The notes under the pieces were generated by a model. It searched no databases. It was not told the origin of the DNA and saw only the letters and a list, made by a program, of their open reading frames with translations. From Candidatus Endomicrobiellum roisinitermitis (GTDB lineage: Bacteria; Elusimicrobiota; Endomicrobiia; Endomicrobiales; Endomicrobiaceae), in assembly GCA_031287855.1 (NCBI GenBank), contig JAITSL010000033.1, positions 1,163-65,162 of the forward strand: a stretch of 64,000 nucleotides of DNA. The letters are read 5' to 3'. Made by a program: the position numbers and the translations under genes. Positions within the stretch are counted from its first letter, which is position 1, and the number at the start of each line of letters is the position of its first letter. Shown here piece after piece: positions 1 through 64,000 of the stretch.

Positions 1-2745
1 AATTGTACATGTTCCCCATACTACCCAACACTTCTTCTGCCTTCTCTAATCCCACCTTGGCTATCTCCTTTATCTTCCCCCTCATCGTAGGCTCTATCCC
101 ATACTCCCCCATCACATATCTCTCTAAATATTTCTCGTTCCTTACATTCCCTTCTTCATCATAAAATATCCCCCTCAACATCTCTATCCCTTTTATCTTC
201 CCTCCTTCTCCTTTTCCCACTTCCTCCTTGAACTTCTTCCCTAACCCCTTCTTTAACTTCCCTGCCAACTCATCTACTATCTCTTCATCTCTCCTTCCAC
301 TATAATATTCCCCCTTGACCACCTTCTCACTTATCTGTCCCAGCTCCTCCTTACTTATCCGCTCCCCTCCCACCATATCTATCACACCCATCAACTTACC
401 ACTTACCTTCTCCCCCAATAACTTACTTGCATACTCCTTTATCAATCCCTTCGTCTTTTCATCTAAATTCCCCAACATTTCACTTAAATTACTACCCATC
501 TTCTTTACTTCCTCCACCCCTACCCCTTTCAACTCCCCCAACTTCCCTGCTAATTCTTCAAAACTCCCTATCCCACTTAGCCCTTCTATCCCTCTTAACA
601 CCCCTAAATTCAATAGGTCTCCCAACTCCCCCATATCCCTCAATCCTATGCTCATCATCCCTAATATCTCTTCCCTATAATATCCCTCTATTATCCCTAC
701 TATTTCCCCTCCCAACTCCTTGCTACCCTCTATATATCTAAACAACCTTTCTACACTCTCTTGACTCCCGTCTAACCTTGCCACCTCTTCCATTAACCTT
801 TCCATCTCACTTTCTCCCTTCTCTACCAAACCCTTCTCTAATCCCTCTAGCTCTTTGCTATACTTGTCCCCTATCCCTTTCAGCTTCCCTACTATCTCTT
901 CTCTCTTCTTCCCTACCTCATCCCCTATCTTCTCTAGCTCTCCCATTATCCTCTCTATTTCTCCTTCTTTCTCCTTTAATATCTCCTCTTTCTTCTTTGC
1001 TGCTTCTACCCATCCTTGCGCTTTCTTTAAGCTTACTTCATACCCGTTATCCTTCAACTTCTTCTCTATCTTGCCTGCATTAACTCTCAACAGCTCTGCT
1101 GCTCTCTCCTTTATACCTCCTACTCCTATCCCTTCTCCTCCCAATCCTCCTCCTACTCCTTCTATCAATCCTAATACAAAACTCGGTACCTTCCCTTCTA
1201 ACCTCTTCCTTAACTCTACTACCACTTCTTCCTTTATATATTCCTTTACTATCCCTATTACTTTCCCTCTTATTTCTTTACCCTCTCCCAATTCCTTCAT
1301 CAACTCTTCCAATCCCTCCGCACTTCCATCATACCCCCCTATCTTCTCTTCCAACTCCTTACCCATTTCTTCCGTCCACCCACTTACTTCATTCATCCCT
1401 TCTCTCAACTTCTCCTTCAATTTCTCTATCTTCTCTTTAAATACCTTGCTCCCTTCATCCCTTATATCCCCTATCCCTCCTTCTCCTATCACCACTCCTA
1501 CCATCTCTTCCATCTTATTTACCACACTTGCCGGCATCACCTTCTTTAACTCCTCTTTCACCCTTCCCATCACTTCTACTCTTATATATCCCTTCACTAC
1601 TCCCATTATTTTCCCTTTTAGCTCGCTTCCCTCTATGTACCTTATTATCCCTTCTAACCCCTCTACGCTTCCATCATATCCCATCACCTTCTCTATTAAA
1701 CCATACGCTCCTACCACACCTATATCGTATTTCCTTTTTAATTCTTCTACTTCCTTTTTCAACTCCTCTTCTCTCTTCTTTATCCCTTTGACAAGCTCCT
1801 GGTACTTATTTACTATTTCCTCCGCCTCTTTCTCTCCCTTTCCACTCAACTCTTCTATTAACTTCCCTCTATTTTCTATCAACTCTTTCTCTTTCTTCCC
1901 TATTTCTTCAACCTTACTTGCCAACTCTTTCCATTCTTCTTCTCTTGGCCAAACTATTTTTAATGCCTTCCCTATCTTCCCTTTCAAGCCCTCTATGTTC
2001 TCTTTTACTGCTCTGCTTATTATCCCTCTTAACCCCTCACCCCTTAGTTCCTCTATGTCCATTTCCATCATCCTTTCTACCATCCCTCCTACCATCCCTA
2101 TCACTTCTTCCGGCACTTTCCCCTTCAATAAACCCTTGACTCTCCCTACCACTTCTTCCTTTATATACCCCTTGACTATCCCTATTATCTCCCCTCTCAT
2201 TTCTTTACTGCTCTCTAGCTCTCTTATCAGCCCTACCATCCCTTCAAAACTCCCATCTATCCTCTCCAGCTTCTCTACAAATATCCCAAACGGATTTCCT
2301 TTCAAAAATTTACCCCTCTCCTCTAGCTTCCCCTTCACCCCTCCTATCGCCGCTTCATATGCTCCTTCTACCTCCTTTATCCTCCTTTCTACATCCTTTA
2401 TCTGCTCCTCTATCTTACTCTTATCTCCTTCTTTACCTTCTAACCTCCCTCCCAACTCCTCTTTCTCTTTTTTCAACTCCTCTATCACTCCCTCCTTCTT
2501 CTTCCTTGCTTCCTCTTCTACCTTCACCGCTCCTATCCACCCTACCCAATCCTTATCCTCATACATCTTATACCCTCTCCTCTTTAGCTCCTCCTTCAAC
2601 TTCCCTATCCCTTCTTTAAATCCCTTCCCTATCAGCCCCTTTACATCGTACTTGCCTACCAATCCCTCTACACCTTCCTTCATAAAATCAGACAGCCCTT
2701 TTTTATCATCTGAAACATCTTTCCCAAGCAATCTCTGAAAGAGAG
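1..2745 (-). repeat. Cytosine-depleted, purine-loaded G/E/K/I/V-rich repetitive C-terminal region of the giant ORF
   Basis: The + strand is strongly pyrimidine-rich. By hand count the first 120 nt hold 8 G and 32 purines with about 46 percent GC, against 32 purines in 60 nt at 3001-3060. The switch falls within a few codons after the last hydrophobic segment (~2745). A ~40-aa motif recurs four times (see findings). Confidence 0.7.
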
Positions 2746-5700
2746 AAGAATTAAAAAATACTTGTAAAAAAGATATAGCTATAATAAACAACGGATTCAT
2801 ACTTGTAGTACCCAAAATTACAAGCGCCATTGGGACTAACATATTTACTATACCTTTAAAACCATCTTTAGGATTAAAATTAAGAGCTGAAGTTATAACG
2901 CTACCACCAAAACCACCAATTTGATATGAATTTATAACGCTAAACATTCCCAAATAGTTAGATGAGTTATTTTGCAAGTTGTTTGATGAATTATTAGTTT
3001 CAAGCTGCTGACTCGACAAAACAGATTTTGCCTTATTAAGATTGGCCAAAAACATTGAACTAACAGTTGTAGCTAACTGATATAACCTGCTTTGCTCAAA
3101 ACCGTAGGCAGGTCCGTTATATGCAGTTTTTCCAATCTCTAGAGCCTCTACTTCACCTTCCTTTGAAATTTTTGATAATAAATTCTTTAAACTGCCCCTG
3201 CCCCAACCTTTTACAGCAGATGATATTTTTTTTGACTCGTCAACACGATTAAATAAATCTTGAGGAGACGATGTCTGTAGTAATTTTTGCAAAACAAAAA
3301 TTGCTATAAATACAGGAAGCAACCACATAGCACCCATCAAACTTAAAAGAGGCATTACAATAAAAATAAATCCCGCACCAAGCTTACTTAAAGAAGGAAG
3401 TCCTTTTTTCTCACTAGTAGATGGCGCTACAATATTTAAAATAGTAAAAGCTAAACCATATATTCGACACGAATCTAAAAATTGTAAAACAACAAAACCA
3501 CCTCGTGATAGTACACTAGAATAATCTTTTTTTTTATGTTTTTTAGAATCAGTTACATCTTGTGAAAATATTGATGAGGTAGATATAGGATATTCAGCAT
3601 CGTTTGATAACAAATTTTTAAAAATAATATCTACCATTGTTTTAGCTTCAGAATTTTTGAATTCTACAAATTCATTATTTTCTGGAGCTTCAAGTGCTTT
3701 CATCCAACTCTCTAATTCTTCATCTGAAATTAACCCATTATTTTTAAGTTCAGTTAATGTATCCTCAAAATAACTTTGTATTGTAAAACCTTCTATAACC
3801 AAACCATATGATTCTCTATCTAACAACTTCTTATAAGACCTTTTATATTGACCACTACTAGAACCATACAATGAAGCAAAAACTCCAACCATAGCAAACA
3901 CCATACCAATTATAGGCATCGATGCAAGAGAAGATAATAAAATTATTGCAGCTATATGCACAGCAGCAAAAATCAATAATTTAACAATAAATTTCTTAAA
4001 AACCTTTTTATCAAATCCATTTTCAGCCAAATCTCGCAAGAAAGCAAGAATCATCACAATTTCACCACTAAAACTTAAAGCATAAGATGATACAAACTTG
4101 ACCACCAACGTAACAGTTCCAACTATTGAACCTAATGGCACAAAAAAATATACAACATAAAAAGTAACAACTAAAAGAACAAGCGCCATTAAAACAATTA
4201 CAGCTTTAAATTTTTGTTTAGGGTTCGTCAATCTTCCAAAATCTAGATTAAAAACTTTGCTAAGTAAGAAGCCAACTGCACTCTTAAAATTGCGCAAAAT
4301 TGACCCACTAGTGTCTATATAAATCTCTTCCATTAAATCTTGAACAGACTTTACTTCTTCCTTTAGTTCACCTTCTTTGAGTTTTAAATAATCTGAATTT
4401 AAAGCTTTACTAAATTCCAATAGAACAATCTTTGATTTTTCTTCAGAAATGTAATCATAATAAGTTGTTATGGCCTTGATTAAATCAACACTACCATTTT
4501 CAACATCCACAATATCTTTATTTTGCATATATTTAGGCAAATTAAGATTTTTACTATTAAAGCCAGGTTTTATGTCCAAAATTTTTGATATTGTAGGGAA
4601 TTTATTTTTGAAGTCTTCTATAGACAAGTTATAAAGATTTGGACCTTCTACAAACAAACTAAATAAATCTTGCCATTTTTGATCTGTCATAGCATCAATA
4701 GAAGATTCTTCTACTGTACTATCTAAAAGTGTTTGCTTTTTCAACAATAACACTTTTTCCATTGAATTTATTTTATCTGCTACTTTAGGTTGCGCTAATT
4801 CTATTTGTTTTTGCAATTTCTGTACTTCTGTTTCCTTCTCAAACATATTAAATTTTAAAGCAACAACTTGTATAAGTTTCTCTAAACGCTCTTTTCTTTT
4901 TATAAGTTGAGCTCTTTCATAAGATTGTTCTAAATCTAATGCCCGACCTTCAAACAGTTTTAATCTCTCAGTTAGCCTTAAAATTTCATTATTAACAAAT
5001 ATTATTCCACCTTCATTTTCTATTTGTTTTTCAAGAGTCTCTTTTAAAGATAACCGTAGCTCTGTGTTAAGTTTTTTTGTTTGTGTAGTTAAATCATCAA
5101 CTTTTATTGACAATGCTTTTACGTCATTTTGAAGTGTTTGTAAATTATTTAGATTACTAGTATTTTTGTCAATCTCACTACATATTGTTAAAGTAAAATA
5201 AGTAGCCGTTTTCAAATCCGTTTTTGTAACTGGATTCATTTGCAATAAAATATAAATTATTGATTCTCTTAAAGAAAAAGATGCTTTCTGCTCCGATTTT
5301 TCAAAACTAGAAGCATCTATATTTAACTTATCATTTACTCCAAAAACGTCTACTCCTAATGGATTAGACAACAAATAAAAACCTACATCCCTTGCAATTT
5401 TTTTTAATGCTTCTTCTCCTTTTTCTGTAGATATTGTTTGAAAACTTTCAGGCAGCAACAGTTTTATTTTGTTAAACTCACCTAAAACTATTTTTTGATA
5501 CAAAACTTCATTAAACAAATCTAAGTAAGAATTTACAGTTTTGCTATTTGCAATATTCTGCATACCTGCAACATCTATAATGTTTAAATCTAACATACGT
5601 TTTAACACTATTGCAGAAGATATAGGTAAAGCTTGGCTTAAAACATTTTGTAAATCTTCTCCTTTTTTAAACTTTTCAAATAAGTTTTCTTCTGTTTTAA

Positions 5701-8700
5701 TAATCAGAGCTTTTTTAAGACAATCCCACATAAAAGCAGAATTATTCTTTTCATAGCTCTTAGATTTAGCATCTATACCATCAACTATATCTCTTACAAA
5801 AGTTTTAATATCTAAATCTGTATTTTCTTTTTTAAAATAATTTAACAAATCATTTATTACAACTATATCTTTATACCCACTTGCATACACCCCAGTAATA
5901 TCAAAAGAATTACTTCTAAAAGTTAAAAAATCTGGAGCCTTTTCTAATTTTTTAGTTTTACCATCGTAAGAGTTTATGTCATCAGCTAATTGCTGGGCTA
6001 CATATTCATCAATAGTACCAAAACTCATTAATATAGCTTTTGTTATTACAGCCTGAGGGTTTAATTCATGAAACTCTTTTATTTTTTGAACTAAAAAACT
6101 GTCCTTAATATCTTTAAAAATATTGTTAAAATCATTCAAATCAGTCGACGAAAATCTTGAAAGTATATTTTTGATCTTAAAAGATAAGTTTCTTATTAAG
6201 TTTCTTATAATTACACAAAAAAAGTCAAACAAATCCATAATTGAAATAAACATACTTTCAATTAAAGGGGCACTTTTATGTATCCATTTTATTATATCAG
6301 AAGACTTTATATATGATTGGCGTCTCAATTCGTGACGTACAAAAACTTCTAATAAATTTTGATTTATTATGTTCCCATTTTCATCAAAAAATTTAGCTTT
6401 AAAAAAATCATAATTAATTGATATCACCCCTTCTTTAGACAACATTGAAATACTTTCATTGCCAGAAAAAGCCTCGCTAAAACCAGATATCTTTTTAATT
6501 AGTTCAGTTTCGTTTAAGTCTAACAGTATGCCTATGACTCTACTTTTATCAATATTTAAAGCTTCAGAAACAAACTTTTGTACTAAATCTAGTGGAAGAG
6601 CTTTGACTATCTTTTTAAAGATGACAACATTCTCTAAGCCATCAGGGATGTCAGTTTGACTAAGCGATTCTTTAGACAAAAAACTTTTCATATAAAACTG
6701 AAATCCGATAAATGGAATTGAACCTAAAACGATCAAAAGTGGAACTAAAAACCACAAAAAAGATGAAAGTGGAGAAAAAATAATAGCCATAACTAATGCT
6801 ACGCCTACAGCCATAGTGGTATAAAATCCTAACTTTCCTTTAAAATAGTCAATAATGGAATCAATCAAAGATTTTTGTTTGGTTTGTTGAGGTTGTGCTA
6901 TAATACTTTCCACAAAAGCTTGACCATCATATACATATTCTTTAACATTATTGTCTTTAGTAATAAAAAGCCGTACTTGGTTTAAATTATTTATATCGCC
7001 AGAAAGCTCAGCATTTATTCCTTCAGATTCAAAAGCTTTTAGTATTTGATTGATAACATCTAACTTGTACCCCTTCTGTGTTAAAATATCCACTGCTTCA
7101 ATAAACCTTTGCTCTGTTGTAACTTCAGACAAAGGTGATGTTGCAAGCGCCTGGAAAAGTATTTTACTTTGTTCCTTAGCTAAAGCATAATATGCATCTT
7201 GAGCTACCTTTATTCCACTCCCAACGTTTGGAGTTACAACTAAATAAGATACACCCTTACTAGATAACAACTCCGATACCCCTTGGGTATGAAAGCCCCC
7301 AGTAACTACTATATATATTTTTTTTGCATCTTTAAGAGACTTTACAACTTTATCAACAGAAGGCAATGAAATATTTTCCACTTGATTAATCTCTTCATTT
7401 AAACCATTAATATTATTTATAAAATAATTATTTCTATTAAGATTTACTTCATAAAATTGGTTTACTATCTTTTCATATCGTTCTAACATGTCAATCTTTT
7501 TATTATCAACATATTTAACCCAAAGTCTTTTAAATTTCTTTATATTATTTTTATAATACTTATAGTCATCAGATGTAATTTTACTAGTTAGATAATCCTT
7601 TAAATACTGCTCAAAAGTAACTAAAAATGCTACATCCTTTTGTCCCTCATCACTTCCAAGAGCTATACTGATTTCACCTTTCAAGTTTTTTTCTTCTTTT
7701 ACCATTTCCAAAGAATTAATTTTTTGACTCAACTCTATATAATTTAAAAATTTATTTAAATTAGGGAAAGCCTTGGATAAATCTAGACTGTTTTCTCTTG
7801 CAAGTTTAACTAAATATGTATACAACTTATCTGTTTCATTGAAGTTAGCTGTAGCATCAAGTAACATCTTATACACACCATATGGTAGCAACCCTCTCAA
7901 TTTTAAAATAAACTCTTTCAACTCACTAGTTGATTTATCATAATTTATTTCCCTTACCAATTTTAAAAGCGTAATATAAGTTTTTATATTCTCATATTTA
8001 TCTATATCTATACCAAAGCTATTGGCATATTTGTCCATAAGACGAAAATACTTTTCTGAACTCATTGTCAAAAATTCATATTCAGAGTAGATCTCTTCAG
8101 CCTTCTTTTGTTTACTATTGTAGTATAAAGATTTAAGATATTTTATATCGTCATACATGCTTGTTATTATATTCAAAATTTCTGGTTGATAGTTTAAAAT
8201 ATCTCCAAATCTTTTTAAGTTTTCCAAATAAGGTTCTTTGTTTTCTAAACCCTTTATCAAGTCTGTACGATTACTAATAGCAGAATAATACTCTGCACCT
8301 GTTAACATTCCAGTTGCAAAAATGGAATCTATTATTTTTTCGCCACTATTTTTTATTTTAATAAGCCAAGAAGTGTCTAATTGTCCATATGCACCTTCTA
8401 AATATACACTGTTTACTCCATAACTTTTATCAAAAGAAGATATAATATTACCTATATTTTTTTGCACCTGTGGATGCAAATGTAAATCTTGTATATTTAT
8501 TACTACAATATCACTACCTGTATAATTTGCATTTGTTATTTTCCCATAGGAATACGGTAAAGTGAAATCATCAAATATTTGTTTGTACTGCGCGCCTAAC
8601 CTTGTTTGTTCTAACACTTGAGCAACAGCTTGACCATAAACATAAGAAAGGAGGAAACAATTAACTAATACTATGGATATAATTTTTGCACAAGTTAGCT

Positions 8701-8785
8701 CCATCAAATATGGTTTAGCTTTTAACTTAACATTTGAAAATAAAAAAAACCATTTTAAAAGTCTTGTTTTAACCTCTTTTTTCAT
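1..8785 (-). CDS. Giant multi-pass membrane protein, 3' end beyond the window edge (2928 complete codons in window); absent from the supplied ORF track
   Basis: ATG at 8785-8783 with AAGAGG 9 nt upstream. Hand translation stays in one phase (first codon base = 1 mod 3) and reads as sensible peptide at every spot checked: 8785 MKKEVKTRLLKW; ~8480 INIQDLHLHPQVQK; ~7300 KIYIVVTGGFHTQGVSELL; ~7000 GINAELSGDINNLNQVRLFI; ~4250 SKVFNLDFGRLTNPKQKFKA; ~2750 VFFNSSLFQRLLGKDVSDDKKG; ~1690 and ~1340 repeat motifs; 22-2 SMGNMYN. No stop-delimited minus ORF is listed anywhere in 1-8871, as expected if one frame runs open to the edge. Hydrophobic clusters lie at roughly nt 8635-8705, 6700-6830, 3880-4200, 3290-3500 and 2760-2900. 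Full-length continuity was inferred from spot checks, not computed. Confidence 0.75.
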   Translation of the reverse strand, partial: MKKEVKTRLLKWFFLFSNVKLKAKPYLMELTCAKIISIVLVNCFLLSYVYGQAVAQVLEQTRLGAQYKQIFDDFTLPYSYGKITNANYTGSDIVVINIQDLHLHPQVQKNIGNIISSFDKSYGVNSVYLEGAYGQLDTSWLIKIKNSGEKIIDSIFATGMLTGAEYYSAISNRTDLIKGLENKEPYLENLKRFGDILNYQPEILNIITSMYDDIKYLKSLYYNSKQKKAEEIYSEYEFLTMSSEKYFRLMDKYANSFGIDIDKYENIKTYITLLKLVREINYDKSTSELKEFILKLRGLLPYGVYKMLLDATANFNETDKLYTYLVKLARENSLDLSKAFPNLNKFLNYIELSQKINSLEMVKEEKNLKGEISIALGSDEGQKDVAFLVTFEQYLKDYLTSKITSDDYKYYKNNIKKFKRLWVKYVDNKKIDMLERYEKIVNQFYEVNLNRNNYFINNINGLNEEINQVENISLPSVDKVVKSLKDAKKIYIVVTGGFHTQGVSELLSSKGVSYLVVTPNVGSGIKVAQDAYYALAKEQSKILFQALATSPLSEVTTEQRFIEAVDILTQKGYKLDVINQILKAFESEGINAELSGDINNLNQVRLFITKDNNVKEYVYDGQAFVESIIAQPQQTKQKSLIDSIIDYFKGKLGFYTTMAVGVALVMAIIFSPLSSFLWFLVPLLIVLGSIPFIGFQFYMKSFLSKESLSQTDIPDGLENVVIFKKIVKALPLDLVQKFVSEALNIDKSRVIGILLDLNETELIKKISGFSEAFSGNESISMLSKEGVISINYDFFKAKFFDENGNIINQNLLEVFVRHELRRQSYIKSSDIIKWIHKSAPLIESMFISIMDLFDFFCVIIRNLIRNLSFKIKNILSRFSSTDLNDFNNIFKDIKDSFLVQKIKEFHELNPQAVITKAILMSFGTIDEYVAQQLADDINSYDGKTKKLEKAPDFLTFRSNSFDITGVYASGYKDIVVINDLLNYFKKENTDLDIKTFVRDIVDGIDAKSKSYEKNNSAFMWDCLKKALIIKTEENLFEKFKKGEDLQNVLSQALPISSAIVLKRMLDLNIIDVAGMQNIANSKTVNSYLDLFNEVLYQKIVLGEFNKIKLLLPESFQTISTEKGEEALKKIARDVGFYLLSNPLGVDVFGVNDKLNIDASSFEKSEQKASFSLRESIIYILLQMNPVTKTDLKTATYFTLTICSEIDKNTSNLNNLQTLQNDVKALSIKVDDLTTQTKKLNTELRLSLKETLEKQIENEGGIIFVNNEILRLTERLKLFEGRALDLEQSYERAQLIKRKERLEKLIQVVALKFNMFEKETEVQKLQKQIELAQPKVADKINSMEKVLLLKKQTLLDSTVEESSIDAMTDQKWQDLFSLFVEGPNLYNLSIEDFKNKFPTISKILDIKPGFNSKNLNLPKYMQNKDIVDVENGSVDLIKAITTYYDYISEEKSKIVLLEFSKALNSDYLKLKEGELKEEVKSVQDLMEEIYIDTSGSILRNFKSAVGFLLSKVFNLDFGRLTNPKQKFKAVIVLMALVLLVVTFYVVYFFVPLGSIVGTVTLVVKFVSSYALSFSGEIVMILAFLRDLAENGFDKKVFKKFIVKLLIFAAVHIAAIILLSSLASMPIIGMVFAMVGVFASLYGSSSGQYKRSYKKLLDRESYGLVIEGFTIQSYFEDTLTELKNNGLISDEELESWMKALEAPENNEFVEFKNSEAKTMVDIIFKNLLSNDAEYPISTSSIFSQDVTDSKKHKKKDYSSVLSRGGFVVLQFLDSCRIYGLAFTILNIVAPSTSEKKGLPSLSKLGAGFIFIVMPLLSLMGAMWLLPVFIAIFVLQKLLQTSSPQDLFNRVDESKKISSAVKGWGRGSLKNLLSKISKEGEVEALEIGKTAYNGPAYGFEQSRLYQLATTVSSMFLANLNKAKSVLSSQQLETNNSSNNLQNNSSNYLGMFSVINSYQIGGFGGSVITSALNFNPKDGFKGIVNMLVPMALVILGTTSMNPLFIIAISFLQVFFNSSLFQRLLGKDVSDDKKGLSDFMKEGVEGLVGKYDVKGLIGKGFKEGIGKLKEELKRRGYKMYEDKDWVGWIGAVKVEEEARKKKEGVIEELKKEKEELGGRLEGKEGDKSKIEEQIKDVERRIKEVEGAYEAAIGGVKGKLEERGKFLKGNPFGIFVEKLERIDGSFEGMVGLIRELESSKEMRGEIIGIVKGYIKEEVVGRVKGLLKGKVPEEVIGMVGGMVERMMEMDIEELRGEGLRGIISRAVKENIEGLKGKIGKALKIVWPREEEWKELASKVEEIGKKEKELIENRGKLIEELSGKGEKEAEEIVNKYQELVKGIKKREEELKKEVEELKRKYDIGVVGAYGLIEKVMGYDGSVEGLEGIIRYIEGSELKGKIMGVVKGYIRVEVMGRVKEELKKVMPASVVNKMEEMVGVVIGEGGIGDIRDEGSKVFKEKIEKLKEKLREGMNEVSGWTEEMGKELEEKIGGYDGSAEGLEELMKELGEGKEIRGKVIGIVKEYIKEEVVVELRKRLEGKVPSFVLGLIEGVGGGLGGEGIGVGGIKERAAELLRVNAGKIEKKLKDNGYEVSLKKAQGWVEAAKKKEEILKEKEGEIERIMGELEKIGDEVGKKREEIVGKLKGIGDKYSKELEGLEKGLVEKGESEMERLMEEVARLDGSQESVERLFRYIEGSKELGGEIVGIIEGYYREEILGMMSIGLRDMGELGDLLNLGVLRGIEGLSGIGSFEELAGKLGELKGVGVEEVKKMGSNLSEMLGNLDEKTKGLIKEYASKLLGEKVSGKLMGVIDMVGGERISKEELGQISEKVVKGEYYSGRRDEEIVDELAGKLKKGLGKKFKEEVGKGEGGKIKGIEMLRGIFYDEEGNVRNEKYLERYVMGEYGIEPTMRGKIKEIAKVGLEKAEEVLGSMGNMYN

Positions 8786-8843
8786 GTGTTTAAACCTCTT
8801 CTCTTTTATTATTTATATTTTTCAAATTGTGTATATATAAAAT

Positions 8844-8883
8844 ATAACAACCTAGCTTTATAGTTATAAAGCTAGGTTGTTAT
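8844..8883 (-). terminator. Perfect 19-bp palindrome (ATAACAACCTAGCTTTATA gt TATAAAGCTAGGTTGTTAT); possible terminator of the upstream ORF or an operator in front of the giant gene
   Basis: Arms 8844-8862 and 8865-8883 are exact reverse complements. It overlaps the stop of ORF 8872-9441. On the minus strand it is followed by ATTTTATATAT. Its centre lies ~78 nt upstream of the giant-gene ATG. Confidence 0.4.
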
Positions 8884-9441
8884 TGTTATAATATTACTTT
8901 TTATTATTTTGTGTAGGTTCTCTTTAGGTATACCCCTAGGTAATACCAACATAAGAATTAAAAATAATAAAATAAATCTTATAAATTCTCTATTTTTTAA
9001 AAAATAAAAATTAAAGCTATCATTTATATCAAGACAAAAACTTCTCCTACCCCTACAAACTTTTGACAAACTGTTTAACGGCAATACCATCACTGGGGAA
9101 TTAATTAATTTATCTGCTTTTTGTTGGTTGCCATTTTGAGCAAAAAAACAACGACAGCATTTTGCCAATTCTTCACTTATTAAATTATTTTCATATACAC
9201 ACAAACCAAATATACTCGTTATTTTGATCACTGGAATATTTATACTTTTATAAACCTTTAAAAGTCCACCACCCAAATTTAACACAACAGTATCTGAAGA
9301 TTTCAAAGATATAGCATCTGAACTTTCTAAAATTGATATGGCAAGTATATTAAAAAGAATAGATATCGCTATTATTATAGCGACTATAAAATTTAGACAA
9401 TGGTAATTTTTTATTATATTTTTCATTGTTTTTATCAACAT
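8872..9441 (-). CDS. Hypothetical membrane protein
   Basis: ORF of 189 aa with hydrophobic N-terminal (FIVAIIIAISILFNILAISIL) and C-terminal (FIRFILLFLILMLVL) segments. No recognisable family. Confidence 0.35.
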   Translation of the reverse strand: MLIKTMKNIIKNYHCLNFIVAIIIAISILFNILAISILESSDAISLKSSDTVVLNLGGGLLKVYKSINIPVIKITSIFGLCVYENNLISEELAKCCRCFFAQNGNQQKADKLINSPVMVLPLNSLSKVCRGRRSFCLDINDSFNFYFLKNREFIRFILLFLILMLVLPRGIPKENLHKIIKSNIITITT

Positions 9442-9630
9442 TTATGTACATTTAGACATACAGCAAATAAAAACAACTTCTCAAATTACACTAAAAAATT
9501 TTACCTAACAAAATTGATTCTACTATATACTTTATACAAAAATAAAAAAGAAAAGAAAATACTTCATAAATTTTGTACAATACTTAACTAGTAAGAAGCT
9601 TTCAAGGTTAGCAAATCATATACTAAATTT

Positions 9631-10779
9631 ATGATAAAAAAATTACATTTGTATATTCTTAAAGAGTTTTTCACTTCTTTTATTTTCGGAATATTAGTAT
9701 TTTCACTTCTACTTATTCTAAACATAGCATTTGAGCTAGTAGAACTTACTTTATCTAAAGGTGTCGCTATTTTCCTTGTCTTAAAGTTATTTGTTTTTTA
9801 CTTGCCTAACATTCTAACACTCTCTATACCAATGTCAGTACTATTTGGCGTTTTACTTTCATACGGGAAATTATCTTCAGATAACGAAATTACGGCCATG
9901 AAATCTTGTGGACTAAACTATAAAACATTAACAACTCCGGCAATATATTTCGTATGCATTCTTTCAATATTTTTAATTTTTTTTAACCACTTTATAGCCC
10001 CTACAATAAGCAATCACTCTAAACATCTTTACGAAGAAATTATAACAAAAAGTCCCCTAGCTAGATTTGATGCAAAATCAATCACAAATATTGGAAATTA
10101 TAGTTTATATGCAAACAAAGTAAACAACAAAACAAATTCTTTATTTGGCCTTAATATATACAAATTCCAAAACAATGATGAAGATACAAGTAAAAAAAAC
10201 AAAAAGGATATTTTGCCTCAAAACGACAAAGAGAGTTGGAGAATATCTGCTGCTAGCGCCTCACTAAAAGCCTACGATAATGGAATACAACTTACATTAC
10301 ACAATGGATATTTACAAAAGGCAAACCCAGCTAACATGTCAGAAATTACACATATGACTTTTAAAAAATATATCTTTTTTATTTTTCTTGGAGAAAACAT
10401 TAAAAAAGATACTATTACACTTGCATCAATACAATCTCCTCAACTTCTAAAAATCATAGATGAGTGTAAACAACAGGCAATGCCATTATCATCATATGTA
10501 AATTATCAAAGAGATTTCTGGCTTAGATGGGTTTTTGCAATAGCCCCAATTTCTTTTGTTATTATCGCATTACCTATAGGACTTATAAGCAACAAAAGAG
10601 GTAAGGTAATGGGCTTTGGAGTAAGTTTAGGAATAACTATTCTTTACTACATGCTTTTTCTTATATCTACAAGTTTAGGAGAAAAAGAATATGCTCCTTT
10701 AAGTATAATAATGTGGCTACCTAACTTTCTAACTGCGTTAATAGGCTCATATTTGTTTTTTAAAATGGTGAAAAAATGA
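9631..10779 (+). CDS. lptF: LPS export permease, LptF/LptG (YjgP/YjgQ) family
   Basis: 382-aa polytopic protein followed by a 360-aa paralog with a 4-nt overlap. It has the typical N-terminal TM bundle, a central soluble loop and a C-terminal TM bundle. Confidence 0.7.
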   Translation: MIKKLHLYILKEFFTSFIFGILVFSLLLILNIAFELVELTLSKGVAIFLVLKLFVFYLPNILTLSIPMSVLFGVLLSYGKLSSDNEITAMKSCGLNYKTLTTPAIYFVCILSIFLIFFNHFIAPTISNHSKHLYEEIITKSPLARFDAKSITNIGNYSLYANKVNNKTNSLFGLNIYKFQNNDEDTSKKNKKDILPQNDKESWRISAASASLKAYDNGIQLTLHNGYLQKANPANMSEITHMTFKKYIFFIFLGENIKKDTITLASIQSPQLLKIIDECKQQAMPLSSYVNYQRDFWLRWVFAIAPISFVIIALPIGLISNKRGKVMGFGVSLGITILYYMLFLISTSLGEKEYAPLSIIMWLPNFLTALIGSYLFFKMVKK

Positions 10780-11858
10780 TAAAAGTCATTTATAGTTATA
10801 TTATTAGAAACTTTATTAAAATATTCTTTTTTACTACAGCAGCATTTTCGCTTGTAGTAACAATATCAGTATTATTTAACCATATAAATTTTTATATGGA
10901 GTACAAAGCTTCTTTTCACACAATAATGTTGCATTTGTTTTCTAATCTTCCAGAATGGCTCATACAAGGACTTCCTATAGCTACTCTTCTAGCTCTTTTA
11001 TTTTCTATAGGTAATTTATCAAAAAATAATGAAATAACTGTAATAAAAGCATCCGGCATAAATTTATGGAATATCATCATTTTGCTTATGATTATAGGAT
11101 TTACAATAGGCATTGGAGATTTTTCAGTAAGAGAACTTATAATCCCTAAAACAAGTCTCTATAATGAAAAAATCAAACATGCAGCAATTAAAAAGGAAGA
11201 TATCTCAATACAAACAGATTTTTACAACAAAATAGTTCCTCTTCCAAATAACATAAGAATGACAATTGGGCACTTAGATACAAAAGCAAGAACAATGAAT
11301 AATATTGTTATGGAAAAATATGACCAAAACTTTGTTCTAAAACGCCTTGTGTTAGCGCAAGAAGCAGTATGGGAAAATAACTCCTGGGTTCTAAAAAATG
11401 GCATTATGAGAAATTTTGACTCTGATTTTTTGAACGAAATCAATTTTAAAAGTTACAATTCACATATAAATATTACACCATCTGACATGTCTGTACAAGA
11501 TATGCGTTATGACACAATGAATGTTAAACAATTTAAAAAATATATACACCAATTAAAAATTTTTGGACAATCTGCAATCAAAGAAAGAATAGTATTAAAC
11601 ATGCGTTTTGCTTCAGTTTTTGCACATATTATAGTTATGATGGTTGGTATATCTTTTGCTTTAAGTCCTGGGAAAAGAACTAGCAGAATTCTAAGCTTTA
11701 CACTTGCACTTGTGGCAGCCTTGACGTACTGGATAGTTCAGGCTATAACTAAAACACTTGGAGAAAATCTTGTATTTTCTCCTTTTATAGCAGCTTGGCT
11801 TCCAAATATTATATTTCTAATTATAGGTATATACTTGCTTAATAAGGTAAGAAAATAA
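10776..11858 (+). CDS. lptG: LPS export permease, LptF/LptG (YjgP/YjgQ) family
   Basis: Paralog of the preceding ORF with the same architecture, translationally coupled to it. Confidence 0.7.
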   Translation: MIKVIYSYIIRNFIKIFFFTTAAFSLVVTISVLFNHINFYMEYKASFHTIMLHLFSNLPEWLIQGLPIATLLALLFSIGNLSKNNEITVIKASGINLWNIIILLMIIGFTIGIGDFSVRELIIPKTSLYNEKIKHAAIKKEDISIQTDFYNKIVPLPNNIRMTIGHLDTKARTMNNIVMEKYDQNFVLKRLVLAQEAVWENNSWVLKNGIMRNFDSDFLNEINFKSYNSHINITPSDMSVQDMRYDTMNVKQFKKYIHQLKIFGQSAIKERIVLNMRFASVFAHIIVMMVGISFALSPGKRTSRILSFTLALVAALTYWIVQAITKTLGENLVFSPFIAAWLPNIIFLIIGIYLLNKVRK

Positions 11859-11897
11859 TATCATTTATATAATTCGCTTTCATATGGGAGGCTTATC

Positions 11898-12575
11898 ATG
11901 CACATACCAGACGGCTTTTTGAATAATAACTTAGCAGGAGGTATGTTAAGTGGTGCTGTTTGTATGCTTGGATATTGTTTTGAAAAAGTATTAAAAACTA
12001 TACCAGTATCATCAGAAATCCTAGCAACAAATTGTGGAAATGCTACTGTTAAGCAAAATAGCTTATTACTTTCTAAAAACTCAAGACAAACTTTTTTAAA
12101 TTTAGCATTTATTGGTGCTTGGATATTTGCTTTTCAAATGTTTAATGTACCTATACAATCTGCTACATCTGCTCATTTTATAGGTGGAGTATTTGCTGCA
12201 ATTTTAGTCGGCCCATTTTTTGGTTTTATTATCATGTCTTCAGTATTAACAGTTCAAGCTCTGTTTTTTTCTGATGGAGGGTTACTTGCTCTTGGGGCAA
12301 ATATTTTTAACATGGCATTGGTTGGTTGTTTTTTTTCGTATTACGTTTACAAGTTTATAAAGAAGTTTAACAATGTTTTAGCGATTTTTACAGCATGTTT
12401 TTTTTCTGTAATGTGCGCATCTATATCATGTCTTGTAGAGCTCAGTCTTTCTAACACTATAATATTTTCTCAAGCAGCTAAGTACATGATAACCCTACAC
12501 CTAATCGCATCTTTTTTAGAAGCAATAATAACTTTAGTTTCAGTAAAAATATTTAATGGAGATATAAATGAATAG
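11898..12575 (+). CDS. cbiM: CbiM/NikM-type metal (Ni/Co) transporter substrate component
   Basis: Hallmark N-terminus MHIPDGFL, polytopic, GGAGG-like RBS (tatgggaggc) upstream, sits directly before the lar genes. Confidence 0.8.
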   Translation: MHIPDGFLNNNLAGGMLSGAVCMLGYCFEKVLKTIPVSSEILATNCGNATVKQNSLLLSKNSRQTFLNLAFIGAWIFAFQMFNVPIQSATSAHFIGGVFAAILVGPFFGFIIMSSVLTVQALFFSDGGLLALGANIFNMALVGCFFSYYVYKFIKKFNNVLAIFTACFFSVMCASISCLVELSLSNTIIFSQAAKYMITLHLIASFLEAIITLVSVKIFNGDINE

Positions 12576-12834
12576 AAAAATTATACTTCCAGGAATTGTT
12601 ATATTATTTGCTAGCATTTTTGCATCAAAATATCCAGATACACTTGAAACACTTGCTATTAATTATGGGTTTGCAAATAAAGCAAAAGAAACTTTATCTT
12701 TATTTTCAGGATATTATTTTCCGTTTATAAAAAACAGTTTTCTGTCTACACTATGTGCTGGTCTTACAGGACTGTTAATTATTTACATACTTTTTCAAAC
12801 GACAAAAAAAATTACAACTTATTTCATAAAGTAA
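12568..12834 (+). CDS. PDGLE-domain small membrane protein (CbiN/NikN-like partner of CbiM)
   Basis: 88 aa with an N-terminal TM, KYPDTLETLA (PDGLE-like motif) and a C-terminal TM. Overlaps cbiM by 8 nt. Confidence 0.6.
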   Translation: MNRKIILPGIVILFASIFASKYPDTLETLAINYGFANKAKETLSLFSGYYFPFIKNSFLSTLCAGLTGLLIIYILFQTTKKITTYFIK

Positions 12835-12856
12835 TTTGCAGTTTTATAGACAATAA

Positions 12857-13615
12857 ATGAACAAACCAGAACTTTTAAATTTATTAAATCAAGTTAGAAA
12901 ATCTAAAATTTCTCCTAAAGACGCTTTTTCTTTGATAAAAGCACCTAATATTGAAGATTTAGGGTATGCAAAAATAGATTGTCATAGACAATTAAGGCAA
13001 GGTGTGTGCGAAGTAATTTTTGGAGAAAACAAAACATATCAACAACTTAAAAACATACTCTCTAGCATGGTTAATAAAAACTTTAGGAACATTATAATAA
13101 CAAGAATTTCAAAACAAACAGTCAAACTTTTAAAAAAAAAATTTAGTATAAGTTATTCTCCACAAGCACATATTGCAATTGTTGCCAAAAATAAAACAAT
13201 AAAAAAAGTTGGCAACATAGTTATCGCTTCTGGAGGTACAAGTGATATCCCAATATGCGAAGAAGCCGCTATAACAGCTGAAACTTTAGGCAGTAAAGTG
13301 AATCGTCTATACGATATTGGAGTTGCAGGAATACATAGACTTTTATCAAATCAACACATTCTTCAAAAAGCACGTGTCATAATAGCTGTAGCTGGTATGG
13401 AAGGCGCTTTACCTAGCGTAATTGGCAGTATTGTAAGCTGCCCTATTATCGCAGTGCCTACAAGTATAGGATACGGAGCAAACTTCAATGGCATTAGCGC
13501 GCTACTTTCTATGCTCAATTCTTGTTCAAGTGGGATCTCTGTAGTAAACATAGACAATGGTTTTGGTGCAGGATATATTGCTAATCGGATAAACAAAATG
13601 GAGAGCATCTCATGA
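12857..13615 (+). CDS. larB: LarB, pyridinium-3,5-biscarboxylic acid mononucleotide synthase (PurE-like)
   Basis: PurE/AIR-carboxylase-like C-terminal half (IVIASGGTSD, AVAGMEGALPSVIG), placed directly before larC and larE. Confidence 0.8.
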   Translation: MNKPELLNLLNQVRKSKISPKDAFSLIKAPNIEDLGYAKIDCHRQLRQGVCEVIFGENKTYQQLKNILSSMVNKNFRNIIITRISKQTVKLLKKKFSISYSPQAHIAIVAKNKTIKKVGNIVIASGGTSDIPICEEAAITAETLGSKVNRLYDIGVAGIHRLLSNQHILQKARVIIAVAGMEGALPSVIGSIVSCPIIAVPTSIGYGANFNGISALLSMLNSCSSGISVVNIDNGFGAGYIANRINKMESIS

Positions 13616-14817
13616 ATATTCTCTATTTACAATGCCAAATGGGCGCCTCTGGCGATATGATAATGTCTTCTTTATTTGAGTTAATTGAAAATAAAAAAGA
13701 TTTTTTAAACAAAATAAACAATTTAGGCCTCACAAATGTAAAAGTAACCTCAAAAGAGGTGCTTAAGTCTGGTATTAAAGGCACGCACATAGAAGTACTT
13801 GTCCATGACAAAGAAGAACATTTGCACAGCAAAAATCACTCTCATAAATCCACAAACTTAGGAACAATAGAAAATATAATAGAAAAGCTAAATATATCTA
13901 GGACAGTTAAAAAAAACTCTTTACAAATTTACAAAATTATTGCAAATGCAGAAGCTCATGTGCACAATAAAAAAATCAATCAAATTCATTTTCATGAAGT
14001 TGGAAATCTCGACGCCATAATAGACATTGTTGGCTCTTGTTTACTAATAGAAAACATTTCTCCTGACAAAATAATTGCATCTTCAATAAACTTAGGAAAT
14101 GGTTTTACAAGTTGTATGCATGGTATACTGCCTGTACCAGCACCAGCAACAGCGTTCATATTAAAGGGTATACCAACATATTCAAACGCTCTAGACGAAG
14201 AGCTTTGCACGCCAACAGGTGCTGCAATTTTAAAATTTTTTGCTACTGAATTTAGCACAATGCCAGAAATGATAATAAGCAAAATTGGTTATGGGATAGG
14301 TACTAAAGATTTTAAAATCTTCAATTGTTTAAGAGCTTTCTTAGGTAAAATGAACACAAAAAGTTTAAACACTAATGAATCTATAACAAAACTCGAATGT
14401 AATTTAGACGACATGACTGGCGAATCAATAAGCTTTGCTACAAACACACTATTAAAAAGTGGCGCTTTAGATGTGTACACAACAGCAATACAAATGAAAA
14501 AGAACAGGCCTGGCGTTTTACTTACTTGTTTATGCAATGTTGATCAATCAAACTTTTTTGCAGACCTTATACTAAAACATACTTCCACCTTAGGAGTTAG
14601 AATGTCAACATGCAAAAGATATAGTTTGGATAGAAAAATCAGCAAAATTGCAACCCCATATGGAAATATCAATATAAAAGTATCTAAAAACCTTAACATT
14701 GAAAAATCTAAAATAGAATATAACGATATAGCAAAAATAGCAAAACTAAAAAATATATCTTTTGATAAAACATTAAAAATTTTAAGAGAACATAATGACC
14801 ATTCAACAAAAATATGA
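13612..14817 (+). CDS. larC: LarC, nickel-inserting cyclometallase (DUF111 family)
   Basis: N-terminal MGASGDM motif, ~400 aa, overlaps larB and larE. Confidence 0.8.
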   Translation: MNILYLQCQMGASGDMIMSSLFELIENKKDFLNKINNLGLTNVKVTSKEVLKSGIKGTHIEVLVHDKEEHLHSKNHSHKSTNLGTIENIIEKLNISRTVKKNSLQIYKIIANAEAHVHNKKINQIHFHEVGNLDAIIDIVGSCLLIENISPDKIIASSINLGNGFTSCMHGILPVPAPATAFILKGIPTYSNALDEELCTPTGAAILKFFATEFSTMPEMIISKIGYGIGTKDFKIFNCLRAFLGKMNTKSLNTNESITKLECNLDDMTGESISFATNTLLKSGALDVYTTAIQMKKNRPGVLLTCLCNVDQSNFFADLILKHTSTLGVRMSTCKRYSLDRKISKIATPYGNINIKVSKNLNIEKSKIEYNDIAKIAKLKNISFDKTLKILREHNDHSTKI

Positions 14818-15604
14818 ACACTTAAAGCAGTATTTGCTAAGCTTAGAAAGTGTAGCTGTAGCGTTTTCTGCAGGAGTAGACTCAACTTTTTTGTTAAAAG
14901 TAGCAAGTATTGTGTTAAAAGATAAAGTTGTTGCTATCACTGCAAAATCAGAATCTTTTCCTAAAAGAGAGTTAAATCAAGCTATAGAATTTTGCAAAAA
15001 TGAAACAATAGAACATATAATATGTGATTGGGAAGAATTAAATATTGAGGGTTTTTCCAAAAATCCTAAAAACCGCTGTTATTTATGCAAAAAAGAACTA
15101 TTTACTAAAATATTAGATATTGCAAAAATTAATAATCTCAAAAGTATAGTTGAAGGGTCTAACAGTGACGACATCCACGATTATAGGCCAGGTCTTAAAG
15201 CTATAGAAGAGTTAAACATAAAGAGTCCTCTTAGAATTGCAAATCTTAACAAAGCAGACATTAGGGCACTCTCAAAGGAACTAAACCTTAAGTCTTGGGA
15301 CAAACCATCTTTTGCTTGCTTATCTTCTAGGTTTCCATATGGGGAGTATATTACACCTCACCGTTTAAATATGGTGGAGACAGCAGAACAATTTTTATTA
15401 GACAAAGGATTTAAACAAGTACGAGTAAGATACCACAACAATCTAGCAAGGATAGAAATAGACGAAAATAGTTTTGGCATTTTTAGCAATAAAAATCTTA
15501 GAGAAGAAATATACAACAACTTTAAAGCATTAGGTTTTACTTACATATCCATAGATATATTAGGATACCGCACAGGCAGCATGAACGAAACCTTATCACT
15601 TTAA
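14795..15604 (+). CDS. larE: LarE, ATP-dependent sulfur transferase (PP-loop ATP pyrophosphatase)
   Basis: PP-loop FSAGVDST, conserved Cys region (PSFACLSSRFPYG), ~270 aa. Confidence 0.8.
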   Translation: MTIQQKYEHLKQYLLSLESVAVAFSAGVDSTFLLKVASIVLKDKVVAITAKSESFPKRELNQAIEFCKNETIEHIICDWEELNIEGFSKNPKNRCYLCKKELFTKILDIAKINNLKSIVEGSNSDDIHDYRPGLKAIEELNIKSPLRIANLNKADIRALSKELNLKSWDKPSFACLSSRFPYGEYITPHRLNMVETAEQFLLDKGFKQVRVRYHNNLARIEIDENSFGIFSNKNLREEIYNNFKALGFTYISIDILGYRTGSMNETLSL

Positions 15605-16047
15605 GCTGGAGGACTTTACTTTACTAACACTATTCTACTGATGCCGAGAACATTCTTCCTGTGTTTGCTAGTGACAAGCTAGGATTAGATCTCAGTACTG
15701 CATACCGTTTTCTGCAAACAGCTACCAGGTTTTAGATTAATGAAGATTAAGATACCTGCAAGCCTTTTACATCAATCTGCCCACCTTCTAACTAAACTGC
15801 TAACTTATACATAAAGTTTAGCGTCGTTATTAAACCAGAAGAGTTAAATTTAACAAAATATTTTTCTGAAAGCCAAGTAAAATGAATAAATAGGTTAATA
15901 AGATTATGAGATACTTTGTGTCATAAAACTGTGCAAAATAGCAATTCTTCAGGTACTACGTGAAACCAAAAAATAACCATTGTTAAAAATTGATAAAATA
16001 GTAACCATAAAATTGTTTTTTCCGGAAATATTTGATAGCATAACTTT

Positions 16048-17295
16048 ATGACAGAATACAAGAAAAGAATTATAGATAAACAAATAGAACAAAAATTAAC
16101 TGCTCTTGGAGGTATTCTCTTAGAAGGGGTTAGAGGTGTTGGCAAGTCAACTACTGCAAAACACTATGCCGCAAGTTACGTTTCTTTGGACCAATCTCCG
16201 CAAACACTAGATGCAGCACGGATAATCCCTAAAAATGTCTTACAAGGGGATACCCCACGCGTTATTGACGAGTGGCAATTAGCGCCAGAACTTTGGAACA
16301 CTGCACGCAACGAAATTGATACACGTAATGCAAAAGGGCAATTTATTTTAACTGGTTCATCTTCTCCAACAGATAACATCACTCACCATAGTGGCGCTGG
16401 AAGATTTGGGCGTGTACGCATGCGACCTATGTCATTGTCCGAAATGGGAAAATCTACTAACCAAGTTTCTTTTTCAAATTTATTTGAGAAAGGTTTTAAT
16501 CCTAGCGGCAACAATGGCCTTTCCATATCAGAATTTGCAGAGACATTAGTTATAGGAGGCATGCCTGCAATTTTCTACTCTTCTGAAAAGAACGCGCATA
16601 TTTTTTATGAGGAATACATAAAAAATATTACAAAAGTAGAATTAAAAGATGCTGGTTTTAATTCAGACCCTGTTCGTGTTCGCGCTCTTATAAATGCATT
16701 AGCGCGCAATATTTCAACTCAAGCTAGTCTAGAAACACTTGCTAGAGAATCAGAAATTGAAATTGATGTCACAACAAAAACAATAAGAAAATATCTGGAT
16801 CGGTTAACTCAAATTTTTTTATTAGAGGAATTACCTGTCTGGAAAACACATATTCGTTCAAGTGCACAAATAAGAATAAAACCAAAATGGCATTTTATGG
16901 ATCCTGCGATTGCTGTAGCTGCGTTAGGAGTAAATTCTAAAGCTTTGCTCAATGATTTGGAAACCTTTGGTCTATTCTTTGAATCAATGGTTTTAAGAGA
17001 TATAAGAGCTTACGCTGAGGCTATAGGTGCAGATACGTTTTTTTACAAAGATTCTTCTGAACTTGAAGTCGATATAATAGTTCAGCTCAGTAATGGCAAA
17101 TGGGCCGCATTTGAAGTAAAGGTTGGCGGAGAGCATAACATAAAAAAGGCAGAAGATAATTTAAACAAATTAAAAAAATCTGTAAATAAGAGGAAGTTAG
17201 AAGATTTAACTTCGCTAAATATTATCACAGGTGGAGAGTACAGTTACACCAATTCTAATGGTATAAACATTATTTCTATAGGCCACTTATGTTGA
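16048..17295 (+). CDS. AAA+ ATPase with C-terminal DUF4143 / PD-(D/E)xK-like domain (COG1373-type)
   Basis: Walker A GVRGVGKST, Walker B-like PRVIDEWQ, C-terminal ELEVDIIVQ...AAFEVKVGG. GC is visibly higher than the flanks (hand counts 40-53 percent per 60 nt). Confidence 0.7.
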   Translation: MTEYKKRIIDKQIEQKLTALGGILLEGVRGVGKSTTAKHYAASYVSLDQSPQTLDAARIIPKNVLQGDTPRVIDEWQLAPELWNTARNEIDTRNAKGQFILTGSSSPTDNITHHSGAGRFGRVRMRPMSLSEMGKSTNQVSFSNLFEKGFNPSGNNGLSISEFAETLVIGGMPAIFYSSEKNAHIFYEEYIKNITKVELKDAGFNSDPVRVRALINALARNISTQASLETLARESEIEIDVTTKTIRKYLDRLTQIFLLEELPVWKTHIRSSAQIRIKPKWHFMDPAIAVAALGVNSKALLNDLETFGLFFESMVLRDIRAYAEAIGADTFFYKDSSELEVDIIVQLSNGKWAAFEVKVGGEHNIKKAEDNLNKLKKSVNKRKLEDLTSLNIITGGEYSYTNSNGINIISIGHLC

Positions 17296-17373
17296 TCCAA
17301 GAACTATAATTTATTATTTTAAAAGTAAATTCCCTGTTTTTTCTTAAAATACATCAAACACACCACTAAATGA

Positions 17374-19140
17374 TTAAATCATTCTATTTTTTAGTTCTAC
17401 TAAATAATTTCTCAACTCTTTTGGTATTTTATCACCAAATGTTGCATAAAATTCTTCTATCATTTCTATTTCTTTCTTCCAATCATCTTTATTTACTTTC
17501 AACAACTTTTCAACTACCTCTTTATCTATATCTAAACCTGCTAAATCCAAAGAGTCTAGTCTGGGTAACAACCCGATTTCTGATTCTACAGCATCTACCT
17601 TACCTTCAATTATATCTATCATCCATTTTATAATTCTTGAATTATCTCTAAAACCTGGCCACATAAACTTATCATCTTCGTCCTTTCTAAACCAATTCAC
17701 CATAAATATTTTTGGTAACTCTTTTACTTTTTTACCTATATTAAGCCAATGTTGAAAGTAATCTCCCATGTTATAGCCACAAAACGGTAACATAGCCATA
17801 GGGTCTCTTCTTACTGCGCCAATTTTTCCAGTCGCAGCAGCAGTTGTTTCTGAACCTAGTGACGAAGCAATAAAAACACCACTTTCCCAATCTTTAGCCT
17901 CGTATACTAAAGGTATAGTATCTTTTCTGCGCCCTCCAAAAATTATACCAGAAATAGGCACACCATAAGGATTGTCATATTCTGGAGAAAGCGTCGGGCA
18001 ATTGTAGATAGAAACAGTAAATCTAGAATTTGGATGTGCTGCAGGCTGACCTAAATCTTTACTGTATTTTCTACCTTGCCAGTCTGTTAAATCAGAAGGA
18101 ATCTCATCACAAATCCCTTCCCACCAAGGAGTGTTATCACTATTATTTACAGCTGTATTTGTAAAAAGAGTAGGAAAAAATTTATCATTCTTTAATGTTT
18201 TCATCATAACAGGATTTGTTTTCATTCCTGTCCCAGGAGCAACACCAAAAAAACCTGCTTCAGGATTAATTGCGTAAAGTTTACCGTTGTCACCTATGTT
18301 TATCCAAGCAATATCATCACCCAAAGTCCAAACTTTATAACCTTTCAAAACAGGCTCTAAAAGTGCAAGATTTGTCTTCCCACAAGCAGAAGGAAATGCC
18401 CCTAAAAAGTATGTTATCTTGTCGTCGGGAGCTTGCACGCCTATAATAATCATATGTTCAGCAAGCCAGCCTTCTTGTTTGCCTAAATACGAACTTATCC
18501 TTAAGGAATAACATTTCTTACCAAGTAAAGCATTTCCGCCATAACCAGAACCAAAACTCATAACAAGGTTTTCTTGAGGGAAATGCATTATAAATCTTCT
18601 ATCTGGATTAACATTCCCTATAGAATGTATTCCTCTAAAAAAATCCGAACAATTGCCTATTCTTTCTATTGCTTGCTTTCCAATCCTAGACATAACACGC
18701 ATACTTAAAGCAACATAAATAGAGTCTGTGACTTGAACACAGTTTTTTGCATATCTTGATTTTGGCGTACCCATAACAAAAGGAATTACATACATTGTTC
18801 TCCCTTTCATTGCACCCTTAAAAAGATTATTCATTTTATTTTTAGCTTCATCCGGATTTAGCCAGTTATTATTAGCCCCTGCTTCTTCTTGCGTTGGAGT
18901 ACATACAAAAGTTAAATGTTCTGTTCTTGCTACATCATTAGGATTTGAACTATGATGGTAAGAGTTTGGATACTTTTGCCAATTTAATTTTTTTAAAACA
19001 ACCCTTCCATCTATTGTAAACTTCTCAGCAAACTCTGCTAGCCTTATGGCTTCTTCTTTGGTACCATCCATTATATAAACTTCATCGGGCAAAAAAAGGT
19101 CTCGCATTTCATTGATGAATGATTCCATTGGTGTTGGCAT
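17374..19140 (-). CDS. pckG: Phosphoenolpyruvate carboxykinase (GTP)
   Basis: FPSACGKTN kinase-1a motif and overall GTP-PEPCK pattern. I prefer ATG 19140 (GGAG 9 nt upstream) to the longer track start at 19182. Confidence 0.85.
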   Translation of the reverse strand: MPTPMESFINEMRDLFLPDEVYIMDGTKEEAIRLAEFAEKFTIDGRVVLKKLNWQKYPNSYHHSSNPNDVARTEHLTFVCTPTQEEAGANNNWLNPDEAKNKMNNLFKGAMKGRTMYVIPFVMGTPKSRYAKNCVQVTDSIYVALSMRVMSRIGKQAIERIGNCSDFFRGIHSIGNVNPDRRFIMHFPQENLVMSFGSGYGGNALLGKKCYSLRISSYLGKQEGWLAEHMIIIGVQAPDDKITYFLGAFPSACGKTNLALLEPVLKGYKVWTLGDDIAWINIGDNGKLYAINPEAGFFGVAPGTGMKTNPVMMKTLKNDKFFPTLFTNTAVNNSDNTPWWEGICDEIPSDLTDWQGRKYSKDLGQPAAHPNSRFTVSIYNCPTLSPEYDNPYGVPISGIIFGGRRKDTIPLVYEAKDWESGVFIASSLGSETTAAATGKIGAVRRDPMAMLPFCGYNMGDYFQHWLNIGKKVKELPKIFMVNWFRKDEDDKFMWPGFRDNSRIIKWMIDIIEGKVDAVESEIGLLPRLDSLDLAGLDIDKEVVEKLLKVNKDDWKKEIEMIEEFYATFGDKIPKELRNYLVELKNRMI

Positions 19141-19201
19141 TTTTAGTACTCCAGTACCTGTTCTTTTATATATTCTAAGCAAGTTTTAAACTTACTCCTA
19201 T

Positions 19202-19714
19202 TTAGGCCCAAATTTCTTTTTCTTCCTTTTGGGCAATCACTTTCCTAATAGGATAAATAGGCATTACTACTTCTTCTGGTTTAAACCAAAGTTTAATCTC
19301 TCTTTGAGCTTCTAAAGGATCTGAAGAACAATGTACTACATTTTCATATACACCTTTTGTAGTTATTCTACCATAAGCCCCTCTTATAGAAACTGGGTCA
19401 GCTTCTTCAGGATTTGTTGCTCCTGCAATTTTTCTCATCCTTGCAATAGCATCTTCACCTTGATAAACAAAAGCTAGCACTCTATTCCAGGGTTCCCCGT
19501 ATATTTTACCTTGAATATAGTCTATAAGCTCCCCAAAAAAAGATTTATCTTTAAGTTGTTGATAATGAGCTTTTGCCAATTCTTCATTTACCTTAACAGC
19601 TTTTGCGCCTATAATAAGCATTCTTGCTTCAGAAAGCTTAGTTAAAATATTTCCTGTTAAAGACTTTTTTATACCATCCGGTTTAATTAAAATTAAAAGT
19701 TGTTCAATTGGCAT
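19202..19714 (-). CDS. ndk: Nucleoside-diphosphate kinase
   Basis: LILIKPDG start and NVVHCSSD active-site region. Confidence 0.8.
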   Translation of the reverse strand: MPIEQLLILIKPDGIKKSLTGNILTKLSEARMLIIGAKAVKVNEELAKAHYQQLKDKSFFGELIDYIQGKIYGEPWNRVLAFVYQGEDAIARMRKIAGATNPEEADPVSIRGAYGRITTKGVYENVVHCSSDPLEAQREIKLWFKPEEVVMPIYPIRKVIAQKEEKEIWA

Positions 19715-20511
19715 TAATTACTCCATTTTTTTAAATTTATTTTCTGTTTGAAAGCTCTATAATATTTTGCCCCAGTAAAAAGTATACCGGAAAGAACGTA
19801 TAAACTAAACAATATAAAAATAATATTTTGTGGAAATGTTATTATAAGAAACAAAAGTATTATTATTAGAACTAATAATCTAAACGCTTTCGGTTTTGAC
19901 AAATCCATTTTTTTAAACGATAAATATGTAATATTTGATACCATAAGTAAAGATAAAACTACTACAGTAACAGGCATTGCTTTAAAAAATATAGGCATAT
20001 TTTTCATAAGAATTGGAATTGTTTTAAATGTCAAATCTTGACCTGGAGAAGCAATAAAAAGCTCGTAACTTAACACAAAAGATATCAAAAGACCTGCAGA
20101 AGCTGGCGTTGGCAAACCAACAAAGGAAGTATGAACACTCCCATCTTGAAATTGAACATTAAATTTTGCAAGTCTTAGGGCACTACATACAACAAATAGA
20201 ACAGCAATAGCAAGCCCAACTTTTCCCATGGAATTTAAAACAAGCTGATACATCATAATAGAAGGAGCAACGCCAAAAGAAATTAAATCACTTAAAGAAT
20301 CCAGTTGCACGCCAAACTCGCTAGATGTCTTAGTAAGACGTGCAATTCTCCCATCAGTCATATCAAAAGCTATTGCAAATATTAAAAACCATGCAGCTTG
20401 ACTAAAATTACCTTCCAGAGAAGCTATTATAGATAAATAACCACAAGAAATATTTCCACAAGTAAACAAGCTTGGTAAGATATAAATTCCTTTTCTCAAC
20501 CTTCTATCCAT
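19714..20511 (-). CDS. pssA: CDP-diacylglycerol--serine O-phosphatidyltransferase
   Basis: CDP-alcohol phosphatidyltransferase motif DMTDGRIARLTKTSSEFGVQLDSLSDLISFG. Polytopic. Confidence 0.85.
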   Translation of the reverse strand: MDRRLRKGIYILPSLFTCGNISCGYLSIIASLEGNFSQAAWFLIFAIAFDMTDGRIARLTKTSSEFGVQLDSLSDLISFGVAPSIMMYQLVLNSMGKVGLAIAVLFVVCSALRLAKFNVQFQDGSVHTSFVGLPTPASAGLLISFVLSYELFIASPGQDLTFKTIPILMKNMPIFFKAMPVTVVVLSLLMVSNITYLSFKKMDLSKPKAFRLLVLIIILLFLIITFPQNIIFILFSLYVLSGILFTGAKYYRAFKQKINLKKWSN

Positions 20512-21145
20512 GGGTTATATCTCCCCATTTATTTAGAATAGCAAAAATAGTTACCCCTGAGACAACTTTGTCTCCAAATTTCACTTTAACATCCACATTC
20601 CTTGGCATATGAATATCCACTTGAGAACTAAACTTTATTACTCCTATCTTATCTCCAGCTTTTAAAATATCACCTGGCTTAACCCAAGAAACACATCTTC
20701 TAGCTAAAATACCAGCAATTTGCTTAACAATATACTTACCATATTCGTTTTCTATTGCTATAACATTTTGTTCATTAACTATATGAGCCTGAGGTTCCAT
20801 AGCTTTTAAAAATTTGCCAGGTTTATGCTCTACACTTACAACTTTCCCAGAAATTGGAGAACGCTGTAAATGCACATCTAAAACAGATAAAAAGACTCTT
20901 ACAACTTTTTCCATCTCATTTTCACTAACTTCTAAAACAGTACCATTGCAAGGAGAAAGAATTAACTTCTCACCTTTTGTTATTTCTATATTTGGATCCC
21001 TAAAAAAATATAAACAAAATAAAGAAACCAAAAGAAATAAAAAACCTAAAATATTTACTACAATACCAATATTTAAAAAAAATAACACCCAACTTAAAAC
21101 AAAAGTAGGGATGATAAAAGTGTACCCTTCTTTTACAATTCTCAT
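20504..21145 (-). CDS. psd: Phosphatidylserine decarboxylase (short type)
   Basis: 213 aa with an N-terminal TM and a C-terminal GVIKFSSQVD self-cleavage-like motif. Overlaps pssA. Confidence 0.75.
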   Translation of the reverse strand: MRIVKEGYTFIIPTFVLSWVLFFLNIGIVVNILGFLFLLVSLFCLYFFRDPNIEITKGEKLILSPCNGTVLEVSENEMEKVVRVFLSVLDVHLQRSPISGKVVSVEHKPGKFLKAMEPQAHIVNEQNVIAIENEYGKYIVKQIAGILARRCVSWVKPGDILKAGDKIGVIKFSSQVDIHMPRNVDVKVKFGDKVVSGVTIFAILNKWGDITHG

Positions 21146-21301
21146 TTAAATACCCTTTAATATTTTATAAGTTTAACTTTTTACTATAATATAGATAAAA
21201 ATAACACTAGTAAAATCAAATGATTTAACGATTCTACTAAAAATACCAATATCTGTCAAAATGCAAAAAAACCTGAAAAAACAATCACTTTTTTTAAATA
21301 T

Positions 21302-22388
21302 TCATATCTTCTTTTCTAATTTCCAAGACAAATATGCATCTATAAAACTATCTATTTCCCCATCCATCACTAAGTTAATTTGAGAAGTTTCATAACCTGT
21401 TCTGTGATCTTTCACAAGTTGATACGGCATAAAAACATAAGAACGTATTTGGCTACCCCATTCTATTGCCCCTTTCTCATTATAATGTTTTTCATAAGAA
21501 GCTCTTTGTTTTTCTTGTTCAAGTTCATATAATTTAGCTTTCAAAAGTTTCATAGCTGTTGCTCTATTTTTTATTTGAGATCTATCATTTTGAGATTGAA
21601 CAATAATACCTGTTGATATATGCGTAATTCTAACTGCAGAGTCTGTTTTATTTATGTGCTGCCCTCCAGCACCTGAAGCCCTATATGTATCAATCCTAAT
21701 ATCTTTATCTTCAATAACAATATTTATATTATCGTCTATTTCAGGAATAGCATCTACAGAACTAAAAGACGTATGTCTTCTTTTATTAGAGTCAAAAGGA
21801 GAAATACGCACCAATCTGTGGACCCCAATTTCTGACTGCAAAAATCCATAAGCATATTCGCCCTTTATAATCATTGTTATACTCTTAATACCTGCTTCAT
21901 CCCCATCCAAACTATCAACAACATCTACATTAAAACCTTTATCTTCAGCCCAACGAGAATACATTCTCACAAGCATTTGTGCCCAGTCACAAGACTCAGT
22001 ACCACCTGCTCCAGCATGTATAGACATAATTGCACTATTTTTATCATGCTGACTGCCTAATTTTGTTTTAGTTTCAAAAGCAGACAACTCTTTTTCAAGT
22101 TTTTTAGTATTTATTTCTATTTCAGATAAAGTATATTCGTCATTTTCCAAAACAGCCAACTCTTTCAAATCCATTAAATCTTGTACTTGGTTTTTCATGG
22201 ATGTCCAAGACTGATTTAAATTCTTTAAAGCATCAAGTTCAGACATAACTTTCTTTGCTTTACTTTGATCATTCCAAAAATTTGAATCAGATATTTCTCT
22301 TTCAAGCTCTCTGATTTTTTGTACTTTTGCATCTAAATCAAAGAGACCTCCTTAAAGCATATATTCTTTCTTTTTGCTTTTCTAACAT
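21302..22388 (-). CDS. prfB: Peptide chain release factor 2, requires programmed +1 frameshift
   Basis: ATG 22388 gives MLEKQKERIYALRRSL, then an in-frame TGA at 22340-22338. The +1 frame continues DLDAKVQKIRELEREISDSNFW into the listed ORF. SPF and GGQ regions are present (RASGAGGQHINK). Confidence 0.9.
22338..22352 (-). other. prfB programmed +1 frameshift site AGGAGG TCT CTT TGA
   Basis: Coding strand reads aggaggtctctttga: an internal SD-like AGGAGG, a 3-nt spacer, the slippery CTT and an in-frame TGA. Confidence 0.9.
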
Positions 22389-22406
22389 ACAAAATCCTCT
22401 TTTACA

Positions 22407-23996
22407 TTATTGTTTATTTTTTACAAAAAATTTAGCAAAAATTAATATTAATATTACAGAAAATATAAATAAGCTCATATACATACAAACATATACAAAT
22501 ATATCTCCATGCTCTGTATAAAAAGCTTTAAAGTCATTCTGCAAAAATGTTCTTTTTAACAACACACTTTTTGAAGACATCGTTTGACTTACAATAAAAC
22601 CAGATGCATTAATTATCCCAGAAATACCAGAATTAGCAGATACTAACAGTGGCTTTCTATTTTCAACAGCCCTAAATATGTTCATTATAAAATGTTGTTC
22701 TAGAGCTGCTGTATCAAAAAACCAAGAATCATCAGCTTGGGTTGTAAGCACTTTTGCTCCAGAAAGAACAAAACGCCTAGCAATATCTGGAAAAAAGTTC
22801 TCAGAACATATCATAGCCCCCAAATACATTTTTTCATTACTAAAAATTTGAGTATCGTCTCCTCTAACAAAATCCCCCATTTGATTTAAAACTCCAAAAA
22901 ATTTTGAAAGAAAAGTTTTGCATGGAATAAATTCCCCAAAAGGGACAAGATGGTTTTTTTTGTGAACAGAAATATAATCTCCATAAAAACCATTATTTTC
23001 AAAAGAAAACGTGGCGTTATAAGGTAAATCTTCTTCATAAAAATTAGAGCCTACTATATTTAACCCACCTGCAATATTTACAATATCTTTAACACTACCA
23101 TAAATATATTCATCTATAGGTATATATCCTGGCAACACTGTTTCTGGCCATAGGACCAAATCCGTTTTATGTTCAGAAATTTTATTAGCATACATCCTTA
23201 ACACTTCTAAAATATATGCTCGATAAGCATTATCCCATTTACAATTTTGGTCAATATTGGGTTGGACTATAGACACAGAAAATTCTTTCTCACCCAAAAA
23301 ATTAAACTTTTCTGCTCTTATTGCACCAAATATTAATATAATAAAAACAAAAGATAGCGGTAAATATAAATATTTCTTTTGACTTTTTTTAATCCAAAAA
23401 TAAAAACACAAATTACAAAATAATATTAAAAATGACACTCCATAAACACCACAAAATTCAGACAACTGTATAACTTCAATAAATTTAAATTGTGAATATC
23501 CAATCAACATCCACGGAAATCCTGTAAGAAAATATGTTCTCACATATTCTAATACTACCCACAAACAAGCACCAAAAATAATGACAAGAATATTTGCAAA
23601 TATTTGATTTTTAATTTTTTTTGTATTTCTATAAACAAAAGATAAGAGTAATGCCCAAAATCCCCAATATAAAGATAAATATGCCCACAAACAACAAGAA
23701 CTTACAATTGTTTGCAAATGTGAACCTGTGTAGAATTCCAACGTCGGCAATAGCCAATAAAGCCCTACAGCATTAAAAACAAAACCTGCAGTAAAACCAT
23801 AAAGAAACGATTTTTTAAAATCATTTCTTGTAACTACAAAAAGTAACGGTATAAATGCTATATATACAAAAAAAAATAAATTAAACTTTGGGAATGAAAT
23901 TACAGCTAGCACCCCTGTAATACAACAAAATATAACATCTATATATTTTTTTTTAAAACTACTAGTCAATCTAGTTTTGGTCAACCACATATTCAT
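22407..23996 (-). CDS. lnt: Apolipoprotein N-acyltransferase
   Basis: N-terminal polytopic region plus a CN-hydrolase domain (LVLWPETV, HKKNHLVPFGEFIP, AMICSENFF). Confidence 0.85.
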   Translation of the reverse strand: MNMWLTKTRLTSSFKKKYIDVIFCCITGVLAVISFPKFNLFFFVYIAFIPLLFVVTRNDFKKSFLYGFTAGFVFNAVGLYWLLPTLEFYTGSHLQTIVSSCCLWAYLSLYWGFWALLLSFVYRNTKKIKNQIFANILVIIFGACLWVVLEYVRTYFLTGFPWMLIGYSQFKFIEVIQLSEFCGVYGVSFLILFCNLCFYFWIKKSQKKYLYLPLSFVFIILIFGAIRAEKFNFLGEKEFSVSIVQPNIDQNCKWDNAYRAYILEVLRMYANKISEHKTDLVLWPETVLPGYIPIDEYIYGSVKDIVNIAGGLNIVGSNFYEEDLPYNATFSFENNGFYGDYISVHKKNHLVPFGEFIPCKTFLSKFFGVLNQMGDFVRGDDTQIFSNEKMYLGAMICSENFFPDIARRFVLSGAKVLTTQADDSWFFDTAALEQHFIMNIFRAVENRKPLLVSANSGISGIINASGFIVSQTMSSKSVLLKRTFLQNDFKAFYTEHGDIFVYVCMYMSLFIFSVILILIFAKFFVKNKQ

Positions 23997-24073
23997 TTAC
24001 ACAATGCCACCATGCTAAGATATTTAATTTTATAGTTCATTACTTTTACTATTTATGAACAAGTTGTACAAAT

Positions 24074-26686
24074 TTACCTTGCACTACAACACTTCTTATA
24101 TTTTTTCCCACTACCACAAGGACAAGGATCATTTCTCCCAACTTTATTTAAATCATTAATCTTTTTGGAGTTTGTTATCTCTTTTTTATTTTTAAAAACA
24201 GAACTCGAACTTACAACTTCAGAACCGCTACTGTTAGTTTGTGACTGAGATTTTATATTTACTTGGACCTTAAAAATATACTCTATGGTATTTTCTCTAA
24301 TCCTTTTCATCATAGATTCAAACAAAGCAAAAGATTCCTTTTGGTACTCTATTTTAGGATCTTTTTGAGCATAAGCTCTAAAACCTATACCTCTTTTCAA
24401 TTGGTCAAGCTCGTATAGATGATCTTTCCAAGAAGAATCTATCATCTGTAAAAGAACCATCCTCTGTATTTGAGCCATAAGCTCTGGAGTAAGGTCCTCT
24501 TTTCTTTTTTCATAAACTTCTAAAATTTTATCGTAAATATCTTTAAAGAAAGCTTCTCTTGTTAAAAAGTTTACCCCTTTTTTATCTACTATTTCATAAT
24601 TAATACCAAAAGTTCTAAAAAGCCATGCATTTATATTTGCAAAATCCCATTCTTCTGAATATTTTGCAGATGCCCATATATCAAGTTTTTCTTCTATGGA
24701 TTCATCAATCATATCCTTTATAGTATCTGAAATATCCTCACCTTCCAGAATCTCATTTCTTAAATTATACACAGCTTCTCTTTGCTTATTCATAACATTA
24801 TCAAAATCTATTAGTTGTTTTCTTATGTCAAAATTCATACCTTCCACTTTTTTTTGAGCACCTTCTATGGCTTTTGTTATCCAAGGATGCTGAATGTTTT
24901 CATCTCCTTTTAACCCAAACCTTTGCATCATAACAGTCATTCTATCTGAACCAAAAAGACGCATAAGTTCATCTTCCATAGAAAGAAAAAACCTTGTAGA
25001 ACCCGGATCTCCTTGTCTTCCGGAACGCCCTCTTAACTGATTATCTATTCTCCTAGATTCATGACGTTCTGTTCCTATTATATGTAAACCACCTAAATCC
25101 TTAACCTCTTGATTCTGCAACTGATCCTGTGCCCCAAGAACAATATCTGTACCTCTTCCAGCCATATTTGTAGCTATTGTAACAGCTCTTTTAGCTCCAG
25201 CAGCAGAGATTATTTGTGCTTCAAGTTCATGATATTTCGCATTTAAAACCTGATGCGGAATACCTCTATGTCTTAACATAAAAGCTATCTTTTCTGATTT
25301 TTCTATTGACCGTGTTCCAACAAGAACAGGTTGTCCTTTTCTCCAACATTCTTCTATTTCATTGACTATAGCTTTATCTTTTTCTTTCTCTGTTCTATAA
25401 ATAACATCTGGATAATCTTTCCTCTGCATAGGGTTGTTTGTAGGAATTTCTACCACACCAAGTTTATAAATTTCCCAGAACTCTGCAGACTCTGTTGAAG
25501 CTGTACCTGTCATACCTGATATTTTTTTATACATTCTAAAAAAGTTTTGAAAAGTTATAGTAGCAAGCGTATGGTTTTCAGCTGCAATTTTTAAATTTTC
25601 CTTTGCTTCTACAGCTTGGTGAAGTCCATCTGACCACCTTCTTCCAGGCATAAGTCTACCAGTAAACTCATCAACTATTATCACCTCACCATTTTTTACA
25701 ACATACTCAACATCTTTTCGATATAAATTATGCGCTCTTATAGCTTGAGTTATATGATGCACCCATTCAGATTCTAAATCATCATAAATATTTTTAACAC
25801 CTAATATTTTTTCTGCTTTTAAAATACCTTGCTCTGTCAAAACTACAGAATGGTTTTTTTCGTCAAGAAGAAAGTCATAACCTTTTGACAAATCTATATT
25901 ATCATACTTTGCCTTTATTTCTTCACTTTCTGTAACTTTTCTACCTTTTAACATAGGGACAATTCTATCTGAAATATAGTACTTATCACTAGACTCTTGT
26001 GCACCTCCAGATATAATAAGTGGAGTTCTTGCTTCATCAATAAGAATCGAGTCAACTTCATCTATAATTGCATAATTTAAAGGACGCAAAGCTCTTTCCT
26101 CTTTTGAGGTAACCATATTATCTCTTAAATAATCAAAACCCAGCTCATTATTTGTAACATAAGTTATATCACAATTGTAAGCTTGCCTTCTTTCTTCGTT
26201 TTTTGCTTCATGTCCAACATTACCAACTCTAAGCCCTAGCTTTTCATAAACCACACCCATCCACTCTTTATCCCTTTTTGCTAAATAGTCATTAACTGTT
26301 ACAATATGCACACCTTTTTCAGGCAAAGCATTTAAATAAGCTGCAAGAGTTGCAACTAAAGTTTTACCTTCCCCTGTCTTCATTTCAGCTATTTTACCTT
26401 TGTGTAAAATATAACCGCCTATTATTTGAACATCAAAATGTCTTAACCCTATTGTTCTAACAGAAGCTTCTCGAACACAAGCAAAAGCTTCCGGCAAAAT
26501 ATCATCTAAAGTTTCACCTTTGGCAATACGCTCTCTAAATTCAATAGTTTTGTTTCTTAAACCTTCATCTGAAAGTTGTTTTATAGTCATCTCTAAAGCA
26601 TTAACCTTGTCCACAATAGGTTTTATTGCTTTTATATCTCTTTCATTTTGAGAACCAAAAATTAAACCAAGAATAGCTTTTAGCAT
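24074..26686 (-). CDS. secA: Preprotein translocase ATPase SecA
   Basis: Full SecA pattern (MKTGEGKTL, DEVDSILIDEARTPLIISG) and a C-terminal zinc motif CPCGSGKKYKKCC. Confidence 0.95.
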   Translation of the reverse strand: MLKAILGLIFGSQNERDIKAIKPIVDKVNALEMTIKQLSDEGLRNKTIEFRERIAKGETLDDILPEAFACVREASVRTIGLRHFDVQIIGGYILHKGKIAEMKTGEGKTLVATLAAYLNALPEKGVHIVTVNDYLAKRDKEWMGVVYEKLGLRVGNVGHEAKNEERRQAYNCDITYVTNNELGFDYLRDNMVTSKEERALRPLNYAIIDEVDSILIDEARTPLIISGGAQESSDKYYISDRIVPMLKGRKVTESEEIKAKYDNIDLSKGYDFLLDEKNHSVVLTEQGILKAEKILGVKNIYDDLESEWVHHITQAIRAHNLYRKDVEYVVKNGEVIIVDEFTGRLMPGRRWSDGLHQAVEAKENLKIAAENHTLATITFQNFFRMYKKISGMTGTASTESAEFWEIYKLGVVEIPTNNPMQRKDYPDVIYRTEKEKDKAIVNEIEECWRKGQPVLVGTRSIEKSEKIAFMLRHRGIPHQVLNAKYHELEAQIISAAGAKRAVTIATNMAGRGTDIVLGAQDQLQNQEVKDLGGLHIIGTERHESRRIDNQLRGRSGRQGDPGSTRFFLSMEDELMRLFGSDRMTVMMQRFGLKGDENIQHPWITKAIEGAQKKVEGMNFDIRKQLIDFDNVMNKQREAVYNLRNEILEGEDISDTIKDMIDESIEEKLDIWASAKYSEEWDFANINAWLFRTFGINYEIVDKKGVNFLTREAFFKDIYDKILEVYEKRKEDLTPELMAQIQRMVLLQMIDSSWKDHLYELDQLKRGIGFRAYAQKDPKIEYQKESFALFESMMKRIRENTIEYIFKVQVNIKSQSQTNSSGSEVVSSSSVFKNKKEITNSKKINDLNKVGRNDPCPCGSGKKYKKCCSAR

Positions 26687-27078
26687 TAGTTTCCACCTTA
26701 TATATAATTAACTTTATTATTATATTGTACATCTTTATTATCTTTTTGAAAAAATTGATATATAAAGAAGCAGCTTTAGTCAACAGCTATGTGCTTACGC
26801 CCGTTAGGTTGGAAATGGATACTATTTCCTAATCTCTTTTATTTTCACTAAAGCATACTCTTTGACACCTTCTACCAAAACTTTATATCTGTAATTTAGT
26901 TATACAAGCCATACGATATTGCATCTGTACGCACAGTGGGCTTATTTGCATCCTTCTATTTTACCATACTTATTCAAAAAAAGAGTTGGCAACCTGTTAC
27001 ACCCGTAGTTTCTAAGAGGTTTATTATGACAGACAAATGGGATTGTTAAAAGAAGTGAGTTTTATGTTTAAATAATAA

Positions 27079-29067
27079 TTAAATTAATTCTGATGGCATA
27101 ATCTCTGTTATAATAGACGTCCCTGTAGATTGTTTTATGTTTTCGCTAAACTTTGTAATTTTTAATATATTATCTCTTTTCCCTTTAATTATTATATATC
27201 TTCTAAAAACATTATTTAATTTTGCAATATATGCTACTACTGGGCCCAAAAGGATCAAATTTAATCCATATTCCTCATTTAAATCTTTAAACAAATACAA
27301 AAGCTTTTGAGAATCTATCCCTGTTCTTTTTTCATTTTTATTTTTTATAGTAATTTTTGCAATGTCACAATATGGCGGATAATTTAATTTCCTTCTTTGC
27401 TCTATTTCCCTATTATAAAAAGATATATAATCATTCTTTTTTGCATATTCTATTGCATAATGAGAACTATGGTTTGTTTGCACTATAACACTACCCTTTA
27501 CTTCTCCCCTTCCGCTACGTCCTGAAACTTGCGTTATAAGTTGAAATGTTTTCTCTACAGATTTAAAACCCGGCAAATATAAAGATGTGTCTGCATCTAC
27601 AACACAAACCAAACTTACTTGGGGGAAATTAAACCCCTTAGCAATCATCTGAGTGCCAATTAATATGTCAAATTCTAAATTCTTTATACCATTGTAAGCT
27701 TTATCATAGCTCTTTTTTGATGTAGCAGTATCACCATCAAGCCTAAAAATTTTTGCATTAGGAAAAAGTTTTCTTAACTCATCTTCAACTTTTTGCGTAC
27801 CAGTACCAAACACTGTTATCTGTCTACTTGCACACGTAGGACAAATTATAGGCAAATTTTTAGTCGCTCCACAATAATGGCATTTTAGAGTATCTGGATT
27901 TCTATGAAAGACCATAGATATAGAGCATCTTGGGCATTGATAAACATTGCCACACTGTCTGCATATTAAAGTAGGAGAATATCCTCTACGATTTAAAAAA
28001 ATCATAGCCTGTTCTTTTTTGGCAATTGTGTTTGATATTGCTTCAACAGTTTCAGGTATAAATAAACTAGATCTAGGCCTATTATTTAATGGTACCACTT
28101 TTATTTCCGGTAAACTTTTTTTACCAACACGTTCTTTCATTTCTATTAAAGTAATTCTTTTTTCTAAAGCATCTTTATAAGTTTCTAAAGACGGCGTAGC
28201 TGAACCAAACACTACAACTCCATTATTATATTTAGCTCTCCATTTTGCTATTTCTCTAGCATCGTAAGATGGTTTTTGGTCTTGCTTATAAGTATATTCG
28301 TGCTCTTCATCAACAATTATAAGACCTAAGTTTTTAAAAGGGGCAAAAACAGCAGATCTTGCTCCAAGCATAACTTTTATTTCGCCATTTTGTGCTTTCA
28401 AAAATAGTTGATATTTTACAATATTACTTATATTGCTGTGCCAAACACCTAAATTTTCTCCAAATCTTTGCGTCATAATATTAACAAATTGACTTGTAAG
28501 AGAAATCTCTGGTATAAGCATTATGGCACTTTTACCTACTGCTAAAGCTTTTTCTATGGCTTTTATATAAACTTCTGTTTTGCCAGAAGCTGTTATTCCA
28601 TGAATTAAAAAACAAGAATTTACGCTCTTTTCTAATGAAGAGTTTATTAGAGATAGGGCGTTTGTTTGCCAAGAATTTAAAATATGTCTTTCTTGAGCAT
28701 TACAATCTTTTGGACCCTTAACTTTAAAAGCTCTCTTTGAAGTTTTCATTGAAATAGGCACAACAGATGCCAATGCCTCACCAAAAGAACAAACATAATT
28801 GTTTGCAATGTAGTTACTTAACTCAATAGTTTCTTGTGTAATAAGAGGCTTGTTATCTAAAACTTCAACAACTGTCTTAAAATTTAATTCAGGTATAGTG
28901 TCTAAATCTATATCCTTTAAAGCAATTACATACCCAACTAAAACCCTATTTGCAAAAGGAACTTTGACTCTTTTACCAACAAAATTTTTGGGTTCTATAT
29001 TTTCTAAGGGGAGATAATAAAAAGTTTTATTGAAAGGAATAGGGACAACTACTTCTAAAACAATCAT
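27079..29067 (-). CDS. priA: Primosomal replication restart helicase PriA
   Basis: Walker A GITASGKTE, DEEHE box, Cys-rich zinc insertion (CRQCGNVYQCPRCS...CHYCG...CPTC). Confidence 0.9.
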   Translation of the reverse strand: MIVLEVVVPIPFNKTFYYLPLENIEPKNFVGKRVKVPFANRVLVGYVIALKDIDLDTIPELNFKTVVEVLDNKPLITQETIELSNYIANNYVCSFGEALASVVPISMKTSKRAFKVKGPKDCNAQERHILNSWQTNALSLINSSLEKSVNSCFLIHGITASGKTEVYIKAIEKALAVGKSAIMLIPEISLTSQFVNIMTQRFGENLGVWHSNISNIVKYQLFLKAQNGEIKVMLGARSAVFAPFKNLGLIIVDEEHEYTYKQDQKPSYDAREIAKWRAKYNNGVVVFGSATPSLETYKDALEKRITLIEMKERVGKKSLPEIKVVPLNNRPRSSLFIPETVEAISNTIAKKEQAMIFLNRRGYSPTLICRQCGNVYQCPRCSISMVFHRNPDTLKCHYCGATKNLPIICPTCASRQITVFGTGTQKVEDELRKLFPNAKIFRLDGDTATSKKSYDKAYNGIKNLEFDILIGTQMIAKGFNFPQVSLVCVVDADTSLYLPGFKSVEKTFQLITQVSGRSGRGEVKGSVIVQTNHSSHYAIEYAKKNDYISFYNREIEQRRKLNYPPYCDIAKITIKNKNEKRTGIDSQKLLYLFKDLNEEYGLNLILLGPVVAYIAKLNNVFRRYIIIKGKRDNILKITKFSENIKQSTGTSIITEIMPSELI

Positions 29068-29819
29068 ATTTCACCAGTACTTAAAAAATGCATGACTTTT
29101 TTCATGTCTTCCCAAACAAACTTTTTTAAACTAGGGTTACGAAGCAAAGCTGCCGGGTGATATGTAGGTATAAGTTTAGCATTATTATATTCTTGCAATG
29201 TGCCTCTTATTTTACTTATGGGGTCTTCATTATTTAAAAGCCCTTTAGTAGAAGACGCTCCTAAAGTAACAATAATTTTAGGTTTTATAATATCTATTTG
29301 CATGTCCAAATATCTTTTACAAACTTGCATTTCTGAAGGTGTTGGAGGCCTATCATTTTCTCGTTTTTCTGGGTTGGAGGGATCTATCATAGGGTGACAT
29401 TTAACAATATTTGCTATGTATACAGTATCTCTGGTTTGGCTCATAGCTTCAATAATTTTAGTTAAAAGTTGACCTGCTTTCCCAATAAATGGCTCCCCTT
29501 TATGGTCTTCATCATATCCGGGGCCTTCTCCAACAAACATTAAATCTGCATTTTCAAAACCTTCTCCAAAAACAGCATTCAAACGTGTTTTGCACAAAGG
29601 ACAACCCTTACAATCTTTTACTTGCTGCCTTAAATTGTCTAACTGCTCTTTAGCATTCAAAGGTTTTACTGTAAAAGTTTTTTGTTGTTCTTCTAGAATC
29701 GTCTTATTATTAGACAATTCTTGACTAGCTTTATAAACTTCTGTTTCTCCCCAGTTATTATAATCTTCTAGAGTTGTCTTTGCAAAGCTTAATATTTTCA
29801 AATATTTTAACTGTTTCAT
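29064..29819 (-). CDS. Uracil-DNA glycosylase, family 4
   Basis: CKGCPLC and FVGEGPGYDEDHKGEPFIGKAGQLL motifs. The true start is uncertain because the listed ORF overlaps coaB by 62 nt. Confidence 0.8.
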   Translation of the reverse strand: MKQLKYLKILSFAKTTLEDYNNWGETEVYKASQELSNNKTILEEQQKTFTVKPLNAKEQLDNLRQQVKDCKGCPLCKTRLNAVFGEGFENADLMFVGEGPGYDEDHKGEPFIGKAGQLLTKIIEAMSQTRDTVYIANIVKCHPMIDPSNPEKRENDRPPTPSEMQVCKRYLDMQIDIIKPKIIVTLGASSTKGLLNNEDPISKIRGTLQEYNNAKLIPTYHPAALLRNPSLKKFVWEDMKKVMHFLSTGEI

Positions 29820-30426
29820 CGATAATTTTCCCGGCTATTGTATTTTTGCTTTCATTTATTATTTTTAAAACATTGTTTTGAGTTATTATATTTACAGTAG
29901 AATTTTTAGAATTAAAAGTTTCTACCCCATTAGCTACAATTAAATCTAGATTTTTATTCTTTAGTTTTATTAAAGCGTTACTTATTAGGTTTTTTGTCTC
30001 TAAAGCAAAACCTGCAACAATTTGACTTTTTTTATTTTTACCACAATATTTTATTATATCTGGATTTTGTTTAAGTTTTATTGACATTGCAGAACTTGAA
30101 CAATCTTTTTTTATCTTGTGCTTACTTATTTTTACAGGTCTATAATCTGCAATTGCTGCCGCACTTATAACAATATCAGCCCTTTTAAAATTAACTTTTG
30201 TAGCTTTAAACATGTCAAAAGCTGTTATAACATTTATAATCTTTACATCTTTTGGCAATACTTTTGCAGGGCCAGAAATAAATATAACTTCATAACCTTT
30301 TTTAACTGCAGCTTCTGCCAAAGCACTACCCATTCCTCCAGAAGATTCATTGCTTATATATCTTACAGGATCAATGTATTCCTTAGTTGGCCCAGATAAA
30401 ATAAGAAACCTAATTTTTTTGTTCAT
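29758..30426 (-). CDS. coaB: Phosphopantothenate--cysteine ligase (CoaB), separate ORF
   Basis: LSGPTKEYIDPVRYISNESSGGMG motif. Its ATG at 30426 shares one base with the coaC TGA stop. Confidence 0.8.
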   Translation of the reverse strand: MNKKIRFLILSGPTKEYIDPVRYISNESSGGMGSALAEAAVKKGYEVIFISGPAKVLPKDVKIINVITAFDMFKATKVNFKRADIVISAAAIADYRPVKISKHKIKKDCSSSAMSIKLKQNPDIIKYCGKNKKSQIVAGFALETKNLISNALIKLKNKNLDLIVANGVETFNSKNSTVNIITQNNVLKIINESKNTIAGKIIDETVKIFENIKLCKDNSRRL

Positions 30427-30971
30427 CAACTCAAAATTTCCACAACATTAGAAACTATAACTTCTATTTTAGCAAGACGACCATCACCACAATCACCACA
30501 AGCAAGTTCTCCACTTTCTGGCATAACAAAATTATATCCATAACTTTTTAAGATTGTAATATTGTTACAGACTGCCTTATGTGACAACATATTAGAATTC
30601 ATAGCTGGACATATTAGAATTTTAGCTTTAGAAGCAAGCACTATGCTAGAAAGCAAGTCATCTGCTCTACCAGCAGCAAGCCTTGCAATTGTATCTGCAG
30701 TAGCTGGTACTATAACAATCATATCTGCCTTTTTTGCCAAAGAAATGTGACCAATATCATAATTTTCAATACTTTCAAACATATCTTGATGTACTTTATT
30801 TTTTGACAAAGTTTGTAAAGTAAGCGGTGCTATAAAATTAGATACAGTCTTTGTTAAAACACACTCCACATTAGCTTGCAGTTTAGTAAGCTGTCTTATT
30901 ATATCGCAAGCTTTATAGGCTGCAATGCCCCCACAAACACCTAAAACAATGTTTTTATTTTCTAAAGACAT
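30426..30971 (-). CDS. coaC: Phosphopantothenoylcysteine decarboxylase (CoaC flavoprotein), separate ORF
   Basis: VCGGIAAYKA flavin-binding start and PAMNSNM motif. Confidence 0.8.
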   Translation of the reverse strand: MSLENKNIVLGVCGGIAAYKACDIIRQLTKLQANVECVLTKTVSNFIAPLTLQTLSKNKVHQDMFESIENYDIGHISLAKKADMIVIVPATADTIARLAAGRADDLLSSIVLASKAKILICPAMNSNMLSHKAVCNNITILKSYGYNFVMPESGELACGDCGDGRLAKIEVIVSNVVEILS

Positions 30972-30976
30972 TTTAA

Positions 30977-31207
30977 TTAATTGTCTTTTACTTTTTTACG
31001 CAACTCTTCAATTTTCTCTAAAGTTGCTACACCAGTTAAAACATCACTTAAAGCTTTGTTGATTAGCTCTGTTTGAGGCAATTTTCTAAACTCTTCATTA
31101 TATTTGTTTACTGACATCCAATTTAACGCCATTTTAACTATTTCATATCTTCCAAGAGTAGATGCTGCAACTGCTTCTCTTAATTGGCTATCTGTTAGTT
31201 GTGCCAT
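30977..31207 (-). CDS. rpoZ: RNA polymerase omega subunit
   Basis: 76 aa containing GRYEIVKMALNW. Conserved gmk-rpoZ synteny. Confidence 0.65.
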   Translation of the reverse strand: MAQLTDSQLREAVAASTLGRYEIVKMALNWMSVNKYNEEFRKLPQTELINKALSDVLTGVATLEKIEELRKKVKDN

Positions 31208-31228
31208 TTCATTCTCCCTTTTGTTGAA

Positions 31229-31849
31229 CTAATTAAAATAATTCTTATTTTTTATTACTTTATATTTTAAAGATCTTATAATAGTTTTTACAGAATCTAT
31301 AGCTTTTTTTAAATTGTCATTTATAACAAGATATTCATATTTTTTTAAGTATTGTATTTCTTTTTTAGCATTTTCAAGACGCATATTCATTGTTTCTGTA
31401 CAATCTTTATTTCTAGAAATTAAACGTTGTTTTAAAATATTAAGATTTTTAGTCATAATAAAAATCATACAAGATTGCGGATATTGTTTTTTTATTTTTA
31501 GTCCGCCTTGAACATCAATTTCTAAAAGAACATTTTTGCCAGACTTTAAGGTTTTATCTACAAAATTTTTTGACGTCCCATAATAATTACCATGCACCAT
31601 AGCTGATTCAACAAATTTATTTTCTTTAAGCATTTGTTCAAATTCTATTTCTGACACAAAGAAATATTCCCGAGAATTTCTTTCTCCCCTGCGAGGAATT
31701 CTTGTTGTATAAGAAACTGAACGTATTATATTTTTATCACTTTTTACAATAGCATCACATATAGTAGTTTTCCCTGCTCCAGAAGGAGCAGAAATTATAA
31801 TTATATTCCCAAATTTAATATCTTTTTCCAATTTATTAACTTTAATCAT
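31229..31849 (-). CDS. gmk: Guanylate kinase
   Basis: P-loop SAPSGAGKTT, YTTRIPRRGE and ID(V)QG motifs. Confidence 0.9.
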   Translation of the reverse strand: MIKVNKLEKDIKFGNIIIISAPSGAGKTTICDAIVKSDKNIIRSVSYTTRIPRRGERNSREYFFVSEIEFEQMLKENKFVESAMVHGNYYGTSKNFVDKTLKSGKNVLLEIDVQGGLKIKKQYPQSCMIFIMTKNLNILKQRLISRNKDCTETMNMRLENAKKEIQYLKKYEYLVINDNLKKAIDSVKTIIRSLKYKVIKNKNYFN

Positions 31850-32193
31850 TATAAATTTTAAGAATCCAATCTATTCTATTTTAGCAAACTTACATATTAT
31901 TTCTTTATTTTGCCCAAACGCTACTGCCAGCAAACTCACTTCTTTTCCCATATACTTCTCATAATATTTTTTATCCTTTATCTGCTTCATCCCTCACTAT
32001 TATTCGTTATTTATCTTTATTTATAATATATTTATACATCTTTACAACATCTTTGCACACTCATAATACTATATTGTACATATTTTTGCCTTTTTTTAAA
32101 AAATTTGATTCATCTAGTAGTTTATAACATATGGATTATTTGGTATTTAAAAAACCATAAATAATTCCAAATGAAGAAATCTTATACATACTT

Positions 32194-33137
32194 TCAATCT
32201 AACTCTCTTGGATATGCAACAAATGAAAATTTGACAATTGGATTATTTTGCCGAAACGGCATAAATCTCATAATAAATTTATAATCAAGATTAAGACTCT
32301 CCAAAAACGGTTTAATTTCAAAAAAGTCTTTTGCATTGGTAGATTGATATGTAAAGTACAGGCCTGTCTCTTTTAATTGTATCTACAGCTCCTCTAAGCA
32401 TATTATATTAGATTCATCACCTTCTATGTCAGATTTAATGTAACCAACTTTGCCTTTATAATCGCTATTTTTTATAAAGTTATCCAAGGTATCAGCCTCC
32501 ACAGAGCTATGTCCTATCTTTAAAATATTAGTACTAGGAGTCCCTGTATCATTAAAACTAATTGTTTTTTTGCATCAGAGAGTGCAAGACAAAACGACTT
32601 ATGAGGTACAACAGTGAGACAAGTCACGCGTATTTGCCTCATACTCTTTTAAACTTTTCTCACTAATATCAAAAGAAAAAATTATGGATGGACTAAACTC
32701 AGACAAAACAACTGCAGAATCCCCCACATAACATCCTAAATCAATAAAAGCTTTACCTTTAATATAATCTTTAACTTTTTCTGGAACCAAAGATAAACCA
32801 TGTTTATAATACATACATTCTGATGTAAATTTACCTGTATAATTTTTTTGAAAATCTCGCACTTTTTTAATTTCAGGAATTAACTATAAGGAGGAAAATT
32901 TATTATAATATCCATCGCTAGATCAACATGTTTTATTGACAAATCATCAAGACCAGATTTTAATTTTTTCATTACTTTTGGCATGTTATTGTTAACTACA
33001 TACTTTTTAAAATCATCTTTGACTGCACTCTTTAAGTAATATTCATTGTCATTATTATGCACATTTTTTGAAACTTCCTTGTTTATATAATAAAAAACTA
33101 GCACAAGGCATAAAACAATACACACCCCACCACCCAC
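32194..33137 (-). pseudogene. FkbM-family methyltransferase, multiply frameshifted
   Basis: Fragments lie in different frames: FIDLGCYVGDSAVVLS (SAM-binding), GYIKSDIEGDESNII, GAVDTIKRDRPVLYISIY and STNAKDFFEIKPFLESLNLDYKFI...VAYPRELD with a stop at 32194. At least three frame changes are needed. Confidence 0.65.
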
Positions 33138-33191
33138 ATAATATAAAATGCATTTTTAGTTTTTTAAATAAATTCATTATTTCTTATCCCA

Positions 33192-34069
33192 TTATGATGG
33201 TCTTGGAAATTTTTTCTTCATATATTCTTCAATACAAAACCTAGTAAAACGATTATCGTTGATAGAATCATTTATACTAGCCAAATAAGGTTTATCCTTA
33301 TCCAATTTACACATTGTTTTGAAATCATAGTAACCTAAGTAACCTTCATTGATATACTTGGCCCTACGTTTACATATATCCATTAATTTAAACAAAGCCA
33401 GTGAGACATTTGTATCTTCTCTAAACTTAGCTTGCCTAGTAGTTCTATCCAATCTTGAAAAGTTGACTCCTCAATATTATCCTTAAGAAAAGATTTCCTA
33501 AATGGTGTCATGTTATGACTAAATCTTATCGGCAACCACCTACTATAAAGAACATAAGCATAAATAATAGCTTGATATGTTACTCTACAATGTAAGTTTA
33601 GATTGGAATGTTTCCTTCCAAAAAAGCCTCCACGATATATTGGCTTCTCCTTAACATCAAAAAAATAATCTCTACTAATTTCTCTATTACAAAAAAAATC
33701 ATCATTAGAATAAATAAAAAACTCAGATAATCCTGGTATTTTATAAAGGAATGTTTCTATTGCTATGGAATTAAAGTTTGGATAATACTTACCAAGTAAA
33801 TCTTTGTGCTCTATAATTTGTATTTCTCTACCAAGTTTTAACCATTCTGGAATCTGACTATCTACAATTACAAAAATTTTATTAATCCACAGCATGTTTT
33901 TCTCTACAGACCTTAAAGAGTATTTCAAAAAATCAGTATCTATAAATCTGCTTTCATGATAAGTATTTTCATTCTCCGGAACATTAAACTTTTTTGCAAT
34001 TTCCATAACTTTTTCATGATGAGAAAGATCAGCACCATTAACCCAAGTATAAACCAAATCTATTTTCAT
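33192..34069 (-). pseudogene. Stealth-family (capsule/glycan phosphotransferase-like) gene with a frameshift near 33445
   Basis: MKIDLVYTWVNGADLSHH (Stealth CR1-like) from ATG 34069, which sits 2 nt after the GT8 stop. The downstream part TRQAKFREDTNVSLALFKL...LASINDSINDN continues in another frame. Confidence 0.6.
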
Positions 34070-34071
34070 TT

Positions 34072-35151
34072 TTATACATCCTTTTTTATTGACCATAAAA
34101 AAGGAAATATTTTAAAAAGATATATCACTAATCTATTGCCTTTATGCCTAAAAAATATAATAGGGATTTTATCAAACAGTTTTAATTTTCTGCTAAAAAG
34201 CACACTAAACCGATTTGATTCATACTTCATATGATTAGTTATATAATCTTGGTTTAAAATTCCAAAATATGGGGTCATTTTTGCATATTTCCACCACAAA
34301 ATATCCATAATCTTATTTTCTCTACGAATTTGCCAAGGTTTATCCCAACCAACAAAATGATATATAACAGGGTTATAAAGCATTTCGCTAACTTCTTCTT
34401 TTGTCCATATTTGCTCATCTATCATTTTTTGCACAAAATTATGAGACACTGGTAAATATGAGTTGTATTTAGGTGGCAAAAATCCAATTTTCCCTTTACA
34501 TGTTATATTAATAATATCTTGATCGGGGAAATAGTACTTATTGCCACACAAAATATTCCACTTATAAACTAAATTTAACTCACGCATTAATTCCAGATTC
34601 ATTACTATAAATCCAGAACAAATATAACTTCCAGTAATTGATATTTTTTTTTAGGAATTTCTTCTTTAAGATTTGCTGTATCTTTTACACCTAATACTAA
34701 CTTTCCATCTATATCAATAGATGTTAAGACTGATAAGTCATCTAGAAAGATAGTATCAGAATCAGCATAGATAATTTTTTTAACATCTGGTAATAAGATT
34801 GGTAATTGCAGACGGTAAAATATTCCTTTTGACCAATAAGCATTTTTATCACAATAACCTTTATTAAGCAACTTTAGATCTACATCAAGAATTTTATATT
34901 CAAAATCATAGGATAACGAATTTAAATATTCTATAATTTCTGTCCGATACATCCCCTCCGGACAAACTAAATACAATTTATACCTTGTTGTCTTCTTCGC
35001 ATTGCATAAAAGACTAGTAATAGTCACCATTACCTGTATAAATTGATTTTCATCAAAACAAAAGGCTATGTCAACTAATAAGAAGCTATTAATACAGTAT
35101 TCTTGTTGTTTGTTGTTTGTTGTTTGTTGTTTGTTGTTTGTTGTTTGTCAT
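34072..35151 (-). pseudogene. Glycosyltransferase family 8 (LgtC/RfaJ-like), out of frame at a 5' heptanucleotide repeat and at an internal A9 tract
   Basis: IAFCFDENQFIQVMVTITSLL, YADSDTIFLDD (DxD) and GSYICSGFIVMNLELMRE (NSG-like) motifs are spread over three phases. ATG 35151 is followed by (ACAACAA)n. Confidence 0.7.
35103..35148 (-). repeat. Heptanucleotide tandem repeat, (TTGTTGT) x 6 plus 4 nt on the + strand = (ACAACAA)n on the coding strand
   Basis: Counted base by base: six perfect 7-nt units at 35103-35144 plus ttgt. It directly abuts ATG 35151-35149. Confidence 0.95.
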
Positions 35152-35232
35152 CGAGATACCCCAAATAAATACTCTATTGCCATAAAAATGAACGGACCAT
35201 AATATAGACAAATTACAAAATATTAAAATATA

Positions 35233-35306
35233 TCGGGAAGGCGGGACTTGAACCCACAACCTCCTGCTCCCAAAGCAGGCGCGATAGCCAATTACGCTAC
35301 TTCCCG
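35233..35306 (-). tRNA. tRNA-Pro (anticodon TGG)
   Basis: Reverse complement CGGGAAGTAGCGTAATTGGCTATCGCGCCTGCTTTGGGAGCAGGAGGTTGTGGGTTCAAGTCCCGCCTTCCCGA folds as a cloverleaf. It has a 7-bp acceptor stem, anticodon stem CCTGC/GCAGG with loop TTTGGGA, and T arm GTGGG-TTCAAGT-CCCGC. CCA is not encoded. Confidence 0.9.
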
Positions 35307-35312
35307 GGTTGC

Positions 35313-35906
35313 TTACAATTGTTTAAGGACCACTTTAACTTGTTGCAAAGCTTTTGCCCTATGGCTTATTGTATTTTTAATATCAGGCGTTAACTCTGCA
35401 AAAGTTTTATTGTATTCAGGAATATAAAAGATTGGATCATATCCAAAATTATACTGTCCTTTCCCTATGAGATTGATTATACCATAGATTTCTCCTGTTG
35501 ACAAGTACAACTGACCACTAGGACTAGCAATTGCAATAACTGTTCTAAACCGTGCAGTTCTTTTTTCAAACGGAACATCTTTTAAAGCATAAAGTAACTT
35601 TTTAATATTATCTTGAAAAGAACATTCTTTTCCAGCATATCTAGCACTAAAAACTCCAGGCTCACCATTTAAATAATCTACCTCAAGGCCAGAATCATCT
35701 GCAATAACCCAGCTATTAAAAAACTTGGCTGCTTCTTTTGCTTTCTTTATTGCATTATCTTCAAGAGTTTTGCCATCTTCTATTGTTTTAGGATACTTAT
35801 CAAAAGAAGTCATAGACATAACTTCAATATCTAGATCTTTTAATAATGATTTTATTTCTTCTTCCTTATACTTACTAGTAGTGGCTAATATTATCTTTTT
35901 TACCAT
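35313..35906 (-). CDS. rdgB: dITP/XTP pyrophosphatase (RdgB/HAM1 family)
   Basis: IILATTSKYKEEE, DDSGLEVDYLNGEPGVFSARYAG and FGYDPIF motifs. Confidence 0.85.
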   Translation of the reverse strand: MVKKIILATTSKYKEEEIKSLLKDLDIEVMSMTSFDKYPKTIEDGKTLEDNAIKKAKEAAKFFNSWVIADDSGLEVDYLNGEPGVFSARYAGKECSFQDNIKKLLYALKDVPFEKRTARFRTVIAIASPSGQLYLSTGEIYGIINLIGKGQYNFGYDPIFYIPEYNKTFAELTPDIKNTISHRAKALQQVKVVLKQL

Positions 35907-35910
35907 GATT

Positions 35911-38559
35911 TTATCCTAAAAATCTTAAACTCTCATTAATTTTGTCCAATTTTATATTAGCTTCATTAAGTCTAGTTTTAATTTTTTCTACTTCTGACCC
36001 AGGTGCTCTTTTGATAAAATTGTCATCTTCTAATTTAGCAGTAGTTTTTTCTATTTCTTGTTTTGCAAGAGCTAACTCTTTAAGAAGTCTTGTTTTTTCT
36101 TTTTCTATATCTATAAGCCCTTCTAAAGGTAAAAATATTTCAAAACCACTAACAACAGCTAATGCAGAATTATTTGGCCTTACAATATTTTTTGTAAAAG
36201 TTATTGAGCTTAGTTTTGCAAGCTGTTTTACATAACTTTCATTTTCCTTTACAACCTTTTCTTTACTTTCATCTAGCACATTAAATAGCGCTTCTATTTG
36301 TTGAGCTGGAGATATGTTCATCTTGCTTCTAATAGTTCTTAAAGCTATTATTATATCCTGTAAAAACTTCATTTTTTCAATATTAGATTTATCACTTTCT
36401 TTGAGCTCATTTAAAAACTTGCTTTCTGCTATTATCTTTTTTTCTCCTAATATTTGCCAAATTTCTGAAGTTATAAACGGCATAACAGGCGATAACAACT
36501 GCAATGTAACTTTAAGGGCATGCACCAATATCTTAAGAACCTGCTTTTTTGCTTGTAGATCTTCAGACATCATGCGTATTTTGGAAAGTTCAATATACCA
36601 ATCACAATATTTTACCCAAAAGAAATCATAAAGCGTCCTTGAAGCAGTGTCTATATTGTAAGATTCATAAGCTTTTTTTACTTTCAAAGACATTTCGTAA
36701 AGTTCTGCTAAAATCCACTTATCAGAAAGTTCTATAGCTGTTATATCTACATCTAAATTTTCAATTCCTTCTAAGTTCATTATTATAAACCTTGAAGCGT
36801 TCCATATTTTATTTGCAAAATTTCTTGCTGACAAAAATGATTCTTCTGAAATTTGCATATCTCTTCCAAGAGCTCCAGCACAAGCTAAAGCAAATCTTAA
36901 AGCATCTGTACCAAAGTTATCCATAATTTCTCTAGGATCAATTACATTGCCTAAAGATTTAGACATTTTTTTGCCATGTTTATCCCTTACAATACCATGA
37001 ATAAAGACATCTCTATAAGGAACTTCTTTCATAAATTCTAACCCAAACTGTACCATTCTAGCTACCCACAAATATATAATTTCATGCCCTGTAGCTAAAA
37101 CTGATGTTGGATAAAAATACTTCAACTCCTTGTTATGTTCGTCTTCTTGCCAACCAAAAATGCTCACTGGCCATAAAGCAGAAGAAAACCAAGTATCTAA
37201 AACATCTTCATCTTGAACAAAATTTGACCCTTTACAACACAAACATTGTTTCGGTGCTTCAAAAGAAGCAATAGACTTACAATCAGTTTTATTGCCTTTT
37301 TCATCAACACAATAATATATAGGTATTCTATGTCCCCACCACAACTGACGACTTATACACCAGTCTCTTAAATTTTCAAGCCATAAAGTGTAAGGTCTTT
37401 TCCAAGATTCTGGATGAAAAACAGTTTCACCATCATTTACTGCATCTATAGCTCTTTTAGACATTTGCCAAACATTTAAAAACCATTGCTCTGACATTAG
37501 AGGTTCTATTGTTGTAGAACATCTATAACATTTACCAACTTTATGATCATAAGCTTGTACTTTTATTAAATAGCCTTTTATCTCTAACTCTTTAACTACT
37601 TTTTCCCTAGCTTCTTTTACTGTTAAACCTTTATAATTTTCTGGTACATTTATCATTTTGCCATTTATATCTATTATTTCTATAACTTCAAGATTATTTC
37701 TTTTTGCAATTTCATTGTCTACAGCATCACTAGCAGGCGTTACTTTAAGAGCACCTGTTCCAAACGATTTGTCTATAGTGTAATCTGAAATTAGTTTAAT
37801 TTCTCTATTTAGTAAAGGTAGCATTAAAGCTTTCCCTAAAAGTTTTTTATATCTGTCATCTTCAGGATTTACCGCAACAGCAGTATCACCAAACATTGTC
37901 TCTGGCCTAGTTGTTGCTATAACAATATACTCGTTAGAATCTTTTAAAGGGTACTTAATATGCCACAAACTACTTTTTTCATCCACGTACTCAACTTCTA
38001 TATCTGAGAGCGCTGTACCACATCTTGTACACCAATTGACAAGCCTTTTTCCTCTATATATTAAACCTTTATTAAATAGTTCTATAAAAGCTTTTTTTAC
38101 AGCTTTAGAACGACTTTCGTCCATAGTAAAAGCAACTCTATCCCAATCTAAACCGCATCCCATCATTTTAAGTTGGCTTAATATCGTATCACCTGTTTTG
38201 TTTTTCCACTGCCACATTTTTTCTAAAAACTTTTCACGACCTAATTCATACTTATTTATACCTTCTTTCTTTAAAAGTTTTTCAACTACATTTTGTGTAG
38301 CAATGCCCCCATGGTCAGTGCCAGGGACCCACAAAGTGTTATACCCTTGAAGCTTTTTAAACCTTATTATGATATCCTGCAAAGTAGTATTTAAAGCATG
38401 CCCCATATGTAATGATCCAGTAATATTAGCAGGAGGTATAACTATAGTAAACGGCTTTTTATTTTTGTCCACTTTTGCTGAAAATGTTTTATTTTCTACC
38501 CAATACTTGCTCCATTTCCCCTCAACTGTCTTAAAATTATAAACTTTCTCCATATCCAT
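35911..38559 (-). CDS. valS: Valine--tRNA ligase
   Basis: PPANITGSLHMGHAL (HIGH) and KMSKSLGN motifs, C-terminal coiled coil, 882 aa. Confidence 0.95.
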   Translation of the reverse strand: MDMEKVYNFKTVEGKWSKYWVENKTFSAKVDKNKKPFTIVIPPANITGSLHMGHALNTTLQDIIIRFKKLQGYNTLWVPGTDHGGIATQNVVEKLLKKEGINKYELGREKFLEKMWQWKNKTGDTILSQLKMMGCGLDWDRVAFTMDESRSKAVKKAFIELFNKGLIYRGKRLVNWCTRCGTALSDIEVEYVDEKSSLWHIKYPLKDSNEYIVIATTRPETMFGDTAVAVNPEDDRYKKLLGKALMLPLLNREIKLISDYTIDKSFGTGALKVTPASDAVDNEIAKRNNLEVIEIIDINGKMINVPENYKGLTVKEAREKVVKELEIKGYLIKVQAYDHKVGKCYRCSTTIEPLMSEQWFLNVWQMSKRAIDAVNDGETVFHPESWKRPYTLWLENLRDWCISRQLWWGHRIPIYYCVDEKGNKTDCKSIASFEAPKQCLCCKGSNFVQDEDVLDTWFSSALWPVSIFGWQEDEHNKELKYFYPTSVLATGHEIIYLWVARMVQFGLEFMKEVPYRDVFIHGIVRDKHGKKMSKSLGNVIDPREIMDNFGTDALRFALACAGALGRDMQISEESFLSARNFANKIWNASRFIIMNLEGIENLDVDITAIELSDKWILAELYEMSLKVKKAYESYNIDTASRTLYDFFWVKYCDWYIELSKIRMMSEDLQAKKQVLKILVHALKVTLQLLSPVMPFITSEIWQILGEKKIIAESKFLNELKESDKSNIEKMKFLQDIIIALRTIRSKMNISPAQQIEALFNVLDESKEKVVKENESYVKQLAKLSSITFTKNIVRPNNSALAVVSGFEIFLPLEGLIDIEKEKTRLLKELALAKQEIEKTTAKLEDDNFIKRAPGSEVEKIKTRLNEANIKLDKINESLRFLG

Positions 38560-38598
38560 AACAAAGCCCTCTTGGCTAATTTAAAAGTAATCTTTAAG

Positions 38599-38640
38599 AT
38601 TATACTAAAAAAACATCTTTAGTGTAATTTTTAGTATAAT
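38599..38640. promoter_or_regulatory. Perfect 13-bp inverted repeat ATTATACTAAAAA-N16-TTTTTAGTATAAT in the valS / SDR divergent promoter region
   Basis: Arms 38599-38611 and 38628-38640 are exact reverse complements. Each arm carries TATAAT oriented toward its flanking gene, 40 nt before the valS ATG and 20 nt before the SDR ATG. Confidence 0.4.
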
Positions 38641-38659
38641 TTAATTCTATTGAGGTTTT

Positions 38660-39364
38660 ATGCAAAGCAAAACAATATTGATAACAGGTATATCTAGAGG
38701 CATAGGTAAACATTTAGCAATCGCATTTTCAAAAGCTGGATGGAACGTATGTGGCTGTTATAAAAATGATAAACCAGATTACGTATTAAAAAACTCTAAG
38801 TTTATACAAGCAGATGTATGTGTCTATGACGATGTAAAAAAGTTGGTTACAACTACTATTGGAGAGTATGGTTCCATTGACTCTCTCATAAACAATGCCG
38901 GAATTTCTAATCCATCGACAATATTAAAAATGTCTAACAATGAGTGGTCTTCTGTTATAAACACTAATCTAACAGGTGTATTTTATACAACAAAAGAAGT
39001 TTTAAAAGTCCTGAGCAAACGTCGTAAGAGTGGATCTATAATTAATATAGTTTCTATACGTGCATTCACAGCTTTTATAGGAAGTGCAAATTATTCTACT
39101 TCTAAAGCAGGGCTTATTGCATTTACGAAAAACCTCTCTATAGAAGCTGGACATTTTGGGATAACAGCAAACGCTGTATTGCCAGGGTTTCACCTTACAA
39201 ATATGGGCAATAACGCTAGCGATTCTTATATAAAAAAAGTAAAAGAAGAAAGTGTTCTAAACACAACAACAGACATTAAAGAGTTCACTGATTTTATTAT
39301 TTTTTTATCAGGACTTAAAACTGTGTCAGGACAAGTATTCAACTTTGACTCAAGATTGATATAA
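38660..39364 (+). CDS. Short-chain dehydrogenase/reductase, FabG-like
   Basis: TGISRGIGK cofactor motif, NAG, and YSTSK catalytic Tyr-Lys. Confidence 0.8.
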   Translation: MQSKTILITGISRGIGKHLAIAFSKAGWNVCGCYKNDKPDYVLKNSKFIQADVCVYDDVKKLVTTTIGEYGSIDSLINNAGISNPSTILKMSNNEWSSVINTNLTGVFYTTKEVLKVLSKRRKSGSIINIVSIRAFTAFIGSANYSTSKAGLIAFTKNLSIEAGHFGITANAVLPGFHLTNMGNNASDSYIKKVKEESVLNTTTDIKEFTDFIIFLSGLKTVSGQVFNFDSRLI

Positions 39365-39365
39365 A

Positions 39366-40469
39366 ATGAATAGTAACATTAAAGTCGCAATTATAGGTAT
39401 AGGAATAGTTTCCCCTCTAGGTATAGGTAAAGAAAAAAATTGGAAACAATTAATAAATTGTAATCATAATATTTGTTACAATAAAAAAGTAGATGCAAAT
39501 ATTGCTAGTTTAGACAATTTCAACGTAGCAAACAATCAAAGACAATACCAAATGGCAATGTTGGCTATTAATCAAGCTCTTGAAGACGCAAACATTGCAA
39601 ACTCTTCTTCTAATAAAAAGCTAGGACTCTGTTTAGGAGAAAGTAAAACAAATCTATTTAATAAGCCTTTTGAATATTCTTTACTAAAAGAATTAAGCAA
39701 AACTTTTCATTTTAATGAAACTTCTTGTGTATCTGCAGCGTGCGCTACAGGAATTTTAACAATTATGCAAGGTTGTAAACTTATAAAAGATGGGATATGC
39801 GATGCTGTTGTCTGTGGTTGTAGCGAAACTTCTATACATCCACTTTATATAGCAGGATTTAAAAACATGGGCGTTTTAACAAAGCATTTACCTAGCCCTT
39901 TTGACAAAGACAGAGACGGCTTTGCAATAGGAGAGGGAGCCGGTTTTATCGTACTTGAAAGTTTACAAAAGGCTATAAAAAATAATATTAAAATTTATGC
40001 TGAAATAGCAAATTTTTCAAATGGTATATACTCTGGCAATACTTTATCTATAAGTTCCCATTCAAAAATGACACAAATAATTAAAAAAACTGTATCCGGA
40101 CATACGCCTGATTACATACATATGCATGGAACAGCAACAAAATTAAATGATTACAATGAAAGTAAAGCTGTTTTTGAATCTTTTAATAATGCAAAGAAAA
40201 TTTCTTTAAGTTCTACAAAAGCTGCAACTGGGCACATGCTTAGCGTTTCTGCAATAGCTGGGACAATATTTTCTTTACTTGCCATGGCAAACAATATTGT
40301 CCCTCCAACTTTAAATTTTAAACAAACAGATATAAATTTAAATTTGGATTACACGCCAAATAAGCCAAAAATAAGCACTATCAATTCTAGCCTTGTTTTG
40401 TCTTTTGGGTTTGGCGGACAATCTTGTGCTTTATTTTTAAAAAAACATAAAAGTGAACGATATGCTTAA
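39366..40469 (+). CDS. Beta-ketoacyl synthase, KAS I/II (FabB/FabF) type, short (367 aa)
   Basis: Active-site Cys in VSAACATG, His in HMHGTATKLND and KAATGHMLS (Cys-His-His triad), C-terminal SFGFGGQ. Confidence 0.8.
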   Translation: MNSNIKVAIIGIGIVSPLGIGKEKNWKQLINCNHNICYNKKVDANIASLDNFNVANNQRQYQMAMLAINQALEDANIANSSSNKKLGLCLGESKTNLFNKPFEYSLLKELSKTFHFNETSCVSAACATGILTIMQGCKLIKDGICDAVVCGCSETSIHPLYIAGFKNMGVLTKHLPSPFDKDRDGFAIGEGAGFIVLESLQKAIKNNIKIYAEIANFSNGIYSGNTLSISSHSKMTQIIKKTVSGHTPDYIHMHGTATKLNDYNESKAVFESFNNAKKISLSSTKAATGHMLSVSAIAGTIFSLLAMANNIVPPTLNFKQTDINLNLDYTPNKPKISTINSSLVLSFGFGGQSCALFLKKHKSERYA

Positions 40470-41613
40470 TAAACTCTTATCACAACAATTATCAGAAATG
40501 GAAAATAGTGGATTTAAAAGATTTTTAAGAAATGCAGATTGTTCCCCAATGTCTAAAATAAAAATTCAAGGCAAAGAGCTAATCAATTTTTCATCTAACA
40601 ATTATTTAGATCTGGCTGGAGATAAAGAAATAGAAGAAAAAGCCATAAATATTATAAAAACTTATGGGCTGTCTGCCACATCATCTAGACTCGTGTCTGG
40701 CAATATTTCAGTACATAAAGAATTAGAAGAAAAGTTAGCCTTATTTAAAAGCAAACAAGCATGCCTTGTGTATCCGAGTGGATACCAAACAAATTTAGGT
40801 GTTATAAGTGCATTGACATCTTACCAAAAAGACGCATGCATAATAATGGACAAACTAAACCACGCTTCAATTTGGGATGGAGCAAAACTATCAGGAGCTA
40901 GAATTTTTGTTTACAAACATTGCGATATGAGCTCTCTTGAAAAAGTTCTCAAAAGAACTAGAAATTATAATTTTAAATTAGTAGTAACTGAATCTTTATT
41001 TTCAATGGATGGAGATATTGCTCCAATGGATGAATTTGTAAATCTCTGCCAACAATATAAAGCTGTAAGCATGATAGATGAAGCTCATTCTACAGGAGTT
41101 TTTGGTTATAAAGGTAAAGGTCTTGCTGACACTTTTGGAGTTGCTGATAAAATAGACATCACTATAGGTACTCTCTCAAAAGCTTTTGCTTTACAAGGAG
41201 GCTTTGTCTGCGGATCTAAAACACTGATAGATTTTTTAATAAACAAAAGTAGAGCTTTTATATATACAACTGCAATTTCTCCATTTTTAGCAGCTATGGC
41301 CATAGAATCTTTAGAAATTATAAAAGAAAGTGATAGTGACAGGAAACATCTTCATAATATTTCAAAAATCTTAAAAAATAAACTAAAAGATTTAGGATTT
41401 GATATTGGCAAGTCTGAATCACAAATAATACCAGTTATAACAGGAACAATCGAAAAAACAGAAAAATTATCATCTCAACTTCTAAAAAACAATATTTATG
41501 TCCCTTCAATTAAACCACCAACTGTACCTAACGGTAAGGCAAGGATAAGAATATCTTTAACTTCCGGGCATAGTGTTAAAGACATACATCTTTTAATAAA
41601 TTCATTAAAATAA
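40453..41613 (+). CDS. bioF: 8-amino-7-oxononanoate synthase
   Basis: Alpha-oxoamine synthase pattern: DEAHSTGVFG and the PLP Lys in GTLSKAF. Overlaps the KAS gene by 17 nt. bioA and bioD are nearby. Confidence 0.8.
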   Translation: MNDMLNKLLSQQLSEMENSGFKRFLRNADCSPMSKIKIQGKELINFSSNNYLDLAGDKEIEEKAINIIKTYGLSATSSRLVSGNISVHKELEEKLALFKSKQACLVYPSGYQTNLGVISALTSYQKDACIIMDKLNHASIWDGAKLSGARIFVYKHCDMSSLEKVLKRTRNYNFKLVVTESLFSMDGDIAPMDEFVNLCQQYKAVSMIDEAHSTGVFGYKGKGLADTFGVADKIDITIGTLSKAFALQGGFVCGSKTLIDFLINKSRAFIYTTAISPFLAAMAIESLEIIKESDSDRKHLHNISKILKNKLKDLGFDIGKSESQIIPVITGTIEKTEKLSSQLLKNNIYVPSIKPPTVPNGKARIRISLTSGHSVKDIHLLINSLK

Positions 41614-41998
41614 CAGTATAAAAATGATTAACATTGACATTGACCGCTTTTGTTATAATTTTATGTACTTTTCATTAATTATTAAGTAGAAAAAAGCTAA
41701 TCTAGGGCTATGACGAGAAAACGAAGAATAAGTTGCTATAACTAAAAAAATAATAGAGAGCTTTATTTGGGACCTGACAGGCACCCAAACAGCATACTTA
41801 ATAGTCTAAACAGCAACACAATAAACTTGTGGTATAAAAAGCTTCTTGTTGGGATATAAAAGCAACAGATGGATGGAACGATAAAAATAGGTGAGAGTTA
41901 TTTGGTAAGAGGGAGCGTATTTGCCAACAATAAGGGAAGAGGGGCGCATGGGCAGCCAGTATTTGATATATATGAGCAAGGAGGGAGTTAATAGAGTC

Positions 41999-43129
41999 TT
42001 AAAAAAATTCTTGCCAATTGTTTTTATTAATTAGTTTAAATTCAGAGTTAGGATAAGCTCTTAAAAAAGTTTTTTTATGTCTAATCTTTTTATAAGAATA
42101 TTTAAATTCAAATGCTAGAAGTTTTCCACCAATTTCTTCTATATAATCTATCTCTTCGCCTTGATATGAACGCCAGAAATAATTATTTACGATTCTATTA
42201 TTTTGCTGATTGTATTTTAATCTTTCATTTATGCAAAAATTTTCCCATAAAGCCCCTATGTCGTCTCTGTTATCAAGGGTATTGTAATTATTTATAATGG
42301 CGTTACGTATTCCTAAATCATAAAAATAAACTTTGTTTGATTTGCTTATCTCCTTTCTTAAGTTTGAACTATATGCCTGTAAAGAAAAGACAATAAAGTT
42401 CTTTTCTAACAAATCTATATATTTTCTGACAGTTTGAGAAGCCAAGCCAAGCTGTCCAGCAAGTTCGTGAATTGAAACTTCGCTTCCTATTTGCAAAGCG
42501 AGCAGTTTTACTAATTTTGAAATAATCGACGAGTTCTTGATATTTTCAAAAGCTAAAATATCTTTAAATAAATAACTGCTGGCAAGACTTTCTAAGTCTA
42601 TCATAGACTCCGTCTCTGGCAAATCTATTATACCAGGATAAGAGCCAAATCTTAATATATTATTGATTTTACTATCTATTTCAAAATTATTATGTTTGGT
42701 TTTTAATTCATTAACAGATAATGGCAGTAGCTTAAATTCTCTGCTTCTTCCTACAAGCGGTTCCCCTATATGATTTGAAAGTTCAAAACTGCTTGATCCT
42801 GTGGCAATAATCTGAATGTTTTGAAAAGTATCTGAAATAATTTTTAAAATTAGACCAATTTGAGAAATTGTTTGCGCCTCATCTAAAACAACTAAATCGT
42901 TATTACCTAAAAAATCTTTAAGAATCTGTTCGTTTGTAGTTTCTAATTTTGATTTAACACTTAACAATTGGCAATTAAAATATGCCGTTTTTTTACCTGA
43001 CTTTGCCTGCTCATCTAAAATCATGTTGCAAAGAGTAGTTTTTCCTACACGCCTTGCTCCGTACATAATAATGATTTTGCCTTTATATAAAGAGGCAACA
43101 ATAGTATCTGATATTATTCTTTTATACAT
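41999..43129 (-). CDS. AAA+ ATPase with DUF4143 / PD-(D/E)xK-like C-terminal domain
   Basis: Walker A GARRVGKTT, Walker B VVLDEAQ, wHTH-like middle region, C-terminal EEIDYIEE...LAFEFKYS. Confidence 0.75.
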   Translation of the reverse strand: MYKRIISDTIVASLYKGKIIIMYGARRVGKTTLCNMILDEQAKSGKKTAYFNCQLLSVKSKLETTNEQILKDFLGNNDLVVLDEAQTISQIGLILKIISDTFQNIQIIATGSSSFELSNHIGEPLVGRSREFKLLPLSVNELKTKHNNFEIDSKINNILRFGSYPGIIDLPETESMIDLESLASSYLFKDILAFENIKNSSIISKLVKLLALQIGSEVSIHELAGQLGLASQTVRKYIDLLEKNFIVFSLQAYSSNLRKEISKSNKVYFYDLGIRNAIINNYNTLDNRDDIGALWENFCINERLKYNQQNNRIVNNYFWRSYQGEEIDYIEEIGGKLLAFEFKYSYKKIRHKKTFLRAYPNSEFKLINKNNWQEFF

Positions 43130-43338
43130 GTGCAGGACACCTTTTTAATATTTTTATCAATATTTTAAATTTAATGGGAATATTTAAATTTATATTAAAA
43201 TTTTATCGAAATTATCTATTTTTGTCAATACCAGTTACTATATTTTTATTTAAAGATTATATATAAAATAGCTAAAAGGTTGGCTGATTTTACTACAATT
43301 CTGCCAATGAAATTTCAAATTTATGCATAGGAGGATAA

Positions 43339-44470
43339 ATGTTTTTTGAAAGAGATTTACAAGATATTATTGAAAAGCAGTTATTCAAAGGGAAAATAAT
43401 ATTAATTTATGGAGCACGGCAAGTAGGAAAAACTACTCTTTGTAAACAAATTTTAGAAAAATATTCTTTGACAAAAAAGACTGCATATTTTAATTGTGAA
43501 TCGCTTGAGGTAAAAACTGCATTTGAAACTACTAGCGAAAATTCATTACGTATGGCTTTAGATAATAAAGACCTTATAGTTTTAGATGAAGCTCAATATA
43601 TAAAAAACATAGGTTTAATATTAAAAATAATTCATGATATTTTTCCAAATGTTTGTGTGATTGCAAGTGGCTCCTCAAGTTTTGATTTAGCAAATCAGGT
43701 AGGAGCTCCTTTAACCGGCAGATCTATTCCGTTTATACTCTATCCTTTTTCTGTAAGGGAAATAAAAAATAATCTTGGCTTTATACAAACTGTTGGTAAA
43801 CTTAATGAAATTTTACTTACAGGAACCTACCCTAATATTTTTGGAACTTCAGAAAGTGTAACTCAAGAAAATTTGTCAATAATGGCAGGTACTTAATCTA
43901 TACAAAAACGCTCTGGCTTTTGAAAAACTTCAAAATTCAAATAAATTATTAGAGCTTTTACAAATGTTGGCACTGCAAATCGGAAAAGAGGTTTCTTATT
44001 CTGAAATAGGGCAAAAACTTGGAATGAGTCACTCAACTATTTCAAAGTATATAGATTTACTGGAAAAGTGTTTTATAGTTTTTAAGCTACGCTCTTTTTT
44101 AAAAAATCCACGTAGAGAAATTTCTAAATCTGTTAAAGTATTCTTTTATGACTTAGGTATGAATGCTCTTATACAGACTTTTACACCATTAAACCTTAGA
44201 ACTGATACAGACACTTTATGGGAAAATTTTTGTATTGTAGAACGTAAAAAATTGAACAACGCTCTACAGAAAAGAGTTAAGCAATTTTTTTATAGAACCT
44301 TTACAGGAGAAGAAGTAGATTACGTAGAAGAATATAGCAATATTATAGAAGGATACGAGTTTAAGTACAGCAAATATAAAATAAAACAGCCAAAAAATTT
44401 TATTTCAAACTACAATCCATCAGACGTTAAATGCATTAATAAAGAAAACTGGTTTGAATTCTTGGTGTAG
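43339..44470 (+). pseudogene. AAA+ ATPase/DUF4143 paralog split by a single frameshift near 43890
   Basis: ORF 43339-43896 (GARQVGKTT, LDEAQ) aligns by eye at more than half identity with the N-terminal half of 41999-43129. The second half (LYKNALAFEKLQNSNKLLELLQMLALQIGKEV...EEVDYVEE...YEFKYS) continues in another frame. Confidence 0.7.
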
Positions 44471-44487
44471 TTTAACAACTAAACCAA

Positions 44488-46550
<2,063 letters not shown>

Positions 46551-46568
46551 TTATTGTGCAAGTCAAAT

Positions 46569-46599
46569 ATGTAACAATGCTTTCAATATGGTTTAACAT
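46569..46599. promoter_or_regulatory. Candidate BirA operator (aTGTAACA-N14-GTTTAACAt)
   Basis: Imperfect inverted repeat 55-85 nt upstream of the bioD start. A helix-turn-helix BirA is encoded at 48527. Matched from memory to the TGTnAAC...GTTnACA architecture, so weak. Confidence 0.25.
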
Positions 46600-46819
46600 A
46601 CTTAGTGTACTATTTCTATATTTTGGCAACTTGCAAATGAAACATAACAACTTTACAAATATCTTTTAGTAACTTATAATTAGGCAATATTGAGAAAAAT
46701 TAGCATTATAATTTAAAATAAGCGCTCATTGTGACATGAGTATTTAACTTTAAGGAGAACTCTCTAAGGACACAATCATTGAAACATCTTATAGATCCAA
46801 TAACAATAAAGAGGACCTT

Positions 46820-47329
46820 ATGAAAAAAGTTGTTTTTATAACTGCTCCAAATACTTTTAGAGATGAAGAATATTATAAACCTAAAGAAGTACTTGAAAAT
46901 GCTAATATTGAAGTTGTAACAGCAAGCACAAAAATAGGTGAACTAACTGGAAAATTTGGATTCAAAACAGTTAGTACTCTCTTAATTGGAGATATTATCC
47001 CTAACAATTTTAATGCAATAGTGTATATAGGCGGAGCTGGATCTAGCGCATTCTTTGACAATGAAAAGGCTTTAAATTTAGCAAGAGAGTTTTTTAAACT
47101 TAACAAAGTGGTAGCTTCTATATGTATTGCAGGTGTAATTCTTGCAAATTCAGGTATTTTAAAAGATAAAAAAGCAACTGTATTTGTAGATGGGAAAGAC
47201 ACATTAATAAATAAAGGCGCCACATATACTGCTGCTCCTTTAGAAATTGATGGAAACATTATAACTGCAAACGGCCCAGACATAGCTGAAGATTTCGGAA
47301 AAGCTATTCTAAAAGCAATAACCCTATAA
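46820..47329 (+). CDS. DJ-1/PfpI family protein
   Basis: 169 aa with nucleophile-elbow Cys in ASICIAGVILA and YIGGAG. Confidence 0.8.
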   Translation: MKKVVFITAPNTFRDEEYYKPKEVLENANIEVVTASTKIGELTGKFGFKTVSTLLIGDIIPNNFNAIVYIGGAGSSAFFDNEKALNLAREFFKLNKVVASICIAGVILANSGILKDKKATVFVDGKDTLINKGATYTAAPLEIDGNIITANGPDIAEDFGKAILKAITL

Positions 47330-47344
47330 TTACAGCTCAAAAAA

Positions 47345-47374
47345 ATAGGCTTAGTAACAAGTCTATTTTCTTTT
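47345..47374 (+). terminator. Rho-independent terminator after the DJ-1/PfpI gene
   Basis: Stem ATAGGCTT / AAGTCTAT (8 bp including one G-T), 6-nt loop agtaac, then TTTCTTTT. Flanking A and T runs can extend the stem. Confidence 0.55.
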
Positions 47375-47427
47375 GTAAAACTTCAAACACATGTTGGACA
47401 TTTGGAGTTATTTGACACATATGTAGT

Positions 47428-47640
47428 TAGCTTGATCTAGTTTAGTATCTTATCTACGTTACTAGAGCAATCGCAACAAACATTTAATCAAATTAGCAAA
47501 CTTGCAAAATGATAAGACAACAAAGACTTAAATGTATTTTGCTTCAAACAATACTAATTTGCAATATTAAATGTTTATTGCTCATAATCCACTCTTTGAG
47601 GTAACGCAGGTAAGGTTATAAACTAGACCGACATCTGCTG
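47428..47640 (-). repeat. Dispersed intergenic repeat, copy A (core plus inverted 23-nt modules)
   Basis: The reverse complement of 47428-47587 aligns to 60736-60912. Hand-counted: 24/24 identical, then 64/72 identical, then 11/11, then 22/28. The 23-mer TTGATCTAGTTTAGTATCTTATC at 47432-47454 is identical to 60923-60945, and a diverged inverted copy lies at ~47598-47640. Confidence 0.8.
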
Positions 47641-47684
47641 CATTTACTTTGAGTTTTGAGCTACTATTTTATATAATCACTCAA

Positions 47685-48530
47685 ATGAAAAATATAGATA
47701 TTCTTATAAAACTCACATTAAAAGAAGATGGCGTTTTTAAAGATATTACCACAAAAGAGTTTATCCCAAAAGATAAAAAAGCAAAAGCTGTGCTGTTTGC
47801 TAAAAAATCTGGCATTCTTTGTGGTATAGATGTTTTTGTAAAGGTATTTAAAACAGTTGATAAGAATTGTAAAGTTTTACTAAAACTAAAAGACGGTGCA
47901 AAAATTAAAGTAGGCGATAAGATTTTAGAAATTTACGGTTTAGCTAAATCAATTTTAGCAGCAGAAAGAACAGCTCTTAACTTTTTGCAATATTTATCCG
48001 GAATTGCAACTTTAACAAATCTTTTTGTACAAGCCATTAAAAATGGTAAACCAAAAATATACGATACAAGAAAAACACTGCCAGGTTATAGAGAACTTGC
48101 AAAGTACGCAGTAAAGTGTGGTGGTGGATTTAACCACAGAATGGGGCTTTATGATATGGCATTAATAAAAGATAACCACTTAAAACTTGTTACAGATCTA
48201 AAAAGCAAAGTGGCAGCATTTAGAAAAACATGCAACAAAATTCCTGTTGAAATTGAGTGTGAAACAATACAAGAAGTAAAGCAAGCTATTGATGCAAAGG
48301 CAGACATTATAATGTTAGATAATACTTCTATTAGTAATACAAAAAAAATGATTAAACTTATAAGGGATAATTCTAACATACAGTATAAGCCAGAGATAGA
48401 GATTTCAGGTGGAGTAACCTTAAAAACTGCAAAAAGTTTATCTAAACTTGACGCTGACAGAATTTCTGTAGGAATGCTTACGCATTCTGTTACGGCCTTA
48501 GATTTATCTTTAGAAGTAAAAATAAAATGA
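47685..48530 (+). CDS. nadC: Nicotinate-nucleotide pyrophosphorylase (carboxylating)
   Basis: QPRTase pattern (AERTALNFLQYLSGIAT, YDTRKTLPGYR, KDNH). ATG 47685 is preferred to the listed TTG 47649. Confidence 0.85.
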   Translation: MKNIDILIKLTLKEDGVFKDITTKEFIPKDKKAKAVLFAKKSGILCGIDVFVKVFKTVDKNCKVLLKLKDGAKIKVGDKILEIYGLAKSILAAERTALNFLQYLSGIATLTNLFVQAIKNGKPKIYDTRKTLPGYRELAKYAVKCGGGFNHRMGLYDMALIKDNHLKLVTDLKSKVAAFRKTCNKIPVEIECETIQEVKQAIDAKADIIMLDNTSISNTKKMIKLIRDNSNIQYKPEIEISGGVTLKTAKSLSKLDADRISVGMLTHSVTALDLSLEVKIK

Positions 48531-49474
48531 CAAACATTATTAAAATTCTAGAGTCAAGCAACCACATTTGCGTAAACGAAATAGGGAATATGCTTGGTAT
48601 ATCTAAAGTAGCAGTTTGTAAGCAGATAAAAAATTTAAAACAACTCGGATATAATATTGACTCTTGTACAAAAGGTTACAAGCTAATACAAGATAAAAAG
48701 CTTTTTAACGAGTTTGAAATAGAATCTAAGCTCAACAAAAATCTTAATGTATGCAAAATTATAAAATATTATAAAGAACTGCCTTCCACACAAACTACAG
48801 TAAAAATGCTTGCACAAAAAGGCTTCGACGAAGGTACAGTTGTAATTGTAGAAAAACAAACAAGTGGTTACGGACGTATTAAAAGAGTTTGGAGTTCTAA
48901 TCCTGGCGGACTGTGGTTTTCTATACTTTTAAAACCATTTTTAGTTCCCGAAGAGTCTACGAAATTAGCTTTGATGCTAAGTATTGCATTAAAGCAAACT
49001 TTTGATTTGTACAATATTGACTCAAAAATAAAATGGCCTAATGACATTTTTATAAAAAATAAGAAAATAGCTGGCATAATAATAGAAATGTCTGCAGAGC
49101 AAGATATTATAAACTGGATTGTTGCGGGTATCGGCATAAATATTAACAACGAATTGCCAAAAGAATTAAAAGACATAGCAACATCATTAAAAGAAATTAT
49201 AAGTAAAGAAATAGATAGGACAGAATTTATTTGTAAATTTTTTATAAACTTTGAAAAATTATACACATCTTTCAAAGAAAAAGGGTTAAAGCCATTTTTA
49301 AAAGAATATAATGCCAACCTCTTATATAAAAATAAACATGTAACAATAAGCAATGGGCATAACACAATAACTGGCATAAATTTGGGAATAGACGAAAACG
49401 GAATGCTTATAGTTAAAACTAAAAACAATATTGAAAAAATAATTTCAGGCACTTTAAGAAAGACTCAAAAATGA
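48527..49474 (+). CDS. birA: Bifunctional biotin-protein ligase / bio repressor BirA
   Basis: N-terminal HTH (IGNMLGISKVAVCKQIKNLKQLGY), then QTSGYGRIKRVWSSNPGGLWFS (GRGRxGRxW-type motif). Confidence 0.85.
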   Translation: MTNIIKILESSNHICVNEIGNMLGISKVAVCKQIKNLKQLGYNIDSCTKGYKLIQDKKLFNEFEIESKLNKNLNVCKIIKYYKELPSTQTTVKMLAQKGFDEGTVVIVEKQTSGYGRIKRVWSSNPGGLWFSILLKPFLVPEESTKLALMLSIALKQTFDLYNIDSKIKWPNDIFIKNKKIAGIIIEMSAEQDIINWIVAGIGININNELPKELKDIATSLKEIISKEIDRTEFICKFFINFEKLYTSFKEKGLKPFLKEYNANLLYKNKHVTISNGHNTITGINLGIDENGMLIVKTKNNIEKIISGTLRKTQK

Positions 49475-50793
49475 AAATAAAATTTATATTACTATTTTTT
49501 TGTCTTTTTATTTTTTCTTGTTCATCTAAAAATGTACTTGTTCCTCATTTTGAGGTAACATCTGGCATTTCAAGAGAACTGAAAACTCCAGGCTTTTGGA
49601 TATCAAGAACACAAAATCCAGACAAAATAATTCTTACAGAAAAGCAAATTGAAAATCTGAACGCAAAAATATTAGCAAACTGTCCTTTTTTAAAAAATGT
49701 TTTTAGCACAGACCCAGAGAAAGAAAAAGAAAAACGTAGTCGCATAGATTATGCAAATAAGCTAAAAAAATACTCGAAATATTATGATGCCATTTCTTTA
49801 AAGAAAGTTGGACCAGCATTCTTTGAAACTTTAAAAAACAATATAGATCCTGATGCTCCTATAAATATAAGATTTGCCTTAACTATTGGATATGCAAAGC
49901 TAAAAGCATTACCAACAGATGTGCCTTTAATCTCATCTTCAGACACAGCAGATATAAACAGATTAGCCGCCACAGATCTTAATTTTTGGTCCCCTGTAGC
50001 GGCCTTATATTCTACTAAAGATAATCAATGGTGTTATGTAATTTCTGAGGTGTACGAAGGTTGGATAAAAGCAAAACACTTAATTTTTGCTTCAAAAGAA
50101 GCTTTATCTGATTATTTCAATGACAAAAATATTGCCGTAGTTACTTCTAGATTTGCAGATATTTATAAAGATACTTATCTATCCCAGTTTTACGAGAGTG
50201 TAAAAATGGGGACTATACTACATATTTCAAAAATAAAAAATGATACTATAGAAGTAAAAATACCAGTCAAATCTCTAAATGAAAATTTAGAATTCATGTA
50301 CTGTTATGTAAAAAAGTCAGATGTCTCTTTGGGCTTTCTGCCATACACTAAACGCAATGTAATTGTTCAAGCTTTTAAACAAATAGACGCACCTTACGAT
50401 TGGGGACATAATTATGGATACACTGATTGTTCTGGTTTTGTTAGGCAAATTTTTTCTTGTTTTGGGATTAAATTTCCCAAAAACTCTGGCCAACAAATCA
50501 ACATTAAAGACTCTATTGAATTAGGCAAATATAATATTACACTAAAAGCGCAGACAATAATTTCAGAAGGGATCAGTGGAATAACCCTTTTATATTTTCC
50601 CGGACACATCATGTTATACCTAGGGCACTTAGACAAAAATCTTTATGTAATACATTCAATTAGAGGATATTCCGGCAAAAATAACAAAATACATATGCTA
50701 AACAAAGTTGCCGTAACAGACCTCGCATTAGGAGATAAATCAAAAGACAAGTCTTTACGTGAAAGAATAACTTTAATGAATGTGGTAAAATAA
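49471..50793 (+). CDS. Lipoprotein with C-terminal NlpC/P60 peptidase domain
   Basis: Lipobox LFIFSC, catalytic-Cys motif DCSGFVRQIF, and a downstream His (PGHIMLYLGH). Confidence 0.75.
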   Translation: MKIKFILLFFCLFIFSCSSKNVLVPHFEVTSGISRELKTPGFWISRTQNPDKIILTEKQIENLNAKILANCPFLKNVFSTDPEKEKEKRSRIDYANKLKKYSKYYDAISLKKVGPAFFETLKNNIDPDAPINIRFALTIGYAKLKALPTDVPLISSSDTADINRLAATDLNFWSPVAALYSTKDNQWCYVISEVYEGWIKAKHLIFASKEALSDYFNDKNIAVVTSRFADIYKDTYLSQFYESVKMGTILHISKIKNDTIEVKIPVKSLNENLEFMYCYVKKSDVSLGFLPYTKRNVIVQAFKQIDAPYDWGHNYGYTDCSGFVRQIFSCFGIKFPKNSGQQINIKDSIELGKYNITLKAQTIISEGISGITLLYFPGHIMLYLGHLDKNLYVIHSIRGYSGKNNKIHMLNKVAVTDLALGDKSKDKSLRERITLMNVVK

Positions 50794-50987
50794 TGAAAAA
50801 AATTAAAATATTTTTTTATACTCTTTTTGTTTTAGATGTTATTGCAGGTTTTGTTGTAGGAAAATTTGTAAGTTTGACTGCTGCAGTTATTGCAGCTTTT
50901 GTTCTTTTGTTTCTAAATTTAAGTGTCTATGCTATAATTTTAAAGCTTCATAAACAATTAGATAAGGTAAAAAATGGAACAAAATAA
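50793..50987 (+). CDS. Small hypothetical membrane protein
   Basis: 64 aa with two hydrophobic helices, tightly packed between neighbouring genes. Confidence 0.4.
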   Translation: MKKIKIFFYTLFVLDVIAGFVVGKFVSLTAAVIAAFVLLFLNLSVYAIILKLHKQLDKVKNGTK

Positions 50988-51177
50988 AAAAGCACTTATT
51001 TATAAAAACATGTTTTTAGTTTCAACTGCTTGCGGTGTTATAGGCGTGTATTTACTCTATAAACAATTTAGTGTTTTAGGTTGGACATTTGTTTGTGTTT
51101 GGGCAGTACTTGCTATTTTAGTAAGAGTGTTAATAATATTAGACAAAAAATTCACACAAAAAGAAAGGAGATTTTAA
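50974..51177 (+). CDS. Small hypothetical membrane protein
   Basis: 67 aa with two hydrophobic helices. Overlaps the preceding ORF and abuts ybaB. Confidence 0.4.
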   Translation: MEQNKKALIYKNMFLVSTACGVIGVYLLYKQFSVLGWTFVCVWAVLAILVRVLIILDKKFTQKERRF

Positions 51178-51477
51178 ATGGAATTGTTTAAGATGGCAAA
51201 AGAAGCAATAGCTATGAGAAGTAAATTGAGTGAAATGGACAAAAAGTTAAAGGCAAAAATTATTGAAGTAGAGCATAAAGGTATAAAAATTCAAGTAAAC
51301 GCTAAAAATGAATTTTTAAGCTTAAATATACCTGAGGACTTGCTTGCAGAAAAAAAAGAAAAACTAGAAAAGCACATACTTGCCGCTTTTCAAGAAGCTG
51401 GCAAAAAAGCGCAAACTGTAATGGCTCAAGAAGCTAAAAGTTTAACCGGCGGTTTAAAAATACCTGGTTTAAATTAA
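51178..51477 (+). CDS. ybaB: Nucleoid-associated protein YbaB/EbfC
   Basis: 99 aa of typical YbaB pattern, ending SLTGGLKIPGL. Confidence 0.8.
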   Translation: MELFKMAKEAIAMRSKLSEMDKKLKAKIIEVEHKGIKIQVNAKNEFLSLNIPEDLLAEKKEKLEKHILAAFQEAGKKAQTVMAQEAKSLTGGLKIPGLN

Positions 51478-51675
51478 ATTTTCTTTTGCTTGTAACTGTA
51501 GAAATTGTTTATAACAATAATAAGGATTTAAATTAAAAAAAATCACGATTCCTCTTAACTGGATGATACTTGCCAAGGTGACGGTCTAACCACTCATTTA
51601 TAACATAGTTGGCCAAAGCAATAAGTGCTATAATATCCATTATTTTTTTACTTATTTTTTTGTACAATAGCGAAA

Positions 51676-52728
51676 ATGAAACATAATACAGATTACATAT
51701 TACAAAAGGCTATAAGTTCACATAATTTACATGAAGAGGAAATTCTGTATCTTTTAAAGGCTAAAGATACAAAAAAGCTTACTTCTTTTGCAGATATGGT
51801 AAGAAAGAAATATGTAGGTAATGAAGTACATTTAAGAGCATTAATAGAATTTTCAAATTATTGTAAACAAAACTGTCTTTATTGCGGCCTGCAACGAACC
51901 AATGTGAAATTAGAAAGGTATCGTATAAAAGAACAAGATATAGTTAATTTAGCAAAACAAGCAAAAGATTTCGGATATAAAACTGTGGTTTTACAGTCAG
52001 GTGAAGACGACTACTATAATGTAAACAAAATGACATATATAATATCTGAAATAAAAAAGCTAGATATTGCTATAACTTTAAGCATTGGTGAAAAAACTTT
52101 TGATGAATACAAAGCATACAAAGAAGCAGGCGCTGATAGGTACTTGCTTAGAATAGAAACCACAGACGAAGTTCTTTACAATAAACTTGACCCTGATATG
52201 AGCTTAAAAAATAGAATGATATGCCTTGGAAACATCAAAAAACTTGGGTTTGAAGTAGGGTCTGGAATAATGGTTGGCTTGCCAGGTCAAACATTTGAAA
52301 GTATTGCAAAAGATATTGTGTACTTAAAATCTATACCTGTAGATATGGCAGGAATTGGACCTTTTATTTATAATCCAGATACCTTTTTACAATTTAAAAG
52401 TATACATCAGTACGACAATTTTGATTTGTCTCTTAAAGTTATGGCTATTTTACGATTAATTATGCCAGATATTAATATACCCGCCACAACTGCAATGGAA
52501 ACTTTAAACCATAATGGCAGACTTATAGCTTTGCAAAGTGGAGCTAACGTCGTTATGCCTAACGCTACAGAAGCTATTTACAGAAAAAAATATGAAATAT
52601 ATCCAGGGAAAATTTGTTTAAACGATTCTCCTGGGCACTGTAGAGCTTGTATAGAAAATAAAATTAACTCTATAGGCAGATTTGTTTCTAAAAGTAAAGG
52701 ATTTCATAATCCTTATGTTACAATATAG
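51676..52728 (+). CDS. hydE: [FeFe]-hydrogenase maturase HydE (radical SAM)
   Basis: EFSNYCKQNCLYCGLQRTN radical-SAM cluster motif, VVLQSGED, GADRYLLRIET, GSGIMVGLPGQT and IPATTAM. From memory it is near-collinear with Thermotoga HydE. It lacks the BioB signatures. Confidence 0.75.
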   Translation: MKHNTDYILQKAISSHNLHEEEILYLLKAKDTKKLTSFADMVRKKYVGNEVHLRALIEFSNYCKQNCLYCGLQRTNVKLERYRIKEQDIVNLAKQAKDFGYKTVVLQSGEDDYYNVNKMTYIISEIKKLDIAITLSIGEKTFDEYKAYKEAGADRYLLRIETTDEVLYNKLDPDMSLKNRMICLGNIKKLGFEVGSGIMVGLPGQTFESIAKDIVYLKSIPVDMAGIGPFIYNPDTFLQFKSIHQYDNFDLSLKVMAILRLIMPDINIPATTAMETLNHNGRLIALQSGANVVMPNATEAIYRKKYEIYPGKICLNDSPGHCRACIENKINSIGRFVSKSKGFHNPYVTI

Positions 52729-52735
52729 TTAAATT

Positions 52736-53824
52736 ATGGAAAATTTTGGCATGAAAAAAATTTTGGTTGGTTTAAGTGGAGGTGTTGATTCTGCTATTGC
52801 TGCTTATTTATTAAAAAAACAAGGGTTCCAAGTAGTAGGGGCAATGATGTCTATATGGGATAGTTCTTACCATGCATCTAAAAATAAAAGTATTGACGCT
52901 TGTTTTGGCCCGGAAGACGATGATATTGAATCTGTAAAAAAAATAGCAGAGTTTTTAGAAATACCTTTGCATATCTTAGATTGTAGAGAAGAATATAAAA
53001 AAATCGTTATTGAAAACTTTAAAAACGAATATAAACAAGGACGTACACCAAACCCTTGTGTATTGTGTAATGCTTATATAAAGTTTGGAGTTTTACCAAC
53101 AACAGCAAAAAGGTATAACATCGCTTTTGATAAATTTTCTACAGGTCATTATGCCAATATAAAATTTGATAATTCTACAGGTATGCACCAACTGTGTAAA
53201 GCATTCGATGAAACCAAAGACCAAACATATTTTTTATATAGGCTAAACCAAAAAATCCTATCTGAAGTAATTTTCCCTTTAGGAGAACTAAAAAAAGAAA
53301 GCGTAAGAGCTACTGCAAAAGAAATCGGTCTTCCTGTAGCGCAAAAGCCAGACAGTCAAGATTTTTATTGTGGCGATTATAATGACATTCTACAATTTCC
53401 TGTAAGTTATGGAGATATTGTAGACAAAAATGGAAAAGTTTTAGGTAAACATAACGGTATTTGGAATTACACAATAGGCAAACGTAAAGGCTTGTGCTTA
53501 TCTGGGGGAACAAAAGAACCCCTGTACGTAACAAACATTTTAGCTAAACAAAATGTTGTAGTAGTTGGCGCCAAAGAAGATTTATATTCAAAATCTTTCA
53601 CTGTCACAAAAATTGTTTGGGTATCTATAAGTATACCTACACAACCTGTACAAGCAACCGTAAAAATTAGGCAACAACATAAACCTGCAAAAGCTACTAT
53701 TATTCCTCTTGATACTGCATCTGCCAAAGTTGAATTTGAAGAAGAACAAATGTCTATTACATCCGGGCAAAGTGCAGTGTTTTATAAAAGTGACATAGTG
53801 CTTGGTGGAGGCATAATACAATAA
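52736..53824 (+). CDS. mnmA: tRNA 2-thiouridine(34) synthase MnmA
   Basis: PP-loop GLSGGVDSA, NPCVLCN and DQTYFLY motifs. The start could instead be ATG 52751. Confidence 0.9.
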   Translation: MENFGMKKILVGLSGGVDSAIAAYLLKKQGFQVVGAMMSIWDSSYHASKNKSIDACFGPEDDDIESVKKIAEFLEIPLHILDCREEYKKIVIENFKNEYKQGRTPNPCVLCNAYIKFGVLPTTAKRYNIAFDKFSTGHYANIKFDNSTGMHQLCKAFDETKDQTYFLYRLNQKILSEVIFPLGELKKESVRATAKEIGLPVAQKPDSQDFYCGDYNDILQFPVSYGDIVDKNGKVLGKHNGIWNYTIGKRKGLCLSGGTKEPLYVTNILAKQNVVVVGAKEDLYSKSFTVTKIVWVSISIPTQPVQATVKIRQQHKPAKATIIPLDTASAKVEFEEEQMSITSGQSAVFYKSDIVLGGGIIQ

Positions 53825-53995
53825 TTGTTGTGTTTACCTAGCTTTAATGGCTTTAAAGAAAAACGAGAAATTTACACATAAAACCTGACTTGACCATTTG
53901 AGTGCAGCCGATTAATTAAATATAAAAGTAGTGTAAATAATATATAAATTATCAAACAAAAAAGCTTAACTTGAATTCTAACAACTTTTCCAACT

Positions 53996-55003
53996 TTATC
54001 TTTTATTTAAAAGCATTATAGCTGATATTAAATAAATATCTTCAGCACTAGACCCTCTGCTTAGATCGCTTACAGGAAGTGATAGCCCTTGCAGTATAGG
54101 GCCCAAAGCTTGGAATCCACCCAGTCTTTCTGCAACTTTGTATGATATGTTACCAGCATTTAAGTCTGGAAAAATTAAAATATTGGCATTTCCTGCAACT
54201 AAAGAATTTGGAGCTTTCCTTTTGCCCACATTTGGCACAATAGAAGCATCAAACTGCAATTCCCCATCAACATTTACAGAACTGTCACCTTTAAAATATT
54301 CTTTTGTAAGTTGTGTAGCTTCTATTACTTTTGAAAGCATTTTATTTGTTGCACTACCTTTAGTTGAAAAAGAAAGCATTGCAACGTTTACAGTTTTTTC
54401 TGGAAAAATTTTTTTGTAGTTTTCCACTGCGGCTATTGCTATATTCTGTAAACCTAGCACTTGTGGCTCAGGATTTACAGCACAGTCTGCAAACATTATA
54501 GGCTCTTTTATTATAGGATGGCTTTCAGGAGGAATCATAAGAAAATAAGAGGAAATCATCTTTATACCCTCTTGAGTACCGATAACATAAATAGCCGCCC
54601 TCAAAACATCTGCAGTGTCATAGACAGCGCCACTCACACATGCATCGCAATTACCACTTTTAAGATACATCATAGAAAAATATAAAGGATTTTTTAATAA
54701 TTCTAAAGCATCTTGTTCAGACATCTTTTTTTTCATTCTTGCATTAACAAAAAACTTAACTTTAATATCATCCAATAAAGATCTATCTATAGGAATTATT
54801 TCTATACCAGCTAAATCGATCCCTGCATCTTGGGCCATACTTTTGACTTCTTCTAAATTGTTTGTTGGTAGAACAACAGAAGCTATAGCATCCCTAACAA
54901 GCATGGAAGCTGCCTTTAAAATCCTTATATCAAAACTTTCTGGTAAAATTATTTTACCTCTTATTTTTTTTGCAGTTTCTAAAATTTGTTTTTTAATGTC
55001 CAT
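53996..55003 (-). CDS. pta: Phosphate acetyltransferase (PTA_PTB family, short form)
   Basis: 335 aa with ILPESFDIRILKAA at the N-terminus and LSRGSSAEDI near the C-terminus. Adjacent to an acyl-CoA synthetase gene. Confidence 0.75.
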   Translation of the reverse strand: MDIKKQILETAKKIRGKIILPESFDIRILKAASMLVRDAIASVVLPTNNLEEVKSMAQDAGIDLAGIEIIPIDRSLLDDIKVKFFVNARMKKKMSEQDALELLKNPLYFSMMYLKSGNCDACVSGAVYDTADVLRAAIYVIGTQEGIKMISSYFLMIPPESHPIIKEPIMFADCAVNPEPQVLGLQNIAIAAVENYKKIFPEKTVNVAMLSFSTKGSATNKMLSKVIEATQLTKEYFKGDSSVNVDGELQFDASIVPNVGKRKAPNSLVAGNANILIFPDLNAGNISYKVAERLGGFQALGPILQGLSLPVSDLSRGSSAEDIYLISAIMLLNKR

Positions 55004-55033
55004 CTTTCAGGTCTCCTTAATAACCCACTGCCC

Positions 55034-56692
55034 TTACTTAACTGCATCAGCTTCTCTTATTTCTTTACGTTTTATTTTACCACTTATTGTTTTTGGAAGT
55101 TCTGTTACAAACTCTATAATTCTCGGATATTTATAGGGAGCTGTAATTTTTTTTACATGATTTTGAAGTTCTAAAACCAGTTCTGGACTTGGGCTATACT
55201 CTTTAGTAAGCACAACAGTAGCCTTAACAACTGCGCCTCTAATATCGTCAGGAACACCAGTAATTGCACATTCTAATACACTTGGATGCTCTAACAATGC
55301 GCTTTCGACTTCAAATGGCCCAATTCTATATCCAGAACTTTTTATAACATCATCCGAACGCCCTACAAACCAAATATATCCATCTTCATCTTTATAAGCC
55401 ACATCTCCAGTATCATATATCCCATCTTTCCAAATTTTTTCTGTCATACTATCATCTTTATAATAACCACAAAACAAACCTACAGGTCTAGACTCTTTTG
55501 TTCTTACAACAAGACGACCTTCTTGACCTGCCTGGCAAGAATTATTTTCAGAATCTATAATATCTATATCCCAGCCCGGAGAAGGTTTCCCAAGAGAACC
55601 GGGTTTTACTTTCATCCAAGGGAAAGTTGCAATCAAAGCAACACTTTCTGTTTGACCAAAACCTTCTTTTATCTCTAAGCCTGTCATTTGTTTAAATTTT
55701 ACAAACACTTCCGGATTTAAAGGTTCACCTGCAGTTTCAGCATACTTTAAATTAGAAAAATCGTACTTAGAGAAATCCTCTTTTATCATATATCTATACA
55801 CTGTAGGAGGAGCGCAAAAAGAGCTCACCTTGTAATGTGCAATTTTTGATAATAAATCCTGATAATCAAACCTTTCATAATCATAAACAAAAATACATGC
55901 ACCACATAGCCATTGTCCATAAATTTTGCCCCAAGAAGCTTTACCCCACCCAGTGTCTGCAACTGTAAGATGTAAAGAACTTTCATCTAAATTTTGCCAA
56001 AATCGTGCAGTAATAATATGCCCTAAAGGATAAGAAAAATCATGACAAACCATTTTAGGCATCCCTGTAGTTCCAGACGTAAAATACAGTACAAATTTAT
56101 CTTTGGAACTTGTAGCTTCAGCATCAGTAGGCCTGCAAAACACATCTGAACATTTTTCAACCTCTTTTGAGTACTCAATCCAACCATCAACTTTCCCTCT
56201 GACTAACACCACTTGCTCTAGTTCTGGCAAATCTTTTTGTGCTTCACTTACTATATCTATAATTCTACTATCTGAAGCTGCTACAATAATTTTCACACCT
56301 GCAGCTTTTACTCTATATTTTATATCTTTTGCTGTCAGCAAATGTGTAACCGGAATTAGCAAAGCGCCTATCTTATGTAAAGCAACTACACAATGCCAAT
56401 ACTCATAATGCCTTTTAAGCATAAGTATAACTGCATCACCTTTACTTATCCCTAAAGACTTAAAAAAATTTGCCACTTTATTGCTTTCTTTTTTTATGTC
56501 TTCAAAAGTAAAAGTCTTTTCCTCCCCCTCAGGATTACACCAAATCATAGCTTTTTTATCAGGCTCAGAGTTTGCTATTTCGTCAACAACATCAAATCCA
56601 AAATTAAAATTATCCGGGACAGAGATTTTACAGTTTTGCATAAAGTCTTCATAAGACTTATAATTAGTTTTCACAAACTTTTCAGCTATCAT
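55034..56692 (-). CDS. AMP-forming acyl-CoA synthetase (acetate/medium-chain type)
   Basis: AMP-binding motifs [18 protein letters not shown]-like [14 protein letters not shown] and [10 protein letters not shown]. Confidence 0.85.
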
Positions 56693-56723
56693 TATTTTTC
56701 TCTTTTTTAGAAATATTATTAAC

Positions 56724-57290
56724 TTATTTTAACTCGAGTATTACCGCTAACAGTTTCGAATAAGCACCTCCTGCAGCAAACACAGCATGATTATAACCAG
56801 AATCAAAATACACGCAATCTCCTGCTTCCAACATATATTCTTTGCCATCAAAAACAAATTTTACAGTTCCTTCTAAAATATAATTAAACTCCTGCCCTTG
56901 ATGAAAACAAGAATGTGTTTCTTGCTTATTTGATGTTTCAATTTTAACTAAAAAAACTTCAGCTTTCTTTTTAGCAAACTCATAAGCTAAATCTTGATAT
57001 TTATACTCTTTCCTTCTAGTTACAGTTATACCTTCACCTTTTTTAACAATAGACAATGCATTTAAATGAGGGTCTTGCCCTGTTAAAAGAGCAGTTAACT
57101 CTATATTATATTTGTTTGCAATTGCAGAAAGTACAGTTATAGGGATATCTAAAGCCCCCTCTTCATATTTCATAAAAGTTTCAATATCTAAGTTAACACT
57201 TTTTGAAAACGCTTCTGCAGATAAACCTGCGATTTCTCTAACAGCTTTAATACGCATCCCTATTTGCTTTAGAATATCATTACAAGACAT
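56724..57290 (-). CDS. XRE-family HTH regulator with C-terminal cupin domain
   Basis: N-terminal HTH ([32 protein letters not shown]) and a C-terminal cupin region ([12 protein letters not shown]...[12 protein letters not shown]). Confidence 0.75.
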
Positions 57291-57310
57291 CTTCCCTCCA
57301 ACAATAAAGC

Positions 57311-58093
57311 CTAGTTTTTAGAATTTGATATACTTGCACTAAATACAACTTTACCATTATGGTTTATAGCTTTTATGGTGTCAAAAGAAACTTTATATTT
57401 ACTCACGTAATCTTTGAGGTCTTTTTGTAAAGCGTCTTGAATTATAGGTTTCACTATAGAATCTACTATCCCTAAAACTAACAAATAAAGTTCATTGTCT
57501 CTTATTCCTATGTAGTGCATTTGCATTGCAGCTATTAAAGCACCATAAAAGGGGTTTGTTCTAGCCATCATATTAATTTGAGACGCTATAAGCCTTCCAA
57601 CAAACTCATCTTTTGTTATATCATGTTTATCATTTATCATTATTGGAGCTAAAGAACTTCCCACAAGCTCTATAAGGCTTCTTGATTCATAATCTGAACG
57701 AGATATACGCATATAAAAATAACTTTTTATATCCTCAATGCTGTGAACAACTCTAAAAGCCAAAATTTTATTTTTATCAAAAGCTGTTGCAACCATATAC
57801 TGTATATTAGAATCACTACTTAACACAACTCTAACAACAGCAAGATTTACAGTTTGTATTGTGCGCATTGTTTGTGCAAAAACTTTACTGTCATTAGAAA
57901 CAAGAGTATCTATAATTATATCCAAATACAGAGTTTTACCGACAACAAAAGCTTTTGAATTCAAACCACACTCTTTTTTTATAAGCGTTTGCAAATCTTG
58001 TGATATTTCTCCCTTCTTATAAGTAACCCCACAAGAAGCAAACAAAAAAACTATCATTACTAGAACCAATGGAATTTTAAAGTTTTTCACCAT
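57311..58093 (-). CDS. Hypothetical lipoprotein
   Basis: Signal peptide with lipobox FLFASC. No recognised domain. Confidence 0.5.
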   Translation of the reverse strand: MVKNFKIPLVLVMIVFLFASCGVTYKKGEISQDLQTLIKKECGLNSKAFVVGKTLYLDIIIDTLVSNDSKVFAQTMRTIQTVNLAVVRVVLSSDSNIQYMVATAFDKNKILAFRVVHSIEDIKSYFYMRISRSDYESRSLIELVGSSLAPIMINDKHDITKDEFVGRLIASQINMMARTNPFYGALIAAMQMHYIGIRDNELYLLVLGIVDSIVKPIIQDALQKDLKDYVSKYKVSFDTIKAINHNGKVVFSASISNSKN

Positions 58094-58129
58094 TACAATT
58101 TTTCCCTTTTATATTTAGTTTAACAAGTT

Positions 58130-59782
58130 TTACTCTTTACTGGAAAAATCTGAAATTATAGAGTTTTCAGTTTTAGGCTTTTTTTTGCCTACAGCTTCCA
58201 TAACTTCTTCTAGTTCATCAAAATCAAGTTCTTTGTCTTTAACAAGTCTCTTTGCGAGCGCATCTACAGCATCCCAATTTGATTTTAAAAAGTCTTCTAC
58301 TTTAGAATAACAAGAATTTATTATAGATATTGTCTCATTATTTAATTTTTCTTTTAAACTTTGAGACATTTCTTCCTTAGGTATAACAGAAAAATTCCCA
58401 ACCATACCATTGTTTCCCATGCCAACTTTCCAGACCATTGCATTTGCTGTTGCCATAGCCATAGAAAAGTCTGCAGAAACGCCTGTAGTCGTGTTATTGT
58501 ATTTAATTTTTTCTGCAACATATCCTGCAAGAGACACCATAATATCTGCAAGTAACTCATCTTTGTTTTCACTATGCAGTTCCTCTTTAGGCAAAGGAGC
58601 AACAAGCCCCAACGAACCCTGATGTGACCTTACAGTAACTTTAAACACATCGTCAGTTGGATGCATTAAATATATGGCTACAGCGTGTCCTGCCTCATGA
58701 TAAGACGTCATTTCAAGTTCCTTTGGCGTCATATCCAGGTGTGTTTCCATACCTAGATCTATCCTATCCATAGCTTCTGATATATCTTTCATATCTATTT
58801 CTTCTTTATTTTTTCTTGTAGCAATTAGAGCTGCTTCTTTAACAATATTTTCAATATCAGCTGGTGACTTATAAACAGACTTTCGCGCAAGTCTACCAAT
58901 TTTTACCTCAGAAGATATTTTTACTTTTTTTAAATAATACGCGAACAGTTCTTCTCTTTCTTTTAAGTTTGGAAGAGTAATAGAAATTTTTCTATCAAAT
59001 CTACCAGGTCTAAGCAAAGCTCTATCTAAAACAGTTTCGTCAGCATTTGTTGCAGCTACAACAATAACATTAACATTACTTTTTTCGTTATTTAAACCAT
59101 CCATTTCCACAAGCAGCTGATTTTGAGTACTGTTTGTCTCTTCCCCACCGCCCATATAAGAAAAAGTCCTACCTCTACCTATCACTTCAATTTCGTCTAT
59201 AAAAACTATACAAGCTCCATCAGTATATGCATATTCTCTAGCTTTTTTAAAAAGATTTCTCACTCTGCTTGCACCAACTCCAACAAACATTTCAACAAAC
59301 TCACTACCAGCCATAGAAATAAATGGTATTTTAGATTCTGTAGCTATAGCTTTTGCAAGTAAAGTTTTACCACAACCAGGAGGTCCCATTAAAAGAATAC
59401 CTTTAATTATTTTACCACCAATTTTTTGAAGTTGTTTTCTATCTTTAATAAGTTTTACAACTTCTAAAGCTTCTTTTTTTGCTGCCTCAAGACCTATAAC
59501 ATCTTTAAAAGACACTTTAATATCTCTAGATTGAATTCTCTTCTTTCTTAAATTACTAAAACCGCCTCTTGTAAATACAGTCATGTACATAAACACAAAA
59601 GCAGCTGCACTTGCAAATGCTAACAAAAGCTGTATTGGCATAGTTGCAAGAGTCATCACTCTATAAAAAGACTCTAATTTAGTTAATCCATATACAGATA
59701 ACCCTATAAGGCTAGTAACAATAGTACCAACAATAAACCATATTTTGTTGTTTATAAAATATAATTTAAACTTTCGTAGCAT
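58130..59782 (-). CDS. ftsH: FtsH-like AAA+ zinc metalloprotease (short form, minimal loop between the two TM helices)
   Basis: Walker A GPPGCGKTL, Walker B IVFIDEID-like IVFIDEIE, SRH region, and the zinc motif HEAGHA. Confidence 0.8.
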   Translation of the reverse strand: MLRKFKLYFINNKIWFIVGTIVTSLIGLSVYGLTKLESFYRVMTLATMPIQLLLAFASAAAFVFMYMTVFTRGGFSNLRKKRIQSRDIKVSFKDVIGLEAAKKEALEVVKLIKDRKQLQKIGGKIIKGILLMGPPGCGKTLLAKAIATESKIPFISMAGSEFVEMFVGVGASRVRNLFKKAREYAYTDGACIVFIDEIEVIGRGRTFSYMGGGEETNSTQNQLLVEMDGLNNEKSNVNVIVVAATNADETVLDRALLRPGRFDRKISITLPNLKEREELFAYYLKKVKISSEVKIGRLARKSVYKSPADIENIVKEAALIATRKNKEEIDMKDISEAMDRIDLGMETHLDMTPKELEMTSYHEAGHAVAIYLMHPTDDVFKVTVRSHQGSLGLVAPLPKEELHSENKDELLADIMVSLAGYVAEKIKYNNTTTGVSADFSMAMATANAMVWKVGMGNNGMVGNFSVIPKEEMSQSLKEKLNNETISIINSCYSKVEDFLKSNWDAVDALAKRLVKDKELDFDELEEVMEAVGKKKPKTENSIISDFSSKE

Positions 59783-59803
59783 TGCAAAACCCCTTATCTC
59801 TAT

Positions 59804-60550
59804 TTATTTTGCTTTTCCTTGATTTGCAACAACTTCCATAGCTTTTTTGACAGCTTCCTGGTCACCTAAGTAATAATTTTTTATAGGTTTTAAATTTTCG
59901 TCAAGTTCATAAACTAAAGGTATAGCTGTAGGTATATTTAAATTTACAATATCATTATCATTTATATTATCTAAATATTTAACTAAAGCTCTTAAACTAT
60001 TCCCATGCGCTGCAATTATAATCTTTTTATCTAATTTTATTTGAGGAACAATTTCTTTTTCCCAATAAGGGACAACTCTTGCTACTGTATCTTTTAAGCA
60101 TTCTGTAAGAGGAAGCTCTTCTTTAGAAAGTCCAGCATATCTTTTATCTTTTCCTGGGTATCTTTCATCAGTTTCTTCTAAAGGCATTGGAGCTACATCA
60201 TAACTTCTTCTCCATATTTTTACTTGATCCTGCCCATACTTTGCTGCAACTTCAGCTTTATTTAAACCTTGTAACGCACCATAATGTCTTTCGTTTAATC
60301 TCCAATTTTTTATAACAGGTATCCAAACCAAATCCATTATATTTAAAACGTTCCATAAAGTTTTTATTGCTCTTGAAAGCACAGATGTATAAGCTAAATC
60401 AAAAGTAAAACCATCTTTTTTTAGCTGCCTACCAGCATCTAATGCTTCTTGGTAGCCTTTTTCAGACAAATCTATATCTGTCCAACCAGTAAATTTATTT
60501 TCTTTATTCCAAACACTTTCTCCATGCCTAATTAAAACAATTCTATACAT
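59804..60550 (-). CDS. gpmA: 2,3-bisphosphoglycerate-dependent phosphoglycerate mutase
   Basis: [15 protein letters not shown] start at ATG 60550 with GAGGG 6 nt upstream. The listed ORF start at 60628 is an upstream extension. Confidence 0.9.
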
Positions 60551-60721
60551 TGAATCCCTCACCAATTTTAGGACAATTATATTACATTTAAATCGAACAC
60601 TCAAATCCTTATATAATCTTGCAGCCATTAAAATTTTTTAACATGTACGTTAAAATTACAATACATATGAGGTACATTAAACTTTATAAAGCTGACTTAA
60701 GTTTAGTATTAGTAATGTTAT

Positions 60722-60960
60722 ATTAAAGAGCGTTCTATGAGCAATAAACATTTAATATTTCAAAAGGAGTCTGAAGCAAAATTTATTTATGTCTTTCTTG
60801 CCTTTTCATTTTGCAAGTTTGTTAATTTGTTTAAATGTTTGTTGCGATTGCTCTGTGAGTGAGACACTCTAGTAACGTAGAGTAAGAATCTCAACTACAC
60901 CAAACTAACTATTTTGCAGATATTGATCTAGTTTAGTATCTTATCGGAGTTACCTCTCTA
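60722..60960 (+). repeat. Dispersed intergenic repeat, copy B (core followed by an imperfect hairpin of the 23-nt module)
   Basis: See copy A. A 16-nt insertion (gtgagtgagacactct, flanked by ctct) is specific to B. Diverged module at 60881-60903 and a perfect inverted module at 60923-60945. Confidence 0.8.
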
Positions 60961-61051
60961 ACACCAATCTCAAGGAAACTTAAATCCGCTGCAAATCTAG
61001 TTGATTATTTTATCTGCACTCATATCGCCTCTCAAATTCTTTTAACAAAAA

Positions 61052-62005
61052 TTATCTTTTAATGTTCTCTAATTTACACGCTTTTATTAAACATCCTTCT
61101 TGACACTTTAGAGTACATGTATTATCACAAGGTTCCACGTGAATTGTAACAGTAATATTTTCAAGTTGCTTAGAAATTTGATATTCCATTTGCCTTGTTA
61201 TATCGTGAGCTTGCAAAACGCTCATTTTATGTCTAACAAGTATGTGAAACTCAACAAATCTTTTATTGCCTGACTTACGAGTTTTTAAATCATGATAACC
61301 ACAAATGTCCGTACTTGTCCTTACTGTTTTTTCAATAAGCTTAACTTCAGTATCAGGAAGACTTATATCAAACAAGTCTTTAGAAGATTTAATGACAAGT
61401 TTATAAGCGGTTTTAATAATAGCTATAGCAATAACAATAGCAACGATTGGATCTAACCAATAAATATTTATTTTTGGATAAAAAAGTTCAAATAGAGTAA
61501 TTATAAACAATACAGACATAACACATAAAGAAGTATAGACATCGGTTCTTAAATGCCAAGCGTCTGCTTCTATAGCAACAGAGTCTGCTTCTTTTGCTAC
61601 AACAAAAAGCTTTTTTGAAACAAAAAAATTGAGGACTGCAGAAAAACACATAATTAAAACGCCTATTATAGGCATTTGTATTTTTAAAGGATGTAAAAGT
61701 TTATCTACAGCTTCATAAATAATATAAATAGCAGCTATAAAAATAAGAATAGCTTCTATTGTGCCTGAGACATTTTCAAACTTTCCATAACCGTAAGGAT
61801 GTTGTTTATCTTCAGGTTTTGAAGATTCTTTTACAGCAAAATATGCTATTAGCGAGGCAACCAAATCTACCAATGAATGCGTAGCCTCAGAAATAATTGA
61901 TATCGAGCCCACGTATACACCAGCAAATAGTTTCCCCATTGTTAATGAAATATTAGAAAATACAGAAAGCCTTGCTGTATTTATTGATTTTTTTAAAACA
62001 ATCAT
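61052..62005 (-). CDS. Cation diffusion facilitator family transporter
   Basis: Six TM helices with HSLVDLVAS and HLRTDVYTS motifs, a cytoplasmic C-terminal domain and a Cys-rich tail (CDNTCTLKCQEGCLIKAC). Confidence 0.8.
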   Translation of the reverse strand: MIVLKKSINTARLSVFSNISLTMGKLFAGVYVGSISIISEATHSLVDLVASLIAYFAVKESSKPEDKQHPYGYGKFENVSGTIEAILIFIAAIYIIYEAVDKLLHPLKIQMPIIGVLIMCFSAVLNFFVSKKLFVVAKEADSVAIEADAWHLRTDVYTSLCVMSVLFIITLFELFYPKINIYWLDPIVAIVIAIAIIKTAYKLVIKSSKDLFDISLPDTEVKLIEKTVRTSTDICGYHDLKTRKSGNKRFVEFHILVRHKMSVLQAHDITRQMEYQISKQLENITVTIHVEPCDNTCTLKCQEGCLIKACKLENIKR

Positions 62006-62016
62006 TTAAAAAATCC

Positions 62017-62778
62017 TTATTTTTTATTACTAAAAAATGCCAATTTTGCAGATATTACACCTATATTACTTTCAACCTCTATATAAATAGGCAATCTTTT
62101 TGTATCAGCAGTAATCCAGACTAATATTTTACCACCTAAATCAATTGTATTATTTTCATGCAATAAAGGTTCTACAACAAAACAGTTACGTTGACCTAAA
62201 GCAGTATTTAATTGTTCCTTTTTTAAAACCAAAACAGATATTGATGTAGAAACATCTTGAGAATGTAAATTTAAAATATATTTACGCCCTATTTTTAAAT
62301 CAAGCGTTCTAATACAATACAGAGTAGCTAAAATGTCTTTTACATTTTTTAACGTTTTCCCTTTTTTTATAATCCCATTATTATTTAGTCTATAGTTTTG
62401 CTCTTGCGGCTCAAATACAATATGCTCATATCTTTCTTTACCATCCTGAAGCATTTTTGAAACAAATTCCAAAGAATACATAGCATTATATTCAAACAAA
62501 GATTCAAAATGAGCATTAAGAGAAAACATCGAAGACAAAAAATCACTTGTTGTTACATTTAAACAAGCATAACGAGTTTTTATCCCATTCATATATTTAA
62601 ACCCTTTAACCTCTAAACTTGCATTCCCAATAGGAAGCATATTCCATGTTAAAGTGTAATCTATTTTTTCAAATTCTGGTATTTGTGTTCCATTCAACTG
62701 TTTTGCAGATAAATTTTTTGCAAAAAAACAAAATGTGCATACAAAAAACAAAAGTGGTAATTTAATTTTCTTTAACAT
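62017..62778 (-). CDS. Secreted hypothetical protein (DUF3108-like beta-rich)
   Basis: Signal peptide, 253 aa. The family assignment is a weak recollection only. Confidence 0.4.
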   Translation of the reverse strand: MLKKIKLPLLFFVCTFCFFAKNLSAKQLNGTQIPEFEKIDYTLTWNMLPIGNASLEVKGFKYMNGIKTRYACLNVTTSDFLSSMFSLNAHFESLFEYNAMYSLEFVSKMLQDGKERYEHIVFEPQEQNYRLNNNGIIKKGKTLKNVKDILATLYCIRTLDLKIGRKYILNLHSQDVSTSISVLVLKKEQLNTALGQRNCFVVEPLLHENNTIDLGGKILVWITADTKRLPIYIEVESNIGVISAKLAFFSNKK

Positions 62779-63344
62779 TTTTTAGCATCTTTAATAATTA
62801 AATTAATCGCTTGTTTTAAATCCTTACATATAGCAAAAGGTTGCACCATTTCATGACTTATTTCTTCTTGTTGTTTCTTTCCATGACCAGTAAGCACCAA
62901 AATACCCTTACCACCAATATTATAACCTAACAAATAATCTCTAGCGCTATCACCAACCACATAAGATTTTTTTAGATTTATATTAAAATCTTTAGCACCT
63001 TTTACAGCCATACCTGTTTTTGGCTTTCTACATTCACACTTATCTTCATCTAAATGAGGACAAAAATATATACCATCAACATTTGTACCGGCTTTTTTTA
63101 GAAGAGATAAAAATTTTTTATGAATTTTGTTTAAACCTTCCAATGTAAACACACCTCTTGCAATGCCTGACTGATTTGTTACAACTATTACCTTAAAACC
63201 AGCTTTTTTAAGTTTGTTTATACTTTCTGCAGCATAAGAATAAAGTTTAACTTGATCAGGAGAACTTAAATAATTTTTATCATAAATAAGTGTACCATCC
63301 CTATCTAAAAAGACTGCAGGATATTTAATATACTTTTTTTCCAT
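62772..63344 (-). CDS. gmhB: D-glycero-beta-D-manno-heptose-1,7-bisphosphate 7-phosphatase
   Basis: HAD motifs FLDRDGTL and VVTNQSGIARG, Zn-binding CPHLDEDKCECRKP, and GDSARD. Confidence 0.8.
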   Translation of the reverse strand: MEKKYIKYPAVFLDRDGTLIYDKNYLSSPDQVKLYSYAAESINKLKKAGFKVIVVTNQSGIARGVFTLEGLNKIHKKFLSLLKKAGTNVDGIYFCPHLDEDKCECRKPKTGMAVKGAKDFNINLKKSYVVGDSARDYLLGYNIGGKGILVLTGHGKKQQEEISHEMVQPFAICKDLKQAINLIIKDAKKC

Positions 63345-64000
63345 TGGTTTTTTCCTGTTATAAATTTTGGAAGTACTTTTAAAACTATAACTTTTTTTTT
63401 AATACTTTCATCAATATTTTCAAATTTCACAGCGTCTTTAGCTGTAACAATAAAATAAGTATTTCTGTATTTTTTATTGACTATATTGTTTAAAAATTTA
63501 TTGTCAAAATTACTATGATCTCTTAAAATTATACTACCTTTTATTTTTAACCCAGACTTTAAAATAGAATTTTTAAATCCACTTGTAAAACCTACCGCAC
63601 TTAAAGAGCACAAACTCATTTCATTTAAAACTTTAATGTCAAAATCTGTTTTTAAATCTAAAGTCTTATATTCAAAACTGCTATAGCAAGTTACTATAGG
63701 CGCTTTTCCTGTTAAATTTAATATTTTGCTTTGTAAATTTTCCAACTTTGTCTGATTTATCATATCGGAATTTGTAAGTATTACAATATCAGCTCTTCTT
63801 AAAGCATTTACAGGTTCCCTTAAAATTCCTGCCGGTATTAACATATCATTACCAAAAGGGTTAAAAGCATTTATACAAACTATATCTAAATCTCTCTTTA
63901 TACTCCAATGTTGAAACCCATCATCTAAAACATAAACATCTGTGTTGTGTTTATTTGCAAATTTTATAGCATTAGCATATCTATCTGCTCCAACAATAAC
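63305..64000 (-). CDS. lpxK: Tetraacyldisaccharide 4'-kinase, N-terminus beyond the window edge
   Basis: The frame is open to position 64000 (VIVGADRYANAIK...). LDDGFQH, IPAGILREP and ADIVILTN motifs are present. Confidence 0.8.
   Translation of the reverse strand, partial: VIVGADRYANAIKFANKHNTDVYVLDDGFQHWSIKRDLDIVCINAFNPFGNDMLIPAGILREPVNALRRADIVILTNSDMINQTKLENLQSKILNLTGKAPIVTCYSSFEYKTLDLKTDFDIKVLNEMSLCSLSAVGFTSGFKNSILKSGLKIKGSIILRDHSNFDNKFLNNIVNKKYRNTYFIVTAKDAVKFENIDESIKKKVIVLKVLPKFITGKNQWKKSILNILQSF

Follow-up and report, generated by a model that had tools for sequence, protein, structure and literature searches.

A giant membrane-protein gene headed by an enzyme-like domain, with a small conserved partner gene, in a termite-gut Elusimicrobiota endosymbiont

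An intact giant gene at the edge of the window

We identified an open reading frame of 2,928 codons (1..8785) at one end of the window, the 64,000-nucleotide stretch of Candidatus Endomicrobiellum roisinitermitis DNA that was analyzed. The frame runs on the minus strand from ATG 8785 to nt 2 and is still open at the window edge. Computational translation of the reverse complement of nt 1-8785 in the phase of this ATG gave zero stops under translation tables 11, 4 and 1, bearing out the original prediction. The remaining five frames contain 78-416 stops.

The frame is absent from the ORF track, as had been pointed out, because the ORF lister leaves out by design any ORF that runs off the source sequence. 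The gene is not missing from public annotation, only from this stop-delimited track: GenBank has an entry for it, a hypothetical protein from an Endomicrobium sp. MAG that is marked partial. The source-contig protein has 3,316 residues, is itself still partial, and is identical to the window frame over its first 2,928 residues.

A complete syntenic ortholog encodes 3,832 residues with no stops, and both the start codon and synteny are kept between the two genes. dN/dS against this ortholog is 0.12-0.42 across all regions (head 0.12, middle regions 0.21-0.42, purine-coded loop 0.25), with dS of ~0.7-1.2. The complete syntenic ortholog, together with dN/dS values of 0.12-0.42 throughout, shows that the giant frame is a genuine, selected and functional gene of this termite-gut endosymbiont. 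The window ORF covers the first three-quarters (5′) of this gene, whose full product is a membrane protein of ~3,800 residues.

Features described below lie on the minus strand unless stated otherwise. The proposed ribosome-binding site, a Shine-Dalgarno-like AAGAGG (8795..8800), can be read directly in the sequence 9 nt upstream of ATG 8785. It is preceded by sigma-70-like promoter hexamers (TATACA-16-AATAAT, 8808..8835; a consensus match only). An intrinsic-terminator-like hairpin with an 18-bp stem and a T-rich tail (8844..8883) lies between a small upstream ORF and the giant gene; we found two terminator-like hairpins against 0.2 expected.

The head domain and its small partner

The giant protein begins with a hydrophobic segment that resembles a signal peptide or membrane anchor (aa ~28-52, 8630..8704) and ends ...VYGQAVA/QV. 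Signal-peptide-like N-termini are found across the family, with a positive n-region in 156/164 and a small-x-small site in 148/164. A family-defining domain follows (aa ~60-565, 7091..8608), hereafter the head. It contains 30 invariant columns, including QDLH, EG, N..R and GGFH motifs. Among the invariant residues are D100 (8486-8488), H102 (8480-8482), E130 (8396-8398), R451 (7433-7435) and H499 (7289-7291). The head, with this His/Glu/Arg constellation, is the only widely conserved part of the giant protein.

The ~500-residue head occurs in at least 8,721 clusters at 50% identity (3,989 at E<=1e-30) and is N-terminal in 120 of the 120 relatives listed. Proteins that bear it reach 7,833 residues, and many span 2,000-7,800. 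Every named relative is from Elusimicrobiota. Reference genomes contain 318 head-domain loci; all 80 of the matches listed are from Elusimicrobiota, and individual genomes have up to four paralogs among these 80. In paralogs, the head is joined to many different enzyme domains, including deaminases, peptidases, phosphatases, kinases, radical SAM and GGDEF domains.

The small upstream ORF (8872..9441) encodes a conserved 189-residue partner with an N-terminal and a C-terminal TM segment, the latter followed by LPRGI (with an invariant Arg). In 54 of 71 family loci, the window locus among them, the ORF immediately upstream, read from the same strand, encodes a homolog of this two-TM protein, and jackhmmer connects 53 of these 54. 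Neither the partner, nor the head (in full or as its core alone), has a profile match in Pfam, NCBIfam or PDB. The partner ORF is seemingly disrupted in one related MAG (L003). Collectively, these loci define a very large, undescribed family of two-gene cassettes, in which a small two-TM protein is followed by a giant protein.

An AlphaFold2 model of the head (pLDDT 83.2, pTM 0.80) has an alpha/beta core of alternating strands and helices with a ~270-residue helical insertion. The best two Foldseek matches in the PDB are to erythromycin esterase EreC, and the top 50 also include Bcr135 (2rad, 3b55) and ChaN (2g5g). The modeled fold thus weakly resembles that of erythromycin esterase and ChaN, members of the TIKI superfamily. 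The published TIKI signature comprises an acid-x-His, a Glu, a basic residue and a His. The head's invariant D-x-H, E, R and H appear to match this catalytic pattern, and the 28-residue spacing from H102 to E130 is the same as that in RRSP (3902 to 3930) and Bcr135 (85 to 113). Sequence, profile and Foldseek comparisons gave no statistically significant link to TIKI, Ere, TraB or ChaN proteins (Foldseek E 0.27-0.39, low TM-scores). The only part that hhalign matched to Escherichia coli YbaP (TraB family) was the GGFH/GALH motif (probability 0.3%).

The membrane-embedded middle and the purine-coded loop

The predicted anatomy of an N-terminal hydrophobic segment, a soluble domain (extending to aa ~650) and four hydrophobic clusters was recovered, and no characterized family covers the whole protein, as anticipated. 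The first hydrophobic block (aa 651-699, 6689..6835) probably contains two TM helices but may contain one, a count that decides on which side of the membrane the downstream regions would lie. The others are a cluster of ~4-5 TM helices (aa 1525-1650, 3836..4213) and two hydrophobic pairs (aa 1796-1831, 3293..3400; aa 1975-2016, 2738..2863). In total, ~14 predicted TM helices are distributed along the chain. A suspected coiled coil coincides with significant heptad periodicity at aa 1192-1255 (5021..5212).

Motif and profile comparisons suggest that a degenerate gluzincin-like module of putative zincin fold follows the first TM block (aa ~760-870, 6176..6508). The order of head, TM block and HExxH-X20-EE module is found in 23 of the 237 available family proteins. 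As in gluzincins (M1 aminopeptidase N, M48 HtpX/Ste24), these paralogs have a strand, an HExxH helix and an EE ~20 residues on, and their profile matches fall exactly on the M1 active-site helix. However, the matches, which land on the active-site helices of M1 and M48 zincins, are weak (E 0.01-0.2), and an AlphaFold2 model of the module has no zincin fold match. Where paralogs have HExxH, the query has HELRR (aa 818-822, 6320-6334), and PLIES stands in place of WLEE. In the query clade, where the motif reads HELR[RK] and one Glu has been lost, the module is therefore probably not catalytic.

Composition switches sharply at aa ~2020, immediately after the last hydrophobic pair. The following E/K/G-rich repeat loop (aa 2021-2928, 2..2725) comprises ~900 residues and extends past the window edge to aa ~2930. 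Its coding strand is ~78% purine and 3-5% C; across three orthologs the values are 78% purine and 3-4% C, with 72/72 Ile codons being ATA. GC content is 0.43 versus 0.28, GC skew is -0.84, and the purine fraction is 8.5 SD above that of the remaining window. The remainder of the giant gene has ordinary composition. Four repeat units have cores at aa ~2165-2240 (..DGSFEGM..GIVKGYIKEEV..GKVP.., 2066..2293), aa ~2360-2425 (1511..1708), aa ~2466-2540 (1166..1390) and aa ~2660-2715 (641..808), and the charged repeats contain a further heptad signal. We rejected a 627-residue, S/P/F/L-rich plus-strand ORF (855..2738) as part of the system; this antisense shadow is a by-product of the R-N-R codon pattern of the sense strand.

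The segment had been described as a compositionally alien repeat tail. Its aberrant composition and repetitiveness are evident, but neither "alien" nor "tail" is apt. In full-length orthologs, it is an internal loop bounded by TM-coding segments, and its repeat units are homologous (E 1e-4 to 1e-8) to a normally composed module that follows the next TM segment of the same protein. This homology indicates that the loop is an internal duplicate of that module and not foreign. The abrupt change in GC, GC skew and purine fraction is what horizontal acquisition, or an assembly or low-complexity artefact, might produce, but we regard either origin as very improbable and largely refuted. In addition to the homology, three independently assembled orthologs have the loop at the same position with the same nucleotide bias, the segment is in frame and under purifying selection (dN/dS 0.25), and its near-absence of C is unlike any ordinary donor genome.

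Proposed function and comparison with known systems

We give roughly an even chance to the explanation that best accounts for these observations as a whole, in which the gene encodes a membrane-anchored giant protein with a TIKI-type head, within a family of two-gene cassettes. The protein, ~3,800 residues long, would cross the inner membrane of a Candidatus Endomicrobiellum-like endosymbiont several times, and a Sec-type signal or anchor would export its head to the periplasm. The head may be a hydrolase of the TIKI/erythromycin-esterase type, either a peptidase or an esterase, that has a large helical lid and relies on D100-x-H102, E130, R451 and H499. The remainder would be a lineage-specific scaffold embedded in the membrane, in which a juxtamembrane zincin-like module (one metal ligand of which is lost in the query clade) is combined with a coiled coil, four TM clusters and long loops rich in charge. 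Paralogs have this head fused to enzyme modules that are interchangeable. As the likeliest working model, we propose a membrane-anchored envelope hydrolase or processing platform; its head would work with the small partner on the outer side of the cytoplasmic membrane. Export, hydrolase chemistry, topology and any substrate are inferred. A wholly periplasmic protein sits poorly with the many paralogs whose radical SAM, GGDEF or kinase domains depend on cofactors from the cytoplasm.

Alternatively, the protein could be an effector or polymorphic-toxin-like carrier analogous to MARTX. Here the variable modules after the head would be cargo for other cells or, in an endosymbiont, the host flagellate, and the head and partner would mediate membrane insertion, translocation or processing. 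A constant N-terminal module followed by highly variable enzyme domains, several paralogs per genome and a conserved small membrane partner are consistent with such a carrier, and RRSP, a TIKI-fold peptidase, is a known MARTX effector. We nevertheless consider it unlikely. We detected no recognizable secretion-system signal, RHS or filamentous repeats, autoprocessing CPD or HINT domain, no toxin-like domain in the query and no downstream immunity gene (the downstream gene at locus L001 encodes a radical-SAM protein). The partner is upstream and membrane-protein-like, and the giant protein has TM clusters scattered through its length.

The adhesion, cell-contact or cell-architecture role originally suggested, with soluble regions and coiled coils forming a surface fibre or spacer, is less probable again. 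Very large size, a signal-like N-terminus, both heptad signals and the lack of a recognizable enzyme domain past the head in the query would suit an adhesin. However, neither the query nor the complete ortholog contains Ig-like, cadherin, beta-helix, RTX, TPS or autotransporter domains, and the ~14 predicted TM helices fit a polytopic membrane protein, not a secreted fibre. Moreover, the conserved part is enzyme-like, and paralogs bear metabolic and signaling enzyme domains, not adhesion modules.

Slightly more doubtful still is a BlaR1-like sensor-transducer, in which ligand binding by an extracytoplasmic Ere/TIKI-like domain would be signaled across the TM block to a zinc protease module next to the membrane. 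The domain order and zincin profile matches described above suggest this arrangement, but the module is missing from most family members, its model matches no zincin fold, and no repressor or regulator gene adjoins. Because of the HELR[RK] motif and lost Glu, the proposed protease would be inactive in the query clade. Endosymbiont genomes accumulate pseudogenes, and the degenerate zincin-like motif and the seemingly disrupted L003 partner ORF might hint at decay. For the coding frame, however, the stop-free frames and dN/dS refute a decaying pseudogene or chimeric ORF, and synteny and the retained start codon also speak against this reading, to which we give hardly any credence.

Returning to the TIKI-type hydrolase reading, the head shares with the TIKI superfamily (EreA/B/C, Bcr135/136, ChaN, TraB/PrgY/GumN, Tiki1/2 and MARTX RRSP) a predicted alpha/beta core with helices and the order of invariant residues, ending in a G-x-x-H-type His. 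As in Ere enzymes, a helical "lid" separates the first catalytic motif from the last. PrgY and Tiki, as is proposed for the head, are extracytoplasmic TIKI domains tethered by TM helices. In addition to lacking significant scores, the head differs in having Asp where the first Glu stands in TIKI proteins, and in a far larger insertion (His-to-His distance of ~400 versus 128 in RRSP, H3902 to H4030). It also differs in starting proteins of 2,000-7,800 residues with a dedicated small partner gene, and in being seen only in Elusimicrobiota.

The purine-coded loop resembles genome-wide "purine loading" of mRNAs in its coding-strand purine excess, synonymous sites included. In contrast to that phenomenon, the bias is confined to one 2.7-kb loop, is extreme (78-82% purine, 1-5% C, Ile 100% ATA) and is sharply bounded; we found no account of such a local case in the literature searched.

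Giant multi-domain genes of uncultivated bacteria, as in Omnitrophota and "huge proteins" surveys, resemble this family in their great ORF length, in having TM segments at the N-terminus and in their mosaic of enzyme domains. The query, at ~3.8 kaa, falls under the surveys' size cut-offs of >5,000 aa or more, and its family, head domain and partner gene are not described in those papers. The giant Elusimicrobiota proteins united by this enzyme-like head and the small partner gene are a very large, undescribed family.

The giant gene, its conservation and its architecture

Translated on the minus strand from ATG 8785, the interval nt 1-8785 yields 2,928 codons and no stops under genetic codes 11, 4 and 1, as originally predicted, which also rules out an alternative genetic code. 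Each of the other five frames contains 78-416 stops over the same interval. A Shine-Dalgarno-like AAGAGG lies 9 nt 5′ of this ATG, again as predicted, and the gene (minus strand, to nt 2) is absent from the ORF track because the ORF lister omits frames that run off the source. The gene is not missing from public annotation. The same 2,928 residues form the N-terminus of a 3,316-aa protein recorded as 'hypothetical protein, partial' from an Endomicrobium sp. MAG (70,422-nt contig), and the gene is annotated only as hypothetical.

The nearest reference genomes belong to Candidatus Endomicrobiellum, and the head domain is 94% identical to that of the incisitermitis and africanum MAGs. The Endomicrobia lineage of these MAGs includes endosymbionts of termite-gut flagellates (PMC11257099). 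We identified a complete ortholog (P0002, 3,832 aa) with 59% identity across the whole query and the same neighbourhood, consisting of the upstream small ORF, LptF/LptG, CbiM and LarB/C/E. Synteny extends to a third ortholog, P0003, which is truncated. In the window, LptF/LptG, CbiM and the nickel-pincer cofactor genes LarB, LarC and LarE occupy 9631-15604 (+), divergent to the giant gene cassette. The same LptF-to-LarE neighbours accompany the orthologs in loci L001 (which carries P0002) and L083, and synteny is thus conserved.

When the window is aligned codon by codon with L001 (dS ~0.7-1.2), dN/dS is 0.12 in the head domain, 0.21-0.42 in the middle regions and 0.25 in the purine-rich loop described below. 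These low values in every region indicate that the whole frame, loop included, is kept as protein. Together, the intact frame, the syntenic orthologs and dN/dS of 0.12-0.42 rule out a pseudogene or a chimera. That endosymbiont genomes retain an 11.5-kb gene under purifying selection argues for an important role.

The predicted protein begins with a signal-peptide-like hydrophobic segment (aa ~28-52) and the conserved head domain (aa ~60-565). These are followed by a hydrophobic block that is probably two helices (aa 651-699), a small module with an HELRR motif (aa ~760-870), a heptad-periodic segment (aa 1192-1255) that corresponds to the coiled coil previously proposed, hydrophobic clusters at aa 1525-1650, 1796-1831 and 1975-2016, and E/K/G-rich repeats from aa 2021 to the window edge. 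Searches of Pfam, NCBIfam and PDB sequences with the whole query returned nothing above cut-offs, in agreement with the earlier statement that no characterised family accounts for the whole protein. A homolog search with the middle region (aa 700-2020) as query returned only two close Endomicrobium proteins. Beyond the window, the last ~630 aa of the complete ortholog (aa ~3200-3832; L001 16700-18620) are of ordinary composition and look globular; they have no Pfam or PDB sequence match.

Elsewhere in the window, we looked for a second family member and found none. The sole RNA-family match is a tRNA-Pro(TGG) at 35233-35306 (-). Two pairs of opposite-strand overlapping ORFs of at least 150 aa, 46820-47329 (+) with 46873-47340 (-) and 48527-49474 (+) with 48868-49452 (-), probably each include one shadow ORF.

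A purine-coded internal loop

At aa ~2021, the purine fraction of the coding strand rises from 54% to 78% inside ~100 nt. Throughout the segment that follows (aa 2021 to the window edge; nt 2-2725, minus strand), C falls to 3-5% and G reaches 38-41%. This purine loop is 8.5 SD from the remaining window, and its purine fraction surpasses anything in 443 kb of related DNA, where the maximum is 0.71. Amino acids that cannot be encoded without C (P, T, A, H and Q) are near-absent. Codon choice is skewed as well, and the switch is therefore not at the amino-acid level alone. Compared with the first 2,020 codons of the gene, the loop encodes Ile as ATA in 72 of 72 cases (versus 52%), Gly as GGA or GGG in 87% (38%), Val as GTA or GTG in 90% (51%), Lys as AAG in 70% (24%), Ser as AGY in 94% (35%) and Ala as GCA or GCG in 96% (38%).

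The switch occurs at the same position in two further orthologs and in none of the other 118 relatives; further orthologs of the loop's end were sought in metagenomes, and none turned up. A homolog search seeded with the purine loop drew a flood of low-complexity candidates and yielded no hit, the query protein included. Where orthologs share a residue, 27% of their synonymous differences are exchanges between A and G and only 4% are purine-pyrimidine exchanges, indicating that the purine state is upheld despite divergence. Here, in a clean example from nature, constraint at the nucleotide level prevails over the choice of amino acids: C-requiring residues are nearly gone and synonymous sites are fixed as purines in three species.

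The original prediction described this region as a compositionally alien repeat tail. Its aberrant composition and repeats are borne out. In full-length orthologs, however, the repeats stop at aa ~2930 at a further TM segment, beyond which lie ~870 residues of ordinary composition, making the 'tail' an internal loop. Nor is it alien. A unit (..DGS.E.L..L..Y....G.I.G.VKGYIKEEV..GKVP..) recurs four times in the loop, and both it and MKEG.EGLV, a post-TM motif, share homology (E 1e-4 to 1e-8) with a normally composed module past the next TM in both orthologs. On the strength of this homology within the same protein, we reject horizontal transfer and regard the loop as an internal duplication that was amplified and recoded, not as a foreign insert.

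Opposite the loop, an S/P/F/L-rich ORF of 627 aa is open at 855-2738 (+). We reject it as a real antisense gene and regard it as a shadow, as equally open antisense frames occur in both orthologs. Antisense stops need sense YYA, which the R-N-R codon pattern of the loop avoids.

Predicted mRNA folding is −7.0 versus −23.1 kcal/mol per 150 nt, leaving the loop almost unstructured, and SD-like motifs are dense (GGAGG, 7.7 versus 0 per kb; GAGG, 21 versus 1.2 per kb). Candidate causes of the purine coding are selection for unstructured mRNA, SD-like pacing or binding of ribosomes, R-loop effects and avoidance of C-dependent cleavage. Met makes up 4-5% of the loop versus ~2%, and nearly every in-frame ATG (window 1-2725, minus strand) has SD-like purine motifs upstream; internal initiation yielding C-terminal fragments is conceivable. 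The loop could serve for testing ideas on how very long messages are translated and on the effects of mRNA structure, R-loops and internal Shine-Dalgarno-like motifs.

The head-domain family, its partner gene and a second module

The only region common to all 120 relatives listed is query residues ~34-565, always at the relative's own N-terminus. An exhaustive profile search identified 8,721 head-domain clusters at 50% identity (7,467 at E<=1e-10 and 3,989 at E<=1e-30). Among the top 150 clusters, whose proteins reach 7,833 aa, the domain nearly always begins at residue ~30-90; the median length of family members examined is 2,628 aa. Reference genomes contain 318 head-domain loci, and the 80 listed are all from Elusimicrobiota, with sources that include termite gut, rumen and groundwater and with up to four paralogs per genome among them.

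Regions C-terminal to the head vary between relatives. Precomputed Pfam matches in these regions include many enzyme domains (PEP-utilising, HD, metallophosphatase, methyltransferase, APH and ABC1 kinase, deaminase, GGDEF, glycoside hydrolase and transferase, M48/U49/CAAX peptidase and radical-SAM), which cover only small parts of each relative.

The head domain itself has no match in Pfam, NCBIfam or PDB sequences. With at least 8,700 clusters, it represents one of the larger protein families without a Pfam model or literature, and a large fraction of the giant proteins already noted in Elusimicrobiota carry it. The Elusimicrobia literature, as searched, notes only a richness in huge proteins; searches on Elusimicrobia giant proteins, Endomicrobiellum, E. 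minutum and purine loading returned no account of this family and none of a purine-coded stretch that is local. As far as these literature and database searches go, the family, head domain, partner and purine loop are undescribed.

Directly 5′ of the giant gene lies a 189-aa partner ORF (8872-9441, minus strand) with one TM at each end, the C-terminal one followed by LPRGI. It has no match in Pfam, NCBIfam or PDB. Among 71 evaluable family loci, 54 have a 140-240-aa ORF ending −60 to +150 nt from the giant gene start, and an iterative search seeded with the window's partner reaches 53 of these 54. Their alignment contains an invariant Arg immediately past the second TM (LPRG, LPRS or TRRN). 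By these sequence relationships, the pairing is a family trait. The window thus contains the features that define the family: an N-terminal signal or anchor, a QDLH...EG...GGFH head (His-His ~400) and, immediately upstream, a homologous same-strand two-TM ORF (140-240 aa).

A terminator-like hairpin with a perfect 18-bp stem and a T-rich tail (8844-8883, minus strand) extends into the partner ORF at its 3′ end, and promoter-like hexamers and the ribosome-binding site of the giant gene come after it. Co-transcription is therefore uncertain; the two genes may be transcribed separately or joined by read-through. At locus L003 (Ca. Endomicrobiellum cryptotermitis, ~1389-1762), the partner is matched as two overlapping pieces with no intact ORF found, which may reflect a frameshift, pseudogenisation or an assembly error. 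Locus L005 lacks an intact partner call although its match is 95% identical.

Following the first TM block, 23 of 237 proteins examined contain the motif ...INY...FFD..GN..N..LLEVF.RHE[LI]RH, with WLEEL.VS.GDL 20 residues on. This motif is gluzincin-like in sequence. In profile searches, M1 aminopeptidases are hit at their active-site helix only (E 0.1-0.2), and matches to Pfam M1 and M48 are weak (all at E 0.01-0.2). Most other module-bearing proteins have HExxH, whereas HELR[RK] replaces it in the query and in the three orthologs closest to it. Gluzincins have a third metal ligand, a Glu, ~18-25 residues past HExxH; the WLEE found at +20 in paralogs is likewise [PS]LIE[SN] in this clade (PLIES in the query). 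These substitutions imply the loss of one metal ligand, and the module is probably not catalytic in the query clade. An AlphaFold2 model of the module (pLDDT 78) gave no zincin or other informative Foldseek match.

Function and resemblance to the TIKI superfamily

The protein is most likely a hydrolase or processing platform of the envelope, anchored in the membrane. Its Ere/TIKI-type head would be exported and, joined to a long, lineage-specific polytopic scaffold, would act together with the small membrane partner; in paralogs the scaffold would bear exchangeable enzymes.

A constant head with variable enzymes is also what an effector carrier of the polymorphic-toxin or MARTX type would display, and this is a possible reading, with that general logic alone in common. 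An N-terminal trafficking domain, a CPD or HINT processing protease and a C-terminal toxin domain were not detected, and no immunity gene follows; the gene after the complete ortholog encodes a radical-SAM protein. A BlaR1-like sensor is similarly possible, but the parts that define either system are absent. The adhesin originally suggested is not supported. For adhesins of the RTX, Bap, TPS or autotransporter types, Pfam and NCBIfam identify no tandem Ig-like, cadherin or beta-helical repeats and no dedicated secretion domain in the query or complete ortholog, and TM clusters lie along the chain.

A more ambitious proposal is that the two-TM protein and the giant protein form an unrecognised, Elusimicrobiota-wide membrane machine and that the 900-aa loop of Endomicrobiellum was purine-recoded by selection on nucleic acid. 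We consider this combination unlikely. The selected trait would be an unstructured mRNA, an SD-like-dense mRNA that binds or paces ribosomes, an R-loop-prone, G-rich and C-free transcription unit, or resistance to C-dependent nucleases, and selection on protein alone would be insufficient for purine coding. In this proposal the giant protein would have an exported, TIKI-like head and swappable enzyme modules.

N-termini across the family resemble Sec signals: of 164, 156 have a net-positive n-region and 148 a small-x-small site, which suggests that the head is probably extracytoplasmic. The TIKI domains of PrgY and Tiki are extracytoplasmic.

In a confident AlphaFold2 model of the head (pLDDT 83.2, pTM 0.80), helices alternate with six strands, and between these lies an insertion of ~270 residues that is entirely helical. 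In a Foldseek search of this model against the PDB, EreC occupied ranks 1 and 2, and Bcr135 (twice) and ChaN fell within the top 50; all three belong to the TIKI superfamily. None of these matches is individually significant (E 0.27-4.4, low TM-scores), but five superfamily entries in the top 50 of 350,542 chains seem unlikely to arise by chance. Against a viral library, Foldseek returned only coiled-coil-type noise. Searches of Pfam, NCBIfam and PDB with the full domain and a core-only profile yielded no hit to Erythro_esteras, Cofac_haem_bdg or TraB_PrgY_gumN. An hhalign comparison of the core with E. coli YbaP (TraB family) aligned the GGFH motif alone, at a non-significant probability of 0.3%.

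We identified 30 invariant columns among 27 diverse members (alignment numbering plus 48), including Q99-D100-L101-H102, E130-G131, T138/W140, G159/L161/G163/E165, G179/E181, N189, N448/R451, G496-G497-F498-H499 and T518-P519. Weighed against the negative profile and hhalign results, this residue pattern and the top Foldseek ranks make a TIKI/Ere-like hydrolase the best-supported mechanistic reading of the head, with membership not established. Naming the family, its probable catalytic residues and the partner gene provides a starting point for experiments.

The superfamily that the head most resembles is already known, as are giant mosaic proteins as a phenomenon. TIKI-superfamily proteins have an alpha+beta fold with a central, mostly parallel beta-sheet and flanking helices, and their signature is a beta-sheet core with a catalytic 2His/2Glu set and a basic residue (PMC6254334), the latter conserved near the active site and ahead of the distal His. 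In RRSP these residues are E3900-x-H3902, E3930, R4001 and H4030, and Bcr135 has H85/E113 (PMC6254334). The head has invariant D100-x-H102, E130 and H499 in the order of the signature, with Asp rather than Glu as the first acid. The basic residue would be R451 (in an invariant N-x-x-R), 48 residues before H499, whereas R4001 of RRSP lies 29 before H4030. The His-to-Glu spacing of 28 is identical in all three proteins (H102/E130, H3902/E3930 and H85/E113).

Follow-up and report, generated by a model that had tools for sequence, protein, structure and literature searches.

The giant gene and its surroundings

We analysed a stretch of 64,000 nucleotides (the 64-kb window), which begins within a giant minus-strand open reading frame (Table 1). 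This ORF is stop-free from window position 8812 to nt 2, has an ATG at 8785 and exits the window at its left edge. The full database protein of the ORF (P0001; annotated 'MAG: hypothetical protein LBU10_03025, partial [Endomicrobium sp.]') comprises 3316 amino acids and is itself partial, its true length being at least 3316 amino acids, and it is 100% identical to the 2013-amino-acid query representing the N-terminal part of the protein (N-part). Homologue searches with the N-part returned 205 proteins at E <= 1e-3, the best non-orthologous one at E ~1e-190 and most covering ~25-43% of the query. By homology, the N-terminal region defines an uncharacterised giant-protein family of Endomicrobia and Elusimicrobia, to which the protein belongs by a shared N-terminus of ~500 amino acids followed by transmembrane clusters. 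Searches of Pfam, NCBIfam and PDB sequences with the tract described below, the tail, the N-terminus and the middle of the protein gave no match above threshold. The ORF directly upstream is syntenic among relatives (188 amino acids in L002 and L005), showed no NCBIfam match and possibly shares a transcript with the giant gene. One tRNA gene is located within the window.

The C-terminal third of the ORF within the window is formed by a purine-loaded tract, which ends at residue ~2920-2935, barely past the window. It lies in a loop starting at a hydrophobic cluster and ending at a second transmembrane segment (residues 2952-2970) just past the window.

Table 1. Features of the giant gene and its surroundings in window coordinates; D1 and D2 are given as nucleotide positions.
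Feature	Position (nt)	Strand	Residues or remarks	Basis
Giant ORF	2..8785	minus	2928 codons inside window	3' end beyond window start
Conserved N-terminal region	6986..8608	minus	~aa 60-600; motifs QDLHLH and GGFHTQG	homologue search
Hydrophobic (transmembrane) cluster	2738..2863	minus	adjoins tract on upstream side	Kyte-Doolittle scan
Purine-loaded tract	2..2690	minus	aa ~2033-2928 in window	base composition, codon counts
MKEGVEG motif	2663..2683	minus	start of duplicated unit; coincides with composition change point	sequence comparison
Repeat core copy 1	2111..2281	minus	aa 2169-2225, DGSFEGMVGLIRELESSKEMRGEIIGIVKGYIKEEVVGRVK...	D1 2146-2208, D2 2226-2276
Repeat core copy 2	1520..1699	minus	aa 2363-2422	D1 1567-1629, D2 1644-1694
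Repeat core copy 3	1184..1354	minus	aa 2478-2534	D1 1219-1281, D2 1299-1349
Repeat core copy 4	659..796	minus	aa 2664-2709	D1 661-723
189-aa ORF	8872..9441	minus	directly upstream of giant gene, same strand	ORF list; synteny
627-codon antisense ORF	855..2738	plus	not a gene	stops: 38, 5, 11 in plus frames

Composition switch and codon choice

In 150-nt steps along the coding strand, the composition changes from C ~0.11, G ~0.18, purine ~0.55 and GC ~0.28 before the switch to C 0.013-0.073, G 0.34-0.45, purine 0.72-0.84 and GC ~0.43 inside the tract, confirming a discontinuity which an earlier reading of the sequence alone had proposed to examine with sliding windows. Overall, the coding strand contains A.37, C.11, G.18 and T.35 before the switch compared to A.386, C.034, G.399 and T.181 in the tract, resulting in ~78.5-79% purine (84% at third positions), a GC skew of 0.84 and a GC content of 43% versus 28% in the remainder of the gene. 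This agrees with the rise to ~45% GC noted earlier, and the 8 G counted in the first 120 nt of the plus strand are exact. None of the other 300-nt windows of the stretch is comparable (z ~ -4 for the tract in both plus-strand purine content and GC skew), the richest stretch outside it reaching 0.65-0.67 purine. A maximum-likelihood analysis places the change point at nt 2681 for pyrimidines and nt 2690 for C, ~20 codons past the last hydrophobic segment (2738-2794), so the switch reported near nt 2745 is real and does follow this segment but occurs slightly further downstream. Similarly, the cytosine starvation ascribed to the tract holds as far as the C content is concerned, but pyrimidines are avoided in general and G is enriched, the choice between T and C in Asp, Asn and Tyr codons being unchanged, which argues against a C-specific avoidance.

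The tract composition predicts a stop with a probability of 0.083 per codon, i.e. one per 12 codons as stated in the sequence-only reading, resulting in a log10 probability of -34.5 for 915 open codons, and the other two coding-strand frames contain 185 and 51 stops. As these 915 codons lack a stop and carry on the frame of the N-terminal 2013 codons, the tract is coding, supporting the earlier assignment of the minus strand as coding strand and of an in-frame junction within a single ORF. The long antisense ORF is a by-product: with T and C shunned at the third position of sense codons, the in-phase TTA, CTA and TCA required for plus-strand stops are nearly absent; gene callers could take it for a gene.

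The encoded sequence is dominated by the residues named earlier, i.e. E (18.1%), G (16.2%), K (14.1%), L (9.2%), V (8.4%), I (7.9%), R (5.0%) and M (3.6%), with E, G, K and R together accounting for 53%, while A (2.6%), P (0.7%), Q (0.7%) and T (0.3%) are scarce and H and C do not occur. Charged residues make up ~40% of the tract but are balanced (K+R 19% versus D+E 21%), which does not fit the suggestion of a domain selected for extreme charge.

The proposed comparison of codon usage with the rest of the genome, for which 49 other genes were used (46-60% purine; genome 30% GC), revealed a strong bias at synonymous sites supporting selection at the nucleic-acid level. At four-fold degenerate sites the ratio of purines to pyrimidines is 247:34 in the tract, 281:376 in the N-part and 2473:3147 in the other genes, corresponding to 88% purine in the tract versus 44% elsewhere (Fisher p = 7e-51). 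Ile is encoded by ATA in 72 of 72 tract codons (52% elsewhere), Lys by AAG in 70% (17-24% elsewhere) and Gly by GGG or GGA in 87% (39-45% elsewhere), AAG, GAG and GGG taking the place of AAA, GAA and GGT. The resulting codon vocabulary consists of GAR, AAR, GGR, AGR, ATA, ATG, GTR and TTR, and the leftover pyrimidines are mainly those required by the protein, i.e. T at codon position 2 of Ile, Val, Leu and Met. The amino-acid composition alone raises the expected purine fraction from 0.55 to 0.705, with GC skew rising from 0.17 to 0.66; if the protein were recoded according to genome codon usage, 70.5% purine and 30% G would result, compared to the observed 78.5% and 40%. Thus, about two thirds of the purine excess come from the amino-acid composition and the remainder is synonymous.

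Shine-Dalgarno-like motifs are very dense in the tract, as its composition predicts, and such a motif accompanies only 4 of the 33 in-frame ATGs at a spacing suited to initiation; for these reasons we dropped programmed internal initiation.

Repeat module, ordinary paralogue and relatives

The tract contains a helical module in at least four copies, which have diverged and lie ~115-195 amino acids apart (Table 1); no inverted repeats were found in it. The motif starting the duplicated unit recurs at residue 2987, past the next transmembrane segment, and a further copy of the module spans residues 2975-3190 of P0001. At the level of the protein data, this copy shows an ordinary amino-acid composition and matches four purine-type repeats with composition-adjusted E-values of 5e-9 to 5e-6. 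The presence of a paralogue of ordinary amino-acid composition (the ordinary paralogue) within the same protein indicates that the tract arose in place rather than by acquisition. A second stretch of purine-type amino-acid composition follows at residues 3190-3316. AlphaFold (single-sequence) predicts nearly all helix for the tract, with a mean pLDDT of 41 being too low for fold comparison.

The switch is found at the same position in L002 (JGI 3300042636; 70% amino-acid identity), L003 (JGI 3300042652) and L005/L007 (GCA_031257835.1). Tract length varies from 2.7 kb here to ~0.6-1.1 kb in L005 and ~0.1 kb in L003, and, compared with L005, nucleotides diverge by 15.7% within the tract versus 6.0% within the N-part. 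By a simple Nei-Gojobori count on a very skewed composition, dN/dS in the tract is 0.31 in the comparison with L004 (218 codons) and 0.23 in that with L002 (101 codons), L003 and L005 being omitted as their tblastn matches are paralogous or out-of-frame; the N-part shows 0.31. These values point to purifying selection on the tract protein and, together with the conserved core and the ordinary paralogue, distinguish it from a simple-sequence placeholder peptide free of protein constraint. Polarised substitutions in the tract comprise 22 purine-to-pyrimidine and 7 pyrimidine-to-purine changes, counts which derive from few sites and are subject to parsimony bias, and neither branch shows an imbalance of A<->G changes. 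The excess of purine-to-pyrimidine changes weakly hints that the tract could be eroding instead of being maintained.

The suggested search for the repeat domain in other genomes succeeded at the orthologous sites of close relatives; HMMER against 1.84 billion representative proteins retrieved just five fragments, all of them short and with 55-80% identity to the tract. A word-indexed homologue search with the tract yielded 8000 candidates and none that was significant, low-complexity words having probably saturated the candidate list. Protein-pattern scans of genome and metagenome contig collections for the tract gave no match, and neither did a degenerate DNA pattern derived from the conserved IGIVKGYIK core in the contig collections, from which a complete gene copy was not recovered. 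Among the 120 relatives listed of the 205, a purine-type region is present only in this protein and in P0002, its 70%-identical orthologue.

Proposed selection on the transcript and comparison with known systems

The shortage of pyrimidines extends to silent positions even though the encoded module is conserved, so the nucleic acid of the tract itself seems to be under selection. As a tentative explanation, plausible though short of probable, we propose that in the tract a repeat domain which is functional and expandable has been purine-loaded to an extreme degree by selection, with the transcript as probable target. The selected molecule would probably be the sense transcript, and the benefit would consist in avoiding termination, decay or structure. 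According to this model, a translated, lineage-specific repeat domain would fill the loop between two transmembrane segments of the Endomicrobium protein of at least 3316 amino acids, and selection on the nucleic acid would drive its codons to a near pyrimidine-free set, in addition to the usual purifying selection that acts on the protein. A 2.7-kb RNA with 79% purine and 3.5% C would be unable to fold on itself; it would be devoid of hairpins and poor in Rho-loading YC dinucleotides as well as in U-rich endonuclease sites, and the hybrid of purine RNA and pyrimidine DNA would be stable within the polymerase. A spacer domain built in this way could be enlarged by duplication, and the distal domains of an mRNA of >10 kb would still be made without prior termination, polarity or decay.

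In silico data are consistent with this model. The predicted minimum free energy per 150 nt is -7.1 kcal/mol for the tract compared to -23.0 kcal/mol for the N-part and -24 to -25.5 kcal/mol for three other genes, suggesting little self-pairing and bearing out, as a computed property, the unstructured purine-only mRNA proposed in the sequence-only reading. The density of YC dinucleotides is 6/kb in the tract versus 48/kb, at a C/G ratio of 0.09. The other 6 kb of the mRNA are ordinary in composition, so a general argument based on mRNA length fails to explain the location of the tract, and it is not obvious that the G surplus beyond purine-only coding, i.e. AAG over AAA and GAG over GAA, reflects a need for unstructured RNA.

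We regard it as unlikely that the composition reflects a function or side effect at the DNA level, according to which the G-rich non-template strand forms R-loops or undergoes strand-asymmetric recombination, so that the loop domain expands, contracts and diverges rapidly as a hotspot of variability. Such a role would fit a non-template strand with 40% G, 3.4% C and a skew of 0.84 across 2.7 kb, the variable tract length and higher divergence among relatives, and the three assemblies breaking within such tracts. However, the G clusters nucleating R-loops or quadruplexes are depleted (z = -6 and -3.5): compared to synonymous shuffles, GGGG occurs 38 times versus 73.5 expected (z = -6), GGGGG 9 times versus 24.8 and quadruplex motifs twice versus 3.7. 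This depletion argues that nucleation of G-quadruplexes or R-loops is not the selected property, disfavouring the R-loops considered earlier as well as an mRNA G-quadruplex of the EBNA-1 type. The triplex structures likewise considered do not fit a longest unbroken purine run of 23 nt, T interrupting such runs about every 5 nt, while H-DNA would demand a long uninterrupted one. Moreover, no recent high-identity tandem repeats were found in the tract, and dN/dS speaks against diversifying selection.

Selection at the level of translation is likewise unlikely to be the cause. In this case, purine-ending codons read with few U34/C34 tRNAs and an ATA-specific tRNA-Ile would provide a special elongation rate or a dependence on wobble-U modification. 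Many of the purine-ending tract codons are seldom used in this AT-rich genome, the strongly purine-biased third positions are dominated by G-ending codons uncommon elsewhere, and Lys and Glu, the codons of which depend on 2-thio-U34 tRNAs, together account for ~32% of codons. Such selection explains neither the purine enrichment at first positions nor why T, P, Q, H and A were lost.

A charged, Gly-rich helical spacer (E, K, G and R with I, V, L and M) might also be required by the loop as such, the purines following passively from selection acting only on the protein. The large share of the purine excess and skew attributable to the amino acids, the dN/dS showing that the protein matters and the predicted helix agree with this view, but it does not account for the synonymous shifts described above nor for conservative D-to-E, N-to-K and F-to-L exchanges, each turning a third-position pyrimidine into a purine, and the protein's own homologous copy differs in amino-acid composition. 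The synonymous-site bias refutes protein-level selection as the sole cause, and we consider this alternative doubtful.

A local strand-specific mutational bias without selection, e.g. by transcription-associated damage of the exposed coding strand, appears improbable: the tract evolves faster than the remaining gene and the depletion of C on the non-template strand has the direction expected from deamination, but deamination raises T, whereas T is halved (0.35 to 0.18) and G doubled against the AT bias of the genome. In addition, the paralogous module ~1 kb away on the same transcript lacks the purine-type amino-acid composition, and the balance of A<->G changes does not support such a bias.

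That a fused or horizontally acquired module, e.g. from a purine-loading thermophile, is present, as had been suggested, is very improbable: its higher GC content and its superficially hyperthermophile-like usage of ATA, AGR, AAG and GAG are outweighed by the near absence of matches among the 1.84 billion representative proteins and the lack of any in two collection scans, by the ordinary paralogue in the same protein and by the presence of the tract at the same site in L002, L003 and L005; we know of no genome with ~3.5% C on its coding strands. Finally, an assembly chimera or sequencing artefact at ~2.7 kb can practically be dismissed, as three independent assemblies from other samples (L002, L003 and L005/L007) cross the in-frame junction at the same residue, and the contigs of P0001, L002 and L003 ending inside purine tracts rather indicate that such regions are hard to assemble, leaving giant genes truncated.

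Purine loading of the transcript, the explanation we prefer, would mean that selection on composition overrides codon usage and reshapes the amino-acid alphabet, as is usually discussed for viruses, parasites and thermophiles and is unusual for a bacterium. The sharply bounded tract with the ordinary paralogue as internal control makes the question testable. The wider proposition that bacteria can re-encode a functional domain in a near pyrimidine-free, reduced alphabet through selection on transcript or gene is put forward with more reserve still, as a possibility. If true, the tract would constitute a termination-, decay- and structure-proof segment, or a purine-motif RNA platform, inside a giant mRNA, a cellular counterpart to viral purine loading and a natural experiment in which a helical module tolerates an alphabet dominated by ~8 amino acids.

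Purine loading of mRNAs has been described in connection with the transcription-direction rule of Szybalski and by Forsdyke, its extremes being the Gly-Ala repeat in EBNA-1 of Epstein-Barr virus and low-complexity inserts of Plasmodium (PMC13311203). Our literature search found this concept but no account of a tract of this kind from either bacteria or giant genes. The tract shares with these examples the strong purine excess on the mRNA-synonymous strand (78.5% versus 55% in the 49 genes), third positions that are almost exclusively purine (84%; 88% at four-fold sites), the location between functional parts of a protein and the reduced self-pairing of the RNA. In contrast, the host is a mesophilic gut bacterium, neither a virus nor a eukaryotic parasite; the tract consists of diverged, spaced modules under a dN/dS of ~0.3 with an ordinary paralogue, unlike a placeholder; G-quadruplex motifs are depleted and not used as in EBNA-1; and evading a double-stranded-RNA alarm of the host, as in the viral case, is not an obvious rationale in a bacterial cell. 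PMC13311203 and PMC4060949 cite Lao & Forsdyke (2000) and Paz et al. (2004) for genome-wide purine loading and oligopurine mRNA tracts in thermophilic prokaryotes. Common to both are the enrichment of A as well as G, the preference for ATA, AGR, AAG and GAG and the richness in E, K, R, I and V, but the effect reported here is confined to 2.7 kb within a single gene, in a genome of 30% GC, and exceeds theirs by far (79% purine, 3.5% C).

R-loop-prone regions in which the non-template strand is G-rich include immunoglobulin switch regions and GC-skewed promoters, and the tract resembles these in showing GC skew and non-template G density of similar magnitude across kilobases; it differs from them in being coding, in evolving under purifying selection and in the selective depletion of G clusters. 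The protein resembles other giant membrane proteins of Endomicrobia and Elusimicrobia (P0002-P0120; 1100-3500 amino acids) in its N-terminus of ~500 residues and its several transmembrane clusters, while other members of the family carry enzyme domains instead, i.e. HD, PEP-utilising, metallophosphoesterase, glucanotransferase or helicase domains.

A purine switch inside one open reading frame

The coding-strand composition, scanned in 150-nt steps, changes abruptly within a single ORF, as the sequence-only reading had claimed for a cytosine-starved, purine-loaded switch near nt 2745. Before the switch (down to window nt 2785) C is ~0.11, G ~0.18 and purine ~0.55, whereas from nt 2635 on C is 0.013-0.073, G 0.34-0.45 and purine 0.72-0.84, with GC rising from ~0.28 to ~0.43. 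The likelihood change point lies ~20 codons beyond the last hydrophobic segment and coincides with the motif MKEGVEG; nothing comparable comes close elsewhere in the 64-kb window. The earlier hand count for the first 120 nt, 8 G, is right, as is the expectation from composition of a stop about every 12 codons, resulting in a log10 P of -34.5 for 915 open codons; the remaining two sense frames contain 185 and 51 stops across the tract. The long antisense ORF is a by-product of the sense codon vocabulary, since sense position 3 lacks pyrimidines; gene prediction could list it as a protein rich in Ser, Leu, Pro and Phe.

Positions of features in the window, in the database protein P0001 and in related loci
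Sequence	Feature	Position	Strand	Remark
Window	Giant ORF	8812 to 2	-	ATG at 8785; exits window; 2928 codons, 0 stops
Window	Purine-loaded tract	2-2690	-	
Window	Likelihood change point	2681-2690		
Window	MKEGVEG motif	2663-2683		
Window	Antisense ORF	855-2738	+	627 codons; TTG start
Window	Site equivalent to HExxH	6320-6334	-	aa 818-822
Window	ORF directly upstream of giant gene	8872-9441	-	189 aa
P0001	End of purine-type domain	~aa 2920-2935		
P0001	Transmembrane segment	aa 2952-2970		
P0001	Paralogous module	aa 2975-3190		Ordinary amino-acid composition
P0001	Second purine-type stretch	aa 3190-3316		Seen at the amino-acid level only; contig ends within
L003	Second purine-type stretch	2301-2476		DNA: C 2-5%, G 38-39%
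L008	Second purine-type stretch	1434-2537		
L002	Integrase, transposase (rve) genes, tiny ORFs	4187-5980		
L003	Shortened tract region	1242-1727		
L005 (JAIRNY010000026.1)	Split giant gene	4096-10991		

The junction is crossed in assemblies from other samples, i.e. at the related loci L002, L003 and L005/L007, and a chimeric join at ~2.7 kb is thereby rejected. L002 (JGI 3300042636; 70% amino-acid identity, synteny with LptFG and the upstream ORF) switches at the same residue to C 0-2.7% and G 40-46%, its contig stopping 330 nt further. In L005/L007 (GCA_031257835.1) the tract measures ~0.6-1.1 kb, and L003 (JGI 3300042652) keeps the two transmembrane segments with ~45 residues between them versus ~935, the intervening DNA still being purine-rich; there the tract was deleted, never expanded or collapsed in assembly (a short, frameshifted contig). 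Purine tracts are also where the contigs of P0001, L002 and L003 terminate; tracts of this kind thus seem to interrupt short-read assembly and leave the gene truncated.

The giant protein, its family and its repeat modules

The neighbours of the giant ORF (LptF/LptG, SecA, PriA, ValRS, GTP-PEPCK and Lnt) place it on the chromosome of a diderm bacterium of ~30% GC. P0001, annotated as 'MAG: hypothetical protein LBU10_03025, partial [Endomicrobium sp.]' (70,422-nt contig; protein length 3316 aa), is a 100% match to the N-terminal 2013 aa and continues past the window end, where the purine-type domain is followed by a transmembrane segment, by sequence of ordinary amino-acid composition and, ~270 aa past the end of the first tract, by a second purine-type stretch. 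This second stretch includes the beginning of a domain that is conserved (GHEMVYDVYVREVEG.HVIGLKLK); the 59%-identical homologue P0126 is of ordinary composition.

Endomicrobia and Elusimicrobia have a large family of giant proteins, 1100-3500 aa long, uncharacterised and unnamed, of which this protein is a member. They have ~500 N-terminal residues in common, with the motifs QDLHLH and GGFHTQG, and carry enzyme domains that vary by member (HD, PEP-utilising, metallophosphoesterase, 4-alpha-glucanotransferase/phosphorylase, SecA-type DEAD helicase). Pfam, NCBIfam and PDB sequence searches gave no match for any part of the giant protein, the shared N-terminal part included. Among the 120 family members listed, only P0001 and its orthologue P0002 have the purine-type region. 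Distant members (P0004, P0007, P0009, P0011) show a metalloprotease-like HExxH motif (HELRH, HELEH or HEIRH); the same site reads HELRR or HELRK here and in the orthologues P0002 and P0003, the second His thus having been lost in this clade. The upstream ORF, without family match, may be an operon partner of the giant gene because its synteny is kept in L002 and L005/L007 (188 aa in each). A few kb upstream in L002, beyond LptFG from the giant gene, lie integrase and transposase genes, so that gene order near the locus differs between relatives.

The tract contains four copies of a ~50-aa core (DGS.EG...L...IEGS.E..G.I.GIVKGYIKEEV.GRVK) at spacings of 194, 115 and 186 aa, with DNA-level remnants of the repeats being 68-89% identical. 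The paralogue of ordinary amino-acid composition aligns to all four copies (E 5e-9 to 5e-6, with compositional adjustment) and to the segment immediately after the first transmembrane cluster; a unit of transmembrane segment, MKEGVEG and module was therefore duplicated inside the gene, one copy having been multiplied and become purine-only. A HMMER search of the tract against 1.84 billion representative proteins returned five matches, all short fragments 55-80% identical to it. A foreign insert, proposed earlier as a fused or horizontally acquired module, is rejected by these few fragments, by the paralogue within the same protein and by the relatives switching at the same site.

Protein constraint and codon choice

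By the Nei-Gojobori method, which counts simply and was applied here to a very skewed composition, dN/dS of the tract is 0.31 against the related locus L004 (218 codons) and 0.23 against L002 (101 codons), compared with 0.31 for the preceding 2013 codons (N-part) against L002. The N-part is relaxed in L005 (0.44) and L003 (0.80), whose copies are both frameshifted and probably represent decaying genes. In L005/L007 the giant gene at the syntenic position is broken up into ~12 small ORFs through +/-1 homopolymer shifts, an insertion of 14 nt and a deletion of 18 nt. The adjacent genes for DAHP synthase and EPSP synthase are likewise fragmented, suggesting reductive decay of the genome or else an assembly of lower quality. 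Evolution is faster in the tract than in the N-part, the nucleotide divergence from L005 being 15.7% versus 6.0%, and involves large insertions/deletions. AlphaFold without alignment predicts the tract as almost all helix, but confidence is low (mean pLDDT 41).

Of the tract residues, 53% are E, G, K or R, the sole amino acids whose codons can consist of purines alone; T, P, Q, H, C and A add up to 4.3%. D, N and F are down, E, K and M up, L is almost unchanged and the Leu:Phe ratio is up ~three-fold, a pattern expected for pyrimidine-to-purine change at position 3. Comparison of codon usage reveals a strong synonymous shift as well: purine:pyrimidine at four-fold sites is 247:34 in the tract versus 281:376 in the N-part and 2473:3147 in 49 other genes (p = 7e-51), with Ile ATA at 72/72 (elsewhere 52%), Lys AAG at 70% (17-24%), Gly GGR at 87% (39-45%) and Val GTT at 5% (46-47%). 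For Asp, Asn and Tyr, the choice between T- and C-ending codons is the same as elsewhere, so the pressure is against pyrimidines and for G rather than C-specific. Recoded with genome-typical codons, the tract protein would come out at 70.5% purine, 30% G and 36% GC, versus 78.5%, 40% and 43% observed; amino-acid choice contributes about two thirds to the purine excess and silent codon choice one third.

The anatomy of the tract is well supported. We regard it as shown that it is translated into a repeat domain which is restricted to the lineage, varies in length and occupies a loop flanked by transmembrane segments. Purifying selection acts on the protein, and a separate pressure lowering pyrimidines and raising G is superimposed.

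Candidate selective agents and known systems

Selection acting on the transcript is our best, though tentative, inference. The sense RNA of the tract is predicted to fold hardly at all (-7.1 kcal/mol per 150 nt; N-part -23.0, SecA, ValS and PEPCK -24 to -25.5) and no inverted repeats were found in it, in line with the earlier suggestion, at the level of prediction, of an unstructured purine-only mRNA. The YC dinucleotide is the primary binding motif of Rho; it occurs at 6 per kb in the tract versus 48, and an antisense transcript would carry 316 per kb at a C/G ratio of 11.6. A spacer growing by duplication would be tolerated only without new hairpins ahead of the distal domains, and would likewise have to add no Rho-loading or cleavage sites before them. 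Selection on the transcript does not explain the confinement to one segment or the use of G over A. Selection on translation through a subset of R-ending codons and tRNAs and effects at the DNA level are both live alternatives. SD-like motifs are dense (GGAGG 7.7 per kb versus 0), yet at the level predicted from composition. Local mutational bias fits poorly: T is halved and G doubled, contrary to the genome's AT bias, the paralogous module ~1 kb off in the same transcript lacks the purine-type amino-acid composition, and neither branch shows an imbalance of A<->G changes. Selection for R-loop, quadruplex or triplex formation, raised earlier for triplexes and R-loops, is disfavoured because G-runs are depleted against synonymous shuffles (GGGG 38 versus 73.5, z = -6; GGGGG 9 versus 24.8) and the longest purine run is 23 nt; quadruplex motifs are not enriched in the tract over such shuffles.

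The tract is a real and unusual feature, the selective agent of which is amenable to experimental test. Such a tract was not found in open-access text on bacteria or giant genes. The nearest described phenomenon is purine loading, reported for the EBNA-1 Gly-Ala repeat with third-position purines and 'placeholder' residues and for Plasmodium inserts (PMC13311203), and genome-wide in thermophiles (Lao & Forsdyke 2000; Paz et al. 2004, according to the passages of PMC13311203 and PMC4060949 citing them). Strand asymmetry, purines at third positions and loss of RNA folding are features that the tract has in common with it. In contrast to described purine loading, the tract resides in a bacterial and mesophilic host, is restricted to part of one gene, consists of constrained diverged modules instead of a simple repeat and avoids G-runs.
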